Made by a program: the position numbers and the translations under genes. Below the pieces are notes generated by a model. That model worked only from the letters and a program-made list of their open reading frames with translations, did no database searches and was not told where the DNA came from. This document shows positions 1 to 64,000 of a stretch of DNA of 64,000 nucleotides, piece by piece. The stretch comes from an uncultured delta proteobacterium (GTDB lineage: Bacteria > Desulfobacterota > Zymogenia > Zymogenales > Zymogenaceae), in NCBI GenBank assembly GCA_963792965.1, contig CAWBYW010000007.1, positions 256,001 through 320,000 on the forward strand, written 5' to 3'. The number at the start of each line of letters is the position of its first letter. Within the stretch, counting starts at the first letter, position 1.

Positions 1-377
1 TTGGACGAGGAGATGCCGCCCGGGTCATCGGCGACGACCAACACCATCCCACCCGGCCCGACCCCGGTGAGCACCACGTTGCTGATGAAATCGGACGCCA
101 CGTTCAGCCCGTTCTGCTTCATGGCGCAGATGGAGCGGAGCCCGGCATACGACGCGCCGGCCGCGGCCTCTATGGCGACCTTCTCGTTTGTCGACCATTC
201 GACGTATATGCCGAGCTCTTCGGCATGACTTCCCAAAACGGTGATGATCTCAGACGAGGGGTTTCCCGGATACGCCGAGGCAAAAGCCACCCCGGCCTCA
301 ATCGCACCTCGCGCGATTGCTTCGTTGCCCATGAGGAGATTGGCCTCTCCCGGGCTGTCTTTCGAAAGATAGGACAT
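1..377 (-). CDS. iorA: Indolepyruvate:ferredoxin oxidoreductase alpha subunit, 5' part only (runs off window)
   Basis: Manual translation MSYLSKDSPGEANLLMGNEAIARGAIEAGVAFASAYPGNPSSEII...VEWSTNEKVAIEAA...KQNGLNVASD matches IorA motifs; SD-like AGAGGG upstream; absent from the ORF track. Confidence 0.9.
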   Translation of the reverse strand, partial: MSYLSKDSPGEANLLMGNEAIARGAIEAGVAFASAYPGNPSSEIITVLGSHAEELGIYVEWSTNEKVAIEAAAGASYAGLRSICAMKQNGLNVASDFISNVVLTGVGPGGMVLVVADDPGGISSS

Positions 378-386
378 ATGTTCCCT

Positions 387-1481
387 CTAACCCATGATTT
401 TTTCTAATCTATCGCCGGGACCGGTGATGTAGCCCCATTTCGCCTCGGGATCTTTTTCCTTGAGGTTTTTCAGGGCCCGCTTCTTCTTGGTGAGCGACGA
501 CTCTTTCAGATGGGTCAGCCGGTCGTCCGACAGCGGCTCTACCCTTATGGCGCCCTTATCACTGGCCTTTTTGACGACCTCTGCCCCCTTATTTGTCCGG
601 ACGATCAGGACGTTTTCGGCGGGGTTCTCTTCCAGCACGCCTACCGAGATATCGGCAAACTCGGAGGTCATATCGATGCAGTTTCGGCACGACTCCTTCA
701 CGAACGGCCGTATATCGGAGAGCGGGAAGGTAAGCTTCCCCTTCTTGGTCTCCACCACGAAGGTCTCCGCCGGCGGGGGTGGAATGTCGAAGCCGGTGAT
801 CTCGGCAATCGTTACGTGATCCTTGAGGTACCCGAAGAGTTTCCTATAATCCAGGGCCCAGGTGCAAAAGAGCCCGATGACGAGAGCGACGGCATCTCCC
901 GGATTGCGCTCGATTGCCTCCGTCGATCGCATCTTGGCCACCGCCGTTGCCTGGCACGGCGTCCCGACGACCGCCACCTTTGTGTACCCGTCTTTCGCCG
1001 CCCTGTTGAGGGCCGCGAGCGTCGGCGCCGCGCTGTATTTCGAGCCGGCGGTCTTCCTCACGTCCTCTCCTCTGGTCACGACCTCCGCCACGGGGAGAAC
1101 ACCCTCCGAGCCGGTGAGGACCGCGGCATCGATGGCCCCCTCGCTGAAGAGAAACTCGAGGAGCGACGTGACCGTCCCCCCTGCCTGGTAATGCCCGTCC
1201 TTCGCAGCTCTTGCGCGGTAGATTCCCCGTGAGCTGCCGATCGGGCCTGGGTCGTAGGCCGTCCCGATCACTTTTTGCGAGATTAGGTCGAGGTCAAGCT
1301 CGGTCTTCGGACAGAAGAGAAAGCACCTCCCCTCTTCTTTGTCGCACGGGTCAAGGCTGATGGTCTTTCCCAGAAAGGAGGTAAAATAGGGACAGAGCCC
1401 CACGCATGCCCCGCATCCGCTGCAAAGCTCGCCGGAAATTACCTCCGTCACGAGCCGTTGGGGTCCTCGGGAATTTGTCAT
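387..1481 (-). CDS. FrhB/FdhB-family (F420 hydrogenase/dehydrogenase beta-like) FAD/Fe-S protein
   Basis: N-terminal CxxCxxCxxxCP; GGTVT, AGSKY, VVGTPCQ, IGLFC, CxxCxD-ADISVG motifs. Confidence 0.85.
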   Translation of the reverse strand: MTNSRGPQRLVTEVISGELCSGCGACVGLCPYFTSFLGKTISLDPCDKEEGRCFLFCPKTELDLDLISQKVIGTAYDPGPIGSSRGIYRARAAKDGHYQAGGTVTSLLEFLFSEGAIDAAVLTGSEGVLPVAEVVTRGEDVRKTAGSKYSAAPTLAALNRAAKDGYTKVAVVGTPCQATAVAKMRSTEAIERNPGDAVALVIGLFCTWALDYRKLFGYLKDHVTIAEITGFDIPPPPAETFVVETKKGKLTFPLSDIRPFVKESCRNCIDMTSEFADISVGVLEENPAENVLIVRTNKGAEVVKKASDKGAIRVEPLSDDRLTHLKESSLTKKKRALKNLKEKDPEAKWGYITGPGDRLEKIMG

Positions 1482-1668
1482 ATAAACGCCTCCACTTCTT
1501 CCATGAGGTGAAATCCGAGAGAGATCGGCAATTCGCGGTTATCGTTGTTATCGTGTCGACGGGCGGGCATCGCCCGATAGTCACCGCGAATCGATGAATA
1601 AGTTACCGGCATCCAACATGCCGCATAAATTGAAAGCGTACCATAATACCCCAGTAACTTAATATTGA

Positions 1669-1697
1669 ATTATACCCTAAATCAGCTCCAAAGTCAA
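1669..1697 (-). promoter_or_regulatory. sigma70-type promoter for the frhB-like/iorA unit
   Basis: TTGACT-17 nt-TATAAT on the minus strand. Confidence 0.75.
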
Positions 1698-1742
1698 ACA
1701 TATGGTTCCGAGAAAACTCCTTCGATGGTACAGGTACCATTC

Positions 1743-2897
1743 TTAAAATGGCGGCGATACGGTGTTGATGGATAGCACGTCCTGCAGGTTGATCTCCGCC
1801 TTCGTCTGCTGCCCGTTGACAACGCGCGTGAAGAGCGTTATGAAGTCCTCCGTCGCTTCTTTCATCTCCGTCCCTTCCAGGAGCCTGCCGGCATTCACAT
1901 CCATGTCGTCGGCCATGTTGCGGAAGAGCTCGCTGTTTGAGGCAACTTTGATGAGCGGCATCACCGGAAACCCAACCGGCGTGCCGCGGCCCGTCGTGAA
2001 TATCATGACCTGGGCGCCGCCGGCGGCCATGCCCGTTATGGAGTAGACGTCAGACCCCGGGGTATCCATGATGACAAAGCCCTTCTTCGTCGGGGCAACG
2101 GCGTAATCGGATATCTCCCGCAGCGGCGTGGTGCCCGCCTTGATGATACATCCGAGAGATTTTTCCATGATGTTGGAGAGCCCCCCCTCGATATTTCCGG
2201 GAGAGATCACCATATGCGCCAGCGGCCCGAGGACATCCTCGGCCTGCTTTCGCTGTTTCTTGATGAGATCGACGATCTGCTTTCCGATCTCGGGACTTTG
2301 AGCCCTCCGCGAAAGGACCTCTTCTGTCCCGATCATCTCGGTGGTCTCCGCCAGCATCGTCGTCCCCCCCTGAGAAACCAGCCAGTCGGAGAGGCTTCCC
2401 ACAAGCGGATTTGCCGTGACACCCGAAAGCGCATCGGACCCCCCGCAATTCGTGGCCAATATAAGCTCTTCCCAGCCACACTCCTGACGCGTGAGGCCCT
2501 CGGTATCCTGAAGGAATTTTCGGGCGATCTCGATACCGGCCTCGGTCGTTTTGCGGGACCCTCCCTTCTGTTGTATCACCAGCGACTCGACCGGCTTTCC
2601 GCTCTGCGCAATGTCGGAGGCAAGCCCACCGGCCGGGAGGAACTCACACCCGAGCCCGACCACAAGGATTGCCGCCACGTTCGGGTTCTTCCCCAATCCC
2701 GTCAGCGTCCGGTAAGAGATGGCAATATCGGCCGGTCCCCTACCGCATCCCTCGGTATGCGTGATAATCTTTATCTCGGGCAGCGCGCGCCCTATGGCGT
2801 TGACGACCCCGTTGGCGCATGAGACGGAGCTCATCACGACGACATGGTTGCGTATTCCCACCTTACCGTCCGGCCTCCTATATCCCATGAAACCCAT
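1743..2897 (-). CDS. UxaA-family dehydratase/sulfo-lyase large subunit (UxaA/GarD/SuyB-like)
   Basis: GYRRPDGKVGIRN, HTEGC, VGLGCE, CGGSD, GNIEGGL..EKSLG, FTTGRG motifs. Confidence 0.9.
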   Translation of the reverse strand: MGFMGYRRPDGKVGIRNHVVVMSSVSCANGVVNAIGRALPEIKIITHTEGCGRGPADIAISYRTLTGLGKNPNVAAILVVGLGCEFLPAGGLASDIAQSGKPVESLVIQQKGGSRKTTEAGIEIARKFLQDTEGLTRQECGWEELILATNCGGSDALSGVTANPLVGSLSDWLVSQGGTTMLAETTEMIGTEEVLSRRAQSPEIGKQIVDLIKKQRKQAEDVLGPLAHMVISPGNIEGGLSNIMEKSLGCIIKAGTTPLREISDYAVAPTKKGFVIMDTPGSDVYSITGMAAGGAQVMIFTTGRGTPVGFPVMPLIKVASNSELFRNMADDMDVNAGRLLEGTEMKEATEDFITLFTRVVNGQQTKAEINLQDVLSINTVSPPF

Positions 2898-2898
2898 G

Positions 2899-3165
2899 TC
2901 ACTCCTCCTGGGCCTTCAGGTTATGTGTGTGCACCCACTGACCGACGTGAATGTCTTCCTTCGCGAACCCTATCTTCTCTCCGTACTTGACCACCGGGGA
3001 GCTCTTTGGTATCTCCACGAGGGCCACCTTATGGTTCTTGGGAATATCGTCCCGCGCCTCGATAACGATTTCCTTCCCACGAGGCACCTTTTCCCCTTTT
3101 TTGAGCTCTCTTATGGCCACCCCAACGTTGTCCTCGGGATGAATCACGACGATACTATCCTGCAT
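2899..3165 (-). CDS. UxaA-family small subunit (SAF domain, SuyA-like)
   Basis: HPEDNVGVA..IPKNHKVAL..VVKYGEKIG..GQWVHTHN; start moved to ATG 3165 after AAGGAG. Confidence 0.85.
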   Translation of the reverse strand: MQDSIVVIHPEDNVGVAIRELKKGEKVPRGKEIVIEARDDIPKNHKVALVEIPKSSPVVKYGEKIGFAKEDIHVGQWVHTHNLKAQEE

Positions 3166-3238
3166 GGTAGTCTCCTTTCTCAAGTGAGCGTAGTCTTGCG
3201 GATAAAGCGGGTCTTCTTTCGAGAGGCCTCTATGTTTC

Positions 3239-3267
3239 AGATTAAACAGAAAGCTCCTTCTCGTCAA
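3239..3267 (-). promoter_or_regulatory. sigma70-type promoter for the UxaA-like pair
   Basis: TTGACG-17 nt-TAATCT on the minus strand. Confidence 0.55.
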
Positions 3268-3415
3268 CAGATTTATCACGGTGGACTGCATTTTTGATGC
3301 TGTACCGTCTCAACGTTTCCGCCTGAAGGCGCGAGTCTCCGGCCCCCGTACGCCGGACCGAGGCGATATCCCACCCTCTGCTCGAACCCGGCTCCGGTCG
3401 TTGGCGGGACCGTCT

Positions 3416-3976
3416 TTATCGGGGAGCGCGGAGATGGCCCCGATCGCTCTTCTTTCGGGGCGGCAGGGGGATGAGCATCGATACCTCTTTCCTGTATTGG
3501 ATGAATTCATCTCGAAAGTCGCGGACGAGCCACTTCTCTTCCACATAGACGATATAGAGAAACGCTCCCGGCAGACATAACACGACGTAGAGAAAGAGCC
3601 CCGTCGGCGAGCCCTGAAAGATCGGTATCGCAAGATAGGCCGAGATCACGCCGAAGATCATGGGGTTCCTCGTATAGCGGTAGGGACCTGTGGTGACGAG
3701 CCGCTCCGTCTTTGGACTGATGGTGACAAACTCGCCGTAGTGAAGCGGGCCGCCCCTTCCCCTCAGGGCCAGGAAGATATTGGCCCAGGCGATAAAGAGA
3801 AGACCGATGGAAAGGAGGAAGACGCCGAGGGGAGTCCGAACCGCCGCGCCTCCGATTTCGGGGAGCCCGAGGTACCGGTCGATCGCCACGTTGACATGGA
3901 TGATAAGATAGGGGACGAACACGCCGTGGAAACCGACACCGACGACAAGCCCTAAGATGTGCCTGATAGTTTTCAC
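3416..3976 (-). CDS. ICMT/PEMT-family membrane methyltransferase
   Basis: Hydrophobic helices; LVTTGPYRYTRNPM and EEKWL..F...F..YRKEV motifs; GTG start at 3976 after GGGAG. Confidence 0.8.
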   Translation of the reverse strand: MKTIRHILGLVVGVGFHGVFVPYLIIHVNVAIDRYLGLPEIGGAAVRTPLGVFLLSIGLLFIAWANIFLALRGRGGPLHYGEFVTISPKTERLVTTGPYRYTRNPMIFGVISAYLAIPIFQGSPTGLFLYVVLCLPGAFLYIVYVEEKWLVRDFRDEFIQYRKEVSMLIPLPPRKKSDRGHLRAPR

Positions 3977-4097
3977 GCGTGCGGTCTCCCGACGGACTCG
4001 ACCAATCTGCAGCGCGAATCTCGCGAAGACGAAGAGGTTTCCGGAGGATCCAGGACAACAACTCCGGCGCCCACCGGCTTCATCGAGCCGGAGCCTC

Positions 4098-5528
4098 TTA
4101 ATCCTGTTTCTTCGCCGCCCCGAGCATCTCCCAGAGAGGTCCCCTGATTCCCTGCATCCTGAACGGCGCGCCGAGCCCGCGATCGTATCGGTCGGGCCGC
4201 ATCGTCCCTGTAAAATCCTGTCCTGCCATGACCATCTGGCCCGGAACAAGCCAGTAGGGGCGGCTCATGGCGCGCTCATGGACAAAAGAGACGACCTCGT
4301 CTGCCACCGACGGGGCGATGTAGAATATCGGGGAAAGGCCGATATTTCGCGCCTCGTCCATTCCCTCTTCCACCGCCAGCCTCTGGAGGCCCGTTCCCGG
4401 AAAGATCCTGATGCCCACCATGGCGTGGTGCGCCGTAGGGGAGAGTTCGTCGACCAGGTCGGCCGTCTCCCGCATTGTTTCGGGGGTCTCTCCCGGGGCG
4501 CCGAAGATGATATTGAGACAGGTCATGATCCCGACCGAGTGGGCGATCCTGACCGCGCTCACGACATCGTCCCGTGTGAAGTTCTTGCCGAGCCGCACAA
4601 GCACTGGGTCGGTCAGGCTGTCGGCACCGAGGTCGACACCGGCCAGCCCGGCCTCGGCGAGATCCTTCAAAAGTCTTTCGGTGATAAAGGCGGGCGAAAA
4701 ATAGGCCGAGAGACGCACTTTAAGGTGCCTCTTGATTATTTCTCGAGCGATCTGTTGCGCGTGCTCGGGCGGGTTGTTGAAGACGCTGTCGACGATAAAG
4801 AAGCTGTCCACTCCCCACTGCTTGAGCGAGAGCTCTATCTCGTCGACTACCGCCCTCGGCTCCCTTACCCTCACCAACCTCCCTTCGACCACGGGATAGG
4901 TGCAATAGATGCACCCGAAGGGACAGCCCCGTTTCGTCTGCACGCTCCCCATCCCGCCCCATTTCAGATATGCGGCGTTGTCGCAGAGGTCACGGGCGGG
5001 GAGCCCGATCGCGTCGATATCGGCGATCGCCTTAGGACGATTTCGAATCACCGTATTACCGTCCTTCATCGCGATCAGGCCCGGGACACCGCCGACGTCT
5101 CTCTTCTCAGAAAGCGCACTGATGAGCGCTACGATTGCCTCCTCACCGTCCCCGACGATGCCCATGGTCTCCGCGAGGGCCGAAAGCATCTGTTCCGGCA
5201 TCATGGTGAAGCCGGATCCGCCGAGCACCACGGGTCCGGTAAACGCCGCCCTGATGGCCCGCATCATATCGATAGTGTCGTCCATATAAGAAACGGAGAG
5301 CGGGTAGGCCACATTGTCGATATTGCGGATCGACACACCTACCACGTCGGGACGAAACGAGCCGATCTTCCGAGCTATTGCGTCGTGTACGCTGTCCGCA
5401 AAGCAGACATCCAGCATATCCACAACGTGCCCGGCTCCCCTCGCAGCCGCGGCCACGTAGGCCGCCCCGAGCGGATAGACCGGGTCCGGCGTCACCTCCC
5501 TGTTCGCAGAAACGATGAGTACCCTCAT
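4098..5528 (-). CDS. B12-binding radical SAM protein (lipid-biosynthesis-associated type)
   Basis: PVYPLGAAYVAA, SIRNIDN, LGGSGF B12 domain; TKRGCPFGCIYC; DSVFN; GIRIFPGT. Confidence 0.85.
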   Translation of the reverse strand: MRVLIVSANREVTPDPVYPLGAAYVAAAARGAGHVVDMLDVCFADSVHDAIARKIGSFRPDVVGVSIRNIDNVAYPLSVSYMDDTIDMMRAIRAAFTGPVVLGGSGFTMMPEQMLSALAETMGIVGDGEEAIVALISALSEKRDVGGVPGLIAMKDGNTVIRNRPKAIADIDAIGLPARDLCDNAAYLKWGGMGSVQTKRGCPFGCIYCTYPVVEGRLVRVREPRAVVDEIELSLKQWGVDSFFIVDSVFNNPPEHAQQIAREIIKRHLKVRLSAYFSPAFITERLLKDLAEAGLAGVDLGADSLTDPVLVRLGKNFTRDDVVSAVRIAHSVGIMTCLNIIFGAPGETPETMRETADLVDELSPTAHHAMVGIRIFPGTGLQRLAVEEGMDEARNIGLSPIFYIAPSVADEVVSFVHERAMSRPYWLVPGQMVMAGQDFTGTMRPDRYDRGLGAPFRMQGIRGPLWEMLGAAKKQD

Positions 5529-5570
5529 ATATCTCCCTTAATTTTCACTGCACGGAGCCGCACGATCCCG

Positions 5571-7115
5571 TCATCCGTCTTTTCCCACGACGAGACAGGT
5601 ACCTTTGTTCGTCTTCTCTATACGATACCCCTTCTTCCGCATGTAAACGTCAAACGTGACGTAGTTTGTCTGGTGCTTCAGTTGCGTGTCCGTCAGCGTC
5701 CGGTAAATGAGCTTCATGAGTGAGCGGTAGTTCCGTCTTATAAAGGGGTTCTTCGAAAAGAACATCTTATAGACAACCCTGGGCCTCAGGTGATATCTCC
5801 CCTGTATCTTTTCGGCCGTTTGCAACATCTTTTCGTGGGGTACCGCGTCCGTCTCGATGACGGGGGTGAACATGTCCCAGTGGTCCCAGTCATAATCTTT
5901 GATCAAACCGTTGTTCAGGTAGTATTCATAGTAGGGCGTCCCCGGGACCGGGGTGAACATCTGCAGGGCGAAGATGTCGGCGTAATCCTTCACGAGATAG
6001 TAGGTCTCGAGGAGGGTCTTTTCGGTGTCGTCCTTGTGACCCCACATGATATTGGTGAGAAGTACCAGCTCGTGCTCCTTTGCCGCCCTCATGGCTCGTT
6101 TGACCATCTCTACACTCTGGTTCTTGTCAAAATCATCCAGGACGTGCTGGTTGGCGGTTTCCACACCGAAGGAAATCTGGTAGAGGCCCAGTTTTTTGAG
6201 CTTCGGGATCAGTGCGACGTCGCGGATGAGCTGCTCGGCACGGGTCTGAAACCAGAAGGTGATCCCCGTAAGGTTTCGCGCGGACAGCTCGTCGATGAAT
6301 TCGAGGACCCGATCGCGGCTCCAGTTGAAGGAGTTGTCCACGAAGTAGAAATTGGTCCGATGGAACTCCTTGTTGAGAAGCTCCATCTCGTCCACCATAT
6401 TCTTTGCACCTCTCGCCCGCCAGACATGGTGCCAGAACGAAGTCTCGGAGCAGAATCGGCACTTCCCGAAGCACCCACGCGCGGTGGACAGAAAAACCGA
6501 CTCATAGGGAACCATCCCGAGCGTCGGGAAGTAATAGGGCATCACGTGGCTTTTATGGTCGGTCGACGCAAGGAGCGGCAAGAGGTGATAGGCGGGCATC
6601 GGCAGTGTATTGATGTCGGCGATGAGCCCGCGGTCCGGCGTCTGGATGAACTTTCCCTTATCGAGGTAGGCAAGGCCCTTGATCTTCGTGAAGTCCTTCT
6701 CTCCTTTTTCGAGGGCGCGCGCAAGCTCCGCAAACGGCAGCTCGCCCTCACCGCGCACGATGAAGTCGATGGCGCCGTTTGAGCGCAGGCTTTCCTCGGG
6801 CAGCGCCGTCATGTGCGCCCCTCCCCCCACGACGACGACTTTCGGATCGATTAGTTTTGCGAGAGAGGCTACGTGAAAGGCGTTATTGACGGTATTGGTG
6901 GAGTTGTTTGATATCCCCACGATATCGGGGCGACCGCGCGTCAGGATGTCCTCGAGGTCCTGCCAGCAGTTGTCGAATGTGGTCGCGTCGAGGATCTCTA
7001 CCCGGTGCCCTTCCTGTTCCATATAGGCCGCGAGCGCCACCACTCCGGGCGAAGGCACATGTCCCATGAAATATTTGAATACTTGCTGCGGTGGATCGAC
7101 TATAAAGATCTTCAT
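5571..7115 (-). CDS. B12-binding radical SAM protein (class B methyltransferase/BchE-like)
   Basis: GGAHMT, RGEGE, TARGCFGKCRFC, FGVET, FTPVPGT motifs. Confidence 0.85.
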   Translation of the reverse strand: MKIFIVDPPQQVFKYFMGHVPSPGVVALAAYMEQEGHRVEILDATTFDNCWQDLEDILTRGRPDIVGISNNSTNTVNNAFHVASLAKLIDPKVVVVGGGAHMTALPEESLRSNGAIDFIVRGEGELPFAELARALEKGEKDFTKIKGLAYLDKGKFIQTPDRGLIADINTLPMPAYHLLPLLASTDHKSHVMPYYFPTLGMVPYESVFLSTARGCFGKCRFCSETSFWHHVWRARGAKNMVDEMELLNKEFHRTNFYFVDNSFNWSRDRVLEFIDELSARNLTGITFWFQTRAEQLIRDVALIPKLKKLGLYQISFGVETANQHVLDDFDKNQSVEMVKRAMRAAKEHELVLLTNIMWGHKDDTEKTLLETYYLVKDYADIFALQMFTPVPGTPYYEYYLNNGLIKDYDWDHWDMFTPVIETDAVPHEKMLQTAEKIQGRYHLRPRVVYKMFFSKNPFIRRNYRSLMKLIYRTLTDTQLKHQTNYVTFDVYMRKKGYRIEKTNKGTCLVVGKDG

Positions 7116-7161
7116 GGACGCCTCACGGTCGGTCGGCCGCCTCTTCTGATTCGGCCGTCGT

Positions 7162-8277
7162 TCAAATGGATTTTTGATAGACCCTGAACTTCTTCACCAG
7201 TTTCAGTCTCAGGTTGACGATCGCCCGGTTCATCTTGTGATTATCCTCCCTGACCCAGCTCGCCTCAAGCCGTGCATTTTTGCCAGACAGGACGTGAAAG
7301 ATATGATAATAGAGCAGCGTGTCCAGCGCCTTGTTCTGGTACTCGGGGATAAGCCCCATCCCCAACAGGCGATACTGACGGAGTTTCTTGACGCCGTACT
7401 TGATCTTAAAGACGCCCAGCGGAAAGAGCGAGCCGTTGAGCTCCTTAATGATCACGTTAATGTCAGGAAGCGCTATCGCATACCCGATCGAGGTTGTCCC
7501 CTTTTCCATGATGAAGACACAGTCAGGGTCGATAATATCTTTGAAGTCATTCACGATGCCGTCCACCTCGGGGGCCTCGACGGGAATGTAGTTCCAGTCT
7601 CCCTCGTTGGCGTCGTTGGCCACCCCGAGGATCGCCGTCACGTCACGTCGGATATTTTTCAGGTCGATCCCCCTCACGCGCACGTTGTAGCGCCGCACAA
7701 GGCGATCGTAATGCCTTGTAAAGCGCTCCGGAAAGTTATATTTTTCCAGCACGTCGCCGTAGTAGCCGTTCATGTCCATGTTCTTGGAAAACTCCGCGTC
7801 TTTGGCCAGGTCGTCGTAGTAGGGGAAGTTATAGGGAGAAAGGACCGTATGGGGCTGATCGAAGCCCGCCACAAGAAAGCCGACGCTCTGGGAGGTGAAA
7901 TTGAGGGGGCCGCGCATCTTTTCCATACCGCGGGCTTTCAGCCACTCGGCCGCCTTCTCAAAGAGCGCCCGTGAGACTTCCTTGTCGTTTATCGAGTCAA
8001 ACGAGCCGAAAAAGCCGAGCGGCTCGTTCCAGTAGCTGATGTAGCCGTGGCTGACGAATGCGGCGATCCTCCCCTTGACCACATCGCCCCTTCTGGCCAC
8101 GAAAAGGGCCGCGTCGCACGTCTTGAAAAAGCCGTTCTTCTTGAAATTGAACTCTCTCTTCGTCACAAATCTGAGCGGCGGCACCCACACGGGGTGGTTC
8201 TTATAGAGGTCGTAGGGGACCTGGATGAAATCCTTGAGATCACGCCGGCCGGTGACTTCTCTGACGTCGACACCCAT
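7162..8277 (-). CDS. Double-GNAT N-acyltransferase, YghO/bacterial ceramide synthase-like
   Basis: WVPPL, GRIAAF, GFFGSF, WLKARG..MRGP, PYNFPYY, ALPDIN, SWVREDN motifs as recalled for this family. Confidence 0.65.
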   Translation of the reverse strand: MGVDVREVTGRRDLKDFIQVPYDLYKNHPVWVPPLRFVTKREFNFKKNGFFKTCDAALFVARRGDVVKGRIAAFVSHGYISYWNEPLGFFGSFDSINDKEVSRALFEKAAEWLKARGMEKMRGPLNFTSQSVGFLVAGFDQPHTVLSPYNFPYYDDLAKDAEFSKNMDMNGYYGDVLEKYNFPERFTRHYDRLVRRYNVRVRGIDLKNIRRDVTAILGVANDANEGDWNYIPVEAPEVDGIVNDFKDIIDPDCVFIMEKGTTSIGYAIALPDINVIIKELNGSLFPLGVFKIKYGVKKLRQYRLLGMGLIPEYQNKALDTLLYYHIFHVLSGKNARLEASWVREDNHKMNRAIVNLRLKLVKKFRVYQKSI

Positions 8278-8417
8278 CGGGACTATTTACCTTTCGATGA
8301 CTGATAGTATGAAGGGTATATATATCACCGAAAGGCGAGATAAATCAAGGAGTTTTCAAAGGATTTCTACGGGACGGCGATTGGAGCGACATGAGGGGTA
8401 ACTCGTACGTTGACCGG

Positions 8418-9230
8418 TTATATCTGACCAAAGAGCCGTCTTACTTTTCGGGTATCCATCTGGAACCGCACTTTCGGATTCTTCTCTCTGAGCATCTCGA
8501 GAAGCTTTCGCGAATCATCGCCGGACAGATCGTAAAAATTCGCAAAGTAGACTTTCTTACTCCCTTCTTTATTCGATAGCACAAGGCAGGCCCGTGCCCG
8601 TGCGTTCGCTCCAAAACCACCGGCTCGCCCTTCCGTCCGGAGGTATTTCGCGATATCAACCGATGTTATCAGATAAGCCGTAAATAGGTCCCCGGCACCC
8701 CCTGGATCCCCTTGAGACAAGACCCGTCCGTTCCCTGAGACGGCACCCTGCGCTGTGAGAAAGGCGTCCAGGGACTCCTCGCGAGATATGCCATACTTTT
8801 TCGTCAGGTTATGTTCAGTAAGGTCGTGTTCGCTTCTTGGAATTTTAAACGGCTGGAGGTGTCTCAGAAATTTTATAATGAAGTCGATTTCTCTCTCCAG
8901 GTAGTAAACAAAGGCAATCTCACCAAAGAAGATCTCCTGATGTGTCCCTGCCCTGATTACGTTATCGCCCGCGTATGAGGTGATGAGGAGACGATCGTTA
9001 AATATCCGGACTTCTACGGAAAAATGAAACACCGTGTGAAAAAAAATAGGCATACCCGGAAGCACGCCCATGACGACGATCGCAAGAAAAGAGACCACCT
9101 GGTTTCTCATGATAATGCCCACGAGAAGAGCGGCGATTTCAAGGACGAAAATAACGTAAAAGAGGGATCTGTCATCCAGCAGGATTGCAGGTCTCAGTAT
9201 CACCGCAGTATTCTCGGAACAATCACGCAT
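8418..9230 (-). CDS. Hypothetical membrane protein (2 N-terminal TM helices)
   Basis: 270-aa ORF with two hydrophobic segments; no family recognised. Confidence 0.55.
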   Translation of the reverse strand: MRDCSENTAVILRPAILLDDRSLFYVIFVLEIAALLVGIIMRNQVVSFLAIVVMGVLPGMPIFFHTVFHFSVEVRIFNDRLLITSYAGDNVIRAGTHQEIFFGEIAFVYYLEREIDFIIKFLRHLQPFKIPRSEHDLTEHNLTKKYGISREESLDAFLTAQGAVSGNGRVLSQGDPGGAGDLFTAYLITSVDIAKYLRTEGRAGGFGANARARACLVLSNKEGSKKVYFANFYDLSGDDSRKLLEMLREKNPKVRFQMDTRKVRRLFGQI

Positions 9231-9403
9231 GGCTACGTTAGTCGAAGAGGGAGACGCATCCCTTCAGGAAGCGGTTTGGGATTGAATACCTCGGAAAGAT
9301 TACCATAAAGACGGGTCTCGTGCAAGACATGACGCGCTCCAAAAGAGCAAGGAAGATCCAGTCTCTCCCGCTCCAACGGCAATCAAGGCAGTACAGTATT
9401 CCC

Positions 9404-9432
9404 TTGACTTCCTTTTTTGTCTCGAATATTGT
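9404..9432 (+). promoter_or_regulatory. sigma70-type promoter for the porin gene
   Basis: TTGACT-17 nt-TATTGT. Confidence 0.6.
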
Positions 9433-9653
9433 TAACACCTTCTAATAATTAGTGTCTCTTTTTCCGGAGGGTGCAAACGTCCAGGCGATTGATCGGACAA
9501 CCATAACAGCCGTCCGAACCATTTGCACGTCTATACGGAGGCAAAATGAAGACCGACGATCATGTGCGGCGCGATGGTATATATTTTCCCCCGGGTAGGA
9601 GACATAGATCTACCGCCCGAGGTAACCTTAATTTTAAATACCAGGAGGCAATT

Positions 9654-11390
9654 ATGAGAAAGGTCTGGATTTTGGCAATAGTCGCTCTGGCCCTGGTTGC
9701 GACCAACATCCCTTCATTTTCCGCGGAGACTACCTTCTCGGGCAGCTATCGAATACGCTCGGTGATCGATTACAACTGGGAAAAGCAAAACATGGCAAAT
9801 CACCCCGAAGGCAGAGATCTCTATACGGGCTACTTCGACCAGAGATTCAGGCTCACCATTACGCATAAGCGGAGCGAGTACCTCAAGGCCGTTGTAACCA
9901 TCGACCTAGCCGAGGATATCTGGGGCCAGCAGAGAGGGATGCGCTTCAACGATAGCGACGGCACCACCGATGGATTTGTCAACTCGGCCTACATCGAGGC
10001 GCTCACCCCCATCGGCCTTTTCCAGCTCGGAACAAACGGCGAAAACCGGTTCGGCTACGGCCTGTGGTCCGACTCGGGGGTCAGGGGCAACGGAACCAAC
10101 AACGCGACCATTACCTACGCCGTCAAGGTCGGCAACTTCATCGCCACCGCGAGCTATGTAAAATATATCGACTGGGTGCAGTCAGTCTTTACGATACCCA
10201 TATTCCCCGGTACTCATCTTTCCGATCTTACGGGCGGCCCCACGTCCACCTACTACAACGATGATATCGACACGTACATAGTGACCGCTCACTATATCAC
10301 CGATAAATGGAAGGTCGGCGGCCTCTTCCAGTGGATCCTCGACCCCAAAATCCTCGGCGCGGTGGTTATGGCGCGAGGCGTCGCCGATATCGGTGGTTTC
10401 CCCGGGTCCTTCAGGGGGGAGGAACAGTGGATGTCCCCGTTGGGAGTGCCGTCGATTGCTTTAAACGGCGGCCTTTACTGGCCGACCCCTGCCGGCCCGA
10501 ACGCGGTCGGTTTCGGGCGCGCCGGCATGTACGGTGCCAACCTCCTCGCATGGGACATCTACGGCGACGTAAAACTCCTCAATGACAGGTTGGAGATCAA
10601 GGGTGAGTTCCTCCGGGTCTGGGGGAAGAGCAATCGTAACGCACTCGGAGACGCGTACAACAACTATCTGGCAACACGGGTAGTTCTCCCACCGCTTTCC
10701 GTCTACCGGATTCCCGAGACGATCGTCGTCGACGGCATGACCGCCTACCTGGACGTCTCATATGACTTTGATGCCTGGAAGGTCGGCGTCGCCGCCCTCT
10801 ACGGTTCGGGAGAGAACCACTGGCGGGCTTTTACGCAGTCGCATTACAACCTAAACACTACCGGTAATTTTGACTTTCACTGGAGTAACATCATCGTACC
10901 GGGCGATTGGATGTACCTTGGCTCCACGGGATCCGGCAATTTCTATAGTTTCCCTCTTGGTCTCGGCGACAACCCCGAGAACATCACCTCGGTGAAGCTT
11001 TACTGGTCGGCAACCCCGACGGAAAAGCTCGAGATTCGCGGCGCGTTCGTATGGGCCAAGTATACAAACCCCGTCGGCCGGTACGCACGGGATGCGGCAG
11101 GCAACCTGGTCCCCAACTGGAACGCCTTCTACGGCCATCCGATGAATTACATACAACAGTCCAGTTTAATACCCGGCAACACCTATATCCCGGCGGGTGT
11201 GAGCGATCAGCTCGGCTGGGAGATCGATCTCGGGGCGACCTACAAGATCATGGAAGGACTGACCTTGGATTCGGACTTCGGCGTCCTGTTTACCGGGGCT
11301 GCCTTCGATTATCGCAATCCCGCCACCTTAGAGCGGGAGAGCTGGGGGCCGATCTATCGCTGGATCAATACGCTTACCTATGAGTTCTAA
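9654..11390 (+). CDS. Outer-membrane beta-barrel (porin-like) protein
   Basis: AGGAGG then ATG 9654; signal peptide MRKVWILAIVALALVATNIPSFSA; FSGSYRIR..YFDQRFRL start; C-terminal LTYEF beta-signal. Confidence 0.8.
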   Translation: MRKVWILAIVALALVATNIPSFSAETTFSGSYRIRSVIDYNWEKQNMANHPEGRDLYTGYFDQRFRLTITHKRSEYLKAVVTIDLAEDIWGQQRGMRFNDSDGTTDGFVNSAYIEALTPIGLFQLGTNGENRFGYGLWSDSGVRGNGTNNATITYAVKVGNFIATASYVKYIDWVQSVFTIPIFPGTHLSDLTGGPTSTYYNDDIDTYIVTAHYITDKWKVGGLFQWILDPKILGAVVMARGVADIGGFPGSFRGEEQWMSPLGVPSIALNGGLYWPTPAGPNAVGFGRAGMYGANLLAWDIYGDVKLLNDRLEIKGEFLRVWGKSNRNALGDAYNNYLATRVVLPPLSVYRIPETIVVDGMTAYLDVSYDFDAWKVGVAALYGSGENHWRAFTQSHYNLNTTGNFDFHWSNIIVPGDWMYLGSTGSGNFYSFPLGLGDNPENITSVKLYWSATPTEKLEIRGAFVWAKYTNPVGRYARDAAGNLVPNWNAFYGHPMNYIQQSSLIPGNTYIPAGVSDQLGWEIDLGATYKIMEGLTLDSDFGVLFTGAAFDYRNPATLERESWGPIYRWINTLTYEF

Positions 11391-11423
11391 ACAGCGCGTT
11401 TCTCAGACGATACGCCGATGACG

Positions 11424-11447
11424 AGGGGGGCTGAAAGCCCCCCTTTT
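11424..11447 (+). terminator. Intrinsic terminator after the porin gene
   Basis: AGGGGGGCT-GAA-AGCCCCCCT followed by TTT. Confidence 0.75.
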
Positions 11448-11520
11448 CCTTAGGCGATTAGTGAGAACAGAGGAGAACAGGAATGCTAAGAAGATTCAGT
11501 AGCAAACCTGGTAACAGACG

Positions 11521-11554
11521 AAATAAAAGGGATTACGGAAGACCGTAACCCCTT
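11521..11554 (-). terminator. Intrinsic terminator after tRNA-Asn
   Basis: Minus strand AAGGGGTTACGG-TCTT-CCGTAATCCCTT then TTATTT. Confidence 0.75.
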
Positions 11555-11562
11555 AATAGTGC

Positions 11563-11638
11563 TGGCTCCCCGGGCAGGACTCGAACCTGCGGCATGATGG
11601 TTAACAGCCATCCGCTCTACCGACTGAGCTACCGAGGA
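11563..11638 (-). tRNA. tRNA-Asn(GTT)
   Basis: Cloverleaf TCCTCGG..GATGG-CTGTTAA-CCATC..GGTTCGAGTCC..GGGGAGCCA. Confidence 0.97.
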
Positions 11639-11712
11639 ATATGTAATTCTATTATACTACCAGACGAAAGAATAATTTCAAGAAAAAAAAGGCCGTCTCT
11701 AAAATATCGGCC

Positions 11713-12306
11713 TTATCCACCCGCCCCCTTTCTCAGTTCGATGAGCACGAGTTTAGCGACCGCTTTGAGCGTTTCGAAAACGCCGGTCCCCTCGGTGGCC
11801 ACCGACTCAAAGTCGGGCACAGTATTGGGGTTGAGTAGCGATTTCATCTCGGTGACCGGCGCGGCGTTCGGCAGGTCCCGCTTGTTATATTGCACGACGT
11901 AGGGAATCACCTCAAGGTTATAGCCCTGCTCGATAAGGTTTGATTTCAGGTTCTCGATGCTCTCGATATTGGCCTCCATCCGCTCGATCTGGGAATCGGC
12001 CACGAAGACGACGCCGTCCACCCCCTTCAATATCAGCTTCCGGCTCGCATCGTAGAAGACCTGGCCCGGCACCGTGTAGAGATGGAACCGGGTCTTGAAC
12101 CCCCTGATCTCGCCGAGTGAAAGGGGTAGGAAGTCGAAAAAGAGCGTCCTCTCGGTCTCGGTCGCCAGGGAAATCATCTTTCCCTTGGCGTCCGGGTTGG
12201 TCTTTTTATATATCCATTGGAGATTTGTCGTCTTGCCGCAGAGACCGGGACCGTAATAGACGATCTTGCAGTTTATCTCTCGTGCTGGATAATTGATGAA
12301 GGACAT
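11713..12306 (-). CDS. mglA: Small GTPase MglA
   Basis: [51 protein letters not shown]. Confidence 0.97.
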
Positions 12307-12322
12307 CGAATACCGCTCTCCT

Positions 12323-12811
12323 CTATTCGCTAAAGAGCCTGTCTATATCTTCGTCGGTAATCTCCGCAAAGGGCGAAGCGCCCTCGGCCGTCTTCGCCTC
12401 GACCTTCTTGAGCAGATCATCGAAGATGACGGTCAAGTCTTCTCCGGCTTTTTTCGCCCTCAGCCGAACCAGCCCGAGGGAGGACCGCTCGTCGAAGATG
12501 ATCACCATGATGACGCGCCGGCCCACGATCGAGATATAGATATTATCCCGATACCCCTCGTGGAAGATGATGGTAAATTCTTTCTCCCCGAGGAGTTTCG
12601 CGATGCTCCCCGTGGCGGCGATGTTTCCTGCCGTCAGCGAAGCCAGAGAGGTTGTGTCGAGGTTCTCCGTCTCACCGGTGCTGGCGATGAGCTGCCCGTT
12701 TCTGTCTACTAAGAAAATGACCTTGGAGTTGGTTTCGGAGTAGAGTTTCGTCAAGACATCGTTGATCTTTTTGAACTCTTCTTCGTAGAGGATAAGCTGT
12801 GTGAAGCTCAT
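12323..12811 (-). CDS. mglB: Roadblock/LC7 GAP MglB
   Basis: [45 protein letters not shown]. Confidence 0.95.
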
Positions 12812-12894
12812 CTACTGTCTCCCAAAATAGCCCGCGTACCCAAGAGTTTCATTTATACCAAAGGGTAATGAAAATATCAACACTTTTTTCAATT

Positions 12895-13614
12895 TTATCT
12901 ACAACTGAAACAGAGATCGTAGAAATCCTCGGGCAGGTTTGCGATCTTTCTGATGTAGTCAAGCTGCCTCTTCGGCCCGATATACATCCCACAATTCTTG
13001 CACGTTGCGAGCTCAAACTCGACCTTCCAGTTGTAGATATACCGCTTGCCGTCCCTATCCTCCATCTTGATATAGTTCGTGGGACATACCCAGACGCACG
13101 AGCCGCAGCCGATGCAGGTCTCCGACGCCTCCGCAAACGGCGTCGTCGGCATGCGCTTGGGACCACGGTAAGAGAAGCCGAGCGCGTTGACCCCCACCAC
13201 CTCGCTGCACGCCCGCACACACTGACCACAGACGATGCAGTCGTCGTCGGTCTCAACGAGCCTTCCCCCTTTCACGCCGAGACGATCGGCCAGGGCGAGT
13301 ATCGTCTTGTTTTTCGGTGCCCGCGCCAACAAGAGCTCCATGATCACGTTCCTGGTCTTGACGACCTTTTCCGTATCGGTCCTTACGATCAAGCCCTCCT
13401 CCGCCGGATAGTTGCAGGAGGTCACGACCCGCGTCCTTCCGGCCCTCTCGATCTCAACCAGACACATGCGGCACGCACCGTAGGGCACGAGGGCGTCGTT
13501 GTTGCAGAGCGTCGGGATATAGACGTTTTTCTTACGGGCGGCTATCAGGATGGGCTGCCCCGCTTTAACCTTCTCGGGGGAATCGTTGAGCGTAATGGTA
13601 ATCATATCGTCCAT
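12895..13614 (-). CDS. Short NuoG/HoxU/BamI-like Fe-S subunit (2Fe-2S + 2x4Fe-4S, no catalytic domain)
   Basis: IPTLC..GACRMCLVE..TSC; CIVCGQCVRAC; CIGCGSCVWVCP; C-terminal CxxC..CxxC; start estimated at ATG 13614. Confidence 0.85.
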   Translation of the reverse strand: MDDMITITLNDSPEKVKAGQPILIAARKKNVYIPTLCNNDALVPYGACRMCLVEIERAGRTRVVTSCNYPAEEGLIVRTDTEKVVKTRNVIMELLLARAPKNKTILALADRLGVKGGRLVETDDDCIVCGQCVRACSEVVGVNALGFSYRGPKRMPTTPFAEASETCIGCGSCVWVCPTNYIKMEDRDGKRYIYNWKVEFELATCKNCGMYIGPKRQLDYIRKIANLPEDFYDLCFSCR

Positions 13615-13622
13615 GGAAACCT

Positions 13623-15497
13623 CTACCGTATTTTCACCGCGTCCACCGGGCAGATCTCGAAGCATGCCCGGCAGCGGATGCAGATCGATTCGTCGATAAC
13701 GTGGGGGACTTTCTTCTCGCCCGTGATACAGTCGACCGGGCAGACCTTCTTACACTTGCCGCAGGCGATGCAGGTCTCTTTGTCGATAAAGAGCGTAATC
13801 AGCTTTGCGCAAACACAGGCGGGGCACTTCTTGTCACGGATGTGGGCCTCGTATTCATCACGGAAGTACCTGATGGTCGACATGACCGGGTTGGGAGCGC
13901 TGCTGCCGAGCCCGCAGAGCGAGCCGAGCATCATCCCTTGGCCGATCTCCTCCAACAGCTCTATGTCGCCTTCCTTTCCGTTTCCTTCTGTGATGCGGGT
14001 GAGTATTGCGAGGTACTGTGGAAGCCCCTCCCGGCACGGGGTGCACTTTCCGCACGACTCATCAACAAGGAAGTTGATGAAGTAGCGCGCCACGTCCACC
14101 ATGCAGTTCCCCTCGTCCATGACGATCATGCCGCCCGATCCCATCATCGACCCGAGCTTAGTCAGCTCGTCGAAGTCCACCGGCGTGTCAAGGTAGGACG
14201 CGGGGATGCATCCGCCGGACGGCCCACCTGTTTGAACGGCCTTGAACTTCTTGTCACCCCGGATGCCGCCGCCGATATCGTAGATGATCTCGCGCAGCGT
14301 CAGCCCCATGGGCACCTCGACCAGGCCGACGTTCTTGACGTTTCCTACCAGGGAGAAGACCTTGGTGCCTTTGCTGTTTTGAGTCCCGATGCTCTTAAAC
14401 CAGTCGGCGCCCCGCGTGATGATCAAGGGGACGTTGGCCCAGGTTTCCACGTTATTGAGGTTGGTGGGCATGTCCCAGAGGCCCTTCTCGGAGGTGTGGA
14501 TATATTTCGCCTGTGGCTCGCCGGCCTTACCCATGATTGACTGCATGAGGGCCGAAGACTCGCCGCAGACGAACGCCCCGCCGCCCCGATTTATCTCGAC
14601 GTCAAAGGAAAAGCCGCTTCCCAGGATGTTATCGCCCAAGAGCCCATATTCCTTGGCGTCTGTGATGGCCTGTGCGAGGTTCTTGACCGCCAGCGGGTAT
14701 TCCATCCTGACGTAGATGTATCCTTTCGGGGCGCCGATGGCAAACGCGCCGATAATCATTCCCTCGATGACGCTGTGAGGGGCTGCCTCCATGATCGAGC
14801 GGTCCATGAAGGCCCCGGGATCTCCCTCGTCGCCGTTGCAGACGACGTATCTGGTCGTGCCCGGCGCTTTCTTCGTCGTTCGCCACTTCCGCCCGGCCAC
14901 GAAACCGCCCCCGCCGCGTCCCCTCAATCCCGCCTTCTCCACCTCATCGATGATCCGGTCGGGTTCCAGCTCGGTCAGCGCCTTGGCGAGGCCCGCGTAG
15001 CCACCATGTGCGATGTAGTCGTCGATATCCGTGGGAACGATCTTCCCGTTGTCCCTGAGCACCAGCCTCATCTGGTGCTTATAGAAGGGGATGTCTTCCT
15101 CATGAGCGATCTTCTGCTTGGTATTCGGGTCCTGATAGAGGAACTTATCGTGGGGCACGCCCTCCACGAGGGTCTTCGTGATCAATTCGCCGACCGCTTT
15201 TGCGGTCACCTTCTGATAGAAGATCCGCTGTGGCGCGAAGATGACCAGCGGCCCGCGCTCACAAAACCCTGCGCAGCCGGTCATCCGCACGTTGACGTTG
15301 GCCTGTATCCCCTGATTTTTCAGCTCTTCCTCGAAGGCTCGGGCGACATCGAGGCTCCCGTTGGAGAGGCACCCCGTCCCGCCGCAGACGAAGATCGTCT
15401 GCTGATTCGGGTCCTGTTTTTCAAGGATCGATTTTCGATGGGCTTCAAGAGCAGCCGCCGATTCCAGTCTCATCGCATCAAACCTTTTTAGTGCCAC
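13623..15497 (-). CDS. HydB/NuoF-like FMN/NAD(P)-binding subunit
   Basis: [42 protein letters not shown]-terminal 2Fe-2S domain and C-terminal 2x4Fe-4S domain. Confidence 0.93.
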
Positions 15498-15682
15498 CCG
15501 TCGACATCCGGAGGATGCGTGCGGGGCTGGGCAAAGAGTATGTGATAAAGAGATCTATTGAGAGGACGTTGCCTACCTCACGATAAAGGCGATGTGCCGT
15601 CTCTCTTCAGATCCGACCTGATTAACGTCTTTCGCTCAAAGAGCCGTAACGATGCGCAGCGCCGCCGAGACGGCATATGTGG

Positions 15683-16151
15683 TCAGCTCTTCGTCTTATA
15701 GAGATCCAATATCTTCTTGATCTTATCGAGCGTCATCTTCCCGTGGTTTTCCTCGTCAACCTGCACCAGCGGCGCAAGGGCGCAGGCACCCAGGCAGTTG
15801 ACCGTCTCAAGGGTAAACTGCTTGTCCTTCGTCGTCTGGCCCGCCTTGACCCCGAGGGTGCCGCTCGAATCCTTCGGCGATCCGCTTCCCCCCGGAGATG
15901 TGGCACGCCGTTCCGAGGCATACCCGGACCTCGTGCATACCACGGGGGACGAGCGAAAAGGTCTTATAGAAGGTGGCGACATGATATATCTGCGGCTCGG
16001 GGATGCTCAGCACCTCGGAGAGCCTCCTGACCGCCTCGCGCGGCACATATCGAAACCGCGTCTGGATATCCTGCAGCATCAGTATGACCCTCGAGGGGTT
16101 CTTCCCGTAGTTCTCGATAACGTCGTCAACCTGCGATACATCGTAATCCAT
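15683..16151 (-). CDS. HydC/NuoE-like 2Fe-2S subunit; apparent +1 frameshift near 15862
   Basis: VATFY..VCLGTACH in one frame and TLGVKAGQTT..FTLETVNCLGACALAP in the next; removing one base joins them. Confidence 0.88.
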
Positions 16152-16154
16152 GGC

Positions 16155-17093
16155 TCACCCGATCTCTAGTTTTGTCAGCGCGACGAGTTTTTCGTATTCT
16201 TCCGTCACCCGCCTCTGGATGAGGTCGATGTCCTTGTCCGTGAGGTGCCGAAATCTCCCCTGTCCCGCAAGGTAGTCCCGGACCGGCCTCAGCTTCGGCA
16301 CGTCCATGGTGAGGCGATACTTTCCCTTCACGACCTCAAAGAGCGGGAATGCCCCGGTTTCAACGGCGAGCCTCCCGTACTTGATGGCCAGATGCGACGG
16401 GATGCGCCAGCCGGTGGGGCAGACCGACAGGACATGGAGGTAGGCAGGTCCCCCCGACTCGATGGCCCGCCCTACCTTTGTCTGGAGATCGAAGGGATAG
16501 CTCGAGCAGGACGTGGCGACGTACGGAATATTATGCGCCACGGCGATGGCCGCCATGTTCTTTTTCCACGTATGCTGTCCGACCGAGTCCTTCCCCGCGG
16601 GCGACGTCGTCGTTGCGGCGCCGTAGGGGGTTGAGCTTGACCGCTGGATGCCGGTGTTCATGTACGCCTCGTTATCGAAGCAGACGTAGATGAAGTCCTC
16701 GTGCATACGCTCCAGCGCCCCAGAAAGCGCCTGGAGCCCGATATCGGTCGTCCCGCCGTCGCCGCCCATACCCACCGAGATAATCCGCTTCTTCGGGATC
16801 TTCCCTTTTCGCTTCAGCGCCTTTAAGCCCGCGGCTACGCCCGAGGCGACCGCGGCCGCGTTCTCGAACGTAACGTGGATCCAGGGCACCTTCCAGGAGG
16901 TCAGCGGCAGCGGAGAGGAAACGATCTCCATGCAACCCGTGGCGTTGGAGATGACGATGTCCCGCCCGAGGGCCTTTAACACGTGCCGGACGGCCAGCGC
17001 CTCCGCGCAACCCTGACAGGCCCGATGGCCGGAGGTGAAGTTTTCTTCCCGGTTGGTCAGATTGGGAACGTAGACGGTATATTGGTCGATCAT
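16155..17093 (-). CDS. porB: Pyruvate/2-oxoacid:ferredoxin oxidoreductase beta subunit
   Basis: GHRACQGC, NATGCMEI, GGDGGT TPP motif, DNEAYMNTGIQRS, CPTGW. Confidence 0.93.
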   Translation of the reverse strand: MIDQYTVYVPNLTNREENFTSGHRACQGCAEALAVRHVLKALGRDIVISNATGCMEIVSSPLPLTSWKVPWIHVTFENAAAVASGVAAGLKALKRKGKIPKKRIISVGMGGDGGTTDIGLQALSGALERMHEDFIYVCFDNEAYMNTGIQRSSSTPYGAATTTSPAGKDSVGQHTWKKNMAAIAVAHNIPYVATSCSSYPFDLQTKVGRAIESGGPAYLHVLSVCPTGWRIPSHLAIKYGRLAVETGAFPLFEVVKGKYRLTMDVPKLRPVRDYLAGQGRFRHLTDKDIDLIQRRVTEEYEKLVALTKLEIG

Positions 17094-18265
17094 TCTCTCA
17101 CCCCCACCATCACGAATTCATTCCACCTCCCCTTCTTTACGCCGTCCATCGCCGCATCATACATCTCGATGAACTTCTCAGGCGGGACGTCCCTGCCCGA
17201 GAGGCCGGCGATGTACGAAAAAACGTTGGGCCGCTTGTCGAGACGGTAGAGAGCCGTCTTGATCTCGGAGGCCAGCGGCCCGCCGACCCCGCCCACCGAG
17301 AGGGCCCGATCCACCACGAGGAGATTCCTGAATTTCTCAAGCGTGCTGATCACATCATCGTACGGGAAGGGCCGAAAGAGCCGGAACTTTACCAGCCCCA
17401 CCTTCTTACCCTCGTCTCTGAGCCGATCGACGACCTCCATGCCGAGCTCCCCGTAGCTCCCGATCGTCACGAAGACGGTGTCGGCGTCATCAGTCCGGTA
17501 TTCCTCCAGCGGCGTGTAGCGCCGACCCGTGATCCGCTCCCATTCTTCCCACACCTGTGTGATCACCGCGTAGGAGCCGCGCAGCGTCGCGTCGTGGGCC
17601 TTCTTGGTCTCGGTAAACATCTCCGGCATGGCAAAGGCGCCCATCGTCACGGGGTGGTCCGGGTGGAGGGTATAGAGGGGAGCGAACGGGGGCAGGAAAT
17701 CTCTCACCGTTTTTTCATCCATCGTCTCGAAGGGCTCGATGACATGGCTGAGGATAAATCCGTCCATATTGATCGCGACGGGCAAGAGCACCCTTCGGTC
17801 TTCCGCGATCTTGAAGGCACAGATCGTCTGGTCGAAGCTCTCCTGTCCGCTCTCTGCAAATATCATAATCCAGCCGCAGTCCCGGTTGGCCATGATGTCG
17901 CTCTGATCATTCCAGATCGAGAGGGGCGCAGACAACGTCCGGTTGACCACCGTCATCACGATAGGAAGCTGCATCGCCGATACGACGTAGAGGAGCTCGC
18001 TCATGAGCTGCAGCCCCTGGGAGCTCGTGGCGGTATACGTGCGGGCGCCGGCCGCCGAGCTTCCGGCGCAGGCGCTCATCGCCGAGTGCTCGCTCTCCAC
18101 GCAGATATATTCCGCGTCTACCTTCCCGTCGGCCACCAGCTCCGACAGGTGCTCCACGATGTGGGTCTGGGGCGTAATGGGGTAGGCCGCGATAACGTCC
18201 ACGTCGACGAGCTTAACCGCCTCAGATACCATGAGTGATACTTCCATTCCGAGACGTTTGCCCAT
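17090..18265 (-). CDS. porA: Pyruvate/2-oxoacid:ferredoxin oxidoreductase alpha subunit
   Basis: AAYPITPQT, ESEHSAMS, TATSSQGL, NR.LSAPLSIWND. Confidence 0.93.
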   Translation of the reverse strand: MGKRLGMEVSLMVSEAVKLVDVDVIAAYPITPQTHIVEHLSELVADGKVDAEYICVESEHSAMSACAGSSAAGARTYTATSSQGLQLMSELLYVVSAMQLPIVMTVVNRTLSAPLSIWNDQSDIMANRDCGWIMIFAESGQESFDQTICAFKIAEDRRVLLPVAINMDGFILSHVIEPFETMDEKTVRDFLPPFAPLYTLHPDHPVTMGAFAMPEMFTETKKAHDATLRGSYAVITQVWEEWERITGRRYTPLEEYRTDDADTVFVTIGSYGELGMEVVDRLRDEGKKVGLVKFRLFRPFPYDDVISTLEKFRNLLVVDRALSVGGVGGPLASEIKTALYRLDKRPNVFSYIAGLSGRDVPPEKFIEMYDAAMDGVKKGRWNEFVMVGVRE

Positions 18266-18559
18266 TTACGCCACCTCCTCGATCATCGTGATGCAATGGG
18301 TGATACACTCATGGGCGCAGATACCGCATCCCTTGCAGTAATTGTAGTCGGCGGTAAAATAGCCGTCTTCCTTCCGGAAGATCGCATTGTCCGGGCAGAA
18401 ATTCCAGCAGATACCGCACTTGATGCACTTCTGCTCGTTCCATACGGGTCGCTGGGACTTCCAATCGCCGGTGTGATACACCACCGCGTTTCCCGGCTCA
18501 TCGATCACGTTTCCGGGGTTGAGGTCCCTGACCGTGTATTCTTCCATAGGCTTCGGCAC
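18266..18559 (-). CDS. porD: POR delta (ferredoxin) subunit
   Basis: TGDWKSQRP, CIKCGICWNFCPD, YCKGCGICAHEC. Confidence 0.92.
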   Translation of the reverse strand: MPKPMEEYTVRDLNPGNVIDEPGNAVVYHTGDWKSQRPVWNEQKCIKCGICWNFCPDNAIFRKEDGYFTADYNYCKGCGICAHECITHCITMIEEVA

Positions 18560-18562
18560 GGG

Positions 18563-19111
18563 TTATACCTCCATCTTCGTTTCGGCCAACGCCCTTTTCA
18601 TGGCATTAATATTCTTTTCGGCGATTCTGCCGAACCGGTTCTTGAGGGGCTCGATCATATCGTCTTCCTTGACCACATCCGACGTTGCCAAAAGCGCCCC
18701 GAGCATCGTCGTATTCGTGATGGGAAGTCCCAACGTCTCCTTGGCAATGGTAGTGGCGTCGACCACCGCCAGGCGCGTGGTATACCCAAACTGTTTCCTG
18801 AGGTCCGCGATGCTCTTGTGCGTATTAATGATGACGATCCCCCCCTCTTTCAGCCCCTTGGTGGGGTTGACGATGGTAAGGAGGCTCGGGTCGAGCACGA
18901 CCGCAACGTCCGGCTTGTATATTTTGGTCCGGAGCCTGATCGGTTTCGTGTCGATACGAGCAAACGCGATAACGGGGGCTCCCCGCCGCTCGGGACCGAA
19001 GTTGGGAAAGGCCTGGGCGTATTTCCCCTCGGAGATAGCAGCCAGCGCCAGCATCTCGGCAGAGGTCACCGCTCCCTGTCCCCCCCTCCCGTGGAATATA
19101 ATCTCTATCAC
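18563..19111 (-). CDS. porC: POR gamma subunit
   Basis: HGRGGQGAVT, FGPERRGAPV, NTTMLGA; GTG start after GGAGG. Confidence 0.92.
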   Translation of the reverse strand: MIEIIFHGRGGQGAVTSAEMLALAAISEGKYAQAFPNFGPERRGAPVIAFARIDTKPIRLRTKIYKPDVAVVLDPSLLTIVNPTKGLKEGGIVIINTHKSIADLRKQFGYTTRLAVVDATTIAKETLGLPITNTTMLGALLATSDVVKEDDMIEPLKNRFGRIAEKNINAMKRALAETKMEV

Positions 19112-19245
19112 GTAGCCTCCTGTCGAATAGGCAGGTGAGACGGGCGCGCGCACTTCCCGTATTGTCCTGCGAAAACGGAGAAGTATCTAATACCAAAAAT
19201 GTCAGCTTTGTCAAGGAAAATGGACAAGAGCACCCTCTTTCGTCG

Positions 19246-19842
19246 TCATAATTCGCGGCGATTCGTCAGGGCCGCCGTCAGTGTCTGAGAATCGAAATAT
19301 TCGATGTCTCCCCCCGCCGGGACACCCTCGGCGATTCGCGTGATCCGTACCCCCGTCCCGGAGAGTCGCTCCTGGATGTAGTGTGCGGTCACCTCCCCCT
19401 CTTTTGTAGGATTGGTTGCGATGATGATCTCCTTTACCGCCCCCGAGCCGATCCGATATTTCAGCTCGTCGATCCTCAGATCGTCGGGGCCGACACCCGA
19501 GATCGGAGAGAGGAGCCCGCCGAGGATATGATAGACTCCCCCGAAAGACCCGCTCTTCTCCATCGCCATGAGATCCCGGGGATCCTCCAGGACACAAATG
19601 ATCGAGTGGTCCCGCTTGGGACTGGCGCAGATCGGACACGGATCGGTCGTGGAGAAATTGAAGCAGTGCGAGCAGACCTTGATGGTGTCCTTGACCTGTG
19701 CGATCGCCTGCGCGATTCCCCGCGCGTCCCGCGCCGACATCGCGATGATGGCATAGGCGAACCGCTGGGCCGTCTTTTCACCGACCCCCGGCAGCCTTCT
19801 TAATGCATCGATAAGATCTTTGATCGGGTCTTCGTGGGGCAT
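19246..19842 (-). CDS. recR: Recombination mediator RecR
   Basis: LPGVGEKTAQR, C4 zinc finger, YHILGGLLSP, ATNPTKEGE. Confidence 0.96.
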   Translation of the reverse strand: MPHEDPIKDLIDALRRLPGVGEKTAQRFAYAIIAMSARDARGIAQAIAQVKDTIKVCSHCFNFSTTDPCPICASPKRDHSIICVLEDPRDLMAMEKSGSFGGVYHILGGLLSPISGVGPDDLRIDELKYRIGSGAVKEIIIATNPTKEGEVTAHYIQERLSGTGVRITRIAEGVPAGGDIEYFDSQTLTAALTNRREL

Positions 19843-19844
19843 CT

Positions 19845-20171
19845 CTAAAAATTGAGACCCGGGATGGGGAGTCCTCCCGTTACCTTGGACATTTCTTCTT
19901 TGACCATCTCCTGCGCCTTGGTTATCCCTTCATTGACGCCGGCCAGTACCAGGTCCTGCAGCATCTCGATGTCGTTAGGATCGATTACGTCTTTTTCTAT
20001 CTTAATGGAGATGACCTCAAGCCGGCCGCTGACGACGACCGTCACCATCCCGCCGCCGGATGACGCCTCCACGGTCTTGGTCGCCACTTCTTCCTGCACG
20101 CGCATGAGCTGTTGCTGCATTTTCTGGGCCTGTTTCATGATATCGCCCAGGCCGCCACCCATTCGGGCCAT
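19845..20171 (-). CDS. ybaB: YbaB/EbfC nucleoid-associated protein
   Basis: MKQAQKMQ, SGGGMV, DIEMLQDL; dnaX-ybaB-recR order. Confidence 0.95.
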   Translation of the reverse strand: MARMGGGLGDIMKQAQKMQQQLMRVQEEVATKTVEASSGGGMVTVVVSGRLEVISIKIEKDVIDPNDIEMLQDLVLAGVNEGITKAQEMVKEEMSKVTGGLPIPGLNF

Positions 20172-20186
20172 ATGCCTCCTCCTCTC

Positions 20187-21849
20187 TTATTTCTTGCCGG
20201 GGGTATATCCCTCCACCGTCACATCCGAAAACACCTTCTTGATATTTCTTGTCGTATCCGATTCGAGGAGATCTCCGGAAGGATCTTTCTTTTCCGAGAC
20301 CATCGGTACCTCTTCGCGCTCGGGCCCCTCATAGTGACCCCCTTCGACGCCGACGAGAGAAACCGCAAGCTCCCTCTTGAAATATTCCCGAAATTCGCTC
20401 TTGATCTTATCGAGCTTTCCCTGTCCCCCGATCAGGTGGGTATACTTTTGAGGCATCTTAATGACGACGACGTCCTCTTCGATATCGATCGAAACCGCGT
20501 GTATCAAGTATGAATGCGTTATCGGGTCCTTTCCGACGAGATAGGAAAGGAACGCCTTTATGCTGTCGGCAGAATTCGCATCCTTCTTTTCCTCACCGAC
20601 AGCCTCTTTTCCCTGCTCGGCTTGCACGGTCGGCGCCCGCTGTGTGCCCACCGGGGCCTGTGAGAAGTCAAAAGAGAGGGCCTTCGTATCAGATGGCGGT
20701 ATATCAAACGCCTTCATGTCCAGTCGGGAGAGCCTCTCGATCGCCTCCGCTATCGGCTCGACGTAGCCCATGCGGGTCATCTTGATGAGAAGGAGCTCCA
20801 TGGCGATTCGCGGGTCCGTGCTGGTCCTGATCGAAAACTCCGCCGAAAACAGGACATTGAAGATCAGCGTCAGCTCGTCGAGCGTGAGGGCGTTTCCGAT
20901 CTCGGTGAGCTCCTGTCGTTCCTCGGCCGTGAGGTCCGGCGTCGATATCGTGGGGGCCGCCTTTATGAGGAGCTGGTTTCGCATCAGGTCTACCAGCTCT
21001 CGGTAGTACTGGGCGATGTCATACCCCTGGTTATACACGTCGGACAAAAGATAGATTGCCAAGGACGCGTCCCGCCCCGCCAGCGCCGCCACCATCTTGA
21101 AAAGGAGGGAGCGGTCCGTCAGCCCTAACACCTCACGAACGGCCTCCTCCCCCAGCGTTGCCCCGGAGTAGCCGATTACCTGATCCAGGAGGCTTTGGGC
21201 GTCGCGCATGCTTCCCCCCGCCTCCCGCGCGATCACCGAAAGGGCGCCGCCCGATACCGCAATCCCCTCTTTTTCGGAGATTTCCAGGAGTCTCTTTTCG
21301 ATCTCCACGGCGCTGATCCTCCGAAAATCGAAGCGCTGTGTCCGCGAGAGGATCGTGATCGGGATTTTATGAGATTCGGTCGTCGCGAAATATAAAGATT
21401 ACATGGGACGGCGGCTCCTCGAGTATCTTGAGCAGCGCGTTGAAGGCGTTGATGGACAGCATGTGGACTTCATCGATGATGTAGATATTGTAGCGTCCCG
21501 CCGACGGCAGGTAACGGACGTTTTCCCTGAGCTCCCTGATATCGTCGACGCCCGTGTTCGAGGCCCCGTCGATCTCATAGACGTCGGTAACGCTCCCGTC
21601 GGTGATGCCTTTGCACATGGCGCATTCGTTACAGGGCTGGGGCGTCGGACCTTTTTCGCAGTTGAGCGCCTTGGCCAGGAGCCGCGCGACGGTGGTCTTC
21701 CCGACCCCGCGCGGGCCAGAGAAGAGATAGGCATGCGCGATCCTTCCCAGCGTGATCGCGTTTTTCAGCGTCCGGGTTACGTGCCCCTGGCCGACTACCT
21801 CTTCAAAGGTCTGCGGCCTGTATTTTCTCGCGATTACAAGGTATGACAT
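20187..21849 (-). CDS. dnaX: DNA polymerase III gamma/tau; apparent +1 frameshift near 21389
   Basis: [24 protein letters not shown]; deleting one T from ATA TTT CGC restores [23 protein letters not shown] and joins ORF 20187..21308. Confidence 0.93.
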
Positions 21850-21870
21850 CGTAGATTAAAAACGGATATG

Positions 21871-21978
21871 TGTGATAGCTAGGCGCCCCTGCGGCACACA
21901 GAGAGGACCTCTACCGCTGCTTCCTTCCGGACCTGACGGGGTTTGAGGACATCTATTGCACAGGACCCAGCTATCACA
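21871..21978 (-). ncRNA. ffs: SRP 4.5S RNA
   Basis: GTCAGGTCCGGAAGGAAGCAGC domain IV; long closing stem extends to about 21863-21986; lies upstream of dnaX. Confidence 0.93.
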
Positions 21979-22001
21979 GATATCCGCTTTGTGGCAGGTA
22001 G

Positions 22002-22092
22002 TGGCGGAGAGAGTGGGATTTGAACCCACGGTGCGTTATTAGCGCACACACGATTTCCAATCGTGCTCCTTAAGCCGCTCGGACATCTCTCC
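22002..22092 (-). tRNA. tRNA-Ser(GGA)
   Basis: GGAGAGA..CACGA-TTGGAAA-TCGTG, long variable arm, ends TCTCCGCCA. Confidence 0.96.
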
Positions 22093-22119
22093 ACTATTGA
22101 AACTGTGAGCTCTATATCC

Positions 22120-22213
22120 TGGCGGAGAGGGTGGGATTCGAACCCACGTGGGAGGTATAAGCCCCCAAGCCGATTTCGAGTCGGCCCCGTTACGACCACT
22201 TCGGTACCTCTCC
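22120..22213 (-). tRNA. tRNA-Ser(CGA)
   Basis: GGAGAGG..GCCGA-CTCGAAA-TCGGC, long variable arm, CCA end. Confidence 0.96.
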
Positions 22214-22222
22214 ATTGATACC

Positions 22223-22741
22223 CTATCGTCGCTCGAGAAAGAACCTGGTAAGGAGCAAACGTGCTTCCTCCTCAAGAACCCCCGCCGTCACCTCAACCCG
22301 GTGATTGAGCCGGGAATCTCCGAGGGTCTTGTAGAGAGAATCGACCGCGCCGGTCCTCGGATCGCCCACCCCATAGTAGAGACGCGCTATCCGCGCCTGC
22401 AGGATCGCCCCCGCGCACATCAGACACGGCTCGGCCGTTACATAGAGGTCAGCGCCCGCCAATCGGTAGTTCCCGATCCCGGCCGCCGCTTCTCGGAGGG
22501 CAATGATCTCGGCGTGCGCCGTCGGATCGGAGGTGGCGATCACCCGGTTTGCGCCCCTCCCGATGATCTTACCATCCATAACCACCACCGCGCCGATCGG
22601 GACCTCACCGTCTGAAAACGCCCTTTCGGCCTCCGCGAGGGCTGCCCTCATGAACTGGGCCGGATCCGAACGGTGCGTCTTTCCCGAGCCCGTAAACGGT
22701 GCGCCGCGCCCTTTACCTTTCCCCATTTTGTCAATGAACAA
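22223..22741 (-). CDS. tadA: tRNA adenosine(34) deaminase (start uncertain)
   Basis: [29 protein letters not shown]. Confidence 0.93.
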
Positions 22742-22874
22742 CGTGGCTAATCTTTTTATTATAGCACAAATCTCATTTTTTTCAACTGAAACTTCAGTAC
22801 CATCTTTGGGACGCCCACGGCCGTCTCACGCCTCACCGAAGTAACATAAATCTGCCCATATATCGAGGTCTAAA

Positions 22875-22952
22875 TGGTGCGCCCGGCAGGATTTGAACCT
22901 GCGGCCTACAGATTCGTAGTCTGGCGCTCTATCCGGGCTGAGCTACGGGCGC
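22875..22952 (-). tRNA. tRNA-Arg(ACG)
   Basis: GCGCCCG..CAGA-CTACGAA-TCTG..GGTTCAAATCC..GGGCGCACCA. Confidence 0.95.
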
Positions 22953-23194
22953 ACTGCAGGTAATTTTGGAATTTTACCTTTTCGCCCGTATCTTGTCAAG
23001 GCGAGAGTTGTGAAAAATGCACATGGGGATGTCGGCCTCCGCAGACCGGCCCGATTGGCTCAGTCAGTGGAGTCGCGAGGGATTCCACAGGACCTGTCTC
23101 GTCGGGACCTCGCGCTATCATGACACTCAAGACAGATATCTGGAAGCTCGTTGCTCCCCCGCGACCTACCGGACCGTGGTTATATCCGATACGG

Positions 23195-23344
23195 TCAGAC
23201 GTAATAGCGCGGCAACATGGAGGGAAGCGCCTTGATCTGCTGGCGCAGAAATATTTTTTTCGGCTTGCTCATCAACAGGTATCGGAGCCATCCCAAAAGG
23301 CCGAGCCCCACGATAACGGCAACGATAATCAATAGGACCTTCAT
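23195..23344 (-). CDS. 49-aa membrane microprotein, copy 2 (not in ORF track)
   Basis: MKVLLIIVAVIVGLGLLGWLRYLLMSKPKKIFLRQQIKALPSMLPRYYV; SD AAGGAGG; 32/49 identical to the copy at 24930..25079. Confidence 0.85.
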   Translation of the reverse strand: MKVLLIIVAVIVGLGLLGWLRYLLMSKPKKIFLRQQIKALPSMLPRYYV

Positions 23345-23357
23345 ATATCCCTCCTTC

Positions 23358-24863
23358 TTACTTTTCGTATTTTCGAATGAGCTCTTGTGCGATGATCGAT
23401 GAACAGATGACCGTCGGTACCCCGCCCCCCGGGTGCGTTGACGCCCCCACGAGGTAGAGCCCCTCGATACTCTTGGACTTGGCCGACGGGCGGAAGACGC
23501 CCGAGTGTCCCATGTCCTGGGCCAGGAGGTAGATGCCCCCCTCGGGGGCCAGGAGATCCCGCTCGAAATCCCTCGGCGTCCCGAGCATGGCCACCTCCAC
23601 GTGATCTTTCATCCCGGGCAGATAGGTGCGGTCAAAATAGTCGACATACTGTTCGGTCATCCTCTCCTTTTCCTTGTCCCAATCGGTCCCCGCAAGATGG
23701 TACGGCCCGAATAACGTCATCACAACCGTGTGGTGCCCCTTGGGCGCCATCCCGGGGTCCGAGTGGGTCTTCCAGCTGATGAGGCCCACCTGTCGGTCCG
23801 GCATCCGCTTTTCGATATTCATCTGATCATAGAAGAGATCGAATTCCTCGGGGGTCGCGGTCATGACGGAATGATGCGACTTAAGAGGGGGCGCCGTGTC
23901 AAGCCCGAGAAAGAACATAAGGGCAGACGGGGAGCTCTTCAGGCTCCTGACGCCACGGCGTGCCATCGGTCCGAGATGCTCCAGCCCGATCAGGTCGGTA
24001 TAGAGGGTTTTCGCGCTGATGTCGGAGACGATCACGTCGGCCGTTATGGATGTCCCATCGGCAAGCACGACCCCGCAGGCCCTCTTGTTTTTCACGATAA
24101 TCTTCTTTACAAGCATCCCGGTACGGAATTCCATGCCGGCCTTTTTGCTCACCCTCAGGATTGCCTCGGGGATCGCGATGAGGCCGCCTTTGCTATAGTA
24201 GAAGTCGTTGTGCTCGTTCCAGGGGAGTATAGAAAAGACCCCGGGGACAAGGGTGGGCGGCATCCCCATGAATGTCCCCTGGAAGCAGAGGATCTCCCGG
24301 ATAACGGGGTGTTTAAAATATTTATCCATCACCATCTGGTAGCTCGAGCCGAATAGTGCGCGATACTTTAAAAGCTTCGGCTCTTTTATGAACATGCCGA
24401 ACATGTCACCAAACGTGATCATCGGGGAATAAAAATAGGCCGGGATTACGCCGCTGAAGAAGTCCTCCATGTCGGCGGCATACCGAAACCAGCTCTTGGC
24501 GTCCTTGGGTGAAAGCTTCTTGAACTCCTCGGCTACCGCCTGACTGGAGGCCGGGTACGTAACCTCTGTCCCGTCCTTCAGGATATAGGTGTAGACCGGG
24601 TCTATGGGAATCAGGTCTACCTCCTTCGCAAGCGATGTTCCCATCCGCACAAAAAACTGGTCGATCACGTGCTCCATCTCGATGATGGACGTACCCACGT
24701 CAAACCGGTAGCCCTTGTGCTCGAAGGTGGAGCAAAACCCCCCGATCCGTTTGTTTTGCTCCAGTACGAGCGTCTTTCGGCCGTCTTTAGCCATGAGCCC
24801 GCCGAGGGAGAGACCCGCAATACCCCCCCCGATCACGATCACGTCATAGTCAGACATGCTCAC
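23358..24863 (-). CDS. CrtI/phytoene-desaturase-family FAD oxidoreductase, copy 2
   Basis: VIGGGIAGL Rossmann motif, GYRFDVG, KGGL, LYLVGASTHPGGGVP. Confidence 0.9.
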   Translation of the reverse strand: MSMSDYDVIVIGGGIAGLSLGGLMAKDGRKTLVLEQNKRIGGFCSTFEHKGYRFDVGTSIIEMEHVIDQFFVRMGTSLAKEVDLIPIDPVYTYILKDGTEVTYPASSQAVAEEFKKLSPKDAKSWFRYAADMEDFFSGVIPAYFYSPMITFGDMFGMFIKEPKLLKYRALFGSSYQMVMDKYFKHPVIREILCFQGTFMGMPPTLVPGVFSILPWNEHNDFYYSKGGLIAIPEAILRVSKKAGMEFRTGMLVKKIIVKNKRACGVVLADGTSITADVIVSDISAKTLYTDLIGLEHLGPMARRGVRSLKSSPSALMFFLGLDTAPPLKSHHSVMTATPEEFDLFYDQMNIEKRMPDRQVGLISWKTHSDPGMAPKGHHTVVMTLFGPYHLAGTDWDKEKERMTEQYVDYFDRTYLPGMKDHVEVAMLGTPRDFERDLLAPEGGIYLLAQDMGHSGVFRPSAKSKSIEGLYLVGASTHPGGGVPTVICSSIIAQELIRKYEK

Positions 24864-24929
24864 CTCTGCATATGGTGTTTGAGTTTCACTTTATCTTTTC
24901 GCGCCTCCCGTATCCGTCCGCTTTCATGC

Positions 24930-25079
24930 TCAGACGAAATAGCGCGGCAGCATAGAGGGCAGCGCCTTCAGCTGCTGCCTGAGGAAAACCTTCTTGGCTT
25001 TGCTCATAAAGAGATACCGGATAAACGCCAAAAGGGCGAGTCCCGCGGCCACCACAAGGACGATCCATACGGTTTTCAT
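24930..25079 (-). CDS. 49-aa membrane microprotein, copy 1
   Basis: MKTVWIVLVVAAGLALLAFIRYLFMSKAKKVFLRQQLKALPSMLPRYFV; SD GGAGG; it is the C-terminal part of track ORF 24930..25376. Confidence 0.85.
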   Translation of the reverse strand: MKTVWIVLVVAAGLALLAFIRYLFMSKAKKVFLRQQLKALPSMLPRYFV

Positions 25080-25101
25080 CTTTTCCTCCATCCAGTCTCG
25101 T

Positions 25102-26589
25102 TTATTCGTGTTTCTTGATGAGGTCGGCCGCGATAACCGCCGATGCCATTGCCGCGGGAACCCCGCCGCCGGGATGCGTCGAGCACCCGACAAGATAGAG
25201 CTGTTTGATGCTCTTTGACTTGGCCGCGGGCCTGAAGATAGTCGAGTGGGCCAAGTCCTGTGAAAAGAGATAGATGCCGCCCTGCGGGGCCATAACCTCC
25301 CGCTCAAAATCCTTCGGTGTGCCGAGGAAAGCGACCTTGACGTGATCCTTGATCCCGGGCAGATAGGTCTTGTCAAAATAGTTGATGTACTCCTCCGTCA
25401 GCGGTCCCTTGATCTCATCCCAATCCGGACGGTATGCCCCCCCGATGGTCAGGACGAGGGTGTGATAGCCCTTCGGCGCAAGGGAGGGATCCGAGATTGT
25501 CTTCCAGCTGAAAAGCCCGAACTGCTTCTTAACCACAGTTCCTTTTGAGAGTATATTGAAATAGAGATCGTCGATATCCTCCGGCGGCACGGTCGCAATG
25601 GTGTGATGGGACTTAAGCGGCGGCGCGGCATCGAGTCCAAGGAACATCATGAGGGCCGAGGCCGATATCTCGAGGCTTTTGACCCCCGCCCGCGCCATCG
25701 GGCCAAGGTGCTCAAACCCTATCAAATCCGTATAGAGGGTCTTGGCCGAGATGTCCGATACGACGACGTCGGCCGTGATCGATGTACCGTCGGCGAGGAC
25801 GACGCCGCACGCCTTCTTGTCCCGTATGATGATCTTCTTGACGAGCGTGCCGGTCTTTAGTTCCATGCCGGCGCTGCGCCCCAGTCGCTCGATCGCCTTC
25901 GGCACCGATATCAATCCGCCCTTGCAGTAGTAAAAACCCGTGTGCTCATTATAGGGGAGCATCGTCATGATGCCGGGCGCCAAGGACGGCGGCAGCCCCA
26001 TGAAATTGGCCTGAAAACAGAGGGCCTCGAGTATCCGGGGGTCCTTGAAGTATTTCTCCATTACCGTCTGGTAGCTGGTGGCAAAGAGCGGCAGATATTT
26101 CAGGAGCCTCGGGCTCTTGACGAACATCCCGATCAAGTCCTTGAAGGTGAGCATCGGAGAGAAGAAGAACGTGGGCACCGCCGCGTCTATGAAACCTTTC
26201 ATGTCCTCGGCGTACCGGAACCAGCTCCTGGCGTCGTCGGGAGAGAGCTTCTTGAACTCCTCGGCGACCGCCGCAGAAACGGCCGGATAGCGGATCTCGG
26301 TCCCGTCCTTGAGAAGATATGTGTAGACCGGATCAAGGGCAATCAGATCCACTTCCCGAGCGGTAGTCGTCCCCATGAGCGTGAAAAAGCGGTCGTAGAC
26401 CTCCACCATCTCGATAATCGAGGTCCCGATGTCAAACTGGAAGCCGTCGTGCTCAATGGTCGAGCAGAAACCTCCGATCCGTTTGTTTTGCTCCAGCACG
26501 AGGGTCTTTCGACCGTCCTTGGCCATAAGGGCGCTGATAGAAAGGCCGCCGATCCCGCCTCCGACAACAATGACATCATAATCGGCCAT
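25102..26589 (-). CDS. CrtI/phytoene-desaturase-family FAD oxidoreductase, copy 1
   Basis: MADYDVIVVGGGIGGL after AGGAG; LYLVGCSTHPGGGVP; clear paralog of 23358..24863. Confidence 0.9.
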   Translation of the reverse strand: MADYDVIVVGGGIGGLSISALMAKDGRKTLVLEQNKRIGGFCSTIEHDGFQFDIGTSIIEMVEVYDRFFTLMGTTTAREVDLIALDPVYTYLLKDGTEIRYPAVSAAVAEEFKKLSPDDARSWFRYAEDMKGFIDAAVPTFFFSPMLTFKDLIGMFVKSPRLLKYLPLFATSYQTVMEKYFKDPRILEALCFQANFMGLPPSLAPGIMTMLPYNEHTGFYYCKGGLISVPKAIERLGRSAGMELKTGTLVKKIIIRDKKACGVVLADGTSITADVVVSDISAKTLYTDLIGFEHLGPMARAGVKSLEISASALMMFLGLDAAPPLKSHHTIATVPPEDIDDLYFNILSKGTVVKKQFGLFSWKTISDPSLAPKGYHTLVLTIGGAYRPDWDEIKGPLTEEYINYFDKTYLPGIKDHVKVAFLGTPKDFEREVMAPQGGIYLFSQDLAHSTIFRPAAKSKSIKQLYLVGCSTHPGGGVPAAMASAVIAADLIKKHE

Positions 26590-26763
26590 GTCTCTCTTCT
26601 CCTGTCTATGAATAGATAAATTTGAGCGTCTTGCTCTAAAATCCCGCCACCGTTTCCTCGGACTATGACCGGCACACCGTCGAATTGATCGCAATCCGAG
26701 CATCGTCCGCCCGAAAGCCCCTTCCCTGAGCATCCTGTGCTGTCGGCTGCTACAAGTCTTTCT

Positions 26764-27405
26764 TTACAGACGCGCCTTCTCGTTGTCTCCCTGTGGTTTG
26801 ATAAGCGCCATGATCATCACTTTAAAATAGGCGAAAAATGACGCGGTATCGGTCGCCTCCCGCGCTATGGAATAGGACATGGCAAATCCGTTGGCCATCG
26901 CCAGCATGATCGAGGCAAGAACATCCTCGTCTCTATCGAGCGAAAATTCTCCATCCTTTTTCGCCCGTCGAAACACATCGGCCGTCAGCTCCTTGATATA
27001 GACGTGCTGGGAGAATATCTCCTCTTTTCGCTTCGGGTTTTGGAGGCCAAGTATCGTCAGCTCCATGACGACGGTGAACCAATTGGGGTTCTTCTGTATG
27101 AACGTGTGAAATGACTCGATGAGCAGGTCGATTCTTTCTCCGATGGGAAGGGGCGCGTTCAGGACGGAAAGGGCGATATCGAGATATTCCGACATCGCAA
27201 ATCGGTAAATCTCACCGACCAGCTCATCCTTGTCTTTGAAATAGTAGTGGAGAAGCGCCTTGCTGATCCCCGCCTCACCCGCGATATCGGACAGCGAAAC
27301 GTTCACAAAGCCCTCGCGTCCCATGATGTTATAGGCTGATCGTATAATCGCCTGCACCCGCTCGGGTCTTTGACCTTTTTCTTCTTTTATGGCTTTCTGG
27401 GTCAT
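26764..27405 (-). CDS. TetR/AcrR-family regulator
   Basis: SLSDIAGEAGISKALLHYYFKDKDEL helix-turn-helix. Confidence 0.93.
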   Translation of the reverse strand: MTQKAIKEEKGQRPERVQAIIRSAYNIMGREGFVNVSLSDIAGEAGISKALLHYYFKDKDELVGEIYRFAMSEYLDIALSVLNAPLPIGERIDLLIESFHTFIQKNPNWFTVVMELTILGLQNPKRKEEIFSQHVYIKELTADVFRRAKKDGEFSLDRDEDVLASIMLAMANGFAMSYSIAREATDTASFFAYFKVMIMALIKPQGDNEKARL

Positions 27406-27433
27406 GATAGTGATCCTCGTCTTGGTCCTGAAG

Positions 27434-27459
27434 TTCCTGACTGGCCGGCCGATCAGGAA
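27434..27459. promoter_or_regulatory. Palindrome, candidate TetR operator
   Basis: TTCCTGA-CTGGCCGGCCGA-TCAGGAA just downstream of the tetR promoter. Confidence 0.6.
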
Positions 27460-27470
27460 TTGACGTGCTA

Positions 27471-27499
27471 ATGGTAATAAAGACCTGCCTCCATGTCAA
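27471..27499 (-). promoter_or_regulatory. sigma70-type promoter for tetR
   Basis: TTGACA-17 nt-TACCAT. Confidence 0.65.
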
Positions 27500-27882
27500 G
27501 AAAATAGATGACTGTTCGTAAGAATATCCCCATCCCTCCATTTTCCTGCTGCATATCGACGTGCCGGGGAGATAGACGGCCGATCACCCGTTAAGCCGTG
27601 CGACCCTCGTCGAAACATGGGTTTGAGCCGCCTACTCCATGACCTTCCCGGCACCGCCCCTGTAGTCTCCCGTCATCGATCTGCTACGACGCGGCCGTCT
27701 CTGCTCGTCACGCTTCTACCTTGGCCTCCCCGTGACCCTGAACACATCGCGACGTAAGCCGAATTATTATTAGGTATGCCTAATGATGCTGCGGGGAGCG
27801 CAGGTTGTCTCGTCGGAAGGTATGGGTGTTTCGTCACGACGCCTTGTTGATACTCAATTTTTCGTATTGGATGTAAAGGATA

Positions 27883-27911
27883 TTGACAGGAATCGAGCGA
27901 CCTGTTATGTT
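27883..27911 (+). promoter_or_regulatory. sigma70-type promoter for the MBL hydrolase
   Basis: TTGACA-17 nt-TATGTT. Confidence 0.65.
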
Positions 27912-27931
27912 ACAGAGACTTTTCACAGAGG

Positions 27932-28606
27932 ATGACCATGAAGATCACCGAAAACCTCTTCGCCTACCCCTGGACGAGCATGTGGGAAAACAACTGTAAC
28001 AGCTACTACGTCGGTGACGACGCCCAGATCCTGATAGATCCCGGGCTCCTGATATCATTTCCCGAGCTGGTCAAAGGCCTTTCGCGCGACGGAATCGACG
28101 TCGACACCGTCCGCTACGTTCTGATCACTCATTCGCATCCCGATCATTTTGAGGCGGTCGAGCGTTTTTTTAACAGGGATGACGTGAAAATTCTTATGGC
28201 CGCGGAGGAAGTCCGGTTCATGGAAGATATCGGCATGAAGTTCTACCCCGCCTTCGGTCTCGATGTTCCCGAGTACCGCATCGATCAAGAACTCGAGCCC
28301 GGGCCCATAACCCTCGGCAGCGAAACGTTCGAGGTTTTCCTCACACCGGGCCACTCCCCCGGCTCCCTGTGTCTCTATTGGCCGAAGGAAAAGGCGCTTT
28401 TCTCGGGGGATCTGATCTTTAATAAGAACGTCGGCAGGACCGATTTCCCCGGCGGCAACGGCAAGCTCCTCAAGGAAAGCATCGAGCAGATCGCCGAGCT
28501 CGATATCGAATATCTCTTGCCGGGCCATATGGAGATGGTCGCGGGGAAACAGGAAGTAGAAAAGAATTTTGAGATCGTCAAACGGGCGGTCTTTCCCTAT
28601 CTCTAA
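27932..28606 (+). CDS. MBL-fold metallo-hydrolase
   Basis: THSHPDH, TPGHSPG, FSGD, GRTDFPGG, LPGH. Confidence 0.92.
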   Translation: MTMKITENLFAYPWTSMWENNCNSYYVGDDAQILIDPGLLISFPELVKGLSRDGIDVDTVRYVLITHSHPDHFEAVERFFNRDDVKILMAAEEVRFMEDIGMKFYPAFGLDVPEYRIDQELEPGPITLGSETFEVFLTPGHSPGSLCLYWPKEKALFSGDLIFNKNVGRTDFPGGNGKLLKESIEQIAELDIEYLLPGHMEMVAGKQEVEKNFEIVKRAVFPYL

Positions 28607-28659
28607 CTGTCCGGAGGTGCGTCTCCGTATCGTTCCTGTCGAAACGGGCGGTCCGCGGA

Positions 28660-29610
28660 CTATTTTGAGAGCTTACTGACTCCTCCCCAGCATCCGATCC
28701 AGATCGTCCCCTCCCCGTCTATCACAAGAGACGTCACCCGATCATCCACGATGCCGCTTTCCGTGTTGAGAAATTTCCACTCCTTGCCGTCGTAGATGCC
28801 GACCCCTCCACCCCAGAAACCGACCCACAGATTCCCATCCCCGTCCATCCGGATCGACGTGACCTCGTTTGAGAGGAGGCCGCTCTTGACCGTGAAGGTC
28901 TTTTTTACCTTTCCGTCCGACAGCAGGCAGAGCCCCATCGCGGTGCCGACCCACGTATCGCCGTTCTTGTCGAACTGGAGAGCCGTGATGAGATTGGAGG
29001 GAAGGCCGGATGTCTTGTCGATAATCTCCATTTTCCCGCTCTTGATGATCCCGATGCCCATGTTGTAGGTCCCTATCCAGAGGTCACCTCCGGGATCCTT
29101 AACGATTCGGTTAATGACAGGGGTTATCGCGTCCTCGCCGAACCCGAGCTTTGCCCAGCGCTGGCCGTCAAACACCCCCAGCCCCGACTGCGTGCCCGCC
29201 CAAATGTTGCCGTCCGGCCCAACCGCGATATCATAGATGACGTCGCTTGGCAGGCCGTCCTTCGCCCGGTAGGTCTTCCACTTCCCGTCGTATACCGAGA
29301 TACCGTTCTGCGTCCCAAACCAGAGTCTTCCGGAATTATCCTCGGCCATCGAGGTCACGAGGTCGTCGGCCAGCCCGTCTTTGGCCCGATAAATCGTCCA
29401 GCCCTTGTCGTACTTGAGAACGCCGCCCTCGGTGCAGAGCCAGACCGCCCCCTGAAGGTAGTATATATTGGTAACGGCGTTCTGATCCTTGACCTTGCTG
29501 ACGATGTTCTCGATCTTCATGAGGTTCTGCGCCCGAGCCGGTACGCCGCCGATACCATAGGAAAACAAACAGACAGCCGACAACATCACTAAAAATCTTT
29601 TTGCGATCAT
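28660..29610 (-). CDS. Secreted beta-propeller (Reg_prop repeat) protein
   Basis: Signal peptide; repeated GL.S..V.....D..G.LW.GT units. Confidence 0.85.
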   Translation of the reverse strand: MIAKRFLVMLSAVCLFSYGIGGVPARAQNLMKIENIVSKVKDQNAVTNIYYLQGAVWLCTEGGVLKYDKGWTIYRAKDGLADDLVTSMAEDNSGRLWFGTQNGISVYDGKWKTYRAKDGLPSDVIYDIAVGPDGNIWAGTQSGLGVFDGQRWAKLGFGEDAITPVINRIVKDPGGDLWIGTYNMGIGIIKSGKMEIIDKTSGLPSNLITALQFDKNGDTWVGTAMGLCLLSDGKVKKTFTVKSGLLSNEVTSIRMDGDGNLWVGFWGGGVGIYDGKEWKFLNTESGIVDDRVTSLVIDGEGTIWIGCWGGVSKLSK

Positions 29611-29683
29611 ACACCTCTCCGGCCGAATATAAGGCTACTATAGTATCAGACGGTGCCCGGATCAGTCAAGGGATGGTTTTTGT

Positions 29684-30571
29684 TCAGGAGCGCGGGTGGT
29701 ATTTTTTATGGACTTCCTTGAGTCTCGTCCGGTCGACATGGGTATAGATTTCGGTCGTGGTAATGTCGGCGTGCCCGAGCATCATCTGCACGGACCTGAG
29801 GTCCGCGCCACCCGCAAGGAGGTGAGTTGCAAACGAGTGACGGAGGGTGTGGGGGCTGATATCTTTGGTAATCCCGACGCGCGCCGCATACGTCTTGATC
29901 ACCTTCCAGAAATATTGACGTGAAAGCGCCCTCCCCCGTCTATTGAGGAAGATCAGGACGCTTCCCCTCCCCCTATCGAAAGCCGGACGCGCCTCCGTCA
30001 GATACCGGTTCACCCGGAAAATTGCCTCTCTGCCGATGGGAACGACCCGCTCCTTGTTTCCCTTCCCCACGACGATGAGAAACCCGACATCAAGGTTGAT
30101 TCGATCCGCCGTCAATCCCAACAGCTCCGAGACCCTCAGCCCGCTCGCATACAAGACCTCCAGCATCGCGCGGTCCCGGATACCCGAGGGATTCTGATCG
30201 TCCGGGCCGTCGAGGAGTTTCTTCACTTCTTGCGCGGTAAGATACTCCGGCAGTCGCCTCATAAAGCTGGGCGAATCCAAGAGTTCCATCGGGTGTGCCA
30301 CTATCTCCCCCTCCCTAACGAGGTAGGTGAAAAATGACCGGATCGAGCTCAGGTAACGCACCCTGCTCCGGGCCGAGATTCCCTCTGTTGCGAGCCGCTC
30401 CATGAACGAGAGGATATGTCCCTCTTCGATCAGGTCGGCGTCCACAATCTCGATCTCCCCCAGGTAATGACTGAAGCGCGAAAGATCGCTCCCGTAGGCC
30501 GCCACCGTGTTATTCGAAAGGCCCCGCTCGACTCCGACATGGCGCATAAACTGATCGATAAGCTCGTCCAT
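29684..30571 (-). CDS. xerD: Tyrosine recombinase XerD
   Basis: ERGLS.NT..AY, RDRAMLEVLYASGLRVSEL, GKGNKER, SPHTLRHSFATHLL, LGHADITTTEIY. Confidence 0.95.
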   Translation of the reverse strand: MDELIDQFMRHVGVERGLSNNTVAAYGSDLSRFSHYLGEIEIVDADLIEEGHILSFMERLATEGISARSRVRYLSSIRSFFTYLVREGEIVAHPMELLDSPSFMRRLPEYLTAQEVKKLLDGPDDQNPSGIRDRAMLEVLYASGLRVSELLGLTADRINLDVGFLIVVGKGNKERVVPIGREAIFRVNRYLTEARPAFDRGRGSVLIFLNRRGRALSRQYFWKVIKTYAARVGITKDISPHTLRHSFATHLLAGGADLRSVQMMLGHADITTTEIYTHVDRTRLKEVHKKYHPRS

Positions 30572-30572
30572 G

Positions 30573-32289
30573 CTATCTTCCCGCGTGCATGCTATCGGTT
30601 TCCCTCACGTACTTTTCCACGCCCTTATAGATTCCCCACGCAAGCCCCTTGAGATAGTCATCGCTCTTGAGTCGATTCTCCTCCCTCTTGTTGGAGATGT
30701 ACGAGCATTCCACCAGGATCGAGGGCATCTGGGCGCCGACAAGGACCCAAAACGGTCCCTGGCAGACCCCGACGTTATTGATGTTGTCGTATTGCTTCTC
30801 TATTGAATTGACCATCCCCTCCTGGACGAACTTGGCAAGGAGGCTGGACTCATTTCTCTTGGCGGAGACCATAAGGTCGGTGAGGATATAGTCAAGCTCC
30901 GTCAGCTTTTCGATGGTCGTATCGTTCTCCCGTGCCGCAACGGCCAGCGCCTTCGTGTCGGAGGTAATTGCGAGATAGTAGGTCGTTATGCCGTACGGGT
31001 TTCGGCTTGCGCTTGCATTGTTGTGAACCGATATGAAGAGGTCGGCACCGGCCTCGTTGGCGACGGCCGTCCTGTTCTTGAGGTCCAGATATCTGTCGGC
31101 GTTGCGCGTCATGATGACTTTCAGGCCCAGCTGGTTCTCAAGGTATTCTTTTAGATACTGGGCGATCCTGAAGTTTGCCGTTTTCTCATAATATCCGGTG
31201 GGACCGACGGCGCCCGGGTCGACTCCTCCGTGCCCGGGATCGATCACCACCACCTTGATTGCATGCGACGTCACCTTTTCCTTTGTATAGTAGTCGCCGG
31301 CATTATTCGTCGTCCCGTCGCTTTTGTCGTCTGAACGCTCTTCCCGGTAGACGTCAACGACAATCCGATTCGGGTCCTTGAGGGAAAATACCTTATACGT
31401 TACCGATCCGCCCGGATCCATGGACACACGAAGCGGGTCTGATTTTACGTCAACGGTAATCTTCCTGATCTGACCTCCCGATACCGCGATTGCCTCTTTT
31501 ACGTCTTTTTTCAGGGCTCCGTGCGTGATATCGACGTAGATGCCCGAGCTCGCCTCCTTCGTGGCGCCGTCTTTCACCCTGCCGAAGGTATACTCGGCCG
31601 CTCCCGAGACATCAAGCACCACACGGGTGTGGTCCTCGGAATTAAACGTCCTCATCCCGAGGAGTACTATCGCGTCCTTCTTTGGCTTCTCTGTCTTCGT
31701 GTCCTTTAGGCCCCCGTCGATATCTCCGGTAAACACGCTGCAGTCGGTCCCCTCGTACTTCTTCAGCTCCTTTATCCGCGCTTCGGCCTGCGCCTTCATA
31801 TCTCCCGTCGGGTAGCTATGCATGAGCGCCTGATAATAGCAGTACGCCCGTGCGGGATCGGAGAGCCTCGTCCGATAGATCTCGGCAATCTTCAACAGCG
31901 AGTCATCTGAAAGTGTGCTCTTCGGGGTATTCCCGAATCAATTGTCCGAAGGCGTCGACGGCGGCTTTAATATCGGCAGTGGCGCCGGATCGCTCATAGA
32001 GCCGCTCGTAAAGGGTTCCCACCATGAAGAGGGCGTCGTCGGAAGATGCGTCGGTGGGATATTCGAGGTAGACGCTGCCGAATGCCTCGATGACGGAAAG
32101 CCAGCAGTCCCGGCGGGAAAGCTGGCTTTCGGACGAATTGAGGCTTGAGAGCCTCTTCTTTGCCGACTCGTATGCGCCGGCACCGTCCTGAGCGGAGGCG
32201 TTGACCGAGACGAAAAAGACGATAAAAAAGGCGAGCAACGCGGCGCACGTCCCGTGAGCGATCCCGATCGATTTCTTACCTATAATCAT
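30573..32289 (-). CDS. N-acetylmuramoyl-L-alanine amidase with TPR and AMIN domains; apparent +1 frameshift near 31925
   Basis: Signal peptide, TPR-like YP.S..DD repeats, TRVVLDV AMIN domain, IDPGHGG.DPGA, FISVHNNA, PSILVEC; one C fewer gives YPKSTLSDDSLLKIAE. Confidence 0.88.
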
Positions 32290-32425
32290 CTATTTGTTCA
32301 TCTAATTGTATGATAATTAACCTATTTTATATAAAACTTGGTATAACTATATTTCATTTTATCCTGTTTTTCAACTCTTTTTTTCCCCTTTTGACTTTTT
32401 ACCTTTTATGTGATAGCTTCCGCCT

Positions 32426-32857
32426 ATGAGCAGGAAGTACCCCGCACGGCCGATTCTCGCCGCGGGGGCGGTTGTTGTTGAGAACGGCCGCGCGCTCCTC
32501 GTCAGACGCGGCAACGAGCCCGCCAAGGGCGCATGGAGTATCCCGGGGGGGGCGGTTGAGCCGGGCGAGACGCTCCGTGAGGCCGCCCGACGCGAGATCT
32601 TCGAAGAGACGGGGCTTCTTGTCGACGTCGGCGATCGCCTGGCCGTCCTGGAGCGCATCTTCCGTGATCCGGGGCACAAGGTGAAATACCACTATCTCCT
32701 CATCGATTACCGGGCCGTTGCCACGAGCGGCGAGCTTCGTGCCGGCAGCGACGCCGCCGACGCCCGGTTTTTTACGGGAGACGAGATACTAAAACTGGGA
32801 CTTGCCGATATCACCCTCGAGGTGGTGCGCAAGGCCCTCACCCTGGAAAAGAAGTGA
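32426..32857 (+). CDS. NUDIX hydrolase
   Basis: PGGAVEPGETLREAARREIFEETG Nudix box. Confidence 0.9.
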   Translation: MSRKYPARPILAAGAVVVENGRALLVRRGNEPAKGAWSIPGGAVEPGETLREAARREIFEETGLLVDVGDRLAVLERIFRDPGHKVKYHYLLIDYRAVATSGELRAGSDAADARFFTGDEILKLGLADITLEVVRKALTLEKK

Positions 32858-32931
32858 GACGTCTGAAGACGAATCCTTGTCGTTTTTCAACACCCGGCGT
32901 CGTGTGAGTCGGATTGCGGTTGTGGAAAACG

Positions 32932-32959
32932 GGAACATTTTTCCTCCTGACAGGTCTAA
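32932..32959 (+). promoter_or_regulatory. ECF (sigmaE-type) promoter, probably autoregulatory
   Basis: GGAACA-16 nt-GTCTAA directly upstream of the ECF sigma gene. Confidence 0.7.
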
Positions 32960-32975
32960 GGTAATAGGAAGATCT

Positions 32976-33563
32976 GTGACCCAAAAAGAGTGGGATGGCT
33001 CCGAAGAAGCGCGCTTGATCGCCGCATCGCAGAATGGGGATCATGACGCATTCGCTCGCATAGTCAAGCTCTATAAAGACCGGGTCTTTAACACGTCCCT
33101 CCGCTTTTTGGGCAACTGGGCGATGGCCGAGGAGCTGACTCAGGACGTTTTTATCTCGGTCTTCAGAAACATCGGGGGATTCAAGGGCGAGTCGAAATTT
33201 TCAACGTGGCTCTATCGGATTACGGTAAACCACGCCAAGAATCGTATCGGGTATTTGTCGAGGAGGGGCTACTATCGGAGTGACGAATTTTCGGACACCA
33301 TCGACGGCGGCGGCATTGATTCTATTGCCGGTCGTGTGTCAAACCCGGGTTCCTACACCGAGGATAAGGAGCTTATCGGCCTCCTCATGGAAAACATCAA
33401 TAAACTCTCGGCCAAGGACCGCCGGATCATCACCCTCAAGGATTTCGAGGGCCAGAGTTACGACGAGATCGCTGAAATCCTCGGCATTTCCCTCGGCACG
33501 GTGAAATCGCGCCTCTCGCGGGCGCGCGAGCGCCTCAAAGAGCTGATGAAGGATTACCTGTAG
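32976..33563 (+). CDS. ECF sigma factor (RpoE-like)
   Basis: AEELTQDVF, FKGESKFSTWLYRI, SYDEIAEILGISLGTVKSRLSRAR; GTG start estimated. Confidence 0.92.
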   Translation: MTQKEWDGSEEARLIAASQNGDHDAFARIVKLYKDRVFNTSLRFLGNWAMAEELTQDVFISVFRNIGGFKGESKFSTWLYRITVNHAKNRIGYLSRRGYYRSDEFSDTIDGGGIDSIAGRVSNPGSYTEDKELIGLLMENINKLSAKDRRIITLKDFEGQSYDEIAEILGISLGTVKSRLSRARERLKELMKDYL

Positions 33564-33691
33564 TCCCGCCGGCGTAAATGGCGGCCGGCATGGCTGTATG
33601 ATTTCGTATCGTAGTCTAAAGCGAAACGGCTATTTTCGGGGGACTCACGATACGCACGGAGATGAACTCCAATTCAAGCCGGTAGTGCGGT

Positions 33692-34771
33692 ATGAATAAG
33701 GATCTCAAGAGGGCAAAATCACTCATCGGGCTGATCCACGACGGGTCACTCACCGATGAAGAGTACCGGTTCATTCAGGAGGCCGCCTCACGCTACCCCG
33801 AGCTTAAGCTCGATATCTATCGGCACGAGCGCCTGCATGACCTCTTGGGCATGGTCGAGCACGCCCCGGCGCCTTCTTCCCTTGAAGAGAAGGTCATGTC
33901 GGCCATAAGATCACACGGGATTGTGCAGCGGTTCATGCACCGCCTCCTCTTCCCGGGTCGTAGAATACCGATCGAGGCCCTGGGTGCTGCAGCCGCTGTG
34001 GTCCTCATCTCCGTCGTGGCTCTCACCTATATGCCTTCGCTCACAACAAGCCACAAAGGAACGGGCATTCTTTCCGGCTTCAAAGCCAAGAAGCCGCCCG
34101 CCAGCCCCCTCACGGTGACGGGGCCTCCCGCTCCCGGCCTGGCGGCGCCTCGGGAAAAGAAGTCCGTGGAGGACATCGCCCTGGCGCCCGTCGACAACCG
34201 CGAAAAATCAGAAAAATACCTCCGACCAGAAAGAGGCGAAAAAGGCCGATTCCTCGCCTCCGAGGTCGAAGAGAAGTCCCTTCCAATGGAGCCTTCGCCT
34301 TCCACCGGCATGACGGCCGCCGGTATGGTGGTCACGGAAAGCGCCTCGAAGGTCATCACGCCCACAAAGAGCGCACTATTGATGGCCACTAAAAGCGAGA
34401 AGCCGGCCCCGTCGACGATCTTTATCTATTCGACAACGGAAGCGGGAACGCTTCCCGCCACTCTCACGGTTTACGAGGCGGACCCCCGCATCGCCCACAA
34501 GGAGATCATTGAAAAAATGCTGGCCCTCGGCGGTACCATTACGACTGAAGAGGTGGTGGGTGGACACGATAAGGGCGAGACGGACTCAAGCGAAGGCAGC
34601 GCGAAGGACGAGACGGGCGCTCAGATGATCCGGATACCGCCGGAGAAGATCAACGAATTCCTTGACTGGCTTGGCTCACGCTATCCCGATCACGAGAAGG
34701 AGGTCGATTCCCTCAGATCGACGACGAACAGTATCGTTCTCCGGATTGATATCGCACCTGCCACGAGATAG
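33692..34771 (+). CDS. Putative membrane anti-sigma factor
   Basis: Follows the ECF gene; short cytoplasmic domain, one TM helix, Pro/Ser-rich periplasmic region. Confidence 0.65.
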   Translation: MNKDLKRAKSLIGLIHDGSLTDEEYRFIQEAASRYPELKLDIYRHERLHDLLGMVEHAPAPSSLEEKVMSAIRSHGIVQRFMHRLLFPGRRIPIEALGAAAAVVLISVVALTYMPSLTTSHKGTGILSGFKAKKPPASPLTVTGPPAPGLAAPREKKSVEDIALAPVDNREKSEKYLRPERGEKGRFLASEVEEKSLPMEPSPSTGMTAAGMVVTESASKVITPTKSALLMATKSEKPAPSTIFIYSTTEAGTLPATLTVYEADPRIAHKEIIEKMLALGGTITTEEVVGGHDKGETDSSEGSAKDETGAQMIRIPPEKINEFLDWLGSRYPDHEKEVDSLRSTTNSIVLRIDIAPATR

Positions 34772-34773
34772 GT

Positions 34774-35259
34774 TCAAAGTTCCCTGGCCATGATGAGGGC
34801 GTCCTCCCGTGTGTCGGTGTAATACCCCTTACGCTTATATTCGACCGACAAACCCGCCTTCGTGTAGAGGCTTATCGCGGCAGAGTTGTTCTCACGCACT
34901 TCGAGAAAGACGTAGCGTCCCCCGAGCTCTTTGGCCCGGGCCAGCGACCGTCTGAGAATTTCAGTGCCGATCCCGAGTCTCCTCAGATCGGATCTCACGG
35001 CTATGCTCATGATGTGCACCTCGCCCTCGATCAGCCAGAAGACGATATAGCCGACCACCCCGCCCGCGGCGTCAAAAACGTAGTGGTGGGAAAATTCAAG
35101 CTCAAACTCCCGCATGAAAATCCCCATCGTCCAGGGGGTGGGAAAGGAAACTTCCTCGATATCCATGACTTCATCGAGGTCCTCCATCCCCATGGGCCTC
35201 ATAACCAGATCGTTGATGATCGAGGCCGCGAACAGTGGATTTTCTCTTTTGGTTTTCAC
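34774..35259 (-). CDS. rimI: Ribosomal protein S18 alanine acetyltransferase
   Basis: IEEVSFPTPW, HIMSIAV, FLEVRENN, RKGYY..EDALIM. Confidence 0.9.
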   Translation of the reverse strand: MKTKRENPLFAASIINDLVMRPMGMEDLDEVMDIEEVSFPTPWTMGIFMREFELEFSHHYVFDAAGGVVGYIVFWLIEGEVHIMSIAVRSDLRRLGIGTEILRRSLARAKELGGRYVFLEVRENNSAAISLYTKAGLSVEYKRKGYYTDTREDALIMAREL

Positions 35260-35318
35260 CCGTCGTAACCTTATCCCGTGATGGTGCGCTCGCTACTTTC
35301 GTTTAGCTTTCAGGATGC

Positions 35319-35921
35319 TCAGGTGGACTTCATGACGATGGAGAGGATAATATTTGCCGCCTCGTCTCCCCGATCGGCGCAGTTGGAAAGGTGTCGGTAG
35401 ATCTCACGCATCTTGAGCATATAGATCGGATCGGTCCCTTTGAACAGTTCCGAGAGGGCGTTGAGGTAGGCCTGTTCCATGCTGTTTTCCGATTTCTTTG
35501 CCCTCACCGCATGATCGTTGGCAATGTTTGGGTACTCCTTGAGATATTTTATTGCTTTGACCAGCTCTTCGTACGCGTCTATCATGATGGTAATCATTTT
35601 CTTTACGTGTTCGTCGGTGAAAAGCTCGTAGACCGTCAACTCGGCGACCGTGGTCGTGGCGTAGTCCATTACGTCGTCGAGGGCCCGCGAGAGCTGGAAT
35701 ATGTCCTCACGATCGATGGGGGTCGCAAACGTTCGATAGAGCTCCGCGATGAGCACCCTCCTCTTTTCATCCGCCCCCTTCTCGATCGCCTTCACCTTCT
35801 CGGCATTCTCAGGGGTCTGATTGGCGGCGTATTCCCTCAGGGCCATGAGTCCTTTAAGACCCTCGTCGGCCTGATGAAGTAGGAGCAGATAGAAATCCGG
35901 TCTTTTCCTAAAAATATTCAT
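35319..35921 (-). CDS. DUF47 / Pit accessory protein
   Basis: EKGAD, TFATPIDREDIFQLSRALDDVMD, REIYRHLSNCADR. Confidence 0.9.
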   Translation of the reverse strand: MNIFRKRPDFYLLLLHQADEGLKGLMALREYAANQTPENAEKVKAIEKGADEKRRVLIAELYRTFATPIDREDIFQLSRALDDVMDYATTTVAELTVYELFTDEHVKKMITIMIDAYEELVKAIKYLKEYPNIANDHAVRAKKSENSMEQAYLNALSELFKGTDPIYMLKMREIYRHLSNCADRGDEAANIILSIVMKST

Positions 35922-36954
35922 GGATTTCCCTGATGAGCAGATAGACCGCCCCGCTCAACACGGCGGTACAGGGTAGCGTAATAACCCACGTCGAGACGAT
36001 CCTCCTTACGACGTCCCACCTGACGGAGGAAATCCTCCTGGCCGTTCCCGCCCCGACAACGGCCGACGAGACCACCTGCGTCGTGCTGACCGGAAACCCG
36101 AAGAGCGCCGATGAATAGACGATGGCCGCAGATCCGAGCTGGGCCGAGAAACCGTGAACCGGGCGAACACGGTAGACTTTTCCTCCGAGCGTCTTCATGG
36201 TTCGATATCCGCCCGTTAGGACCCCGAGGGAAACGGCGGCGGCGCAGGCGATCCTGACCCACAGGGGTACGTACGGCTGGCCTGCCCCATGGTATAGGAA
36301 AGAAATTCCCTGGGGATAGTGCCGGTACATAACGATCAGGCAGAGCGTTATGATCCCCATCGTCTTCTGGACGTCGTTAGTGCCGTAAGAAACGGCGACC
36401 GCCGAAGAGCTGAGGATCTGAAAACGCTCAAAGATCTTGCCGACGACGCCCGGTGATTGGGCTCCAAAGAAAGCGACCGCCGCCTTTGTGAGCAGGAAAC
36501 CGAACATGAGCCCGAGGAGCGGCGATATCAACAGGGCCGCCATGACCTCGCCAATCTTCAACCAGTGGACGGCGCCCGACCCGGACGAGACCAGCACTCC
36601 TCCCAAGAGTCCCCCGATCAGGGCGTGTGTCGCGCTGCTGGGCATCCCCCTCATTCCGGCGATCGTATTCCACGAAAGCGCAACAATCAGCGCCGCCCAG
36701 ATGACAAGGATGTCGAGACGATCGGGCACCACGATTCCCTGGGCCACGGTGAGGGCCACCGCTGTGCCCAGGAAGAGCGCCCCGATGCATTCGAAGAAGG
36801 CCACAAGAATAAGCGCCTGCCAGGGCTCGAGGGCCCCGGTATAGACCATGGTGGCGACGATCGTTCCGGAGTCGTTGTATCCCGCGATATACTCGAAGAC
36901 TAAGGCCAAGACCACCAGAGCGCAGAATAATATGAGGACATGTAGTCCCAACAC
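35908..36954 (-). CDS. PiT-family inorganic phosphate transporter
   Basis: GYNDSG, GMPSSATHALIGG, GTNDVQKTMG, PVSTTQ signatures. Confidence 0.92.
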   Translation of the reverse strand: MLGLHVLILFCALVVLALVFEYIAGYNDSGTIVATMVYTGALEPWQALILVAFFECIGALFLGTAVALTVAQGIVVPDRLDILVIWAALIVALSWNTIAGMRGMPSSATHALIGGLLGGVLVSSGSGAVHWLKIGEVMAALLISPLLGLMFGFLLTKAAVAFFGAQSPGVVGKIFERFQILSSSAVAVSYGTNDVQKTMGIITLCLIVMYRHYPQGISFLYHGAGQPYVPLWVRIACAAAVSLGVLTGGYRTMKTLGGKVYRVRPVHGFSAQLGSAAIVYSSALFGFPVSTTQVVSSAVVGAGTARRISSVRWDVVRRIVSTWVITLPCTAVLSGAVYLLIREIHEYF

Positions 36955-36959
36955 TCCCC

Positions 36960-37409
36960 CTAAGTCAGGAGCTTAACCGTCAATATCGGACACAAGGCCG
37001 CACGTAAGACGCGCTCGATGGTGCTGCCGAACAGGAAGTGATCAAGGCCGGACCTACCGTGGGTCCCCATGATGATGATGTCGACCTCCTTCTCCTCGGC
37101 CACCCGTATGATCTCTTTATAGGCTTCCCCTTTTGCGAGAATCGACTCATAGGAGATCTTGCCCTTGAAGTGCCTCAAGCAGAAGTCATTCAGCCCGTTC
37201 TGGGCGGAATGATAGACCTCCCCCATAACTGTTTCGAGAGAGATGTGGGGAACGTAGAGGCCCGTATAGTCATCAAGGCTCGAAACGACGTGAAGGACAT
37301 AGACCTTCGCGTTGAAGCCCTTGCAGAAGGTAATGGCGTAATCCGCCAAGAGCTCCGATGTCTCCGAAAAATCTACGGGCAGTAGGATGGTTTTAATTTT
37401 TTTTGTCAT
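36960..37409 (-). CDS. Universal stress protein
   Basis: ILLPVDFS, IMGTHGRSGL..FGSTIERV. Confidence 0.93.
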   Translation of the reverse strand: MTKKIKTILLPVDFSETSELLADYAITFCKGFNAKVYVLHVVSSLDDYTGLYVPHISLETVMGEVYHSAQNGLNDFCLRHFKGKISYESILAKGEAYKEIIRVAEEKEVDIIIMGTHGRSGLDHFLFGSTIERVLRAALCPILTVKLLT

Positions 37410-37477
37410 TCCGAGTCTCCTTTTCTGGTACTGATCATGTCTATGTTTCAGCAGATAACGGCATCAGTAGTCTGAAA

Positions 37478-37506
37478 ATCTTACCAAACTCGCCCACGAA
37501 AGGCAA
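37478..37506 (-). promoter_or_regulatory. sigma70-type promoter for usp-pit-DUF47
   Basis: TTGCCT-17 nt-TAAGAT with an extended -10 TG. Confidence 0.55.
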
Positions 37507-37791
37507 GCGAGAATAAACGTCCCGAGTGCTTTCGGGGCGCCTGTCATGAAGACAAGACGACTCGTCGGATATGGATCCCGCACCTGTAACCATCGGCTGA
37601 AAAAAACGAGCATATATGGCGCCCGGCGTCTTCCAGGCGACAGCCGCGAAGCGCCCTTGAGGCGGCCCGGAAGTCGCATCTCGCCGAGGCGGCGCGGCCC
37701 TTTTCGGCTCTCTGCCGCCGTACGGGGAGTCCCGTGACAAATACCGAGACGCGAGATACGGTCAAATCACCTGCGCTTCTCAACTAAATGC

Positions 37792-37820
37792 TTGACAAGA
37801 GCCCGCGCAGATCTTATAAT
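37792..37820 (+). promoter_or_regulatory. Perfect-consensus sigma70 promoter
   Basis: TTGACA-17 nt-TATAAT. Confidence 0.85.
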
Positions 37821-37891
37821 TAGGCAAAGTTATATATAATTATACTATAATATAGACTAAATTGGAAATAGATAGAAAGACGGGTTCAGTC

Positions 37892-38800
37892 ATGACTACG
37901 AGAATACGAGTTTCATCGCTCATTGTCCTGACCTGGGCCGCTATACTTCTCTTCGGGTCCTCGGCTCTCGCCGAGAGCGCGGGGGACCTTCTTAACTCGG
38001 CACAGAGCCAGTACAAGCGTTTGCTCACCTCCGAACAGCGTCAATCATCAAAATCGATGTGGCTTGAGGTCGTCGCCGCCTTCGACCTCGTGGTAAAAAA
38101 ATACCCCGGGTCCGATGAGGCCGCCAAGGCCCTCTTCACCGAGGGGTGTATCTATCGGGAAATGTTCAACTACTCGATTACGCTCGGTGAGCTCTACAAG
38201 GCCGAAGATATCTTTAACCGGTTCCTGAGAAACTACCCCAAAAGTGAGCTCGCATCCGAAGCGAAAAAAAACATCGAGGAAATCAGGGATCAGAAGAAGA
38301 ATAATAACCTGGTACGGGTCTCCACGGAGAAACCAAATCCGGAGACATTTCCCGGCAGGGATACGGCCCTCACGTCCGAGACGGCTCCACGCACAAGCGA
38401 CAACTCAACGGCAAACGACACCACGCCGAGCACACCCCCAGCCGTCTCCTCCCCCGTATCTTCCGTGTCGATTCTTAAGATACGCTATTTTACGGACACC
38501 GCCCACACACGCATCGTCGTCGACCTCGATTCCCCGGTTCCCTACAACGGCGCACGCCTCCCCTCCGACGAGGCCCACGCCATGCCACCTCGTATCTACG
38601 TCGACCTTTTCGGCGCGCGTACCGGAGCGGGCCTTTATTCCCCGCTGGTCGTCAAGGACGGCCTGGTCTCCCGTATCCGCTGGTCAAATGCGAAAGACGG
38701 GAAAGTCCGTCTCGTCCTCGAGCTCGAGAAAGGCGCCGACTACACCGTATTCTCCCTCAAGAATCCCTGCCGCCTCGTCATCGACGTATTGAGAAACTGA
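37892..38800 (+). CDS. Periplasmic TPR + AMIN domain protein without amidase domain
   Basis: Signal peptide, KYPGS.EA/NYPKSELA TPR-like repeats, Pro/Thr linker, HTRIVVDL..RIYVDL..VFSLKNPCRLVIDV. Confidence 0.8.
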   Translation: MTTRIRVSSLIVLTWAAILLFGSSALAESAGDLLNSAQSQYKRLLTSEQRQSSKSMWLEVVAAFDLVVKKYPGSDEAAKALFTEGCIYREMFNYSITLGELYKAEDIFNRFLRNYPKSELASEAKKNIEEIRDQKKNNNLVRVSTEKPNPETFPGRDTALTSETAPRTSDNSTANDTTPSTPPAVSSPVSSVSILKIRYFTDTAHTRIVVDLDSPVPYNGARLPSDEAHAMPPRIYVDLFGARTGAGLYSPLVVKDGLVSRIRWSNAKDGKVRLVLELEKGADYTVFSLKNPCRLVIDVLRN

Positions 38801-38817
38801 CCGACAGCGACTTCGTG

Positions 38818-39465
38818 CTACGCGGACAGGGCGTTCTCGAAGACCTTGACGGCCTTTACAGCGTCCTCCCCGTATGCGTCCACGCCCATCTCCTTGGCAA
38901 GCTTCTCGGACGTGCACGCGCCGCCGATGACGATCTTCACCTTGTCGCGCAGCCCCGCTTCCTTGAGGGCATCGACGATATCCTTGATGCTCCCGATCAT
39001 CGTGGTAAGAAGGATCGAGAGGCCCAGCGCCGGAGCCTTGGACTCCTTGACCGCCGATACAATCTTATCCTCCGAGACGTCCACGCCGAGATCGACCACC
39101 GCAAAATCCGACGCGGATAGCATCATGCCGACGATATTTTTGCCGATATCATGAATATCGCCCTTTACGGTGGCCAGGACAACGGTTCCCTTTTTTCCCG
39201 CGTCTTTGCGGTCGATCCTCGGCTCCAGGACGGCCATTCCTTCTTTCATCACCTCACCGGCAAGGATCAGGTCTGCAAGGAAATAGTCACCGCTCTCAAA
39301 GCGCTGCCCCACCGCCGTCATTCCCTCCCCCATTCCTTCCTTAATGATCATCCAGGGATCGACGCCTTCGTCGAGGGCCTTCTTGATGAGGCCTTGGATG
39401 TTGTCGAGGTCCAGCTCAACGATCGCCTCTTTCACCGCTCTTACGGATTCTTTCATGATATGCAC
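38818..39465 (-). CDS. Corrinoid (cobalamin-binding) protein
   Basis: Cap domain plus TVKGDIHDIGKNIV, DLGVDV, SILLTTM, IGGA. Confidence 0.92.
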   Translation of the reverse strand: MHIMKESVRAVKEAIVELDLDNIQGLIKKALDEGVDPWMIIKEGMGEGMTAVGQRFESGDYFLADLILAGEVMKEGMAVLEPRIDRKDAGKKGTVVLATVKGDIHDIGKNIVGMMLSASDFAVVDLGVDVSEDKIVSAVKESKAPALGLSILLTTMIGSIKDIVDALKEAGLRDKVKIVIGGACTSEKLAKEMGVDAYGEDAVKAVKVFENALSA

Positions 39466-39477
39466 TCCATCTTGACA

Positions 39478-40275
39478 CTAAGGGACGATATTCTTTTTCC
39501 TAAACTGCGTCAGGTAATTCCGACAATAGGGATCTTTACCGAGCAACATCTCGGTAACGGTGACCGCCGTCGTGAGTTTCTTATCGAGAGGGTCGATGAT
39601 GGCTGCATCAAGTCCCGCCTCTATCGCCAGGGTCATGAACGTTCGGTTGATGAGGAATCGCTCGGGCATGCCGTAGGAGATATTGGAGAGGCCACAGATG
39701 ATATGCACCCCTTCGATATCTTTGCGGATGCGCCTCATCGTATCGAGCACCGCGACTGCTTTCGTATGGTCGGCGCTGATCGTCTGGACGAGCGGATCCA
39801 GGAAGATGTGCTCCCGCTTGATCCCGAGCTTCTCGAGGGCCTGTACCATTCGGACGGCGTTGTTGTAGGTCTGGTCGGCGCTCTTCGGCAGCCCCGTATC
39901 ATCCATGCAGAGGGCAACGATGTCGGCCTCCCGCTCCGTCAGCACACCCGACATTGATTCGAGTTTCTTGGTCTCCAGCGAAACCGAATTGATCATGGGC
40001 ATCTTCTTGAGCCCGTGGATATTCTTCAGGATAACCGCGCTGCTTGAGCTGTCGATGGAGATGCGTGCGTCCACCGCACCCTGGACCAGGCCGATCATCC
40101 AGGCCATGTCCGCCTCCTCCCGGTCGGGATGGGCGCCGGCGTTGACGTCTATGATCTGGGCGCCCGTGTCGAACTGGTCTTTTGCCTCCTTGACGATGAG
40201 CGCCTCGTCCTTCTTTTCAATGGCCTCGCGGACACTCTTACGGGCGGCGTTGAGCCTTTCGGCAACGATAATCAT
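39478..40275 (-). CDS. Methyl-THF:corrinoid methyltransferase (AcsE-like pterin-binding domain)
   Basis: IVAERLN, IDVNAG, SIDS, INSVS, FLDPLV, CGLSNISYGMPER. Confidence 0.9.
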   Translation of the reverse strand: MIIVAERLNAARKSVREAIEKKDEALIVKEAKDQFDTGAQIIDVNAGAHPDREEADMAWMIGLVQGAVDARISIDSSSSAVILKNIHGLKKMPMINSVSLETKKLESMSGVLTEREADIVALCMDDTGLPKSADQTYNNAVRMVQALEKLGIKREHIFLDPLVQTISADHTKAVAVLDTMRRIRKDIEGVHIICGLSNISYGMPERFLINRTFMTLAIEAGLDAAIIDPLDKKLTTAVTVTEMLLGKDPYCRNYLTQFRKKNIVP

Positions 40276-40418
40276 ACCGGCTCCCTCACACGCGATTAAC
40301 GTAAAGACGACTATATCGAGGTGACCCTACCATAGCGGCCCTTGGTTGTCAAGGCAAATGGATTTTAGCTTGAAAGACGGTATCGCCTCTCTACCGGGTT
40401 AAAGTCATCTCCCCGCGT

Positions 40419-41076
40419 TTATGGGTCGGTCAGACGACGGAGCGCAAGGAGCGTCGGCGGGATCATCTTGAACTCGCCCGATCGGTTTCTTTCCAGCGCC
40501 TCCTCCGGAGTTACCCAGAGTGAGCGCTGCACCTCACGGCTCTCGATCCCGGCCTCCTGCCCGCCGGGAAGCTCGGAGCGAAAGAAGACGGTGTGAAACC
40601 TGACAGGGGCAAAGGCGGGCGTAGTAAAGAGCTGGAGAAAGGCAAGGGAGTGACCCGCGTAAAAGAGATCTTTTTCTCTCACCGCATCAACGAACGCCCC
40701 CCCGCTCAGGTTTCCGTTATCTCTCATGGAGCGGTATGTCGCCTCCGATACGATCTTCCCCGCCGCGTCGCACAACAGGAGAACGCCCGCTTCCTCAAAG
40801 AGCTCGCGGACGGCGGCCGTGTAGAAGCCGAGCGGGTCGTGGCCGTCGCTTGTCACATCGGCAACGGCCGACGTGTCGACGCCGAGAAGCCTGCCGGTCG
40901 TATCCGGGCCCGAGATCCACCGTGTCTACCCTGCCGCCGGGAAACACATAGTAACCGCCCAGGAAGGCCATTGAGTCGGCCCTCTTCGTGAGAAATACCT
41001 CGCGCATTCCCCGGTCATGCCTGAGCAGCACTACGGTTGCAGCCGGCCTTGGGACTACCGGCGGGCCAAGAGCCAT
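40419..41076 (-). CDS. NUDIX hydrolase; apparent +1 frameshift near 40908
   Basis: PRPAATVVLLR..YVFPGGRVD in one frame and AAVRELFEEAGVLL..TTP...RF..MIPPT in the next. Confidence 0.8.
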
Positions 41077-42028
41077 TGGTACTCCTTGACGTGGTCGATG
41101 AACTCGCCGATGAGCTCGTGTCGCTCGCTCTGGATCGAGCCCGAAAGGACAATGTATCTGATCTCGGCGTCGTCTCTAACCGAAAGCAGCTCCGCGAGGC
41201 TCCCCCCCTCGTGCGAAAAGCCGGCCTTCGTCAGGGCGCGCCTGAGGTGATCAAAGCGTATCGTCACCTCCGTATGGCCGAAGAGGAGGATCTTCCTGGG
41301 CCACCGATCGGCCCGCGTATCCCGCAGGAAACCGCCCATCGCACCAGGCACCGACCAGTCCGACGAATGCTCCGAAATGAAGAGCCTGTCGCTCCTTTGG
41401 GTCGCGAGCTCCACGAACCGAACCGCACCCGTGTTGAGGTGGATGACCCCGGGCGCGTCCGAAAGGTCAATATCGAGCCCCTCAATAAAGTCACGGGCCT
41501 CTTTCAGATGTTCCGTCACTGCCGCTTCCTGGCTCTCTCGGGGGCTGTCGGTCCTCCATGAGCGCGATGAGCGCGGATTTCGGGATATCGACGATCGACG
41601 GAAAATCGGCGAGGTTTTCGTTTGAGATGATCAGGTCAAAACCGCTCGCATGCCGGCAGATAGTCAAAAATGTCCGACTCGACGAACTTCACTCGCCCGC
41701 CGAACGACGAGAGGGTTTCTCGCTGACGGGCAAGGAAGACCGGGCTGATATCGGCCATCGTCAGCGCTATCGTTTCAAACCGTGAAAGAAGGGAGCGCGC
41801 GAGGTTTCCGTGGCCGCCCCCCACCTCGAGGACGCGGGCGCCGTCCGATATCATTGCCCGGCTCTGCAGGAGGTCGGCCACCACGTCGCCGTAGGCGCGT
41901 CGCGCCCTGAGGGCGTCCTGATAGGGTGAATCGACGTCCCTGAGGCACTCGCTGATCGTCTGCTCCCAGCCGAGGCTTGCGCCCGTTGACCGGTGATAGG
42001 CCGTCGTATCGTTGAGCGAGACCGGCAT
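41055..42028 (-). CDS. Class I SAM methyltransferase; two apparent frameshifts (about 41640 and about 41542)
   Basis: VLEVGGGHG, ADISP, then FDLIISNENLADF after removing one T; plausibly continues into ORF 41055..41519. Confidence 0.65.
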
Positions 42029-42032
42029 CGGT

Positions 42033-43061
42033 CTACTTCTTAAAGACTTCACGAAAGGCCAGGATGGTCTCTTCGATCTCGTCGGATGTGACATTGAGGT
42101 GAGTGACGCAGCGCACCTTCGTCTGGCCGAACGGGAGCATAAACACGTCCCTCTTGCCCATCTGGACGACGACATCGATGGGTGAGAGCTTCTTTGAATC
42201 GATCTCAAAGATCACGATATTGGTCTGGACGTCCTTCGGATCGATCGATACCCCCGGCATCTTCGAGAGCGCCTGTGCGAGATGCTGCGCGTTCTTGTGG
42301 TCATCTGCAAGGCGCTCGACATGGTGATCCAGCGCCCAGAGCGCCGCGGCCGCGGCAATGCCGACCTGGCGCTGCCCGCCGCCAACCATCTTACGGAACC
42401 GGTGCACCCGGTCGATGACCAGTTCATCTCCCGCAATCATGGACCCCATGGGCGCCCCCAGTCCCTTCGAGAAACAGATCGTGACGGTATCGAAGTATTT
42501 CGCATACTCCTTGGCCTCAATCCGTGAGGCGACGACCGCGTTGAGGAGCCGCGCCCCGTCCATATGCATCTTCATGCCCTGATCCAGGCACAGCTCCCGG
42601 GTCTTTTCGATCTCTTCAATCGGGATTATCGCCCCGCCGGCCCGGTTGTGCGTGTTCTCTATGACGACAAGTGAGCTTCTCGGTTGATGGTGGTCCGCCG
42701 GCCGGATTACGGCGGCTACCTGGTCGCGCGTGATGAGCCCCCGTTTGCCCGGGATCGGCCTGAGCTGAACCCCCGAAAGGACGGCCGAGCCCGCGGCCTC
42801 GTAGGTGAAGACGTGGCTTTCGGCTTCGAGGATCACCTCTTCTCCCGGTTCGGTGAGCGCCTTGACGGAAAGGAGGTTACCCATCGTGCCGGAGGCGACC
42901 CAAATCGCGCGCTCCTTGCCGAGCAGTGCCGCAACCCTCTGTTGAAGACGGTTTACCGTGGGGTCTTCGCTGAAGACGTCATCTCCGACCTCGGCCTCGA
43001 AAATAGCCTTCCTCATCTCATTGGTCGGCTTGGTGACCGTGTCGCTCCTCAAATCTATCAT
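42033..43061 (-). CDS. ltaE: Low-specificity L-threonine aldolase
   Basis: DLRSDTVTKP, GDDVF.EDP, SGTMGN, ENTHN, HMDGAR, CFSKGLGAP. Confidence 0.95.
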   Translation of the reverse strand: MIDLRSDTVTKPTNEMRKAIFEAEVGDDVFSEDPTVNRLQQRVAALLGKERAIWVASGTMGNLLSVKALTEPGEEVILEAESHVFTYEAAGSAVLSGVQLRPIPGKRGLITRDQVAAVIRPADHHQPRSSLVVIENTHNRAGGAIIPIEEIEKTRELCLDQGMKMHMDGARLLNAVVASRIEAKEYAKYFDTVTICFSKGLGAPMGSMIAGDELVIDRVHRFRKMVGGGQRQVGIAAAAALWALDHHVERLADDHKNAQHLAQALSKMPGVSIDPKDVQTNIVIFEIDSKKLSPIDVVVQMGKRDVFMLPFGQTKVRCVTHLNVTSDEIEETILAFREVFKK

Positions 43062-44314
43062 GTCACAGCCTCCTTATCTATCCCGGTCAGATCCCTGAGT
43101 GCCCGGTCGAGCTCCCTCAGGAAAGATTCGCTGTCGGTGACGATGCCGACGGCCTGAAATGACCCCCGGTCGGAGAGTTTTGTCGCCACCGCGGGGTTTA
43201 TATCCACGGCGACCGTCCGCACGTGCGCCGGAAGGAGATTCCCCGTGGCCACCGAATGAAGGGTCGAGGCCACCATGACAGCCAGTCCCACGCCCCGGGC
43301 GTGTTGCCTCATCTCTTGTTGGGCTTCCTGCGTGTCTGTAATCACCTCCGGCAGGGGCCCGTCGTCCCTGATGGAGCCAGCCAGTACAAACGGGACGTTC
43401 CTGGTGACGAGTGAATACATGACCCCCTTGGTGATGAGCCCTTTTTCGACCGCATTTCTGATGCCCCCGACCTTTCGTATGGTGTTGATTGCCCGCAGAT
43501 GGTGCTCATGGCCGCCGGAGGCGGGGATGCCACGATCGAGATAGAAACCGAGCGACGTGCCGAAGAGCGCGTATTCGATGTCGTGGACGGCCAGCGCGTT
43601 ACCGGAAAAAAACACGTCGACAAACCCCATCTCGATGATATCGGAAAGGTATCTCCCGGCGCGGGTATGGATGACGGCGGGTCCGGCCACTACGAGTATT
43701 TTCTTTTGTGACTTTTTGGCAGCGACCATCTCTGCGGCGATCTTCTTGATGAGCTCACCTTTCGGCTTTTCCGACGATACCCCCGACCCCATGAACTCGA
43801 AGAGCTCCCTCTCGCGCGAGCGCTCAAGGGGGATGACCTTGATGCCGTCGTGGCCCACGACGAGCTTGTCCCCCTTATTCACCGAGCCGATCGGGACGGT
43901 CCCTGCGGTATGTCTTTCGAGATCGAGCCTGATCCCACAGTCCATCTCGGGGTCTTCCACCTCATGCCACTGTCCGCCAAGAAAGATCTGTGTGGCGAGG
44001 TTCGTCGTCGAATAGAAATCGTCCGGGAATACCCCATCAATCGGCGCCTCTTCCCATCTCGCCTCCCGGTCTCGCGCGACCACCGCCCCCAGCCCCTGTA
44101 CGGCGTCCACGATATCGACAAGAGAGCCGTCGGTGTCGGCAAAGATGCGTATGCGCGCATAGCTCGTCTCGGTCTTCTTTTTCCCCATCCGAAACTCTTC
44201 GACATCGAAGTTCCCTCCCTGCTCCATGATCTCCGTGAGAACCCGGGGCAGGATAAGGGAGTCGATAATGTGTCCGACGAGCTCAATGACTTCTTCCGGC
44301 ATCCAATCTTCCAA
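43058..44314 (-). CDS. TIGR00300-family protein (LOR/SDH; ArgZ C-terminal ornithine-cyclodeaminase-like)
   Basis: GHIIDS, FYSTTN, EMDC, FEFMGSGVSSEKP, GNALAVHDIE, LAGSIRDDGPLP, LHSVATGN. Confidence 0.88.
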   Translation of the reverse strand: MEDWMPEEVIELVGHIIDSLILPRVLTEIMEQGGNFDVEEFRMGKKKTETSYARIRIFADTDGSLVDIVDAVQGLGAVVARDREARWEEAPIDGVFPDDFYSTTNLATQIFLGGQWHEVEDPEMDCGIRLDLERHTAGTVPIGSVNKGDKLVVGHDGIKVIPLERSRERELFEFMGSGVSSEKPKGELIKKIAAEMVAAKKSQKKILVVAGPAVIHTRAGRYLSDIIEMGFVDVFFSGNALAVHDIEYALFGTSLGFYLDRGIPASGGHEHHLRAINTIRKVGGIRNAVEKGLITKGVMYSLVTRNVPFVLAGSIRDDGPLPEVITDTQEAQQEMRQHARGVGLAVMVASTLHSVATGNLLPAHVRTVAVDINPAVATKLSDRGSFQAVGIVTDSESFLRELDRALRDLTGIDKEAVT

Positions 44315-44429
44315 AAAATAGAATTTCTAAATATATACCATAAAAGGGCCGCACCGGCAACTCCATATTGACATCGGCCGACTATTTTGATAAGTATCTA
44401 TCACGAGCCTAACCTGAATGGAATAAGAC

Positions 44430-45464
44430 ATGACAATCACCTATAAGGACTCCGGCGTCGATATCGACAAGGGGAACCTTTTCGTCAAGATGATTAAAAA
44501 AGAGGTCGAGTCGACCCGTACCAAGGGCGTCCTCGGGGGGATCGGCGGTTTCGGCGGCCTCTTCCGCCCCAACATCACGGGAATGAAGGAGCCGGTGCTG
44601 GTCTCCTCCACCGACGGCGTCGGGACCAAGCTCGCCGTCGCTCAGATGATGGGCGTCCATGATACCGTCGGGATCGATCTGGTTGCCATGTCCGTCAACG
44701 ATATCGCCGTGACGGGGGCCTCACCGCTTTTCTTTCTGGACTACATAGCCACGGGAAAGCTTGAGGAGGGCGTGCTCGTTTCGGTAATAACCGGCGTCGC
44801 CGCCGGCTGCCGGGAGGCGGGATGCGCCCTCATCGGCGGCGAGACGGCCGAGATGCCCGGCTTCTACCCAGAGGGCACGTATGACCTTGCGGGCTTTGCC
44901 GTCGGCATCGTGGACAGGCGCGCCATCATCGACGGCGGCACCATAAGAAACGGTGATGTCATCGTCGGCATCCCGTCATCGGGCCTGCACAGCAACGGTT
45001 ATTCACTGGCGCGTAAGATCGTCTTCGACGCGCTCAGGCTCAATCCCGGAGATCGCGTGGCCGGGCTGGACAGGAGCATCGGCCAAGAGCTCCTGACGCC
45101 GACGCGCATCTATGTGAAGACCGTCAGGGCACTGCTCGGAAGCGTGGCGATCACCGCTATCGCCCACATCACCGGAGGCGGCCTTATCGACAATATCGAG
45201 CGACTGCTGCCCGAGGGCCTGTCGGCCGTTCTCGACATGAAGGCGTGGGAAGTCCCCCCGATCTTCCGGTTCCTCCAGGAGGGAGGAAACGTGGAAAAAT
45301 CCGAAATGCTGCGCACCTTCAACAACGGTATCGGGCTGGCAATCGCGGTGCGCAAGCGGGACGCCGACCGCGCCCTAACTATCCTGAGAACCTCAGGGGA
45401 GAGGCCGATCGTCATCGGCGGAATTGAAAAGAGGAAGGACGGCGCACCCGCGGTGCGCTACTGA
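44430..45464 (+). CDS. purM: AIR synthetase
   Basis: YKDSGVDI, GGFGG, TDGVGTK, GGETAEMP, HSNGYSL, AHITGGG. Confidence 0.97.
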   Translation: MTITYKDSGVDIDKGNLFVKMIKKEVESTRTKGVLGGIGGFGGLFRPNITGMKEPVLVSSTDGVGTKLAVAQMMGVHDTVGIDLVAMSVNDIAVTGASPLFFLDYIATGKLEEGVLVSVITGVAAGCREAGCALIGGETAEMPGFYPEGTYDLAGFAVGIVDRRAIIDGGTIRNGDVIVGIPSSGLHSNGYSLARKIVFDALRLNPGDRVAGLDRSIGQELLTPTRIYVKTVRALLGSVAITAIAHITGGGLIDNIERLLPEGLSAVLDMKAWEVPPIFRFLQEGGNVEKSEMLRTFNNGIGLAIAVRKRDADRALTILRTSGERPIVIGGIEKRKDGAPAVRY

Positions 45465-45619
45465 CAGAGAGATGGTTCCCCGGGAAGCCGGTCCCGGAGA
45501 GAGAGCGTATCCCGTCCTCATAAGACGCTCGGTCGCTCGGGCCGGGTGGGGGTTTGTGTCCGGCGTCACAAACATTATTAGTCGCACGCTCTTTGTATCA
45601 GTTCTTTTGAGGTGCCGGT

Positions 45620-46276
45620 ATGCTCACGATAGCCGTCTTTATCTCCGGCAGCGGATCTAACCTTCAGTCGATCATCGACAACATCGAGAAGGGAGCGCTC
45701 GACGCCCGCATCGCACTGGTGCTCTCAAACGAGCCGGAGGCCTTCGGGCTTGAGCGCGCCAAAAAGCACGGCATTCCCACCGCCGTCGTCAACCACCGGG
45801 ATTTTAAGAACCGCCGTGAATTCGAAGAGGCGATCCTGGCCACAATAGTCGGCCGCCCCATCGAGCTCATCTGTCTTGCCGGATTCATGCGCGTCCTGAC
45901 AACAGATTTTATAAGGCGTTTTCCCAGGAAGATCATCAACATCCACCCGGCGCTCCTCCCGTCTTTCGCCGGCACCCACGGACAGAAGGACGCCTTCGAC
46001 TACGGGGTCAAATTCTCCGGCTGCACGATCCACTTCGTCGACGAAGGAGTCGACACCGGGCCCATCATCATGCAGGCCGTCGTGCCGGTCATGCCCGACG
46101 ACGACGTCGAGAGCCTCCAGAAGAGGATCCTCGCCCAGGAGCACAGGATCTATCCCCAGGTCATTCAGTTTATCGCGGAAGGACGCGTCACAATCGAAGG
46201 GAGGAAAGTTATCGTTCGGGGGGGAAAGAAAATCGAGAGCTTCGCCCACACCAGCCCGCCCCTCGAGATCGGGTAA
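45620..46276 (+). CDS. purN: GAR formyltransferase
   Basis: SGSGSNLQ, LAGFMR, INIHPALLP, GCTIHFVDEGVDTGPII. Confidence 0.97.
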   Translation: MLTIAVFISGSGSNLQSIIDNIEKGALDARIALVLSNEPEAFGLERAKKHGIPTAVVNHRDFKNRREFEEAILATIVGRPIELICLAGFMRVLTTDFIRRFPRKIINIHPALLPSFAGTHGQKDAFDYGVKFSGCTIHFVDEGVDTGPIIMQAVVPVMPDDDVESLQKRILAQEHRIYPQVIQFIAEGRVTIEGRKVIVRGGKKIESFAHTSPPLEIG

Positions 46277-46279
46277 GCC

Positions 46280-46714
46280 ATGTACCTCGTCAGCGCGTGT
46301 CTGGTCGGGATCAACTGCAGGTATGACGGGAAGAATTCCTTCTCCGAGGCGGTCGCCCGCTTCCTGCAGGATAAGGAGTTCGTGCCGGTTTGTCCCGAGC
46401 TCCTCGGCGGGCTCGGCGTCCCCCGGCCCCCGTGCCGGTTTTCGGGCGGCGACGGGAAGGCGGTGCTTTCCGGTCGCGCACGCGTCCTTTCGGATAACGG
46501 AGACGACATGACCGCCCCTTTCATCTCGGGCGCCCAAAAGGCCCTCTCGATCGCCGCACTGAAGGGGGCAACAGTCGCCGTCCTCAACGAGAGAAGCCCC
46601 TCCTGCGGCGTCCGCGAGGTCTATATAGAAATGGAAAGATCCCCGGGGCTCGGGGTGACCGCCTGGCTGCTGGCGGATGAGGGGATCGAGCTCATCTCCG
46701 ACGAGGATATCTGA
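46280..46714 (+). CDS. DUF523 / 2-thiouracil desulfurase-like Fe-S protein
   Basis: SACLVG..CRYDG, PVCPE..GGLGVPR, SPSCG. Confidence 0.88.
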   Translation: MYLVSACLVGINCRYDGKNSFSEAVARFLQDKEFVPVCPELLGGLGVPRPPCRFSGGDGKAVLSGRARVLSDNGDDMTAPFISGAQKALSIAALKGATVAVLNERSPSCGVREVYIEMERSPGLGVTAWLLADEGIELISDEDI

Positions 46715-46845
46715 AGGCCGGCGACAATCGTCGTCTCGTGCCGGATTGATTGGATACGATCATCGGTGTAGATTTTTTCGTCGTGCCGTGCTAACGTGTC
46801 CTTTATCGGCAAAAACTTTTATATGTATAGAGGTGAGGTCATACC

Positions 46846-47769
46846 ATGAAATCAAAAACCTTCACGTTCAAGGGCGAAGATGGAAAAGAGATCTTCACCT
46901 ACTCATGGCTTCCGGACGGCAAGGCAAAAGCGGCCGTGCAGATTTCCCACGGCATGGCCGAACACGCCGCGCGCTACGAAAGGTTTGCCAAGGCGCTGAC
47001 GGACGCGGGCTTTGCCGTCTATGCCAACGACCACCGTGGGCACGGTAAGACGGCCGGCGCGCTGGAAAACGTCGGTTACTTTGCCGACCGGGACGGCTGG
47101 AATGTCGTCATCGGAGACATGCACCGCCTGACCCAACTCATCAAGAAAGAGCAGCCCGGTCTTCCCGTCTTCCTCTTCGGCCACAGCATGGGGTCCCTCC
47201 TGTCACGCGGGTACATCACCCGGTGGGGCGGCGACATCAAGGGGGTCATTCTCTCGGGCACCGGCGGCGATCCGGGGCTCTTGGGCAAAGTCGGACTCTT
47301 GGTGGCGCGCTGGGAGTCTAAACGAAAAGGAAGAAAGGCGCCGAGTCCTCTGATGACGAAGCTCTCCTTCGGCGCATTTAATAAGCCCTTCAAACCCGCG
47401 CGGACCGAGTTCGAGTGGCTTTCACGGGACCCCAAGGAGGTCGACAAGTACGTCGCTGACCCTTACTGCGGCGGAGTCTTCACCGCCGGCTTCTGGTATG
47501 ACATGCTCTCTTCGATGGGGGAGATCTATCGGCCGGCCGTCATCGCCAAGATCCCTAAGAAGCTCCCCATATACCTGTTCTCGGGCGAAAAGGACCCGGT
47601 CGGAAACAACATGAAAGGCGTCAAGGAGGCCTATAACGCCTACGAGAAGGCCGGGGTCGCCGACGTGACGGTTAAGTTCTATAAAGACGGCAGGCATGAG
47701 ATGCTCAATGAGATCAACCGGGACGAGGTCTATAAGGACGTGATCGCCTGGCTGAACAAGCACCTTTAG
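46846..47769 (+). CDS. Alpha/beta hydrolase (lysophospholipase-like)
   Basis: HGMAEH, DHRGHG, GHSMG, DPV, RHEMLNE. Confidence 0.92.
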   Translation: MKSKTFTFKGEDGKEIFTYSWLPDGKAKAAVQISHGMAEHAARYERFAKALTDAGFAVYANDHRGHGKTAGALENVGYFADRDGWNVVIGDMHRLTQLIKKEQPGLPVFLFGHSMGSLLSRGYITRWGGDIKGVILSGTGGDPGLLGKVGLLVARWESKRKGRKAPSPLMTKLSFGAFNKPFKPARTEFEWLSRDPKEVDKYVADPYCGGVFTAGFWYDMLSSMGEIYRPAVIAKIPKKLPIYLFSGEKDPVGNNMKGVKEAYNAYEKAGVADVTVKFYKDGRHEMLNEINRDEVYKDVIAWLNKHL

Positions 47770-47864
47770 TCGTCACGTTTGGTGAATCGAGAGGCTGCGG
47801 TATCGCCGACGTATCTCTATCGTCATCGGAGACGATACTCATCTCTTATAGCAGGGAGGAGACA

Positions 47865-48080
47865 ATGGACGAGAAGATCATCATTTACGGCAGGAGCGGC
47901 TGACCCTACACGGACAAGGCCAGGTCGGCCTTCGGGGACCGGGCGACGTATTTCGACGTCGATAAGGACCCAAAGAAGATGGACGAGATGCTCACCCATT
48001 CGAAGGGAAAGCGATCGGTCCCCGTGATCGTCGAGGGAACAAAGGTAACGGTCGGGTACGGCGGTTCCTGAGGCGTCTGA
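47865..48080 (+). CDS. UXX-star glutaredoxin-like selenoprotein with two Sec (not in ORF track)
   Basis: GGAGG SD; MDEKIIIYGRSG-U-PYTDKARSAF...SVPVIVEGTKVTVGYGGS-U-GV-stop; TGA at 47901 and 48069, each followed by a hairpin. Confidence 0.9.
47904..47937 (+). promoter_or_regulatory. Bacterial SECIS element 1
   Basis: AAGGCC-AGGTC-GGCCTT hairpin 12 nt after TGA 47901. Confidence 0.75.
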
Positions 48081-48099
48081 CGGCGCACCGTGCGTGCGC
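48072..48099 (+). promoter_or_regulatory. Bacterial SECIS element 2
   Basis: GCGCAC-CGTGC-GTGCGC hairpin 11 nt after TGA 48069. Confidence 0.65.
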
Positions 48100-48133
48100 A
48101 CCACATCCAGGGCGGCGCTGGGCCTCCTTTCGT

Positions 48134-48499
48134 TCAGAAATCGGCGTCAAAGGCGTTTGGGATTAGCTTTACCCTCGGAATGAATCCGACGAGGTCCACC
48201 GCCACCACGTCGAAACGACAGGCCGTATCGCCGGTCCCCGCGCGCTGTGTGAGGTAGATGAGGGCCATCTGCGTAAGCTTCCTTCTCTTTTTCTCATCGA
48301 CCGCTTCTTCCGGCGGGCCGTACTCGGCCGACTTCTTCGTCTTCACCTCCACAAAGACCAGATCGTCCCCGTCCACAGCTATGATGTCGATCTCGCCGTA
48401 TCGCGTGCGGTAGTTTGTCTCGATAATGCGGTAGCCGGCCAGCATGAGCCGTATCCGGGCGATCCGCTCCCCGAGCCTCCCTTCCCTATTGCGCTTCAC
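48134..48499 (-). CDS. yraN: YraN-family nuclease
   Basis: G..GE..A, NYRTRYGEIDII, LVFVEVK, RFDVV. Confidence 0.92.
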   Translation of the reverse strand: MKRNREGRLGERIARIRLMLAGYRIIETNYRTRYGEIDIIAVDGDDLVFVEVKTKKSAEYGPPEEAVDEKKRRKLTQMALIYLTQRAGTGDTACRFDVVAVDLVGFIPRVKLIPNAFDADF

Positions 48500-49098
48500 G
48501 GATGACCTCCTTCACGCCCGAAAAAGTCCGTCGGTGGATGGGACACGGCCCGTGTCTTTGAAGCGCGGCAAGATGCTCCGCCGTCCCATAGCCCTTGTTT
48601 TGCGCGAAGTTGTATTCGGGGTATTGACGGTGATATTCGCGCATGATCCGATCCCGTGTGACCTTAGCCACGACGGAGGCGGCCGCGATAGACGCCGACC
48701 TCCGGTCCCCCTTGATGAGCGCGACGTGGGGGATGTCGGACGGAAAGCCGTACCCTCCGTCCACAAGGACGAGATCGAACGCGGACCGTAGTCCCTTCAC
48801 CACCTCCTCCATCGCCACAAGAGATGCCCTGAGGATGTTGATTCGGTCTATCTGTTCGTGGTCAACGCCGGCCACCCTCCATGCCACTGCTGCGCCCGTG
48901 ATCTCGTCATAGAAGCGCTCCCTGAGCCTCGGGGGTAAGCTCCTTTGAGTCTCTAAGCCCTTCTATTCGCACCCCCCTCGGCAGCACCACCCCGGCCGCC
49001 ACCACCGGGCCGGCCAAGGGTCCCCTGCCCGCCTCATCCACCCCACAGAGGCGCGCGAACCCCTCAGCATAGAACTGCTCATCAAAACGGAAAAGCAT
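48486..49098 (-). CDS. rnhB: Ribonuclease HII; apparent +1 frameshift near 48933
   Basis: [19 protein letters not shown], then [34 protein letters not shown]; one C fewer gives [12 protein letters not shown]. Confidence 0.92.
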
Positions 49099-49101
49099 GG
49101 T

Positions 49102-51063
49102 TTACTTTATTTGAAACGAGAGATCAGCCCCCTTGACGGCCGATTGCTTTGCCGTCAAGTGGATGATCTGGGTCTTTGCGGAGAGCTCTTTAAGAATGGA
49201 CAGGACCGTCGATATCCTTCGGTCGTCAAAAAGGAGGAAGGGGTCGTCAAAAATGATCGGCAAGAGCCGCTTCTTTATGATCGAGCCGATCAGCGCGAAC
49301 TTGAGCGAGAAATACATGCTGTCCTTTGCGGCGGGCGACATGCTCTCCAGCCCCACCCGCATCAGGTTATCCCCCCTGAGAAACTTGATAACGCCGTCCT
49401 TGGTGATGCTCGAGCGCGCATAGTTGTTGTTGGACAGGCTCGGAATATTCTTGTCAAAGTTCTTCTGGAGCTCCCCGAGCGGCTCCATCTGCCCTTTCTG
49501 AACCAGCTCCGTCGCGATGGCGATGAGGCGGGAGAAGTGATCGTCCGGGAACCGGGAAGGTTTCCTGCCCGTCCCGAAGCTTTTTGGCGCGGCGGCCTTC
49601 CCGTCCTCGAATCTCGTGACCGCTATGCCCTTTTTCAGCAGTATCCCCTCGATCCGCTTGATCTCGTCCTTCATTTCCTGCTGTGTGTAGCCGAGGGCGC
49701 CGAGGGACTCGAGTTTTGCATCGAGCTCACCGATCCTTTTCTGAATCCCGGCCTCTTCACTGAGGAGCCCCTCGTAGTTCTGCTCCTTCACGAGGGTGGC
49801 GTATCGCTGCTCGAGGTTTCTTTTCTTTGCCTCCAGCTGCTCCACGCTGACGAGCTTTGCCCTTAGCTCCTCGACGTTGGACGTACCGAGGGTCCGCATG
49901 ACCTCCTTGAAGTCCTTGGTCTCCGATTCGAATTTCGCCTGAATCTGTCTCATCTCGGCGTCGGCCTCGCTCACGGTGGACCTGAGGTGCTGGATATAGT
50001 TCTGGGCGTTGATGAACTGCCACACCCCCCACGCGGCAACCCCCAAACCGAAGAGGATACCGAACTTGATGATCTGAAAGACGACGTCAATAATTTTCGC
50101 ATAACTGGGCGCGAGACCCGCTATGCTGCCTTGGAAGAAGGTCACGATGATGCATGCGAGGGCCACACCGACACCCGGCAGGAGGTATTTGTTTTCTTTG
50201 AGGCTCGGAAGACTCGCGTTCATCAGCTCGGCCTCGGCCTGTCCGCGCCGGCTCTTGATCTCATTGACTTGCGCGTCCCTCCGTCGCTCCGACTCAGTAT
50301 ATCGATCCATCCGGCTTTTGATCCCGGTGATGTCGCCGAGTGCCTTGGATCGATCGAAGAATTCATTGGCCTCGGTGAGTCTGCCCTCGATCTCTCTTAC
50401 CTCTTTCATCTTTGACTGTATCTCGTACAGTCTGCCGTTCTGTTCGTCAAGGTCCGCCTGTACCGTCTCCAGCTCCTTGCCCCGCGTCATCTCCTGCTTA
50501 AGGACCTCGAGTCGATCTTTAAGAAAGGCGGGATCCTCCTCGCCGCCGGCGTCCGATACACCTGAGCCCGACGCCGATGACGATGAGGTGGAAGAAGGTT
50601 TGGGGATCACACCGACGACGCCGAAGGGATTGGTGGAAGGGAGGTTTGTGAAATCGGAATAAAAAACACCCGAGAATATCTCTTCGTCGAAGAGACCCAG
50701 CTTCTCGGTCAGAAATTCGCTGATCTCTTTCTCATCTTTTGACACCAGCGCAAAGACCTTCTTGTCCGGAACGTAGCGGGCGAGGTTTGACAGCTTCTGT
50801 GAGAAATCACGCGTCAGGCGGTAGACGTCGTTTCCTTCTTTCAGCGTGACGTATGCGCGTGATGTCCCCGTGAGCTGCCAGTTGATGAAATCCGGGGCCT
50901 GGCTGTAAGCCGCCGGGAAAAAGACAGCCATGAGAGCCCGGGCAAGGGTGCTTTTCCCGGTCTCGTTGAGCCCCAGAATTACGGTGTATCCCTTGTGAAA
51001 GGAGAACTTGGTGGGTTGAGCAAACTTTCCCACACCCGCGATCACCAGGTCCAGCAGAATCAT
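49102..51063 (-). CDS. SMC/Rad50/YhaN-like coiled-coil ATPase with two internal TM segments
   Basis: Walker A GLNETGKST, long coiled coil, hydrophobic hairpin mid-protein, degenerate signature MSPAAKD, Walker B IIFDDPF..FD..R. Confidence 0.8.
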   Translation of the reverse strand: MILLDLVIAGVGKFAQPTKFSFHKGYTVILGLNETGKSTLARALMAVFFPAAYSQAPDFINWQLTGTSRAYVTLKEGNDVYRLTRDFSQKLSNLARYVPDKKVFALVSKDEKEISEFLTEKLGLFDEEIFSGVFYSDFTNLPSTNPFGVVGVIPKPSSTSSSSASGSGVSDAGGEEDPAFLKDRLEVLKQEMTRGKELETVQADLDEQNGRLYEIQSKMKEVREIEGRLTEANEFFDRSKALGDITGIKSRMDRYTESERRRDAQVNEIKSRRGQAEAELMNASLPSLKENKYLLPGVGVALACIIVTFFQGSIAGLAPSYAKIIDVVFQIIKFGILFGLGVAAWGVWQFINAQNYIQHLRSTVSEADAEMRQIQAKFESETKDFKEVMRTLGTSNVEELRAKLVSVEQLEAKKRNLEQRYATLVKEQNYEGLLSEEAGIQKRIGELDAKLESLGALGYTQQEMKDEIKRIEGILLKKGIAVTRFEDGKAAAPKSFGTGRKPSRFPDDHFSRLIAIATELVQKGQMEPLGELQKNFDKNIPSLSNNNYARSSITKDGVIKFLRGDNLMRVGLESMSPAAKDSMYFSLKFALIGSIIKKRLLPIIFDDPFLLFDDRRISTVLSILKELSAKTQIIHLTAKQSAVKGADLSFQIK

Positions 51064-51099
51064 GGGGACGACCTTTTTTCTCAGTAGGTGGATGAAGAA

Positions 51100-51447
51100 T
51101 TAGAAGTTCTTCAGCTCTTTGATCCTGGCGGCTTTGCCTTTCCTCTTCCTGAGATAATAGAGACGAGCCCTGCGAACGCTCCCTCTCTGTACCACGTCGA
51201 TCTTCTCGATGATCGGAGAATGAAGGGGGAATATGCGCTCCACCCCGACACCGTATGATATCTTCCTGACGGTAAACGCCGAACGGGTGTAGCCTTTCTT
51301 CTTCTTTATAACCGTCCCCTCAAAGACCTGAATTCGCTCTTTTTCACCCTCTTTGATCTTGACGTGAACCTTCACGGTATCCCCAACACCGAAGCGTGGG
51401 ATGTCCATCCGCATCTGTTCTTTTTCGACCATCTCCAACTGATTCAT
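51100..51447 (-). CDS. rplS: 50S ribosomal protein L19
   Basis: [43 protein letters not shown]. Confidence 0.98.
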
Positions 51448-52025
51448 GAAACACTCCTGTCCGTATCTTTTTCACCCCTGAGTCTATCCAGCACTATAGC
51501 TGCGGCCGAACGAACCGAAAGGTGCTGATAGGGTCCTGTCCCTTTTATCGGTTCGACCATGTACGCACACGTTTCCTTGAGCTCCTGGGCCATCCCCCAG
51601 CCCGTGCCGAAGAGCAGTAAGACGGGCGAGGGATCTTCTTCTAACATCCTCCTGAGCCTGCCGTAGCTCAGGGTCTCTTGGCCGGCCCTGGCAGACGTAC
51701 CGACGATCGCGGGCTGCCTGCCGGTAACCCCCACGATCACCTCTACGGCACCCGTCAGGCTCTCCACCACAGAGACAACGGCCAGCGCCTCGGCCCGGTC
51801 GGGGTTGTATGACATGCCGTATCCGACCATCCAGTGGTCGATGATCCGCTGCGCCAGTCTCCTCTGGGACCGCATCGGGTTAATGATGAAATAACGCGAG
51901 ACCCCGAAGGTCTTTGCGGTCCTGGCGATATCATGAATATCTAAATTCGCCACCGACGTGGCGACCACCTCGCCCCGCTTATTCAATGCCGGATAATGTA
52001 CCAACCCGAGGAATAGTTCGCCCAC
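51444..52025 (-). CDS. SPOUT RNA methyltransferase (Tm1570-like, TrmD-associated)
   Basis: [41 protein letters not shown]. Confidence 0.85.
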
Positions 52026-52186
52026 CGTTCATCCTTCATTGTCTCTCAACCGTCTCTTTCTTCGGCCTCCTTCCGTCTCGAGGCTGTATATCCTGATAAC
52101 CCGGACTATTTCCGCCGCAGTCCTTTTTCCACTGCCGCCAACCCTACGTCTCGACATGATAGGGCTCACCAGCGACGAGGATATCT

Positions 52187-52936
52187 CTACCGCCTTCTCT
52201 TCCCCCCCTCTTTTCTTACCCCCCCGACGGCCTCTTTTTCCCGATCTGACAATACCTCGAGGTCCAACAGGTCGGGCCTCCGCTTGAGCGTCCTGTCGAT
52301 TGACTGGGCGCGTCTCCATTCTTCGATTTTCTTATGATCGCCGGAGACGAGCACCCGGGGGACCGACATGCCGAGGTAATCCTGTGGACGAGTGTACTGC
52401 GGATACTTGAGGAATCTCCCGAAAAACGTATCCCCCGACACCGATTCTTCGTTGCCTACCACCCCTGGGATCTGGCGGGAAACGGCCTCGATGATCACAA
52501 GCGCCGCCGCTTCTCCGCCCGACAGAACGTAGTCTCCGATCGAGATTTCTTCGTCCACGAGACGAAGGGAGACCCGTTCGTCGACTCCCTCGTATCTGCC
52601 GCAGATAAAGGCCACATGCGGGAGTGAGGCCATCCTCTTGGCCGTCTCCTGAGTAAACCGCTCTCCCTGCGGGGATAACAGGATAATTCTCGGCCTCAGA
52701 CCTCCGTTGCGAATGTCGCGCACCGCACGAAATATCGGTTCGGGCTTCATTACCATTCCGGCCCCTCCCCCGAACGGGGAATCATCCACCTGACTGTGTC
52801 GATTGGCCGAGAACCGTCTGATATCCACCAGACGGACGGTGAGAAGCCCCCCGTCCAATGCTTTCTTTATAATGCCGACCGAAAACGGCGATTGAAAGAA
52901 CTCAGGGAAAATAGTTACTATATCAATGCGTATCAT
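52187..52936 (-). CDS. trmD: tRNA m1G37 methyltransferase
   Basis: TIFPE, VDD.PFGGGAGMVMK, LSPQG, CGRYEGVDER, SIGDYVLSGGE, PQYTRP. Confidence 0.97.
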   Translation of the reverse strand: MIRIDIVTIFPEFFQSPFSVGIIKKALDGGLLTVRLVDIRRFSANRHSQVDDSPFGGGAGMVMKPEPIFRAVRDIRNGGLRPRIILLSPQGERFTQETAKRMASLPHVAFICGRYEGVDERVSLRLVDEEISIGDYVLSGGEAAALVIIEAVSRQIPGVVGNEESVSGDTFFGRFLKYPQYTRPQDYLGMSVPRVLVSGDHKKIEEWRRAQSIDRTLKRRPDLLDLEVLSDREKEAVGGVRKEGGKRRR

Positions 52937-53447
52937 CAGATACCGGCCCCGAAAAGGGCTCGATAATCATCTTGTTGTCCGGGACGTTGACCTCCCGTAT
53001 TGCATCGAAGGTCCCTGGGATCAAGATCTCATCGCCCTTTTCCCCTTTTACGACATAGACGTCATTGGAGCCCGTGGGAAGAATGGATGTTATCACTCCA
53101 TAATAGTTCCCCGATGCATCGTATACTTCCATACCCAAAAGGTCATGCCAATAGAATTCTCCATCCTGCGCCTCAGGGAGGTCGACTCGATCCACAACGA
53201 CCCGGCACCCCACCAACTCCTCGGCCTCTTCTCTCGTATGTAACCCCGTGATCTTCAGGGTTATCAGTTTGCCCATTGCGCTGGCATTTTCCACCGTGAC
53301 GGAGAACCGCCTGTCATCAGTGGACACCAGCGTGAGCCTCTTGGAATCGGTGAAGCTCTCCGGCGAATCGGCGTAGCTCTTAACCTTAACCGCCCCATTG
53401 AGCCCATGGGGCTTAATGATCATGCCCAGGACGATATCGCCTTTCAT
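52923..53447 (-). CDS. rimM: Ribosome maturation factor RimM
   Basis: PHGLNG, EFYWHDLLG, TGSNDVYVV; operon context. Confidence 0.93.
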   Translation of the reverse strand: MKGDIVLGMIIKPHGLNGAVKVKSYADSPESFTDSKRLTLVSTDDRRFSVTVENASAMGKLITLKITGLHTREEAEELVGCRVVVDRVDLPEAQDGEFYWHDLLGMEVYDASGNYYGVITSILPTGSNDVYVVKGEKGDEILIPGTFDAIREVNVPDNKMIIEPFSGPVSDDTH

Positions 53448-53448
53448 C

Positions 53449-53688
53449 CTACTCGATGATTTCCAGCACCGCCCGTTTATTGATCTTTGTAGACGCGGCT
53501 GAGAGAATGGTCCTCATGGCCCGCGCTGTTCGGCCCTGTTTACCGATTACCTTCCCGAGGTCTTCCTTGGCGACTTTCAGCTCGATCACAGAGGTTTGTT
53601 CGCCTTCTACTTCGGTTACTTCCACCTTATCGGGGTTGTCAACGAGGGCCTGCGCAATGTATTTTATGAGCTCTTTCATAGCCATCAT
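53449..53688 (-). CDS. khpA: KH-domain RNA-binding protein
   Basis: [26 protein letters not shown]. Confidence 0.92.
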
Positions 53689-53736
53689 AGCATTACCTCC
53701 AGTGTCAGCCTCACTTCAATTGAAAACTCACGACGA

Positions 53737-54000
53737 TTACTCGGGTTTCTTTCCATTGGCCGAGATCCCCTTAGTCTTGAGGAGGTTCTTGACGGTGCCG
53801 GTAACCTGGGCGCCCTTACTGAGCCACTCCCGGATCTTATCCTCCTTGACCGTAACCGTGGCCGGTTCGGTCAGGGGATTATAGGTCCCCACGATCTCCA
53901 AGAAACGGCCTTCCCTCGGTGCTTCACTGTTTGCCACGACGATTCTGTAAAACGGCTTCTTTTTCGCGCCGGCTCGCTGCAATCTTATCTTGACAGGCAT
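53737..54000 (-). CDS. rpsP: 30S ribosomal protein S16
   Basis: [31 protein letters not shown]. Confidence 0.97.
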
Positions 54001-54018
54001 GCTTCTTCTCTCACCCCC

Positions 54019-55356
54019 TTACATGGGGAAGGGGAGGCTTCCCCTTCCGAATTTCTTTAATCCGCCTTGTGATATCTTCTTCAACATCTTGCGCGCGGCG
54101 GCATACTTTTTCAGGAGCTTGTTGACGTCTTCAACCCTCGTACCGCTCCCCGACGCGATCCTTTTTCTCCTGCTGCCGTTGATGATCGCGTGGTTTGCCC
54201 GCTCTTTCCTGGTCATGGAGTTGATAATCGCCTCAACCTTTCGCAGCTCTGTCTCCGCCTCGCGTAAATCGACCTGCTTGGACAATCCCTTCGCCCCCGG
54301 AATCATCCCGAGGACACTGTCGAGGGATCCAAGCTTCTTGAAGCTCTTTATCTGGTCTAGGAAATCATCAAGGGTAAAGTCACCCTTTCTGACCTTCTTC
54401 TCTATCTCCCGCGCTTTCTTCTCGTCGACCGCGCCCTGGGCCTTTTCCACCAGTCCGACGATATCCCCCATGCCAAGGATCCTGCCGGCCATCCGTGTCG
54501 GCTCGAAGGGGACCAGATCCTCGAGCTTTTCTCCCACACCCGCAAATTTTATCGGGGCTCCGGAGACGGCTTTGATGGAGAGTGCGGCCCCTCCCCGCGT
54601 ATCGCCGTCGAGCTTGCTCAGGATTACCCCGGTGAGCCCGAGGGTTTCGTGAAACCTCTGGGCGACGTTGATCGCGTCCTGCCCCGACATCGAGTCGGCC
54701 ACCAACAACACCTCGCGCGGGGCAATGGCCTTCTTGAGACGGGAAAGCTCTTCCATCAAATCTTCTTCGACGGTAAGCCGACCCGCCGTATCGAGGATAA
54801 CAACACCGATCCCCTTCTTTGCGGCCAGGCTGAGGGCGTCCGCACAGATCCTCAGTGGGTCGTTTTCGCTGCTGTTTGAAAATACCTCGACGCCGAGCCT
54901 CTCCCCGATTGACAGCAGTTGCTCCCGCGCCGCTGGCCGCCGCGTGTCTGCCGCCACGAGGAGCGACTTCTTGTTCTTCTTAGTCAGGAACAGACCGAGC
55001 TTACCCGCCGTTGTCGTCTTTCCCGAGCCGACAAGTCCCACCAGCATGATCGTGATGGGGGTCGGTCCGGAAAGGGAGAGTCCTTCCCCCTCGGCCCCGA
55101 GAAGCTCCACGAGCTCGTCGTGGACGATCTTAATAAACTGCTGACCGGGGGTTACCCGCGCGGTTACCTCAGTCCCGACGGCCTTTTCCTTGACCGAGGC
55201 CACGAAGGATTTAACAACCTTGAAGTTGACGTCGGCCTCAAGCAACGCCATACGGATATCTCTCAGGGCGTCGGAGATATTGGCCTCCGACAATCGGGCG
55301 CGCCCTCGCACATTTGCGAAGATGGCGTTGAATTTATCGGCGATGCCGTCAAACAA
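54019..55356 (-). CDS. ffh: Signal recognition particle protein
   Basis: ALLEADV, GSGKTTT, DTAGRL, KLDGDTRGG, RILGMGD, AIINSMT, SRRKRIA; TTG start. Confidence 0.97.
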   Translation of the reverse strand: MFDGIADKFNAIFANVRGRARLSEANISDALRDIRMALLEADVNFKVVKSFVASVKEKAVGTEVTARVTPGQQFIKIVHDELVELLGAEGEGLSLSGPTPITIMLVGLVGSGKTTTAGKLGLFLTKKNKKSLLVAADTRRPAAREQLLSIGERLGVEVFSNSSENDPLRICADALSLAAKKGIGVVILDTAGRLTVEEDLMEELSRLKKAIAPREVLLVADSMSGQDAINVAQRFHETLGLTGVILSKLDGDTRGGAALSIKAVSGAPIKFAGVGEKLEDLVPFEPTRMAGRILGMGDIVGLVEKAQGAVDEKKAREIEKKVRKGDFTLDDFLDQIKSFKKLGSLDSVLGMIPGAKGLSKQVDLREAETELRKVEAIINSMTRKERANHAIINGSRRKRIASGSGTRVEDVNKLLKKYAAARKMLKKISQGGLKKFGRGSLPFPM

Positions 55357-55449
55357 TAAAGCACCTCAAGTCATATAACCCCTTTTTATTACATATAACA
55401 AATTTATGCTTTTGTCAAGAACATGTTTTTTTGTTCATGCATATCGTCG

Positions 55450-56130
55450 CTACGCCCCGGCACGGTCCTGTTTCACGCCGGCGGAGCCGGATTTTCCTTC
55501 CATTCCGAAAATATAGGACGCGATGAGGAGAAAGTAAAAGAGCGGCACCACGACGAAGAGATGGCCGAATTTTACTGAGATGACCAGAAGCATGAACGCA
55601 ATAAACAAGAGGGCAATCATCCAAACAAAGAAGGACCTGACGGCATAGGTCGTGGCCGTGTCCCGTATCGTGATGAGGACATCCTCAAACCTGAGTGCCT
55701 CACGGAAGCCGCCTCCTGATCTTATCATAAAGATCAGTGCCATCGGCACGACAAAGACCGACGAGAGGAAAAAAATTGAGCTCAAAACAAGAAAGAGAAA
55801 TCCGATGTTGACCGCGATGACGTGAGGTATGACGAGGATAAAGAAGAGACCGATGGCCAGCGGCACCATAAACGCGAGGCCGTAGACGATCATTACCACC
55901 GCCGCCTTGATCCCCTCGACGAAGAGGCCGATGAGGTCCTCCCAACGTGGGACTTCGTCATCGCCGGCCGAGACCCCCTGCATGCTCTTGATAACGTACC
56001 CGAGCGCGACAAGACTTCCGAACAGCGGAATAAGGCTTACCACGCACCCAAGCAGAAAGCGCTTCGGAAATCGTTCCCCCTTAAAGGGGTACTTAAATGC
56101 CTCGATTATCTCGGTCTTCATCTCTCTCAA
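55450..56130 (-). CDS. DUF4013-like membrane protein
   Basis: AFKYPF, LGY, P.W......F..G.K, multiple TM helices. Confidence 0.75.
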   Translation of the reverse strand: MREMKTEIIEAFKYPFKGERFPKRFLLGCVVSLIPLFGSLVALGYVIKSMQGVSAGDDEVPRWEDLIGLFVEGIKAAVVMIVYGLAFMVPLAIGLFFILVIPHVIAVNIGFLFLVLSSIFFLSSVFVVPMALIFMIRSGGGFREALRFEDVLITIRDTATTYAVRSFFVWMIALLFIAFMLLVISVKFGHLFVVVPLFYFLLIASYIFGMEGKSGSAGVKQDRAGA

Positions 56131-56375
56131 TAGTAAAGAGGCCGGCCCTCGCCATGTGTAATGCCGACCTCTCTCGTGTAGGTGTACCTTTGATTTACGC
56201 CGGTTGTTGGCCTCCGCGCGCCGGATGACGGGCCGTTGCTTTCGGACGGCTTATCCGCCTTCTTCCACATCGTGCACCCGTCTACCCCGTCCCCTTTTGA
56301 TCGTTGCTCAACGCATTCTTATAAAAATACCGATCCCTCGTCTAATTGTCAAGGTAAAAAACTCTTCTTATCGTC

Positions 56376-56825
56376 CTACAACGAATAGAGCTTCTTCTCC
56401 GAAATCAGGTGCACCCAGTTTTTGGTAAGTATCTGGATCGTTTCGTCGATCTTGTCCACGCCGACGATAAGAATCGCGTTATCCTTGATCCTGCCGATGT
56501 ACGGGTACAGGTAATGGACGTTGATCTCGGCATCCCTCAGCGGTCTGAGTACCGCGTTAAGTCCACCGGGGTGGTCCGGGGTTTCGACCGCCAGGACATC
56601 CCGTTGCCTGATGTTATAGCCCTTGCTTTCAAGAACAAGCACCGCTTTGGCGGGATCATCGGCGATCATCCTGACGGTCGTCAGATCGGACGTGTCGGCC
56701 ACCGTTATCGCCCGGATATTTATCCCCTCGGCGCCGAGAACATCCGACAGACCCGAGAGCTTGCCCGGGATATTCTCCAGGACCACCGAAAGCTGCTTAA
56801 TCCTCATATTCTTCGTCATCGTCAT
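56376..56825 (-). CDS. ACT-domain protein
   Basis: QLSV.LEN.PG.L, GINIRA, PDHPGGL, INVHYLY. Confidence 0.9.
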   Translation of the reverse strand: MTMTKNMRIKQLSVVLENIPGKLSGLSDVLGAEGINIRAITVADTSDLTTVRMIADDPAKAVLVLESKGYNIRQRDVLAVETPDHPGGLNAVLRPLRDAEINVHYLYPYIGRIKDNAILIVGVDKIDETIQILTKNWVHLISEKKLYSL

Positions 56826-56832
56826 CTTCCCG

Positions 56833-57363
56833 CTACAGGATATCGTATCCGATTTTAAGGGCCTTCGCGTTCATCTCTATGACTTTTTTCTTCCCTTCGA
56901 AGATCTCCTCGAGGCCCGCGATCACGTTTTTGATGTCGACGAGGTTGGTGACCCTCACGAAGGCTCCGAGCATCACCATGTTGGCCGTTCGCAAATCGCC
57001 GGTCTCTTCCGCAAGCCTTCCGGCATCGACCTTGACAACCTCGATGTCTTTTCTCACCGGTGGCTCGTCGATCATCGTCGAGTTCACAAAAAGGATCCCG
57101 CCGGACTGAAGTCTGTTTTGAAACGCCGAAAGCGACGGCTTGTTCATCACCACCGCGTATTCGGGAGAAGACGCGATGGGGGAGGCAATTTCCTCGTCGG
57201 ATATCGCCACCGTGCAGTTGGCCGTCCCGCCCCGCACCTCGGCTCCGTACGACGGAAGGTAGGTAACTTCTTTATCCTCCATCATGGAGGCGACCGCAAA
57301 CGCATACCCCATCATCAGGACGCCCTGGCCGCCGAATCCCGAGAAGACCGTTTTAATCAGCAC
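56833..57363 (-). CDS. 2-oxoacid:ferredoxin oxidoreductase gamma subunit (Vor/Kor type)
   Basis: GFGGQGV, PSYGAEVRGGTANC, ANMVMLGA. Confidence 0.92.
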   Translation of the reverse strand: MLIKTVFSGFGGQGVLMMGYAFAVASMMEDKEVTYLPSYGAEVRGGTANCTVAISDEEIASPIASSPEYAVVMNKPSLSAFQNRLQSGGILFVNSTMIDEPPVRKDIEVVKVDAGRLAEETGDLRTANMVMLGAFVRVTNLVDIKNVIAGLEEIFEGKKKVIEMNAKALKIGYDIL

Positions 57364-58126
57364 AGGCGACCTCCCTTCTCTGGACCTCTTTTGTCATGTC
57401 CTTGATGACACCGATCGGATATTGTTTGCTCATCACTTCATCGATCCACTTACACGCGTCCAGCGCACTCATCTTCCAGTTGGTGGGACAGGGGGAAAGG
57501 ACCTCCACGAGGGAATAGCCGAGATTATCGAGCTGGACCTTGAAGGCCTTCTTGATCGCCTTCTTAGTCGCCCGGATTCCCGCCACCGAGCTCACCGTCG
57601 TTCGCTCGATGTAAACCGTCCCGGGGATGAGCGCGAGCATCTCGCTAATCTTCAGGGGTGTCCCCTCGCGCACGGCGTCCCTGCCGAACGGCGAGGTGGT
57701 GGTCTTTTGACCGAGGATCGTGGTGGGGGCCATCTGGCCTCCGGTCATCCCGTAGACGGCGTTGTTCATAAAGATGGTGGTGATCCGCTCGCCGCGGTTT
57801 GCGGCATGGATCGTCTCGGCGGTGCCGATGGCGGCGAGGTCGCCGTCCCCCTGATACGCGAAGACCAGACGATCGGGAAGCACCCGCTTGATCCCGGTCG
57901 CCACCGCACCGGCCCTGCCGTGGGCGGATTCCGTCGTATCCACGTCGAGGTAGTTATAGGTCAGTACCGCGCATCCCGCCGGCGGGACACAGATTGTAGA
58001 CTCGCGTATGTCCATTTCTTCGATGATCTCTGCGATCAGTTTGGTCACGATGCTGTGGCCGCAGCCCGGGCAGTAGTGCATGGGCACGGGCTTCAGGTAC
58101 TTCGGGCGAGCGTAAACCTTTTTCAT
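57353..58126 (-). CDS. 2-oxoacid:ferredoxin oxidoreductase beta subunit (Vor/Kor type)
   Basis: HYCPGCGH, HGRA, YQGDGDLAAIG, YGMTGGQMAPT, CPTNW. Confidence 0.92.
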   Translation of the reverse strand: MKKVYARPKYLKPVPMHYCPGCGHSIVTKLIAEIIEEMDIRESTICVPPAGCAVLTYNYLDVDTTESAHGRAGAVATGIKRVLPDRLVFAYQGDGDLAAIGTAETIHAANRGERITTIFMNNAVYGMTGGQMAPTTILGQKTTTSPFGRDAVREGTPLKISEMLALIPGTVYIERTTVSSVAGIRATKKAIKKAFKVQLDNLGYSLVEVLSPCPTNWKMSALDACKWIDEVMSKQYPIGVIKDMTKEVQRREVACAD

Positions 58127-59202
58127 TTGACCAATCCCTTCTGATAGTACTGCCGGGTGATGAGCCGCTGCACCTCTATAGGCGTCGGCACGACGCCGCC
58201 CGGACGGCCGTAGAAATAGATCTCGGATTCACCGTTCAGGGAAAGCCTCACGTCCTCAACCATCTGCCCCGCGCTCATCTCGAATACAAAGAAGAGAGAG
58301 ACGGCCCCGGCCCGCCTGCTAATCGCCTCGGCGGGAAACGGCCAGAGGGTGATCGGACGGATCAGCCCCACACGCATTCCCTCGCTTCGGACCCTTTTCA
58401 CCGCCCCCTTGGCGATGCGCGCCGCCGTACCGTAGGCGACGACCGCCACTTTGGCGTCTTCCATCATGAACTCTTCAAACTTGACCTCGTTTTTTTCGAT
58501 ATTCTGGTATTTGCGAGAGAGCTTCCAGTTATGTTCCTCCATCTCGTGGGGATTGAGGATGAGGGACTTGACGATCCGGGAGGGCCTTCCCTTGGCCCCG
58601 TCGAGCACATAATCCTTCTTGGGAACCTCCCGAGGCTTGTAGTTATCATAGGTCACCGGCTCCATCATCTGGCCGAGCATTCCGTCGGCAAGGATGATAA
58701 CGGGGTTTCGGTATATGTCGGCCACGTCAAAGGCTTCCATCGTCAGATCGGCGATTTCCTGGCAGGAAGCCGGCCCGTATACGATCGATCGGTAGTCTCC
58801 ATGTCCTCCGCCCCTGGTCGCCTGGAAGTAGTCCGACTGGGCAGGCGAGATGTTACCAAGGCCCGGGCCTCCCCTGGCCATGTTGACAATCACGCAGGGA
58901 AGCTCACAACCGGCCAAAAACGAGATGCCCTCCTGCTTGAGGCTGATGCCGGGGCTCGACGATGAGGTCATCACCCGGGCCCCGGCCACCGCGGCACCGA
59001 GGGCCATATTGATCGCCGAAATCTCGCTTTCCGACTGGATAAAGGTGTGGCCCAGTTCGACGAGTCGCCGCGCCATATATTCGGGAAGCTGATTCTGGGG
59101 AGTAATCGGGTACCCGAAATAGCAGGTGCACCCCGCCCTGATGGCGGCTTCCCCAACGACGGCGTTTCCCCGCATCAGTTTCTTATTTTGATTTCTCGTC
59201 AC
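58123..59202 (-). CDS. vorB: 3-methyl-2-oxobutanoate/2-oxoacid oxidoreductase alpha subunit (VorB-like)
   Basis: FGYPITPQ, QSESE, TSSSSPGISLKQE, RGGPGLG, SDYFQATRGGGHGD; start is GTG 59202 or ATG 59175. Confidence 0.88.
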   Translation of the reverse strand: MTRNQNKKLMRGNAVVGEAAIRAGCTCYFGYPITPQNQLPEYMARRLVELGHTFIQSESEISAINMALGAAVAGARVMTSSSSPGISLKQEGISFLAGCELPCVIVNMARGGPGLGNISPAQSDYFQATRGGGHGDYRSIVYGPASCQEIADLTMEAFDVADIYRNPVIILADGMLGQMMEPVTYDNYKPREVPKKDYVLDGAKGRPSRIVKSLILNPHEMEEHNWKLSRKYQNIEKNEVKFEEFMMEDAKVAVVAYGTAARIAKGAVKRVRSEGMRVGLIRPITLWPFPAEAISRRAGAVSLFFVFEMSAGQMVEDVRLSLNGESEIYFYGRPGGVVPTPIEVQRLITRQYYQKGLVK

Positions 59203-59422
59203 GGTATACCTCAACGGCCGCCTCGGGGCAAGATATCGCGCAGAGGGTACAGGCGGTGCATTCCCCTTCTCGCGAGGCGTCATACTCGGCGGGATAATAC
59301 CCCTTTCCGTTAAGTCTCTTCGCCTCGGTTATCAACTCATTGGGGCAGGCCCTGACGCAGTAGAGACACCCCTTGCACATCTCGCTGTCTATGACGATTT
59401 TCCCCTTCATGGCAGAATCCAC
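59183..59422 (-). CDS. Ferredoxin (delta) subunit
   Basis: CKGCLYCVRACP, LNGKGYYP, CTACTLCAISCPE. Confidence 0.9.
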   Translation of the reverse strand: MDSAMKGKIVIDSEMCKGCLYCVRACPNELITEAKRLNGKGYYPAEYDASREGECTACTLCAISCPEAAVEVYRDEKSK

Positions 59423-59678
59423 AAAAATATTAAAACTATATTATAGGTGATTTTGACTAATCATGTCAAGATTTTTTACCTTTAAGGTTTCATCTTTTTT
59501 GCCCCGCTCGACCGGTCCCCTTCCTCCGGGCCGTTAGCTCCCGACTCCTTGTCTTTCACGGCCATCCCGCCCAACCGTTTAATATATGTCGCCGAACCGG
59601 GCTTCGGCACTTGATTTTCCTTCTCGCATATACTATTATTTACTTAATCATGATTCCCTTACGGAAGGAGAGCGCGCC

Positions 59679-61166
59679 ATGACCAGGAACTTCAAAATCG
59701 ATCTCAACCCGATCTTCTACCCGGAAAGCGTAGCGATTATCGGCGCCAGCAACAATTTTTCCAAGTGGGGCTCATACGTGATGTCTCATATGTTGTCGGG
59801 AGGATTCTTGGGTAAGGTCTTCCCCATCAACCCTAAAGAAAAAGAGATCTACGGCAGAAAGGTCTATACCAAGATCGCCGCAGTGCCCGACAGGGTGGAT
59901 CTTGCCGTCGTCACGACTCCCGCAAACACCGTCACCGACGTGGTGAGGCAGTGCGTAGAAAAAAAAGTCAGGGGACTGGTGGTCATCACGTCCGGTTTCT
60001 CCGAGACCGGCCCTGACGGAAAGCAGCTTGAGCAGGATTTGGTAAAACTCGCCGAGTCCGCCCAGATTCCTATGGTCGGCCCTAACACGATGGGGCTCAT
60101 GTGTACGCAAAAAAAGCTCTTCGCCCTCGGTGCTCCGCTCTACCCGAAGCGAGGCGACATCTCATTCATCTCCCAGAGCGGTAACCTCGGCAACCAGATG
60201 CTCGAGTGGGCCGAGGAACACAGCATCGGGATGAGCAAATTCGTCGGGTCGGGAAACGAGGCCGTCATCAGAAAGGATCACTACCTCGAGTACCTCGCAA
60301 ACGATCCGGATACAAGGGTCATCCTGGTCTACCTTGAGGGAATCGCGGAAGGGCACCGTTTTCTCGAAGTCGCCGAAAGGACCACGACGAAGAAACCGAT
60401 CATCGCCCTCAAAGGCGGCCGGACCGAGGCCGGCGGCGAGGCGGCCCGCTCACATACCGGCTCGATGGCCGGCAACAGCGTGATATTTACCTCGGCCTTC
60501 AAGCAGATGGGGATCATCGAGGCCAAGAACCCCACCGACATGCTCGACTACTCGATGGCTATGGCCAACCTCCCTCTCCCCAAGGGAGACCGCGTCGGCA
60601 TCATCACCTTCGGCGGAGGCTGGGGGGTCGTTACAAGCGACGCGATCGTGGAGCAGGGCATGCGCGTCGCAAAACTCGGCCCCGACGTCATCGAAAAACT
60701 CGATAAGGTGTTGCCGCCATTCTGGAGCAGAAGAAACCCGGTGGACCTGGTTGGACAGATCAACCCCGAGGCCTTCATCGAATCGGTCAAGCTCGTCACC
60801 GCTTCCCCGGACGTGGACGCCGTCATCTGTCTGGGGATCGTCGGTGTTTCCACCCTGGGGCTTCGATCGTTCACCGCCTCGGCCTCCGCCGCCGATCTTG
60901 ACAACATTGAATATGCCGTCAGAAAAGCGCGCGATAAGCTCTTTGTTATCGAGCGGGGGTTCCTCAATGAGGTCAACGATATCATGAATGAAACTCATAA
61001 GCCCGTCATCAACGTATCGCTCTACGCGGGCGGCGCCCGGGAGCGTTTCCAGTCACGGACCGGCTATTCGGAAGTGGTCTATACCACCCCCGAAAAAGCG
61101 GTCGAGTCGCTTGTGTCGATGTACCACTATTATCTGCATCTGAAGGGTCACGGCCTGGCTGAATAG
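59679..61166 (+). CDS. ADP-forming acyl/acetate-CoA ligase alpha subunit
   Basis: PESVAIIGAS, ITSGFSE, GPNTMG, ISQSG, SGNE, YLEG, AARSHTGS, NPVD; ATG 59679 after AAGGAG. Confidence 0.9.
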   Translation: MTRNFKIDLNPIFYPESVAIIGASNNFSKWGSYVMSHMLSGGFLGKVFPINPKEKEIYGRKVYTKIAAVPDRVDLAVVTTPANTVTDVVRQCVEKKVRGLVVITSGFSETGPDGKQLEQDLVKLAESAQIPMVGPNTMGLMCTQKKLFALGAPLYPKRGDISFISQSGNLGNQMLEWAEEHSIGMSKFVGSGNEAVIRKDHYLEYLANDPDTRVILVYLEGIAEGHRFLEVAERTTTKKPIIALKGGRTEAGGEAARSHTGSMAGNSVIFTSAFKQMGIIEAKNPTDMLDYSMAMANLPLPKGDRVGIITFGGGWGVVTSDAIVEQGMRVAKLGPDVIEKLDKVLPPFWSRRNPVDLVGQINPEAFIESVKLVTASPDVDAVICLGIVGVSTLGLRSFTASASAADLDNIEYAVRKARDKLFVIERGFLNEVNDIMNETHKPVINVSLYAGGARERFQSRTGYSEVVYTTPEKAVESLVSMYHYYLHLKGHGLAE

Positions 61167-61337
61167 CCGACAGGTGAGATGCCACCAAGATGAATCATTG
61201 CATATATGCGCGTCTGCTACAATACCCGGACGCCTATTTGTATGAAGCATCGATCTGTTGACACGTACGACCCGTTTCGCCGATCCTCTAAAAAGGGCAG
61301 GTTTCGGCACGGTCGTTGGGCATTATCGGCAGCAACG

Positions 61338-61369
61338 AAAAAAGGAAGGGACCGTCCCTTCCTTTCTTT
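61338..61369. terminator. Likely bidirectional terminator
   Basis: AAAGGAAGGGA-CCG-TCCCTTCCTTT flanked by A and T runs, between the convergent ligase and tRNA-Ala. Confidence 0.75.
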
Positions 61370-61378
61370 GTTGTATAC

Positions 61379-61454
61379 TGGTGGAGATGATGGGACTCGA
61401 ACCCACGACCTCAGCGTTGCGAACGCCGCGCTCTCCCAGCTGAGCTACATCCCC
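61379..61454 (-). tRNA. tRNA-Ala(CGC)
   Basis: GGGGATG..CGGCG-TTCGCAA-CGCTG..GGTTCGAGTCC..CATCTCCACCA; G3-U70 pair. Confidence 0.96.
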
Positions 61455-61520
61455 ACCGCGCTTTCTTGTAACATCAATGGTGCGTCTTGTCAACACTTTG
61501 TTTTATGGGCCCCGGGTCGG

Positions 61521-62090
61521 CTACCTGATCTTCTCCAAATCACCCAGCAGGGCCCCCGTCTCAAACCAGAGGCGAGACATCCCGATCGTGAGGCCTAAGA
61601 ACCTCGTCTGAATCAACTCGAAGATGATCCCTCCAACTTTTGCGGTGTCAAGGTATGCATAGTCGGTTACCGAGCCGCCCGCTTTGCCGGTGCTCTCGAT
61701 AAACCCCGACTGCAGGACGCCGATGCCGAGCTCTCGTGCAGCCGCAAGCCTCGTGTCAATATCCGACACGTAAAAGCCAAGGTGGTGCAGTCCCTCCCCG
61801 TGGCGATCGAGGTGATCGAGATAAAAGCTTCGATCACCTCCCCGCGGATGGATCAACTCATACTGGATATCGCCCGAAAAGGCCATGACGATATCGAGGT
61901 CGATTGTGATCGGCCGGACTCCCTTGTCCCGGTGTTGGACGTTTGAGACGTGGGGACGAAACCACGGTCCGATGCCGAAGGTTCCTGAGAAGTGGGAGAC
62001 GGCACGGTCCATGTCGGCCACCACGATCCCGATCTGACGGACCTTTGGAAGCCTCAGGCGACCGGCAAGCTCTCGATCGGCTCTGTCCAT
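61521..62090 (-). CDS. VOC/glyoxalase-family protein (methylmalonyl-CoA epimerase-like)
   Basis: QIGIVVAD, GIGPW, QYELIHP, GEGLHHLGF, YAYLDT..GGIIFELI. Confidence 0.85.
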   Translation of the reverse strand: MDRADRELAGRLRLPKVRQIGIVVADMDRAVSHFSGTFGIGPWFRPHVSNVQHRDKGVRPITIDLDIVMAFSGDIQYELIHPRGGDRSFYLDHLDRHGEGLHHLGFYVSDIDTRLAAARELGIGVLQSGFIESTGKAGGSVTDYAYLDTAKVGGIIFELIQTRFLGLTIGMSRLWFETGALLGDLEKIR

Positions 62091-62121
62091 ACGTCCCTCC
62101 CGGCCGGTTACCCGGCACGGA

Positions 62122-62541
62122 TCAGCCTTCGAAGTTAAAATAGGGCCGGGCCCCGTCTCCCGCCGAGTATTTATCGCCCGGGAAGACTTTCGACCCGAGC
62201 TTCCCCATGGCAACCCGCCTGCCGATGATATCCATCGTTACAAGCGCGGGATCGACGGTCATCAGATTTCCCATGATCCATGGGCCCTCTTCGAGCTCCA
62301 CGAGCACGATCGTGTAGGGGGCCTCGCACTCCCGGCCCTGGGCCGCCACAAAGTTGGTGGTGAAGGTCTTGATCGTCCCTTTCCCCGAAAGCTCGGTGAT
62401 CTCAAAGTCAGTGCCGGTACACTTCGGGCAGACCATCCTCGGGGGCGCCGTTATCGTCGCGCATTTCTTGCACTTCAGCCCCATGAGCTTGTTTTTCTTG
62501 AGGGCCTTGTTGTAGGTATCGAATGTCAGCTGATATTCCAT
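62122..62541 (-). CDS. DUF35 Zn-ribbon/OB-fold protein
   Basis: CKKC...PPRMVCPKC, SGKG, PY..LVELEEG. Confidence 0.9.
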   Translation of the reverse strand: MEYQLTFDTYNKALKKNKLMGLKCKKCATITAPPRMVCPKCTGTDFEITELSGKGTIKTFTTNFVAAQGRECEAPYTIVLVELEEGPWIMGNLMTVDPALVTMDIIGRRVAMGKLGSKVFPGDKYSAGDGARPYFNFEG

Positions 62542-62542
62542 C

Positions 62543-63721
62543 TTACCACCCCCTCTTCAAGATGATGTTGACGAGTGTCCCGCCGTCCCCGCCAAGGGTA
62601 TCGGTCATGCCGATCTTTGCGTCGGGAACCTGACGCTCAGGCTCCACCTCTTCCCGGAGCTGTCTGAAGACCTCCCACACCTGGGCGGCCCCGGTCGCCC
62701 CGATCGGGTGTCCCCTCGCCTTCAGGCCGCCGGACGGGTTTATCGCTACCTTCCCACCGATGTCCGCCTGGCCTTTCATCCACGCCTCGCCCGATTTTCC
62801 GTACTCAAAGAAGCCGAGGCTCTCCGCGGAGATCAGGCTCGCGATGGAGAAGCAGTCGTGGAGCTCGCAGAGGTCCACGTCCTTCGGGCCGACATGCGCC
62901 ATGTCGTAGGCTTGTTTTACCGAAAGCTCGCGCGATCGAATCCGGGGAAGATAATCACCCTGGCTGTGAAGGGGGCCCGCCGACGCCTGGCCGACGCCGA
63001 TGATCTGAACGGGCCTATCCGTCATCTTTTTTACGACGTCCTCCGACACCAGGACGAGCGCGGCGGCGCCGTCGGAGAACGGGCAGCAGTCGTGAAGCGT
63101 CAGAGGTGTGGAGACCATAAATGCATTGAGGATCTGCTCCACCGTGACCTCTTTCTTCATCTGGGCGTACTGGTTATGGACCCCGTGTCTGTAGGACTGG
63201 ACGGAGACGGTCGCCAGTTCCTCCCTGACCTTCGGCAGTGCCTTATTGTAAGTCTTGGCATAGAGGTGGGCGAGCATCGCGAAGACCGCGGGGAAGGTCA
63301 ACCCGCTCGGGAACTCATAGCGGCCGTCGGAGGCCATCGCGAAGGTTCTGGTTGCCAGCGGCGTTCCGAGCGAAGCCGCCCGCTCAACTCCCCCGACCAG
63401 AACGATATCATAGAACCCCGAAGCAACCCACATAAAGGCGTCACGGACGGCCACCGACGCCGACGCACAGGCACCCTCATACCTGATGGCCGGCACACCG
63501 GCGCAGCCGATATTCTCCGCGATAAACGCCTGCACCATCGCCTGCCCCTCGGAGAAATCGCCAAGGACATTACCGATGAAGAGGGCCTGGATATCCTTGG
63601 GTTTGACATGGGCCGCTTCCATCGCCTCCATTGCCGCCGTCGAAAAGAGCTCAACCTGGGTTCTTTCCTGCGCGCCGGTGAAGTTCGTCTGAGAACCGCC
63701 AACCACGAAAACCTTTTTCAC
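62543..63721 (-). CDS. SCP2/SCP-x-type thiolase
   Basis: EGACASA, DCCPFSDGAAA, ELHDCF, INPSGGLKARGHPIGATG. Confidence 0.9.
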   Translation of the reverse strand: MKKVFVVGGSQTNFTGAQERTQVELFSTAAMEAMEAAHVKPKDIQALFIGNVLGDFSEGQAMVQAFIAENIGCAGVPAIRYEGACASASVAVRDAFMWVASGFYDIVLVGGVERAASLGTPLATRTFAMASDGRYEFPSGLTFPAVFAMLAHLYAKTYNKALPKVREELATVSVQSYRHGVHNQYAQMKKEVTVEQILNAFMVSTPLTLHDCCPFSDGAAALVLVSEDVVKKMTDRPVQIIGVGQASAGPLHSQGDYLPRIRSRELSVKQAYDMAHVGPKDVDLCELHDCFSIASLISAESLGFFEYGKSGEAWMKGQADIGGKVAINPSGGLKARGHPIGATGAAQVWEVFRQLREEVEPERQVPDAKIGMTDTLGGDGGTLVNIILKRGW

Positions 63722-64000
63722 GTCTGTCTCTCCTTTCTTTCGTATCGAACTGAGTGATTACCAACAATAAACAGTATAAGATACAGCAAGATACCCGTTT
63801 TGTACAGAAATTCGTGAATATACGCAACAAAAAAAGAACGCCGTTAGACGGATAACTTCCTCGCGTGGTTACCCGCCCGACAATGAGATGAGCTTAACAT
63901 CTGAACGTAGAACTATTTAAATTTTTTTAAAATATCTTGACAGGATATAAAGAAAGATGATATATATAATTTAGAATATTCTATAGTTCTTTTGAGGGTG

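Follow-up and report, generated by a model that had tools for sequence, protein, structure and literature searches.

Three neighbouring genes for two B12-binding radical SAM enzymes (rSAM1 and rSAM2) and a membrane methyltransferase (PEMT) lie behind the gene of an amide-forming acyltransferase (GNAT) and may together encode a module that tailors an amide-linked membrane lipid. We give this reading a probability of roughly 0.45. The genes lie in the window, the whole 64,000-nt stretch of DNA analysed, as follows:

7162..8277, minus strand: GNAT, YghO/bCerS-family tandem GNAT N-acyltransferase (371 aa)
5571..7115, minus strand: rSAM1, B12-binding radical SAM enzyme (514 aa; PF02310+PF04055)
4098..5528, minus strand: rSAM2, B12-binding radical SAM enzyme, TIGR04072-like and on the TsrM/BzaD side (476 aa)
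3416..3976, minus strand: PEMT, PEMT/ICMT-family integral-membrane SAM methyltransferase (186 aa, GTG start; PF04191)

All four ORFs were confirmed on the minus strand within 3416..8277, with gaps of 46, 42 and 121 nt from GNAT through rSAM1 and rSAM2 to PEMT, in agreement with the original prediction of four co-oriented, closely spaced genes. Its description of the radical SAM proteins also held. Both carry the CxxxCxxC motif (C215/C219/C222 in rSAM1, C202/C206/C209 in rSAM2) and score above the Pfam thresholds for B12-binding and Radical_SAM, and they are divergent, sharing 25% identity over 384 columns. A TTG start at 4249, called mechanically for PEMT, would overlap rSAM2 and was rejected. 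The start at 3976 is backed by the ortholog at locus L002 (185 aa) and by top library matches that align from query residues 1-5. The co-orientation of the four genes is not beyond chance, because 50 of the 59 Pfam-matched genes (67 window ORFs submitted) share the minus strand (85%). They belong to a longer run of minus-strand genes that extends from 9230 to the start of the window. In a scan of 2800-9700, no consensus promoter turned up just 5' of GNAT, nor did the gaps between the four genes show a clear terminator; an Rfam search of the window found no riboswitch, only five tRNAs and the SRP RNA. Horizontal acquisition of the four genes was considered and rejected, their GC3 (0.73-0.76) being the same as that of core genes.

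GNAT is a YghO/bCerS-family member by fold and full-length homology, with putative ceramide synthase activity. It aligns with E. coli YghO, the ortholog of CC_1154 (PMC9386255), at 28.4% identity and 99% query coverage (E 1e-45). It passes the bCerS homolog filter of PMC11334938 (E<=1e-30, coverage>=50%), applied here with YghO as the reference. The AlphaFold model (pLDDT 88) matched tandem-GNAT folds, and the protein is soluble with no TM segment. GNAT retains 20 of the 23 residues invariant in seven reference homologs, which are not assayed proteins, and its clade has ten clade-specific positions. No NCBIfam model matched GNAT, and PDB sequence searches returned only spurious RecA and SecY matches and no solved bCerS relative. 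A quick tree of 71 rows was built with a midpoint root and no bootstrap, from the window, eight references, 23 of 80 related loci and 39 of 120 listed proteins (frameshifted L005 left out). Here GNAT fell in a clade apart from proteobacterial bCerS (E. coli, Sphingomonas, Roseomonas; SH-aLRT 97). The clade was placed between these proteins and a Bacteroides homolog, and hence inside the family's span in this midpoint-rooted tree. The prediction of a ceramide-synthase-like protein thus stands for the family but not for the proteobacterial bCerS clade.

The spt gene that a sphingolipid route had called for was not found near the locus. Homologs numbered zero in the window and 80 related loci (1.33 Mb), where all positive controls were matched and just two weak epimerase-like matches appeared; neither spt nor cerR was found adjacent to GNAT. 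Linkage to spt is not obligatory for bCerS, the Bacteroidota genes being unlinked, and cerS has been reported in an operon different from that of spt (PMC11324152).

rSAM2 scored 357 bits against TIGR04072, whose NCBIfam label is 'lipid biosynthesis', close to the cut-off of 360 (E 1e-106). Its orthologs scored 349.9, 342.8, 362.7 and 362.3, and two (P0254 and P0257) pass. Scores for BzaD (229.5, cut-off 450) and TsrM (187.7, cut-off 500) missed their cut-offs, the TIGR04072 score exceeding that for BzaD by 128 bits. In direct comparison rSAM2 matched TsrM with E 9e-47. A hand count gave the residue correspondence. R68 takes the place of TsrM R69, the cobalamin lower-axial Arg, and is conserved in 84/84 homologs. 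V249 stands at the cluster-capping E273 (Glu in 7/84 homologs) and Y211 aligns with E236. SAM can probably bind the rSAM2 cluster, since Glu273 and Glu236 of TsrM are replaced by Val and Tyr. By keeping the TsrM Arg without the cluster-capping Glu, rSAM2 has a residue pattern that points to a predicted sp2-carbon methylase; TsrM and BzaD are sp2-carbon methylases of heteroaromatics (PMC12931638). Its identification as a TIGR04072-like B12 radical SAM enzyme stands, but its residues are nearer to the sp2 methylases TsrM and BzaD than to the named sp3 lipid methylases. A plasmid search with rSAM2 gave distant matches only, the best being TsrT (31%). Two CrtI-family genes lie 15 kb from rSAM2.

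rSAM1 fits no named family by its profile scores, and BchE is the nearest model. The NCBIfam scores were 241 of 481 for BchE, 146 of 578 for HpnJ and 119 of 650 for HpnR, none reaching its cut-off. Its model (pLDDT 94) matched the folds of AprD4, MgmA, OxsB, TsrM, CysS and TokK. In a weak sequence alignment two polar residues were found at key positions: T73 fell at TokK W76, which in radical Csp3 methylases of the TokK type is the hydrophobic residue beneath cobalamin, and N71 fell at TsrM R69. An amphipathic-helix scan marked residues 459-476 as a basic C-terminal helix, to which we give no weight because the scan had no control.

PEMT scored 49.3 bits against PF04191 (cut-off 25) and has three hydrophobic segments, bearing out its assignment as a PEMT-family membrane methyltransferase. 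Among NCBIfam equivalogs it missed the cut-offs for MddA (about 30.4-31.5 of 270) and ICMT (20 of 160). Atlas look-ups gave only generic B12-radical SAM and PEMT clusters.

Conservation of the cassette was partial. At L002, from another species, all four genes occur in order at 73-77% identity, including a 75% PEMT ortholog after rSAM2. There rSAM1 and rSAM2 overlap by 4 nt, and the GNAT-rSAM1 gap of 179 nt leaves space for a separate promoter. Within the class, one of six loci has the whole cassette, four have GNAT without it and one is too short. L001 and L005 (GNAT 75% and 72% identical) keep the MglA..GNAT..SAF/UxaA..FrhB locus but lack the three tailoring genes, which are absent from L003 and L006 too. 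The genes 5' of GNAT differ in each relative. GNAT is the lineage-core gene at this locus. The predicted conservation therefore held for L002 but not for L001 and L005. Across the 80 loci, B12 radical SAM profiles matched in L002 only. The original prediction had named three outcomes that would count against it, and two were seen in part, namely the separate grouping of GNAT and the incomplete conservation of the cluster.

Equal contig sizes suggest two further linked copies, GNAT+rSAM1+rSAM2 (9138) and GNAT+rSAM1 (3591). The GNAT-radical SAM linkage looks ancestral in a 12-member GNAT subclade because its basal split has linked copies on either side. Three rSAM1+rSAM2 pairs, also recognised by equal contig size (118143, 25486 and 5863), have no counterpart among the 120 listed GNATs. 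The two genes occur together for at least five of nine full-length close rSAM1 orthologs (one seen directly, four by matching contig size). The radical SAM pair thus travels together more widely than with GNAT. Of seven PEMT-family genes detected across 1.18 Mb of flanks, every one lay within 3.5 kb of GNAT and on its strand, in four lineages; this zone covers 41% of flank bases, and the threshold was set with the data already in view. In 18+3 of the 80 loci, the gene immediately upstream of GNAT encodes a class I methyltransferase. The loci with methyltransferases come mostly from related Anaerolineaceae. With no spt link in 80 loci and methyltransferases often alongside, the GNAT clade hints at an undescribed amide-lipid pathway.

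From the identities and folds of the genes' products, together with their residue patterns and the partial synteny, we infer the steps, substrate, product and order of such a pathway. In one branch of Ca. Zymogenia (Desulfobacterota), the probable host lineage, the four products would act on a single amide-linked membrane lipid. On the cytoplasmic side of the membrane, GNAT would acylate a lipid amine with a long chain donated by acyl-CoA or acyl-ACP. This amine would be a long-chain base if spt lies elsewhere in the genome and an amino lipid otherwise, at roughly even odds. rSAM2 would form methylcobalamin from SAM and methylate an sp2 carbon, for example a chain double bond (+14 Da). rSAM1 would attack an unactivated C-H with a 5'-deoxyadenosyl radical, leading to ring closure, oxidation or a second methyl group (+14 or -2 Da), and PEMT would methylate a head-group N or O within the membrane. 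The family assignments, the L002 cluster and the recurrence of PEMT genes favour the predicted lipid or sphingolipid pathway. A lipid product is plausible and a sphingolipid product hypothetical. The specific version, in which ceramide is the substrate, its chains methyl-branched or cyclised by both radical SAM enzymes and its head methylated by the membrane methyltransferase, is doubtful.

GNAT may instead be a bystander, a housekeeping ceramide or amide synthase atop a co-oriented run. The rSAM1-rSAM2 pair, with or without PEMT, would then act on different lipids (the chains of glycerolipids or ether lipids, or acyl-ACP), having settled behind GNAT in one branch. This is somewhat unlikely but deserves weight. 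It fits the four class-level loci where GNAT lacks the module, the radical SAM pairs on apparently GNAT-free contigs of other Zymogenia, and L001, where GNAT runs directly into an acetolactate-synthase-like gene. The 85% strand bias of the window and the description of TIGR04072-type enzymes in fatty-acid-synthesis islands (PMC2649909) also agree with it. However, the linkage is kept on both subclade branches and PEMT genes recur by the GNAT clade in unrelated phyla.

We consider it improbable that the radical SAM pair acts on something other than a lipid, methylating a cofactor or small metabolite of aromatic or heterocyclic nature, whether by BzaD/BzaE-like tailoring of a cobamide lower ligand or on a secondary metabolite acylated by GNAT. 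The nearest characterised relatives of rSAM2 and its invariant TsrM Arg favour such chemistry, as do a corrinoid protein and a pterin-binding methyltransferase encoded at 38818-40275. Yet the BzaD cut-off was missed by half, no cobamide-synthesis (bza/cob) genes were found among window ORFs with a Pfam match, and the partner methyltransferase is of an integral-membrane type. Least likely is a chance assembly of four unrelated accessory genes with no common pathway. Whilst co-orientation is uninformative here and the genes upstream of GNAT vary in every relative, the repeated pairing of rSAM1 with rSAM2 and their overlap in L002 argue against it.

If tailoring of an amide lipid is correct, B12 radical SAM chemistry would extend to a new lipid class, and the four genes would serve as a compact model for studying the uncharacterised, ladderane-associated TIGR04072 family. 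Anoxic Desulfobacterota are candidates for sphingolipid production (PMC11334938), and the product could serve as their biomarker. Our reading of the literature turned up no report of sphingolipids tailored by radical SAM enzymes. If ceramide is the substrate this would be the first case, and would open the TIGR04072 family to biochemistry for the first time, with only four genes to reconstitute. If GNAT is a bystander, the remainder is another orphan B12 radical SAM pair.

GNAT resembles the bacterial ceramide synthases (Caulobacter CCNA_01212/CC_1154, YghO/ECD_02850 and B. fragilis BF9343_4218) in its length of about 371 aa, solubility and tandem GNAT fold, a comparison made through YghO and the other references. 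Unlike these, its clade contains Anaerolineae, KSB1, Acidobacteriota and Bacteroidota proteins, and the genes near it include methyltransferases but no spt, acpR, aasR or cerR. PEMT shares PF04191, hydrophobic segments and the LVTTGPY..RNPM and EE motifs with the PEMT/ICMT family, including MddA, but unlike MddA matches no equivalog. SrsB and BpsB are presumably further membrane methyltransferases of this kind. rSAM2 lies 3 bits below the cut-off of the TIGR04072 family, itself uncharacterised, of ladderane-type islands in Kuenenia and Desulfotalea. Unlike in those islands, no FabF/ACP (fab/acp) genes were found near rSAM2 in the set of window ORFs matched by Pfam, and its partners here are another B12 radical SAM enzyme, unrelated to it, and a homolog of amide synthases. 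It shares the lower-face Arg and homology across both domains with TsrM and BzaD but falls far under both cut-offs. rSAM1 and rSAM2 have the same domain architecture as HpnP/HpnR/HpnJ, GrsA/B, Gmm and BchE, although rSAM1 scores no higher than half the cut-off for HpnR, HpnJ or BchE. The substrates are isoprenoid lipids for the lipid enzymes among these and a porphyrin for BchE. Gmm is a precedent in that this B12 methylase is encoded next to the enzyme supplying its lipid substrate (PMC13459092 section 2.5).

Four genes make up the cluster, running from the YghO/bCerS-like (bacterial ceramide synthase-like) GNAT to the PEMT gene:

8277-7162, minus: GNAT acyltransferase, 371 aa; Pfam GNAT match only weak
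7115-5571, minus: rSAM1, 514 aa; above the Pfam B12-binding and Radical_SAM cut-offs
5528-4098, minus: rSAM2, 476 aa; above the same two cut-offs
3976-3416, minus: PEMT/ICMT methyltransferase, 186 aa; above the PF04191 cut-off

The original prediction had described four co-oriented genes with short gaps and two mutually divergent B12 radical SAM proteins. This was accurate, with successive gaps of 46, 42 and 121 nt and 25% identity between rSAM1 and rSAM2. Co-orientation is no evidence for an operon here, because 50 of the 59 Pfam-matched ORFs (67 window ORFs submitted) lie on the minus strand. The four genes have the same GC3 as core genes. Nearby, a 270-aa membrane ORF (8418-9230, minus) with low GC3 (0.54) had no Pfam or NCBIfam match and is absent from L001, L002 and L005, the loci of close relatives; it is probably a recent insertion, outside the cluster.

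A genome scan with the GNAT was performed and the best 80 of 574 loci were kept, among which six class-level relatives carried the gene (58-75%). The expected conservation held in part: the cluster is intact in L002, with all four genes in the same order (73-77% identity), and missing from the other relatives' loci L001, L005, L003 and L006. L001 and L005 retain the window's MglA..GNAT..SAF/UxaA..FrhB locus with an acetolactate-synthase-like gene immediately 3' of the GNAT, whilst the radical SAM pair and PEMT were not found in L003 or L006. The sequence of L004 (Ca. Zymogenus, GNAT 58%) is too short to judge. Profiles of both radical SAM families matched L002 alone among the best 80 of 574 loci. 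The surrounding features were as follows:

11713-12811, minus: MglB-MglA pair, the anchor of the locus; MglA identity 94-95% to L001, L002 and L005
9546-11390, plus: 614-aa outer-membrane protein; weak Desulfovibrio-type homotrimeric porin similarity (51.5/250), absent from relatives' loci
387-3291, minus: SAF and UxaA-type dehydratase pair and FrhB-like gene; kept downstream in all three close relatives

A TPP enzyme and an MFS transporter found at the downstream site in L001 and L002 are missing from the window. Apparent frameshifts in the window (NuoE-like gene, 15683-16151; dnaX, 20187-21849) and in L005 10001-17374 (GNAT, TPP enzyme, FrhB-like gene) are probably assembly indels, or the dnaX split could be a programmed frameshift instead.

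Among the homologs listed, equal contig sizes gave circumstantial linkage of the GNAT with rSAM1 and rSAM2 (9138) and with rSAM1 (3591). They likewise paired rSAM1 with rSAM2 (118143, 25486, 5863), none of these matching the 120 GNATs listed. Synteny and contig pairings thus point to rSAM1-rSAM2 as the stable unit, with GNAT linkage apparently confined to one branch. The rSAM2 tree contains three Zymogenia groups, as does the GNAT tree, consistent with vertical inheritance. Since radical-SAM-linked GNATs occur in both of the branches that part at the base of a 12-member subclade (quick tree and circumstantial linkage), loss or relocation of the module in the L001 line would be the simpler history. 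The nearest relatives with a name, the L004 GNAT and some rSAM2 homologs labelled 'Candidatus Zym...', suggest that the host belongs to the class Ca. Zymogenia (Desulfobacterota), whose members are predicted to be fermentative anaerobes (bioRxiv 10.1101/2021.03.22.436540).

The GNAT had been called ceramide-synthase-like, which its full-length homology, fold and conserved residues support; as a ceramide synthase proper it is only a candidate. The protein (ACYLTRANSFERASE) aligned across 99% of its sequence with E. coli YghO (28.4% identity, E 1e-45), within the bCerS homolog filter given in PMC11334938. That E. coli yghO, named as an ortholog of Caulobacter CC_1154 (PMC9386255), neighbours spt, acp, epimerase and acyl-AMP ligase genes. 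The predicted structure (pLDDT 88) matched tandem GNATs, and 20 of 23 residues invariant among 7 reference homologs are retained. In a quick 71-row tree the Zymogenia clade that holds the protein (support 100) lay inside a larger clade (97) with Anaerolineae, KSB1, Acidobacteriota and Bacteroidota proteins, apart from a Bacteroides finegoldii homolog and, against the anticipated grouping with proteobacterial bCerS, separate from the E. coli/Sphingomonas/Roseomonas clade (99). Eleven spt/acp/cerR/aasR queries, whose controls matched strongly, turned up no spt gene across the window and the best 80 of 574 loci (1.33 Mb together), returning only two weak epimerase-like matches and one acyl-CoA-ligase-like match. 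By contrast, spt was linked to a GNAT homolog in 5 of 8 plasmid references examined. Absent linkage does not exclude ceramide synthesis, because Bacteroidota ceramide synthase genes are described as unlinked to spt (PMC11334938), cerS is reportedly transcribed separately (PMC11324152) and 3-KDS builds up in B. fragilis when cerS is knocked out (bioRxiv 10.1101/2023.05.23.541633; further bCerS background in PMC11087976, PMC10865984). Judged by sequence and modelled fold, the GNAT probably acts in the manner of bCerS, by acyl transfer onto a lipid amine.

Methyltransferases recur beside this GNAT clade. A profile from 128 PEMT homologs, run over 1.18 Mb of GNAT flanks, found seven PEMT genes (one in L002, four in Anaerolineaceae, one in Saprospiraceae and a fusion in Bacteroidales), every one within 3.5 kb of the GNAT on the same strand, a zone covering 41% of bases. 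The chance of such proximity is ~0.01, counting three lineages besides the query's and with a post hoc threshold. The fusion, from a Bacteroidales MAG, lies 1.75 kb downstream of its GNAT:

L047 12865-14802, plus: PEMT-PAP2-Lgt fusion

Immediately upstream of the GNAT, a class I methyltransferase of one family occurred at 18 loci and of another at 3 (best 80 of 574); these are not independent, being mostly related Anaerolineaceae. Its best model, glycine/sarcosine N-methyltransferase, scored far under cut-off. Four Anaerolineaceae loci (L015, L031, L035, L059) have a tight PEMT-class I methyltransferase-bCerS-like GNAT operon (e.g. L015 8629-11116, plus) with no spt near it, which by itself is a candidate pathway to methylated amide lipids. 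KSB1-like bacteria (L008, L010, L021, L028, L073) carry NfeD/SPFH upstream and AmmeMemoRadiSam downstream of the GNAT. At many other loci the GNAT has unrelated neighbours.

For rSAM1, the top HMM scores against cut-offs were BchE 241/481, HpnJ 146/578 and HpnR 119/650. Its predicted structure (pLDDT 94) matched AprD4, MgmA, OxsB, TsrM, CysS and TokK about equally. In sequence alignments the polar residues T73 and N71 sit at the TokK W76 and TsrM R69 positions, a weak hint that rSAM1 chemistry may be other than methylation, e.g. ring formation as in BchE, HpnJ and OxsB, listed among ring-forming enzymes in PMC13598231.

Against TIGR04072, the lipid-biosynthesis family, rSAM2 scored 357, just below the cut-off of 360; 84 of 84 aligned homologs match this family, and 2 of 4 orthologs tested passed the cut-off. 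BzaD (229.5/450), a likely Csp2 methylase (PMC12931638), and TsrM (187.7/500) followed. According to the same source, radical methylases have a hydrophobic residue below cobalamin where non-radical TsrM has Arg69, and TsrM E273 is the fourth cluster ligand. By hand-counted numbering, rSAM2 R68 aligns with R69, V249 with E273 and Y211 with E236; R68 and Y211 are conserved in 84/84 homologs, and position 249 is Glu in 7/84. As R68 equals TsrM R69 and V249 replaces E273, rSAM2 may be an sp2-carbon methylase with its cluster still open to SAM binding. A corrinoid protein and a pterin-binding methyltransferase (38818-40275, minus) indicate that the host uses cobamides.

The four products may act jointly on one amide lipid, a tentative reading with a probability of about 0.45. 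The GNAT would acylate a lipid amine, rSAM2 would methylate an sp2 carbon, rSAM1 would functionalise C-H by radical chemistry and the PEMT protein would methylate a heteroatom. Ceramide as that lipid takes about half of this probability. Beside the intact order in L002 stand the rSAM1-rSAM2 pairs; that the GNAT is a bystander and the radical SAM module works on other lipids is the strongest rival, though doubtful. If rSAM2 acts on a lipid its target would be a double bond; a heteroaromatic substrate would fit equally, and methylation of a cofactor or small molecule by the radical SAM pair is improbable. A meeting of the four genes by chance is the least likely account. Joint action on an amide lipid is the preferred reading, and GNAT-rSAM1-rSAM2-PEMT is a real, modestly conserved, previously undescribed combination of known enzyme families. 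[quoted passage not shown]

According to PMC2649909, the TIGR04072-type genes of Kuenenia and Desulfotalea sit in an island for fatty-acid synthesis that also carries phytoene-desaturase-like genes. In ladderane-type islands, genes of this kind are paired with TIGR04072 enzymes. The window holds the following, at a position beyond the fetched flanks of relatives' loci, and no phytoene synthase among its scanned ORFs:

23358-26733, minus: tandem pair of CrtI/phytoene-desaturase-family genes, both exceeding the TIGR02734 cut-off
26764-27405: TetR, beside the CrtI-family pair

Unlike its counterparts in the Kuenenia and Desulfotalea islands, rSAM2 in the window has no adjoining fatty-acid-synthesis island, and the two CrtI-family genes lie 15 kb off.

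Follow-up and report, generated by a model that had tools for sequence, protein, structure and literature searches.

The locus described here raises a simple question: why should each of two neighbouring genes for CrtI-family flavoproteins be accompanied by a gene for a peptide of only 49 amino acids? The window, by which we mean the whole analysed stretch of 64,000 nucleotides from an uncultured member of Desulfobacterota, carries on its minus strand, in this order, a TetR gene, enzyme A, peptide w1, enzyme B and peptide w2 (Table 1). The reading frame of enzyme A extends open to 26733, and its ATG at 26589 was chosen as the start because the N-termini of all homologues and a 495-aa database entry (P0005) agree with it. 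Enzyme B has an alternative GTG start at 24863, two codons 5′ of the ATG. The gap from enzyme stop to peptide start is 22 nt for w1, with GGAGG ahead of it, and 13 nt for w2, with GAAGGAGG ahead of it; the earlier note was thus right in placing a 49-aa ORF with a strong Shine–Dalgarno (SD) sequence within about 25 nt of each CrtI paralogue. The operon ends at w2, without a further operon gene 3′ of it.

Table 1. Features of the cassette locus (positions in the window).
Feature	Position	Strand	Basis
Promoter-like site TTGACA-17-TACCAT, 5′ of the TetR gene	27471..27499	-	Consensus scan, 10/12 matches
Palindrome, 13-nt arms, no spacer	27434..27459	.	Inverted repeat, 85% complementary; between promoter-like site and TetR start
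TetR-family regulator, 213 aa	26764..27405	-	PF00440 TetR_N, E 3.4e-12, 46.4 bits vs cut-off 24
CrtI-family FAD enzyme A, 495 aa	25102..26589	-	TIGR02734, 308.9 bits vs 238.1; PF01593
Microprotein w1, 49 aa, tail ending RYFV	24930..25079	-	GGAGG SD, homologues, selection
CrtI-family FAD enzyme B, 499 aa from ATG	23358..24857	-	TIGR02734, 322.6 bits vs 238.1
Microprotein w2, 49 aa, w1 paralogue, ending RYYV	23195..23344	-	GAAGGAGG SD, homology to w1

Pairwise alignment of w1 and w2 gives 32 identities in 49 positions, distributed as 24/29 in residues 21–49 and only 8/20 in residues 1–20, and reproduces the overall and tail values reported before. The nucleotide differences fall mostly on third codon positions (22/42). 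Estimates of dN/dS are 0.20 for w1 and w2, 0.27 for w1 and the peptide of a syntenic locus (L001), and 0.08 for w2 and that same peptide; in the tail, pN is 0.10 and pS 0.74 between w1 and w2. Because of the excess of third-codon differences, the low dN/dS and a tail pN far below pS, the peptide is more than a chance ORF: it is a real gene under selection, as had been concluded from the conservation pattern in the first place.

The family is broad and, as far as our searches reached, nameless. A single-sequence search with w1 returned four matches, w1 included, and the family became visible by profile search, with 234 clusters at E ≤ 0.01; grouped at 50% identity, it comprises no fewer than 116 clusters, none of which has a name, and its peptides have 27–80 residues. 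An Arg three residues from the free C-terminus is invariant and a Tyr two residues from it nearly so. Pfam and NCBIfam gave nothing for w1 or w2 at E ≤ 0.01 and, for 24 aligned peptides at E ≤ 0.1, scattered matches below the cut-offs and no family name; the PDB held no match to the peptide profile and the ESM Atlas no usable match to the peptide. The earlier note knew of no description, and our literature and family searches, the former with subscription journals largely outside their coverage, found none of the peptide partner or of the enzyme clade.

Peptide and enzyme are also linked across genomes. Loci were gathered through the enzyme, from the best 80 of at least 612 matching genome stretches. 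Within this set, a peptide HMM found the peptide in 17 of 21 loci with an enzyme of the same clade and in none of the 48 loci whose CrtI-like enzymes fall outside that clade, which bears, from the side of the enzyme, on the question of adjacency to CrtI-like genes raised by the earlier note. At E ≤ 1e-6 there were 21 matches, two in the window and 19 in the 17 clade loci, whereas the best match in the 48 other loci had E = 3.3; seven of the 21 were absent from the HMM seeds. Nineteen of the 21 peptide genes are co-directional with a clade enzyme gene and within about 85 nt of it, 16 downstream and three upstream, and the remaining two lie nearby. In four of the 21 clade loci (L005, L009, L012 and L018) the peptide was not found in the available contig sequence, two of these contigs being short or cut. 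Carriers are Desulfobacterota-like, Chloroflexota, Spirochaetota and Actinomycetota MAGs, mostly of anaerobes. The 24 clade enzymes form a single clade in the tree (SH-aLRT 98), apart from nine control enzymes, and the peptide is present on both of its deep branches. The cassette was also duplicated in two other loci (L014 and L019), independently of the window's duplication, and every copy has its own peptide. Since in this set the peptide accompanies most enzymes of the clade and no other CrtI-like enzyme, and remains adjacent despite varying gene order, a conserved two-gene unit of enzyme and microprotein is supported.

The enzymes themselves belong to a well-known family without matching any of its named functions. 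Enzymes A and B are identical at 330 of 498 positions (66%), and enzyme B is 86% identical to the sole enzyme of L001. Both score above the thresholds of the phytoene desaturase family TIGR02734 (Table 1) and of PF01593 (70.5 and 82.8 bits against 19.8). The N-terminal GxGxxG motif, DYDVIV(V/I)GGGIxGL, and the C-terminal FAD motif, G(A/C)STHPGGG, are invariant in a 34-sequence alignment. The AF2 model of enzyme A (mean pLDDT 89.3) supports the three-domain CrtI fold, its top Foldseek matches being the gamma-carotene desaturase CrtD (PDB 4rep, TM-score 0.83 over the query; profile E 4.3e-64) and Pantoea ananatis CrtI (PDB 4dgk, profile E 6.7e-80), both of the same family and fold. Shared with these are the N-terminal GxGxxG, the C-terminal G[AS]STHPGGG and a His-His pair aligned with CrtI H322/H323; on hand reading of the alignments, CrtI R148 and R152 are not kept in the window enzymes. 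In contrast to CrtI, the window enzymes reach no NCBIfam equivalog cut-off (CrtID 232 against 640 bits, CrtD 176 against 580, CrtISO 134 against 587, CrtO 111 against 1000), and no crtB or crtE was found near them, in agreement with the earlier note: an NCBIfam scan (E ≤ 1e-10) of the window's remaining 59 ORFs with 90 aa or more, many of which matched no NCBIfam family, found no phytoene/squalene synthase and no polyprenyl synthase. Phytoene/squalene synthase and GGPP synthase were also not found by Pfam scan in the 21 clade neighbourhoods.

Complex prediction, which the earlier note had proposed as a check, suggests that the two proteins meet. Enzyme A with w1 gave ipSAE values of 0.83, 0.83 and 0.84, against 0.01 for the best control; in calibration, 116 of 157 solved complexes score this high, as do 2 of 215 mismatched pairs, but for the unpaired custom alignments used here this holds only roughly. 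Partner pLDDT did not fall below 78, and the contacts of different runs coincided to at least 92%. The peptide is therefore predicted to dock onto the clade enzyme, through residues 27–49 only and most tightly through residues 42–49 of w1, whose hydrophobic helix has no confident contact in the model. No comparable solved complex was found in the PDB, where the structures closest to the enzyme, 4dgk and 4rep, each comprise one chain.

When the alignment is read by hand, the predicted interface falls on CrtI F147, 165–169, 194–196, 276–300, 330–332 and 441–456. (The enzyme A reference, 25105–26592, began one codon before the ATG, so that residue numbers of model and alignment are the true ones plus one.) According to the accessible part of the report on CrtI (PMC3382138), helices 147–152 and 161–171 belong to a helical “membrane-binding” domain, and the segments 275–302, 331–343 and 426–455, disordered in the apo crystal, should close over the FAD site upon FAD binding and membrane association. 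The lowest-confidence blocks of the enzyme-alone model, 441–450 (pLDDT 59) and 451–460 (pLDDT 65), are the same segment as interface part 441–456. Conservation is no higher at the interface than elsewhere in the enzyme (mean 0.62 in both; 4946 of 10,000 random position sets were conserved at least as well), and interface residues are slightly less often shared with the control enzymes (0.21 against 0.29).

As for the peptide, its hydrophobicity peaks at 2.5 and its tail has seven K/R and no D/E. A hydrophobic N-terminal segment followed by such a tail fits a single-pass membrane anchor that would have its N-terminus out and its C-terminus in. A hydrophobic segment is present in 106 of the 116 representatives at 50% identity. 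Some lineages, however, have peptides without a membrane segment (L004 and L007 among the loci): in five of the 116, no stretch has the length and hydrophobicity needed to cross a membrane, and in the Dehalococcoidia versions the tail is preceded only by a poly-lysine head. Tethering by a transmembrane (TM) helix is thus not universal in the family, and anchoring is not the whole of the role.

We consider it somewhat better than an even bet that the product of each cassette is a CrtI-type flavoenzyme of two subunits, tethered to the membrane, in which the peptide is a structural or activating subunit. The large subunit would be a soluble FAD protein of about 495–499 aa; a hydrophobicity scan found no membrane segment in the enzyme, its sole hydrophobic stretch being the FAD-binding motif. 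The small subunit would be a 49-aa membrane peptide with the single-pass, N-out/C-in topology suggested above, whose basic tail is predicted to dock on the enzyme face formed by the helical “membrane-binding” domain and the lid helices. In doing so it may tether the enzyme and orient its substrate entrance at the cytoplasmic membrane surface, and it would probably stabilise the FAD-covering lid, acting as a structural or activating subunit besides an anchor. The substrate may be a lipophilic compound, with desaturation, saturation, isomerisation and hydration as candidate chemistries. In the window the cassette is present in tandem duplicate. The two-component membrane system of the earlier note, with a peptide that anchors or activates the enzyme and with putative redox or isomerase chemistry and a lipophilic inducing substrate, is supported in part: the conserved pair and the predicted docking speak for it, but anchoring cannot be all that the peptide does. 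A stronger version, which we put forward tentatively and at rather less than an even chance, makes the microprotein obligatory: the tail would complete the enzyme by ordering the FAD lid and contributing to a membrane-facing entrance for substrate or electron acceptor. If so, these would be the first CrtI-type enzymes known to be heteromeric, and they would define a new class of flavoenzyme, widespread in anaerobic bacteria, that modifies lipids by a chemistry other than carotenoid desaturation.

The same contacts could instead belong to a regulator. With its tail at the rim of the substrate entrance, the peptide would inhibit or gate the enzyme, for example until displaced by substrate or by a membrane state, and the retention of the tail in variants lacking the TM segment does point to an independent function of the tail. 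The predicted interface even includes the residue aligned with F147, among the CrtI pocket residues listed in the accessible part of PMC3382138; this is, however, the only one of 31 interface residues to map to that list. A co-operonic peptide gene with a strong SD, found beside every enzyme copy and retained through independent duplications, looks more like that of a stoichiometric subunit, and we regard gating as unlikely.

In ribosomal peptide and peptide-derived cofactor pathways, precursor peptides are modified enzymatically. The peptide could accordingly be the substrate, with the flavoenzyme modifying its C-terminal Arg-Tyr-Phe/Tyr-x end, where the most conserved residues stand at fixed spacing from the free C-terminus (the ending R-[Y/M]-x-x is shared by 111 of the 116 representatives) and where the predicted contacts of w1 are tightest. 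But most representatives have, instead of a soluble leader, a membrane-like segment that is atypical of precursors; the 21 neighbourhoods show no conserved gene for a protease, a transporter or a further maturation enzyme; and the contacts fall mainly on lid and helical-domain segments and not on CrtI pocket residues, which together leave this reading very improbable. That the small ORFs are non-functional, being chance ORFs or serving only coupling or regulatory translation, is scarcely credible: gene finders missed w2, which is absent from the single-sequence matches, and translation of the peptide is a prediction, but amino-acid conservation extends across several phyla (HMM E down to 1e-23), dN/dS is 0.08–0.27, no operon gene follows w2, and the peptide gene may precede the enzyme gene as well as follow it.

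A two-subunit, membrane-tethered flavoenzyme would have partial parallels. CrtI itself is monotopic and membrane-peripheral, with FAD binding coupled to membrane association, and no dedicated microprotein partner is reported for it in the accessible part of PMC3382138, whereas each window enzyme has a candidate one. The monoamine oxidases A and B share the Pfam family PF01593 and appear as distant matches in our profile and Foldseek searches. Monoamine oxidase is held at the membrane by a single C-terminal anchor helix of the same polypeptide; the predicted anchor here is, in contrast, a 49-aa protein with its own gene, and fused forms did not turn up (none of 120 enzyme matches ends in the tail motif and none of the 116 peptide representatives exceeds 125 aa). 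Small bacterial membrane proteins such as CydX, with cytochrome bd, and AcrZ, with AcrB, are single-helix peptides of less than 50–60 aa encoded in the operon of their partner; they are often missed by annotation and bind membrane partners helix to helix. Like them, w1 and w2 are short, have a single hydrophobic helix and are encoded with their partner, and the profile of a small subunit (49 aa, hydrophobic peak of 2.5, adjacency in 19/21, restriction to the enzyme clade) describes them well. The difference lies in the predicted contact, which joins a soluble tail to a soluble enzyme and leaves the helix without a confident contact in the model. As for chemistry, the hydroxy-archaeol synthase (Has) of Methanosarcina, a member of the phytoene desaturase family, hydrates membrane isoprenoid lipids, and so provides an example, from an anaerobe, of a CrtI-family enzyme that works on such lipids by a chemistry other than desaturation; the accessible part of its description mentions no microprotein partner (bioRxiv 10.1101/2025.10.20.683597). 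Has is not orthologous to the window enzymes, and the sole Methanosarcina entry matched by the enzyme profile was 3ka7 (E 4e-12, over a short stretch), which need not be Has.

CrtI-family enzymes matter in biotechnology. How CrtI attaches to the membrane and orders its FAD lid is hard to read from an apo crystal with disordered segments (PMC3382138, accessible part), and a clade that hands part of this job to a separate peptide of 27–80 residues would offer a natural handle on the problem. The cassettes also add an unannotated microprotein family, at least 116 clusters strong at 50% identity, whose partner is clear. They mark, besides, a large set of “phytoene desaturases” from non-carotenogenic anaerobes as wrongly named, with a lipid chemistry that may differ from the name.

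Beyond the two genes, a Pfam scan of the 21 neighbourhoods, again drawn from the best 80 of at least 612 matches, found no conserved third gene. Fe-S/CCG-domain, ferredoxin-like or flavodoxin genes occur in about 8 of these 21 loci; such genes are common in anaerobes, and for that reason we do not count their recurrence as evidence. A TetR gene heads the window cassettes, as stated in the earlier note, but is near the cassette in only 5 of 22 loci (window counted; same selection of matches), so that the conserved unit does not include TetR. The window's regulator has a TetR-type N-terminal helix-turn-helix and reaches no NCBIfam equivalog cut-off. The cassettes of the window are probably transcribed with the TetR gene and repressed by its product through the palindrome upstream of it, which is a candidate TetR operator; an inverted-repeat search found no second operator in the spacer between the TetR gene and enzyme A. 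The TTGACA-17-TACCAT site is promoter-like, judging by its consensus match alone. Comparison with L001 shows that its -35 region, TTTTCTTGACAT, is kept there, and that the core of the palindrome is conserved within a spacer that has otherwise diverged.

The two CrtI-family FAD enzymes of the window, A and B, are each followed at short distance by the gene of a 49-aa microprotein, w1 and w2 respectively, and the earlier note's description of paralogs with a small ORF within about 25 nt holds on both counts. The peptides are identical at 32 of 49 positions and the enzymes at 330 of 498 (pairwise alignments). Both the enzyme pair and the peptide pair are paralogous; therefore, the duplicated unit is the enzyme plus its peptide.

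Features of the tandem cassette and of the region preceding it (window positions)
Feature	Position	Strand	Remark
Promoter-like site	27499..27471	minus	precedes TetR gene
26-nt palindrome	27434-27459		precedes TetR gene
TetR-family gene	27405..26764	minus	
CrtI-family enzyme A	26589..25102	minus	495 aa
w1	25079..24930	minus	49 codons; GGAGG ahead of start; 22 nt past enzyme A stop
CrtI-family enzyme B	24857..23358	minus	499 aa
w2	23344..23195	minus	49 codons; GAAGGAGG ahead of start; 13 nt past enzyme B stop

The peptide gene is genuine and selection acts on it. Nucleotide differences among w1, w2 and the orthologous peptide of L001, a locus syntenic with the window, fall mostly at third codon positions, with dN/dS of 0.20 (w1/w2), 0.27 (w1/L001) and 0.08 (w2/L001). 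In the tail, the conserved basic C-terminal part (codons 21–49), pN is 0.10–0.13, and pS is 0.74–0.81 in two comparisons and 0.35 in w1/L001.

Linkage between the two genes is well supported. Genome contigs were scanned with an enzyme profile of 34 homologues (A1), and the best 80 of at least 612 matching stretches were kept, giving 69 loci: 21 clade loci (L001–L020 and L022), whose enzyme shares at least 37% identity with enzyme A, and 48 controls with more distant CrtI-like genes or fragments. Downstream of enzymes, ORF inspection and a C-terminal pattern brought up small ORFs with the ending ...P..P.RYF(V/I/A). An HMM built from 14 of these, run on the six-frame translation of the window and all 69 loci (20,941 segments), gave 21 matches at E ≤ 1e-6, seven of them outside the seed set: two in the window, 19 spread across 17 of 21 clade loci and none in the 48 controls (next match, E = 3.3). 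The earlier note had made its reading depend on homologues beside CrtI-like genes elsewhere, and they are there. No peptide was found in the sequence examined at L005, L009, L012 and L018. The L005 enzyme is truncated by the contig end, and the L009 contig is only 6,996 nt long; in the enzyme tree, L009, L012 and L018 each pair with a sister locus that does not carry its peptide directly downstream, so their peptides may lie beyond the sequence examined.

In 16 of 21 cases, the peptide gene closely follows a clade enzyme gene of the same orientation; in three it lies 10–21 nt upstream (L003, L013, L020), in one 3 kb downstream (L006), and in one it is divergent from the enzyme (L010). Varying gene order with adjacency kept points to a functional pair. 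In the tree, all 24 clade enzymes group together (SH-aLRT 98), separate from nine controls, and the peptide occurs on each of the two deep branches of this group. Enzyme B shares 86% identity with the sole enzyme of L001, and enzyme A is sister to these two. The cassette was duplicated independently in L014 (4154–7722) and L019 (5941–11065), each copy with its own peptide. The first L014 copy has a very long branch and an odd C-terminus, and may be frameshifted.

Placement of the cassettes under a TetR gene, also claimed earlier, is true of the window and does not extend to a conserved unit: TetR-type genes occur nearby in only 5 of 22 cases (the window, L001, L015, L017, L019), and TetR is therefore a local addition. 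The promoter-like site and the palindrome (about 5260–5285 in L001) are both kept in L001 within a diverged spacer, which suggests that the operon as a whole is transcribed under autoregulation. The regulators L015:4792–5778 and L017:378–1283 fuse MerR-type and TetR-type DNA-binding domains, the former gene lying directly upstream of the enzyme–peptide cassette.

No Pfam or NCBIfam model matched w1 or w2, and none reached its cut-off with the aligned peptides. A peptide profile of 24 sequences (A2) matched 234 clusters at E ≤ 0.01 in a 5.8-billion-protein collection; none of the 120 clusters listed carries a Pfam domain, and they are nameless or annotated "hypothetical protein", apart from one JGI label, "YxeA". 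In a 1.84-billion representative library, it matched 116 proteins of 27–125 aa at E ≤ 0.001, in nearly all cases at the C-terminal end; 111 end in R-[Y/M]-x-x and 106 have a hydrophobic segment ahead of the tail. Five are short forms that carry a poly-lysine head and lack a segment whose length or hydrophobicity would allow it to cross a membrane. Likewise, the Dehalococcoidia peptides L004:7518–7607 and L007:7518–7601 (27–29 aa) join a poly-lysine head to the conserved tail and have no transmembrane segment. We found no fusions: the tail motif ends none of 120 enzyme homologues, and no peptide representative exceeds 125 aa.

Modelling supports binding of the peptide to the enzyme. Prediction of enzyme A with w1, using A1 and A2, gave ipSAE values of 0.83, 0.83 and 0.84, as against 0.01 for the best of three controls, an answer to the earlier note's call for a complex prediction; of 157 solved complexes, 116 attain this mark, as do 2 of 215 mismatched pairs, a calibration that is only rough here because our own alignments were used. 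Partner pLDDT is at least 78 and contacts agree at 92% or more across runs. It is unlikely that the predictor reproduced a complex it already knew, since the peptide profile has no PDB relatives and the entries closest to the enzyme, 4dgk and 4rep, each hold a single chain.

Only residues 27–49 of w1 make confident contacts, with enzyme A residues 150, 172–176, 202–204, 283–307, 337, 341 and 446–461 (enzyme A numbers for the profile, contacts, conservation and pLDDT are the true number plus one, since the reference started a codon ahead of the ATG). Aligned by hand, these correspond to Pantoea CrtI F147, 165–169, 194–196, 276–300, 330–332 and 441–456. [quoted passage not shown] The tail is thus predicted to sit on the face of the enzyme that forms the lid and looks towards the membrane. 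With AlphaFold2, enzyme A alone has its lowest confidence at 441–450 (pLDDT 59) and 451–460 (pLDDT 65). Interface residues are not more conserved than the remainder of the enzyme, and conservation thus adds no strength to the predicted placement.

Apart from the FAD-binding motif, no stretch of the enzymes is hydrophobic; in the peptides, a strongly hydrophobic segment leads into a tail with seven K/R and no D/E. By the positive-inside rule, the tail would be cytoplasmic, on the same side as the enzyme. The most economical reading is a two-subunit enzyme in which the peptide would tether and orient the flavoprotein at the membrane and stabilise its lid. Of the two-component membrane system with an anchoring peptide proposed earlier, the pairing stands, and anchoring as the sole role does not: variants lacking a transmembrane segment show that the tail does more.

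The arrangement would work like that of the monoamine oxidases, membrane-anchored flavoenzymes carrying an anchor helix in cis, whereas here a separate gene encodes the proposed anchor, which is predicted to dock via a soluble tail. The same predicted docking distinguishes the peptide from operon-encoded small membrane subunits, which it otherwise resembles. Like the earlier note, we found no description of the pair in the openly accessible literature and collections or in the family libraries.

Both enzymes score above the curated cut-off of TIGR02734 (phytoene desaturase family) and neither reaches that of the CrtI, CrtD, CrtISO or CrtO equivalog models; by profile, then, the enzyme is a CrtI family member outside every characterised carotenoid equivalog. 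In hand alignment, the Asp matching CrtI D149 and the His-His matching H322/H323 are retained, and the residues matching R148 and R152 are not. The noted absence of crtB/crtE nearby extends to carotenoid-pathway genes among the window ORFs of at least 90 aa and in the clade-locus neighbourhoods scanned. The family covers non-desaturase chemistry in anaerobes, such as a hydratase on archaeol precursors, according to bioRxiv 10.1101/2025.10.20.683597. In Actinomycetota MAGs, immediately upstream of the clade enzyme gene, L006:999–3647 and L012:1338–3983 encode 881–882-aa fusions of a CrtI-like amine-oxidase, an FNR-like FAD/NAD reductase and a 2Fe-2S ferredoxin, which hints that related enzymes get electrons from NAD(P)H. 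An NMO/FabK-like gene adjoins both, and L012 also has a beta-keto acid cleavage enzyme gene.

The interval that separates the cassette from dnaX (21874–22952, all minus) holds a small SRP RNA (21874–21972), two tRNA-Ser (22002–22092, 22120–22213), a tadA-like deaminase ORF (22741..22223) and a tRNA-Arg (22875–22952). The minus-strand dnaX is broken, in the 21308–21400 region, into ORFs 21849..21367 and 21308..20187; its frame shifts by one base after ...HVIFI, and the expected protein resumes in another frame. The L001 dnaX is intact (553 aa), and the split is likely a one-base indel in an assembly T-run, not biology. The RNase HII ORF (48486–48887, minus) matched rnhB models only over about the C-terminal two thirds (profile 61–186 of 188), which may reflect another frameshift or a wrong start.
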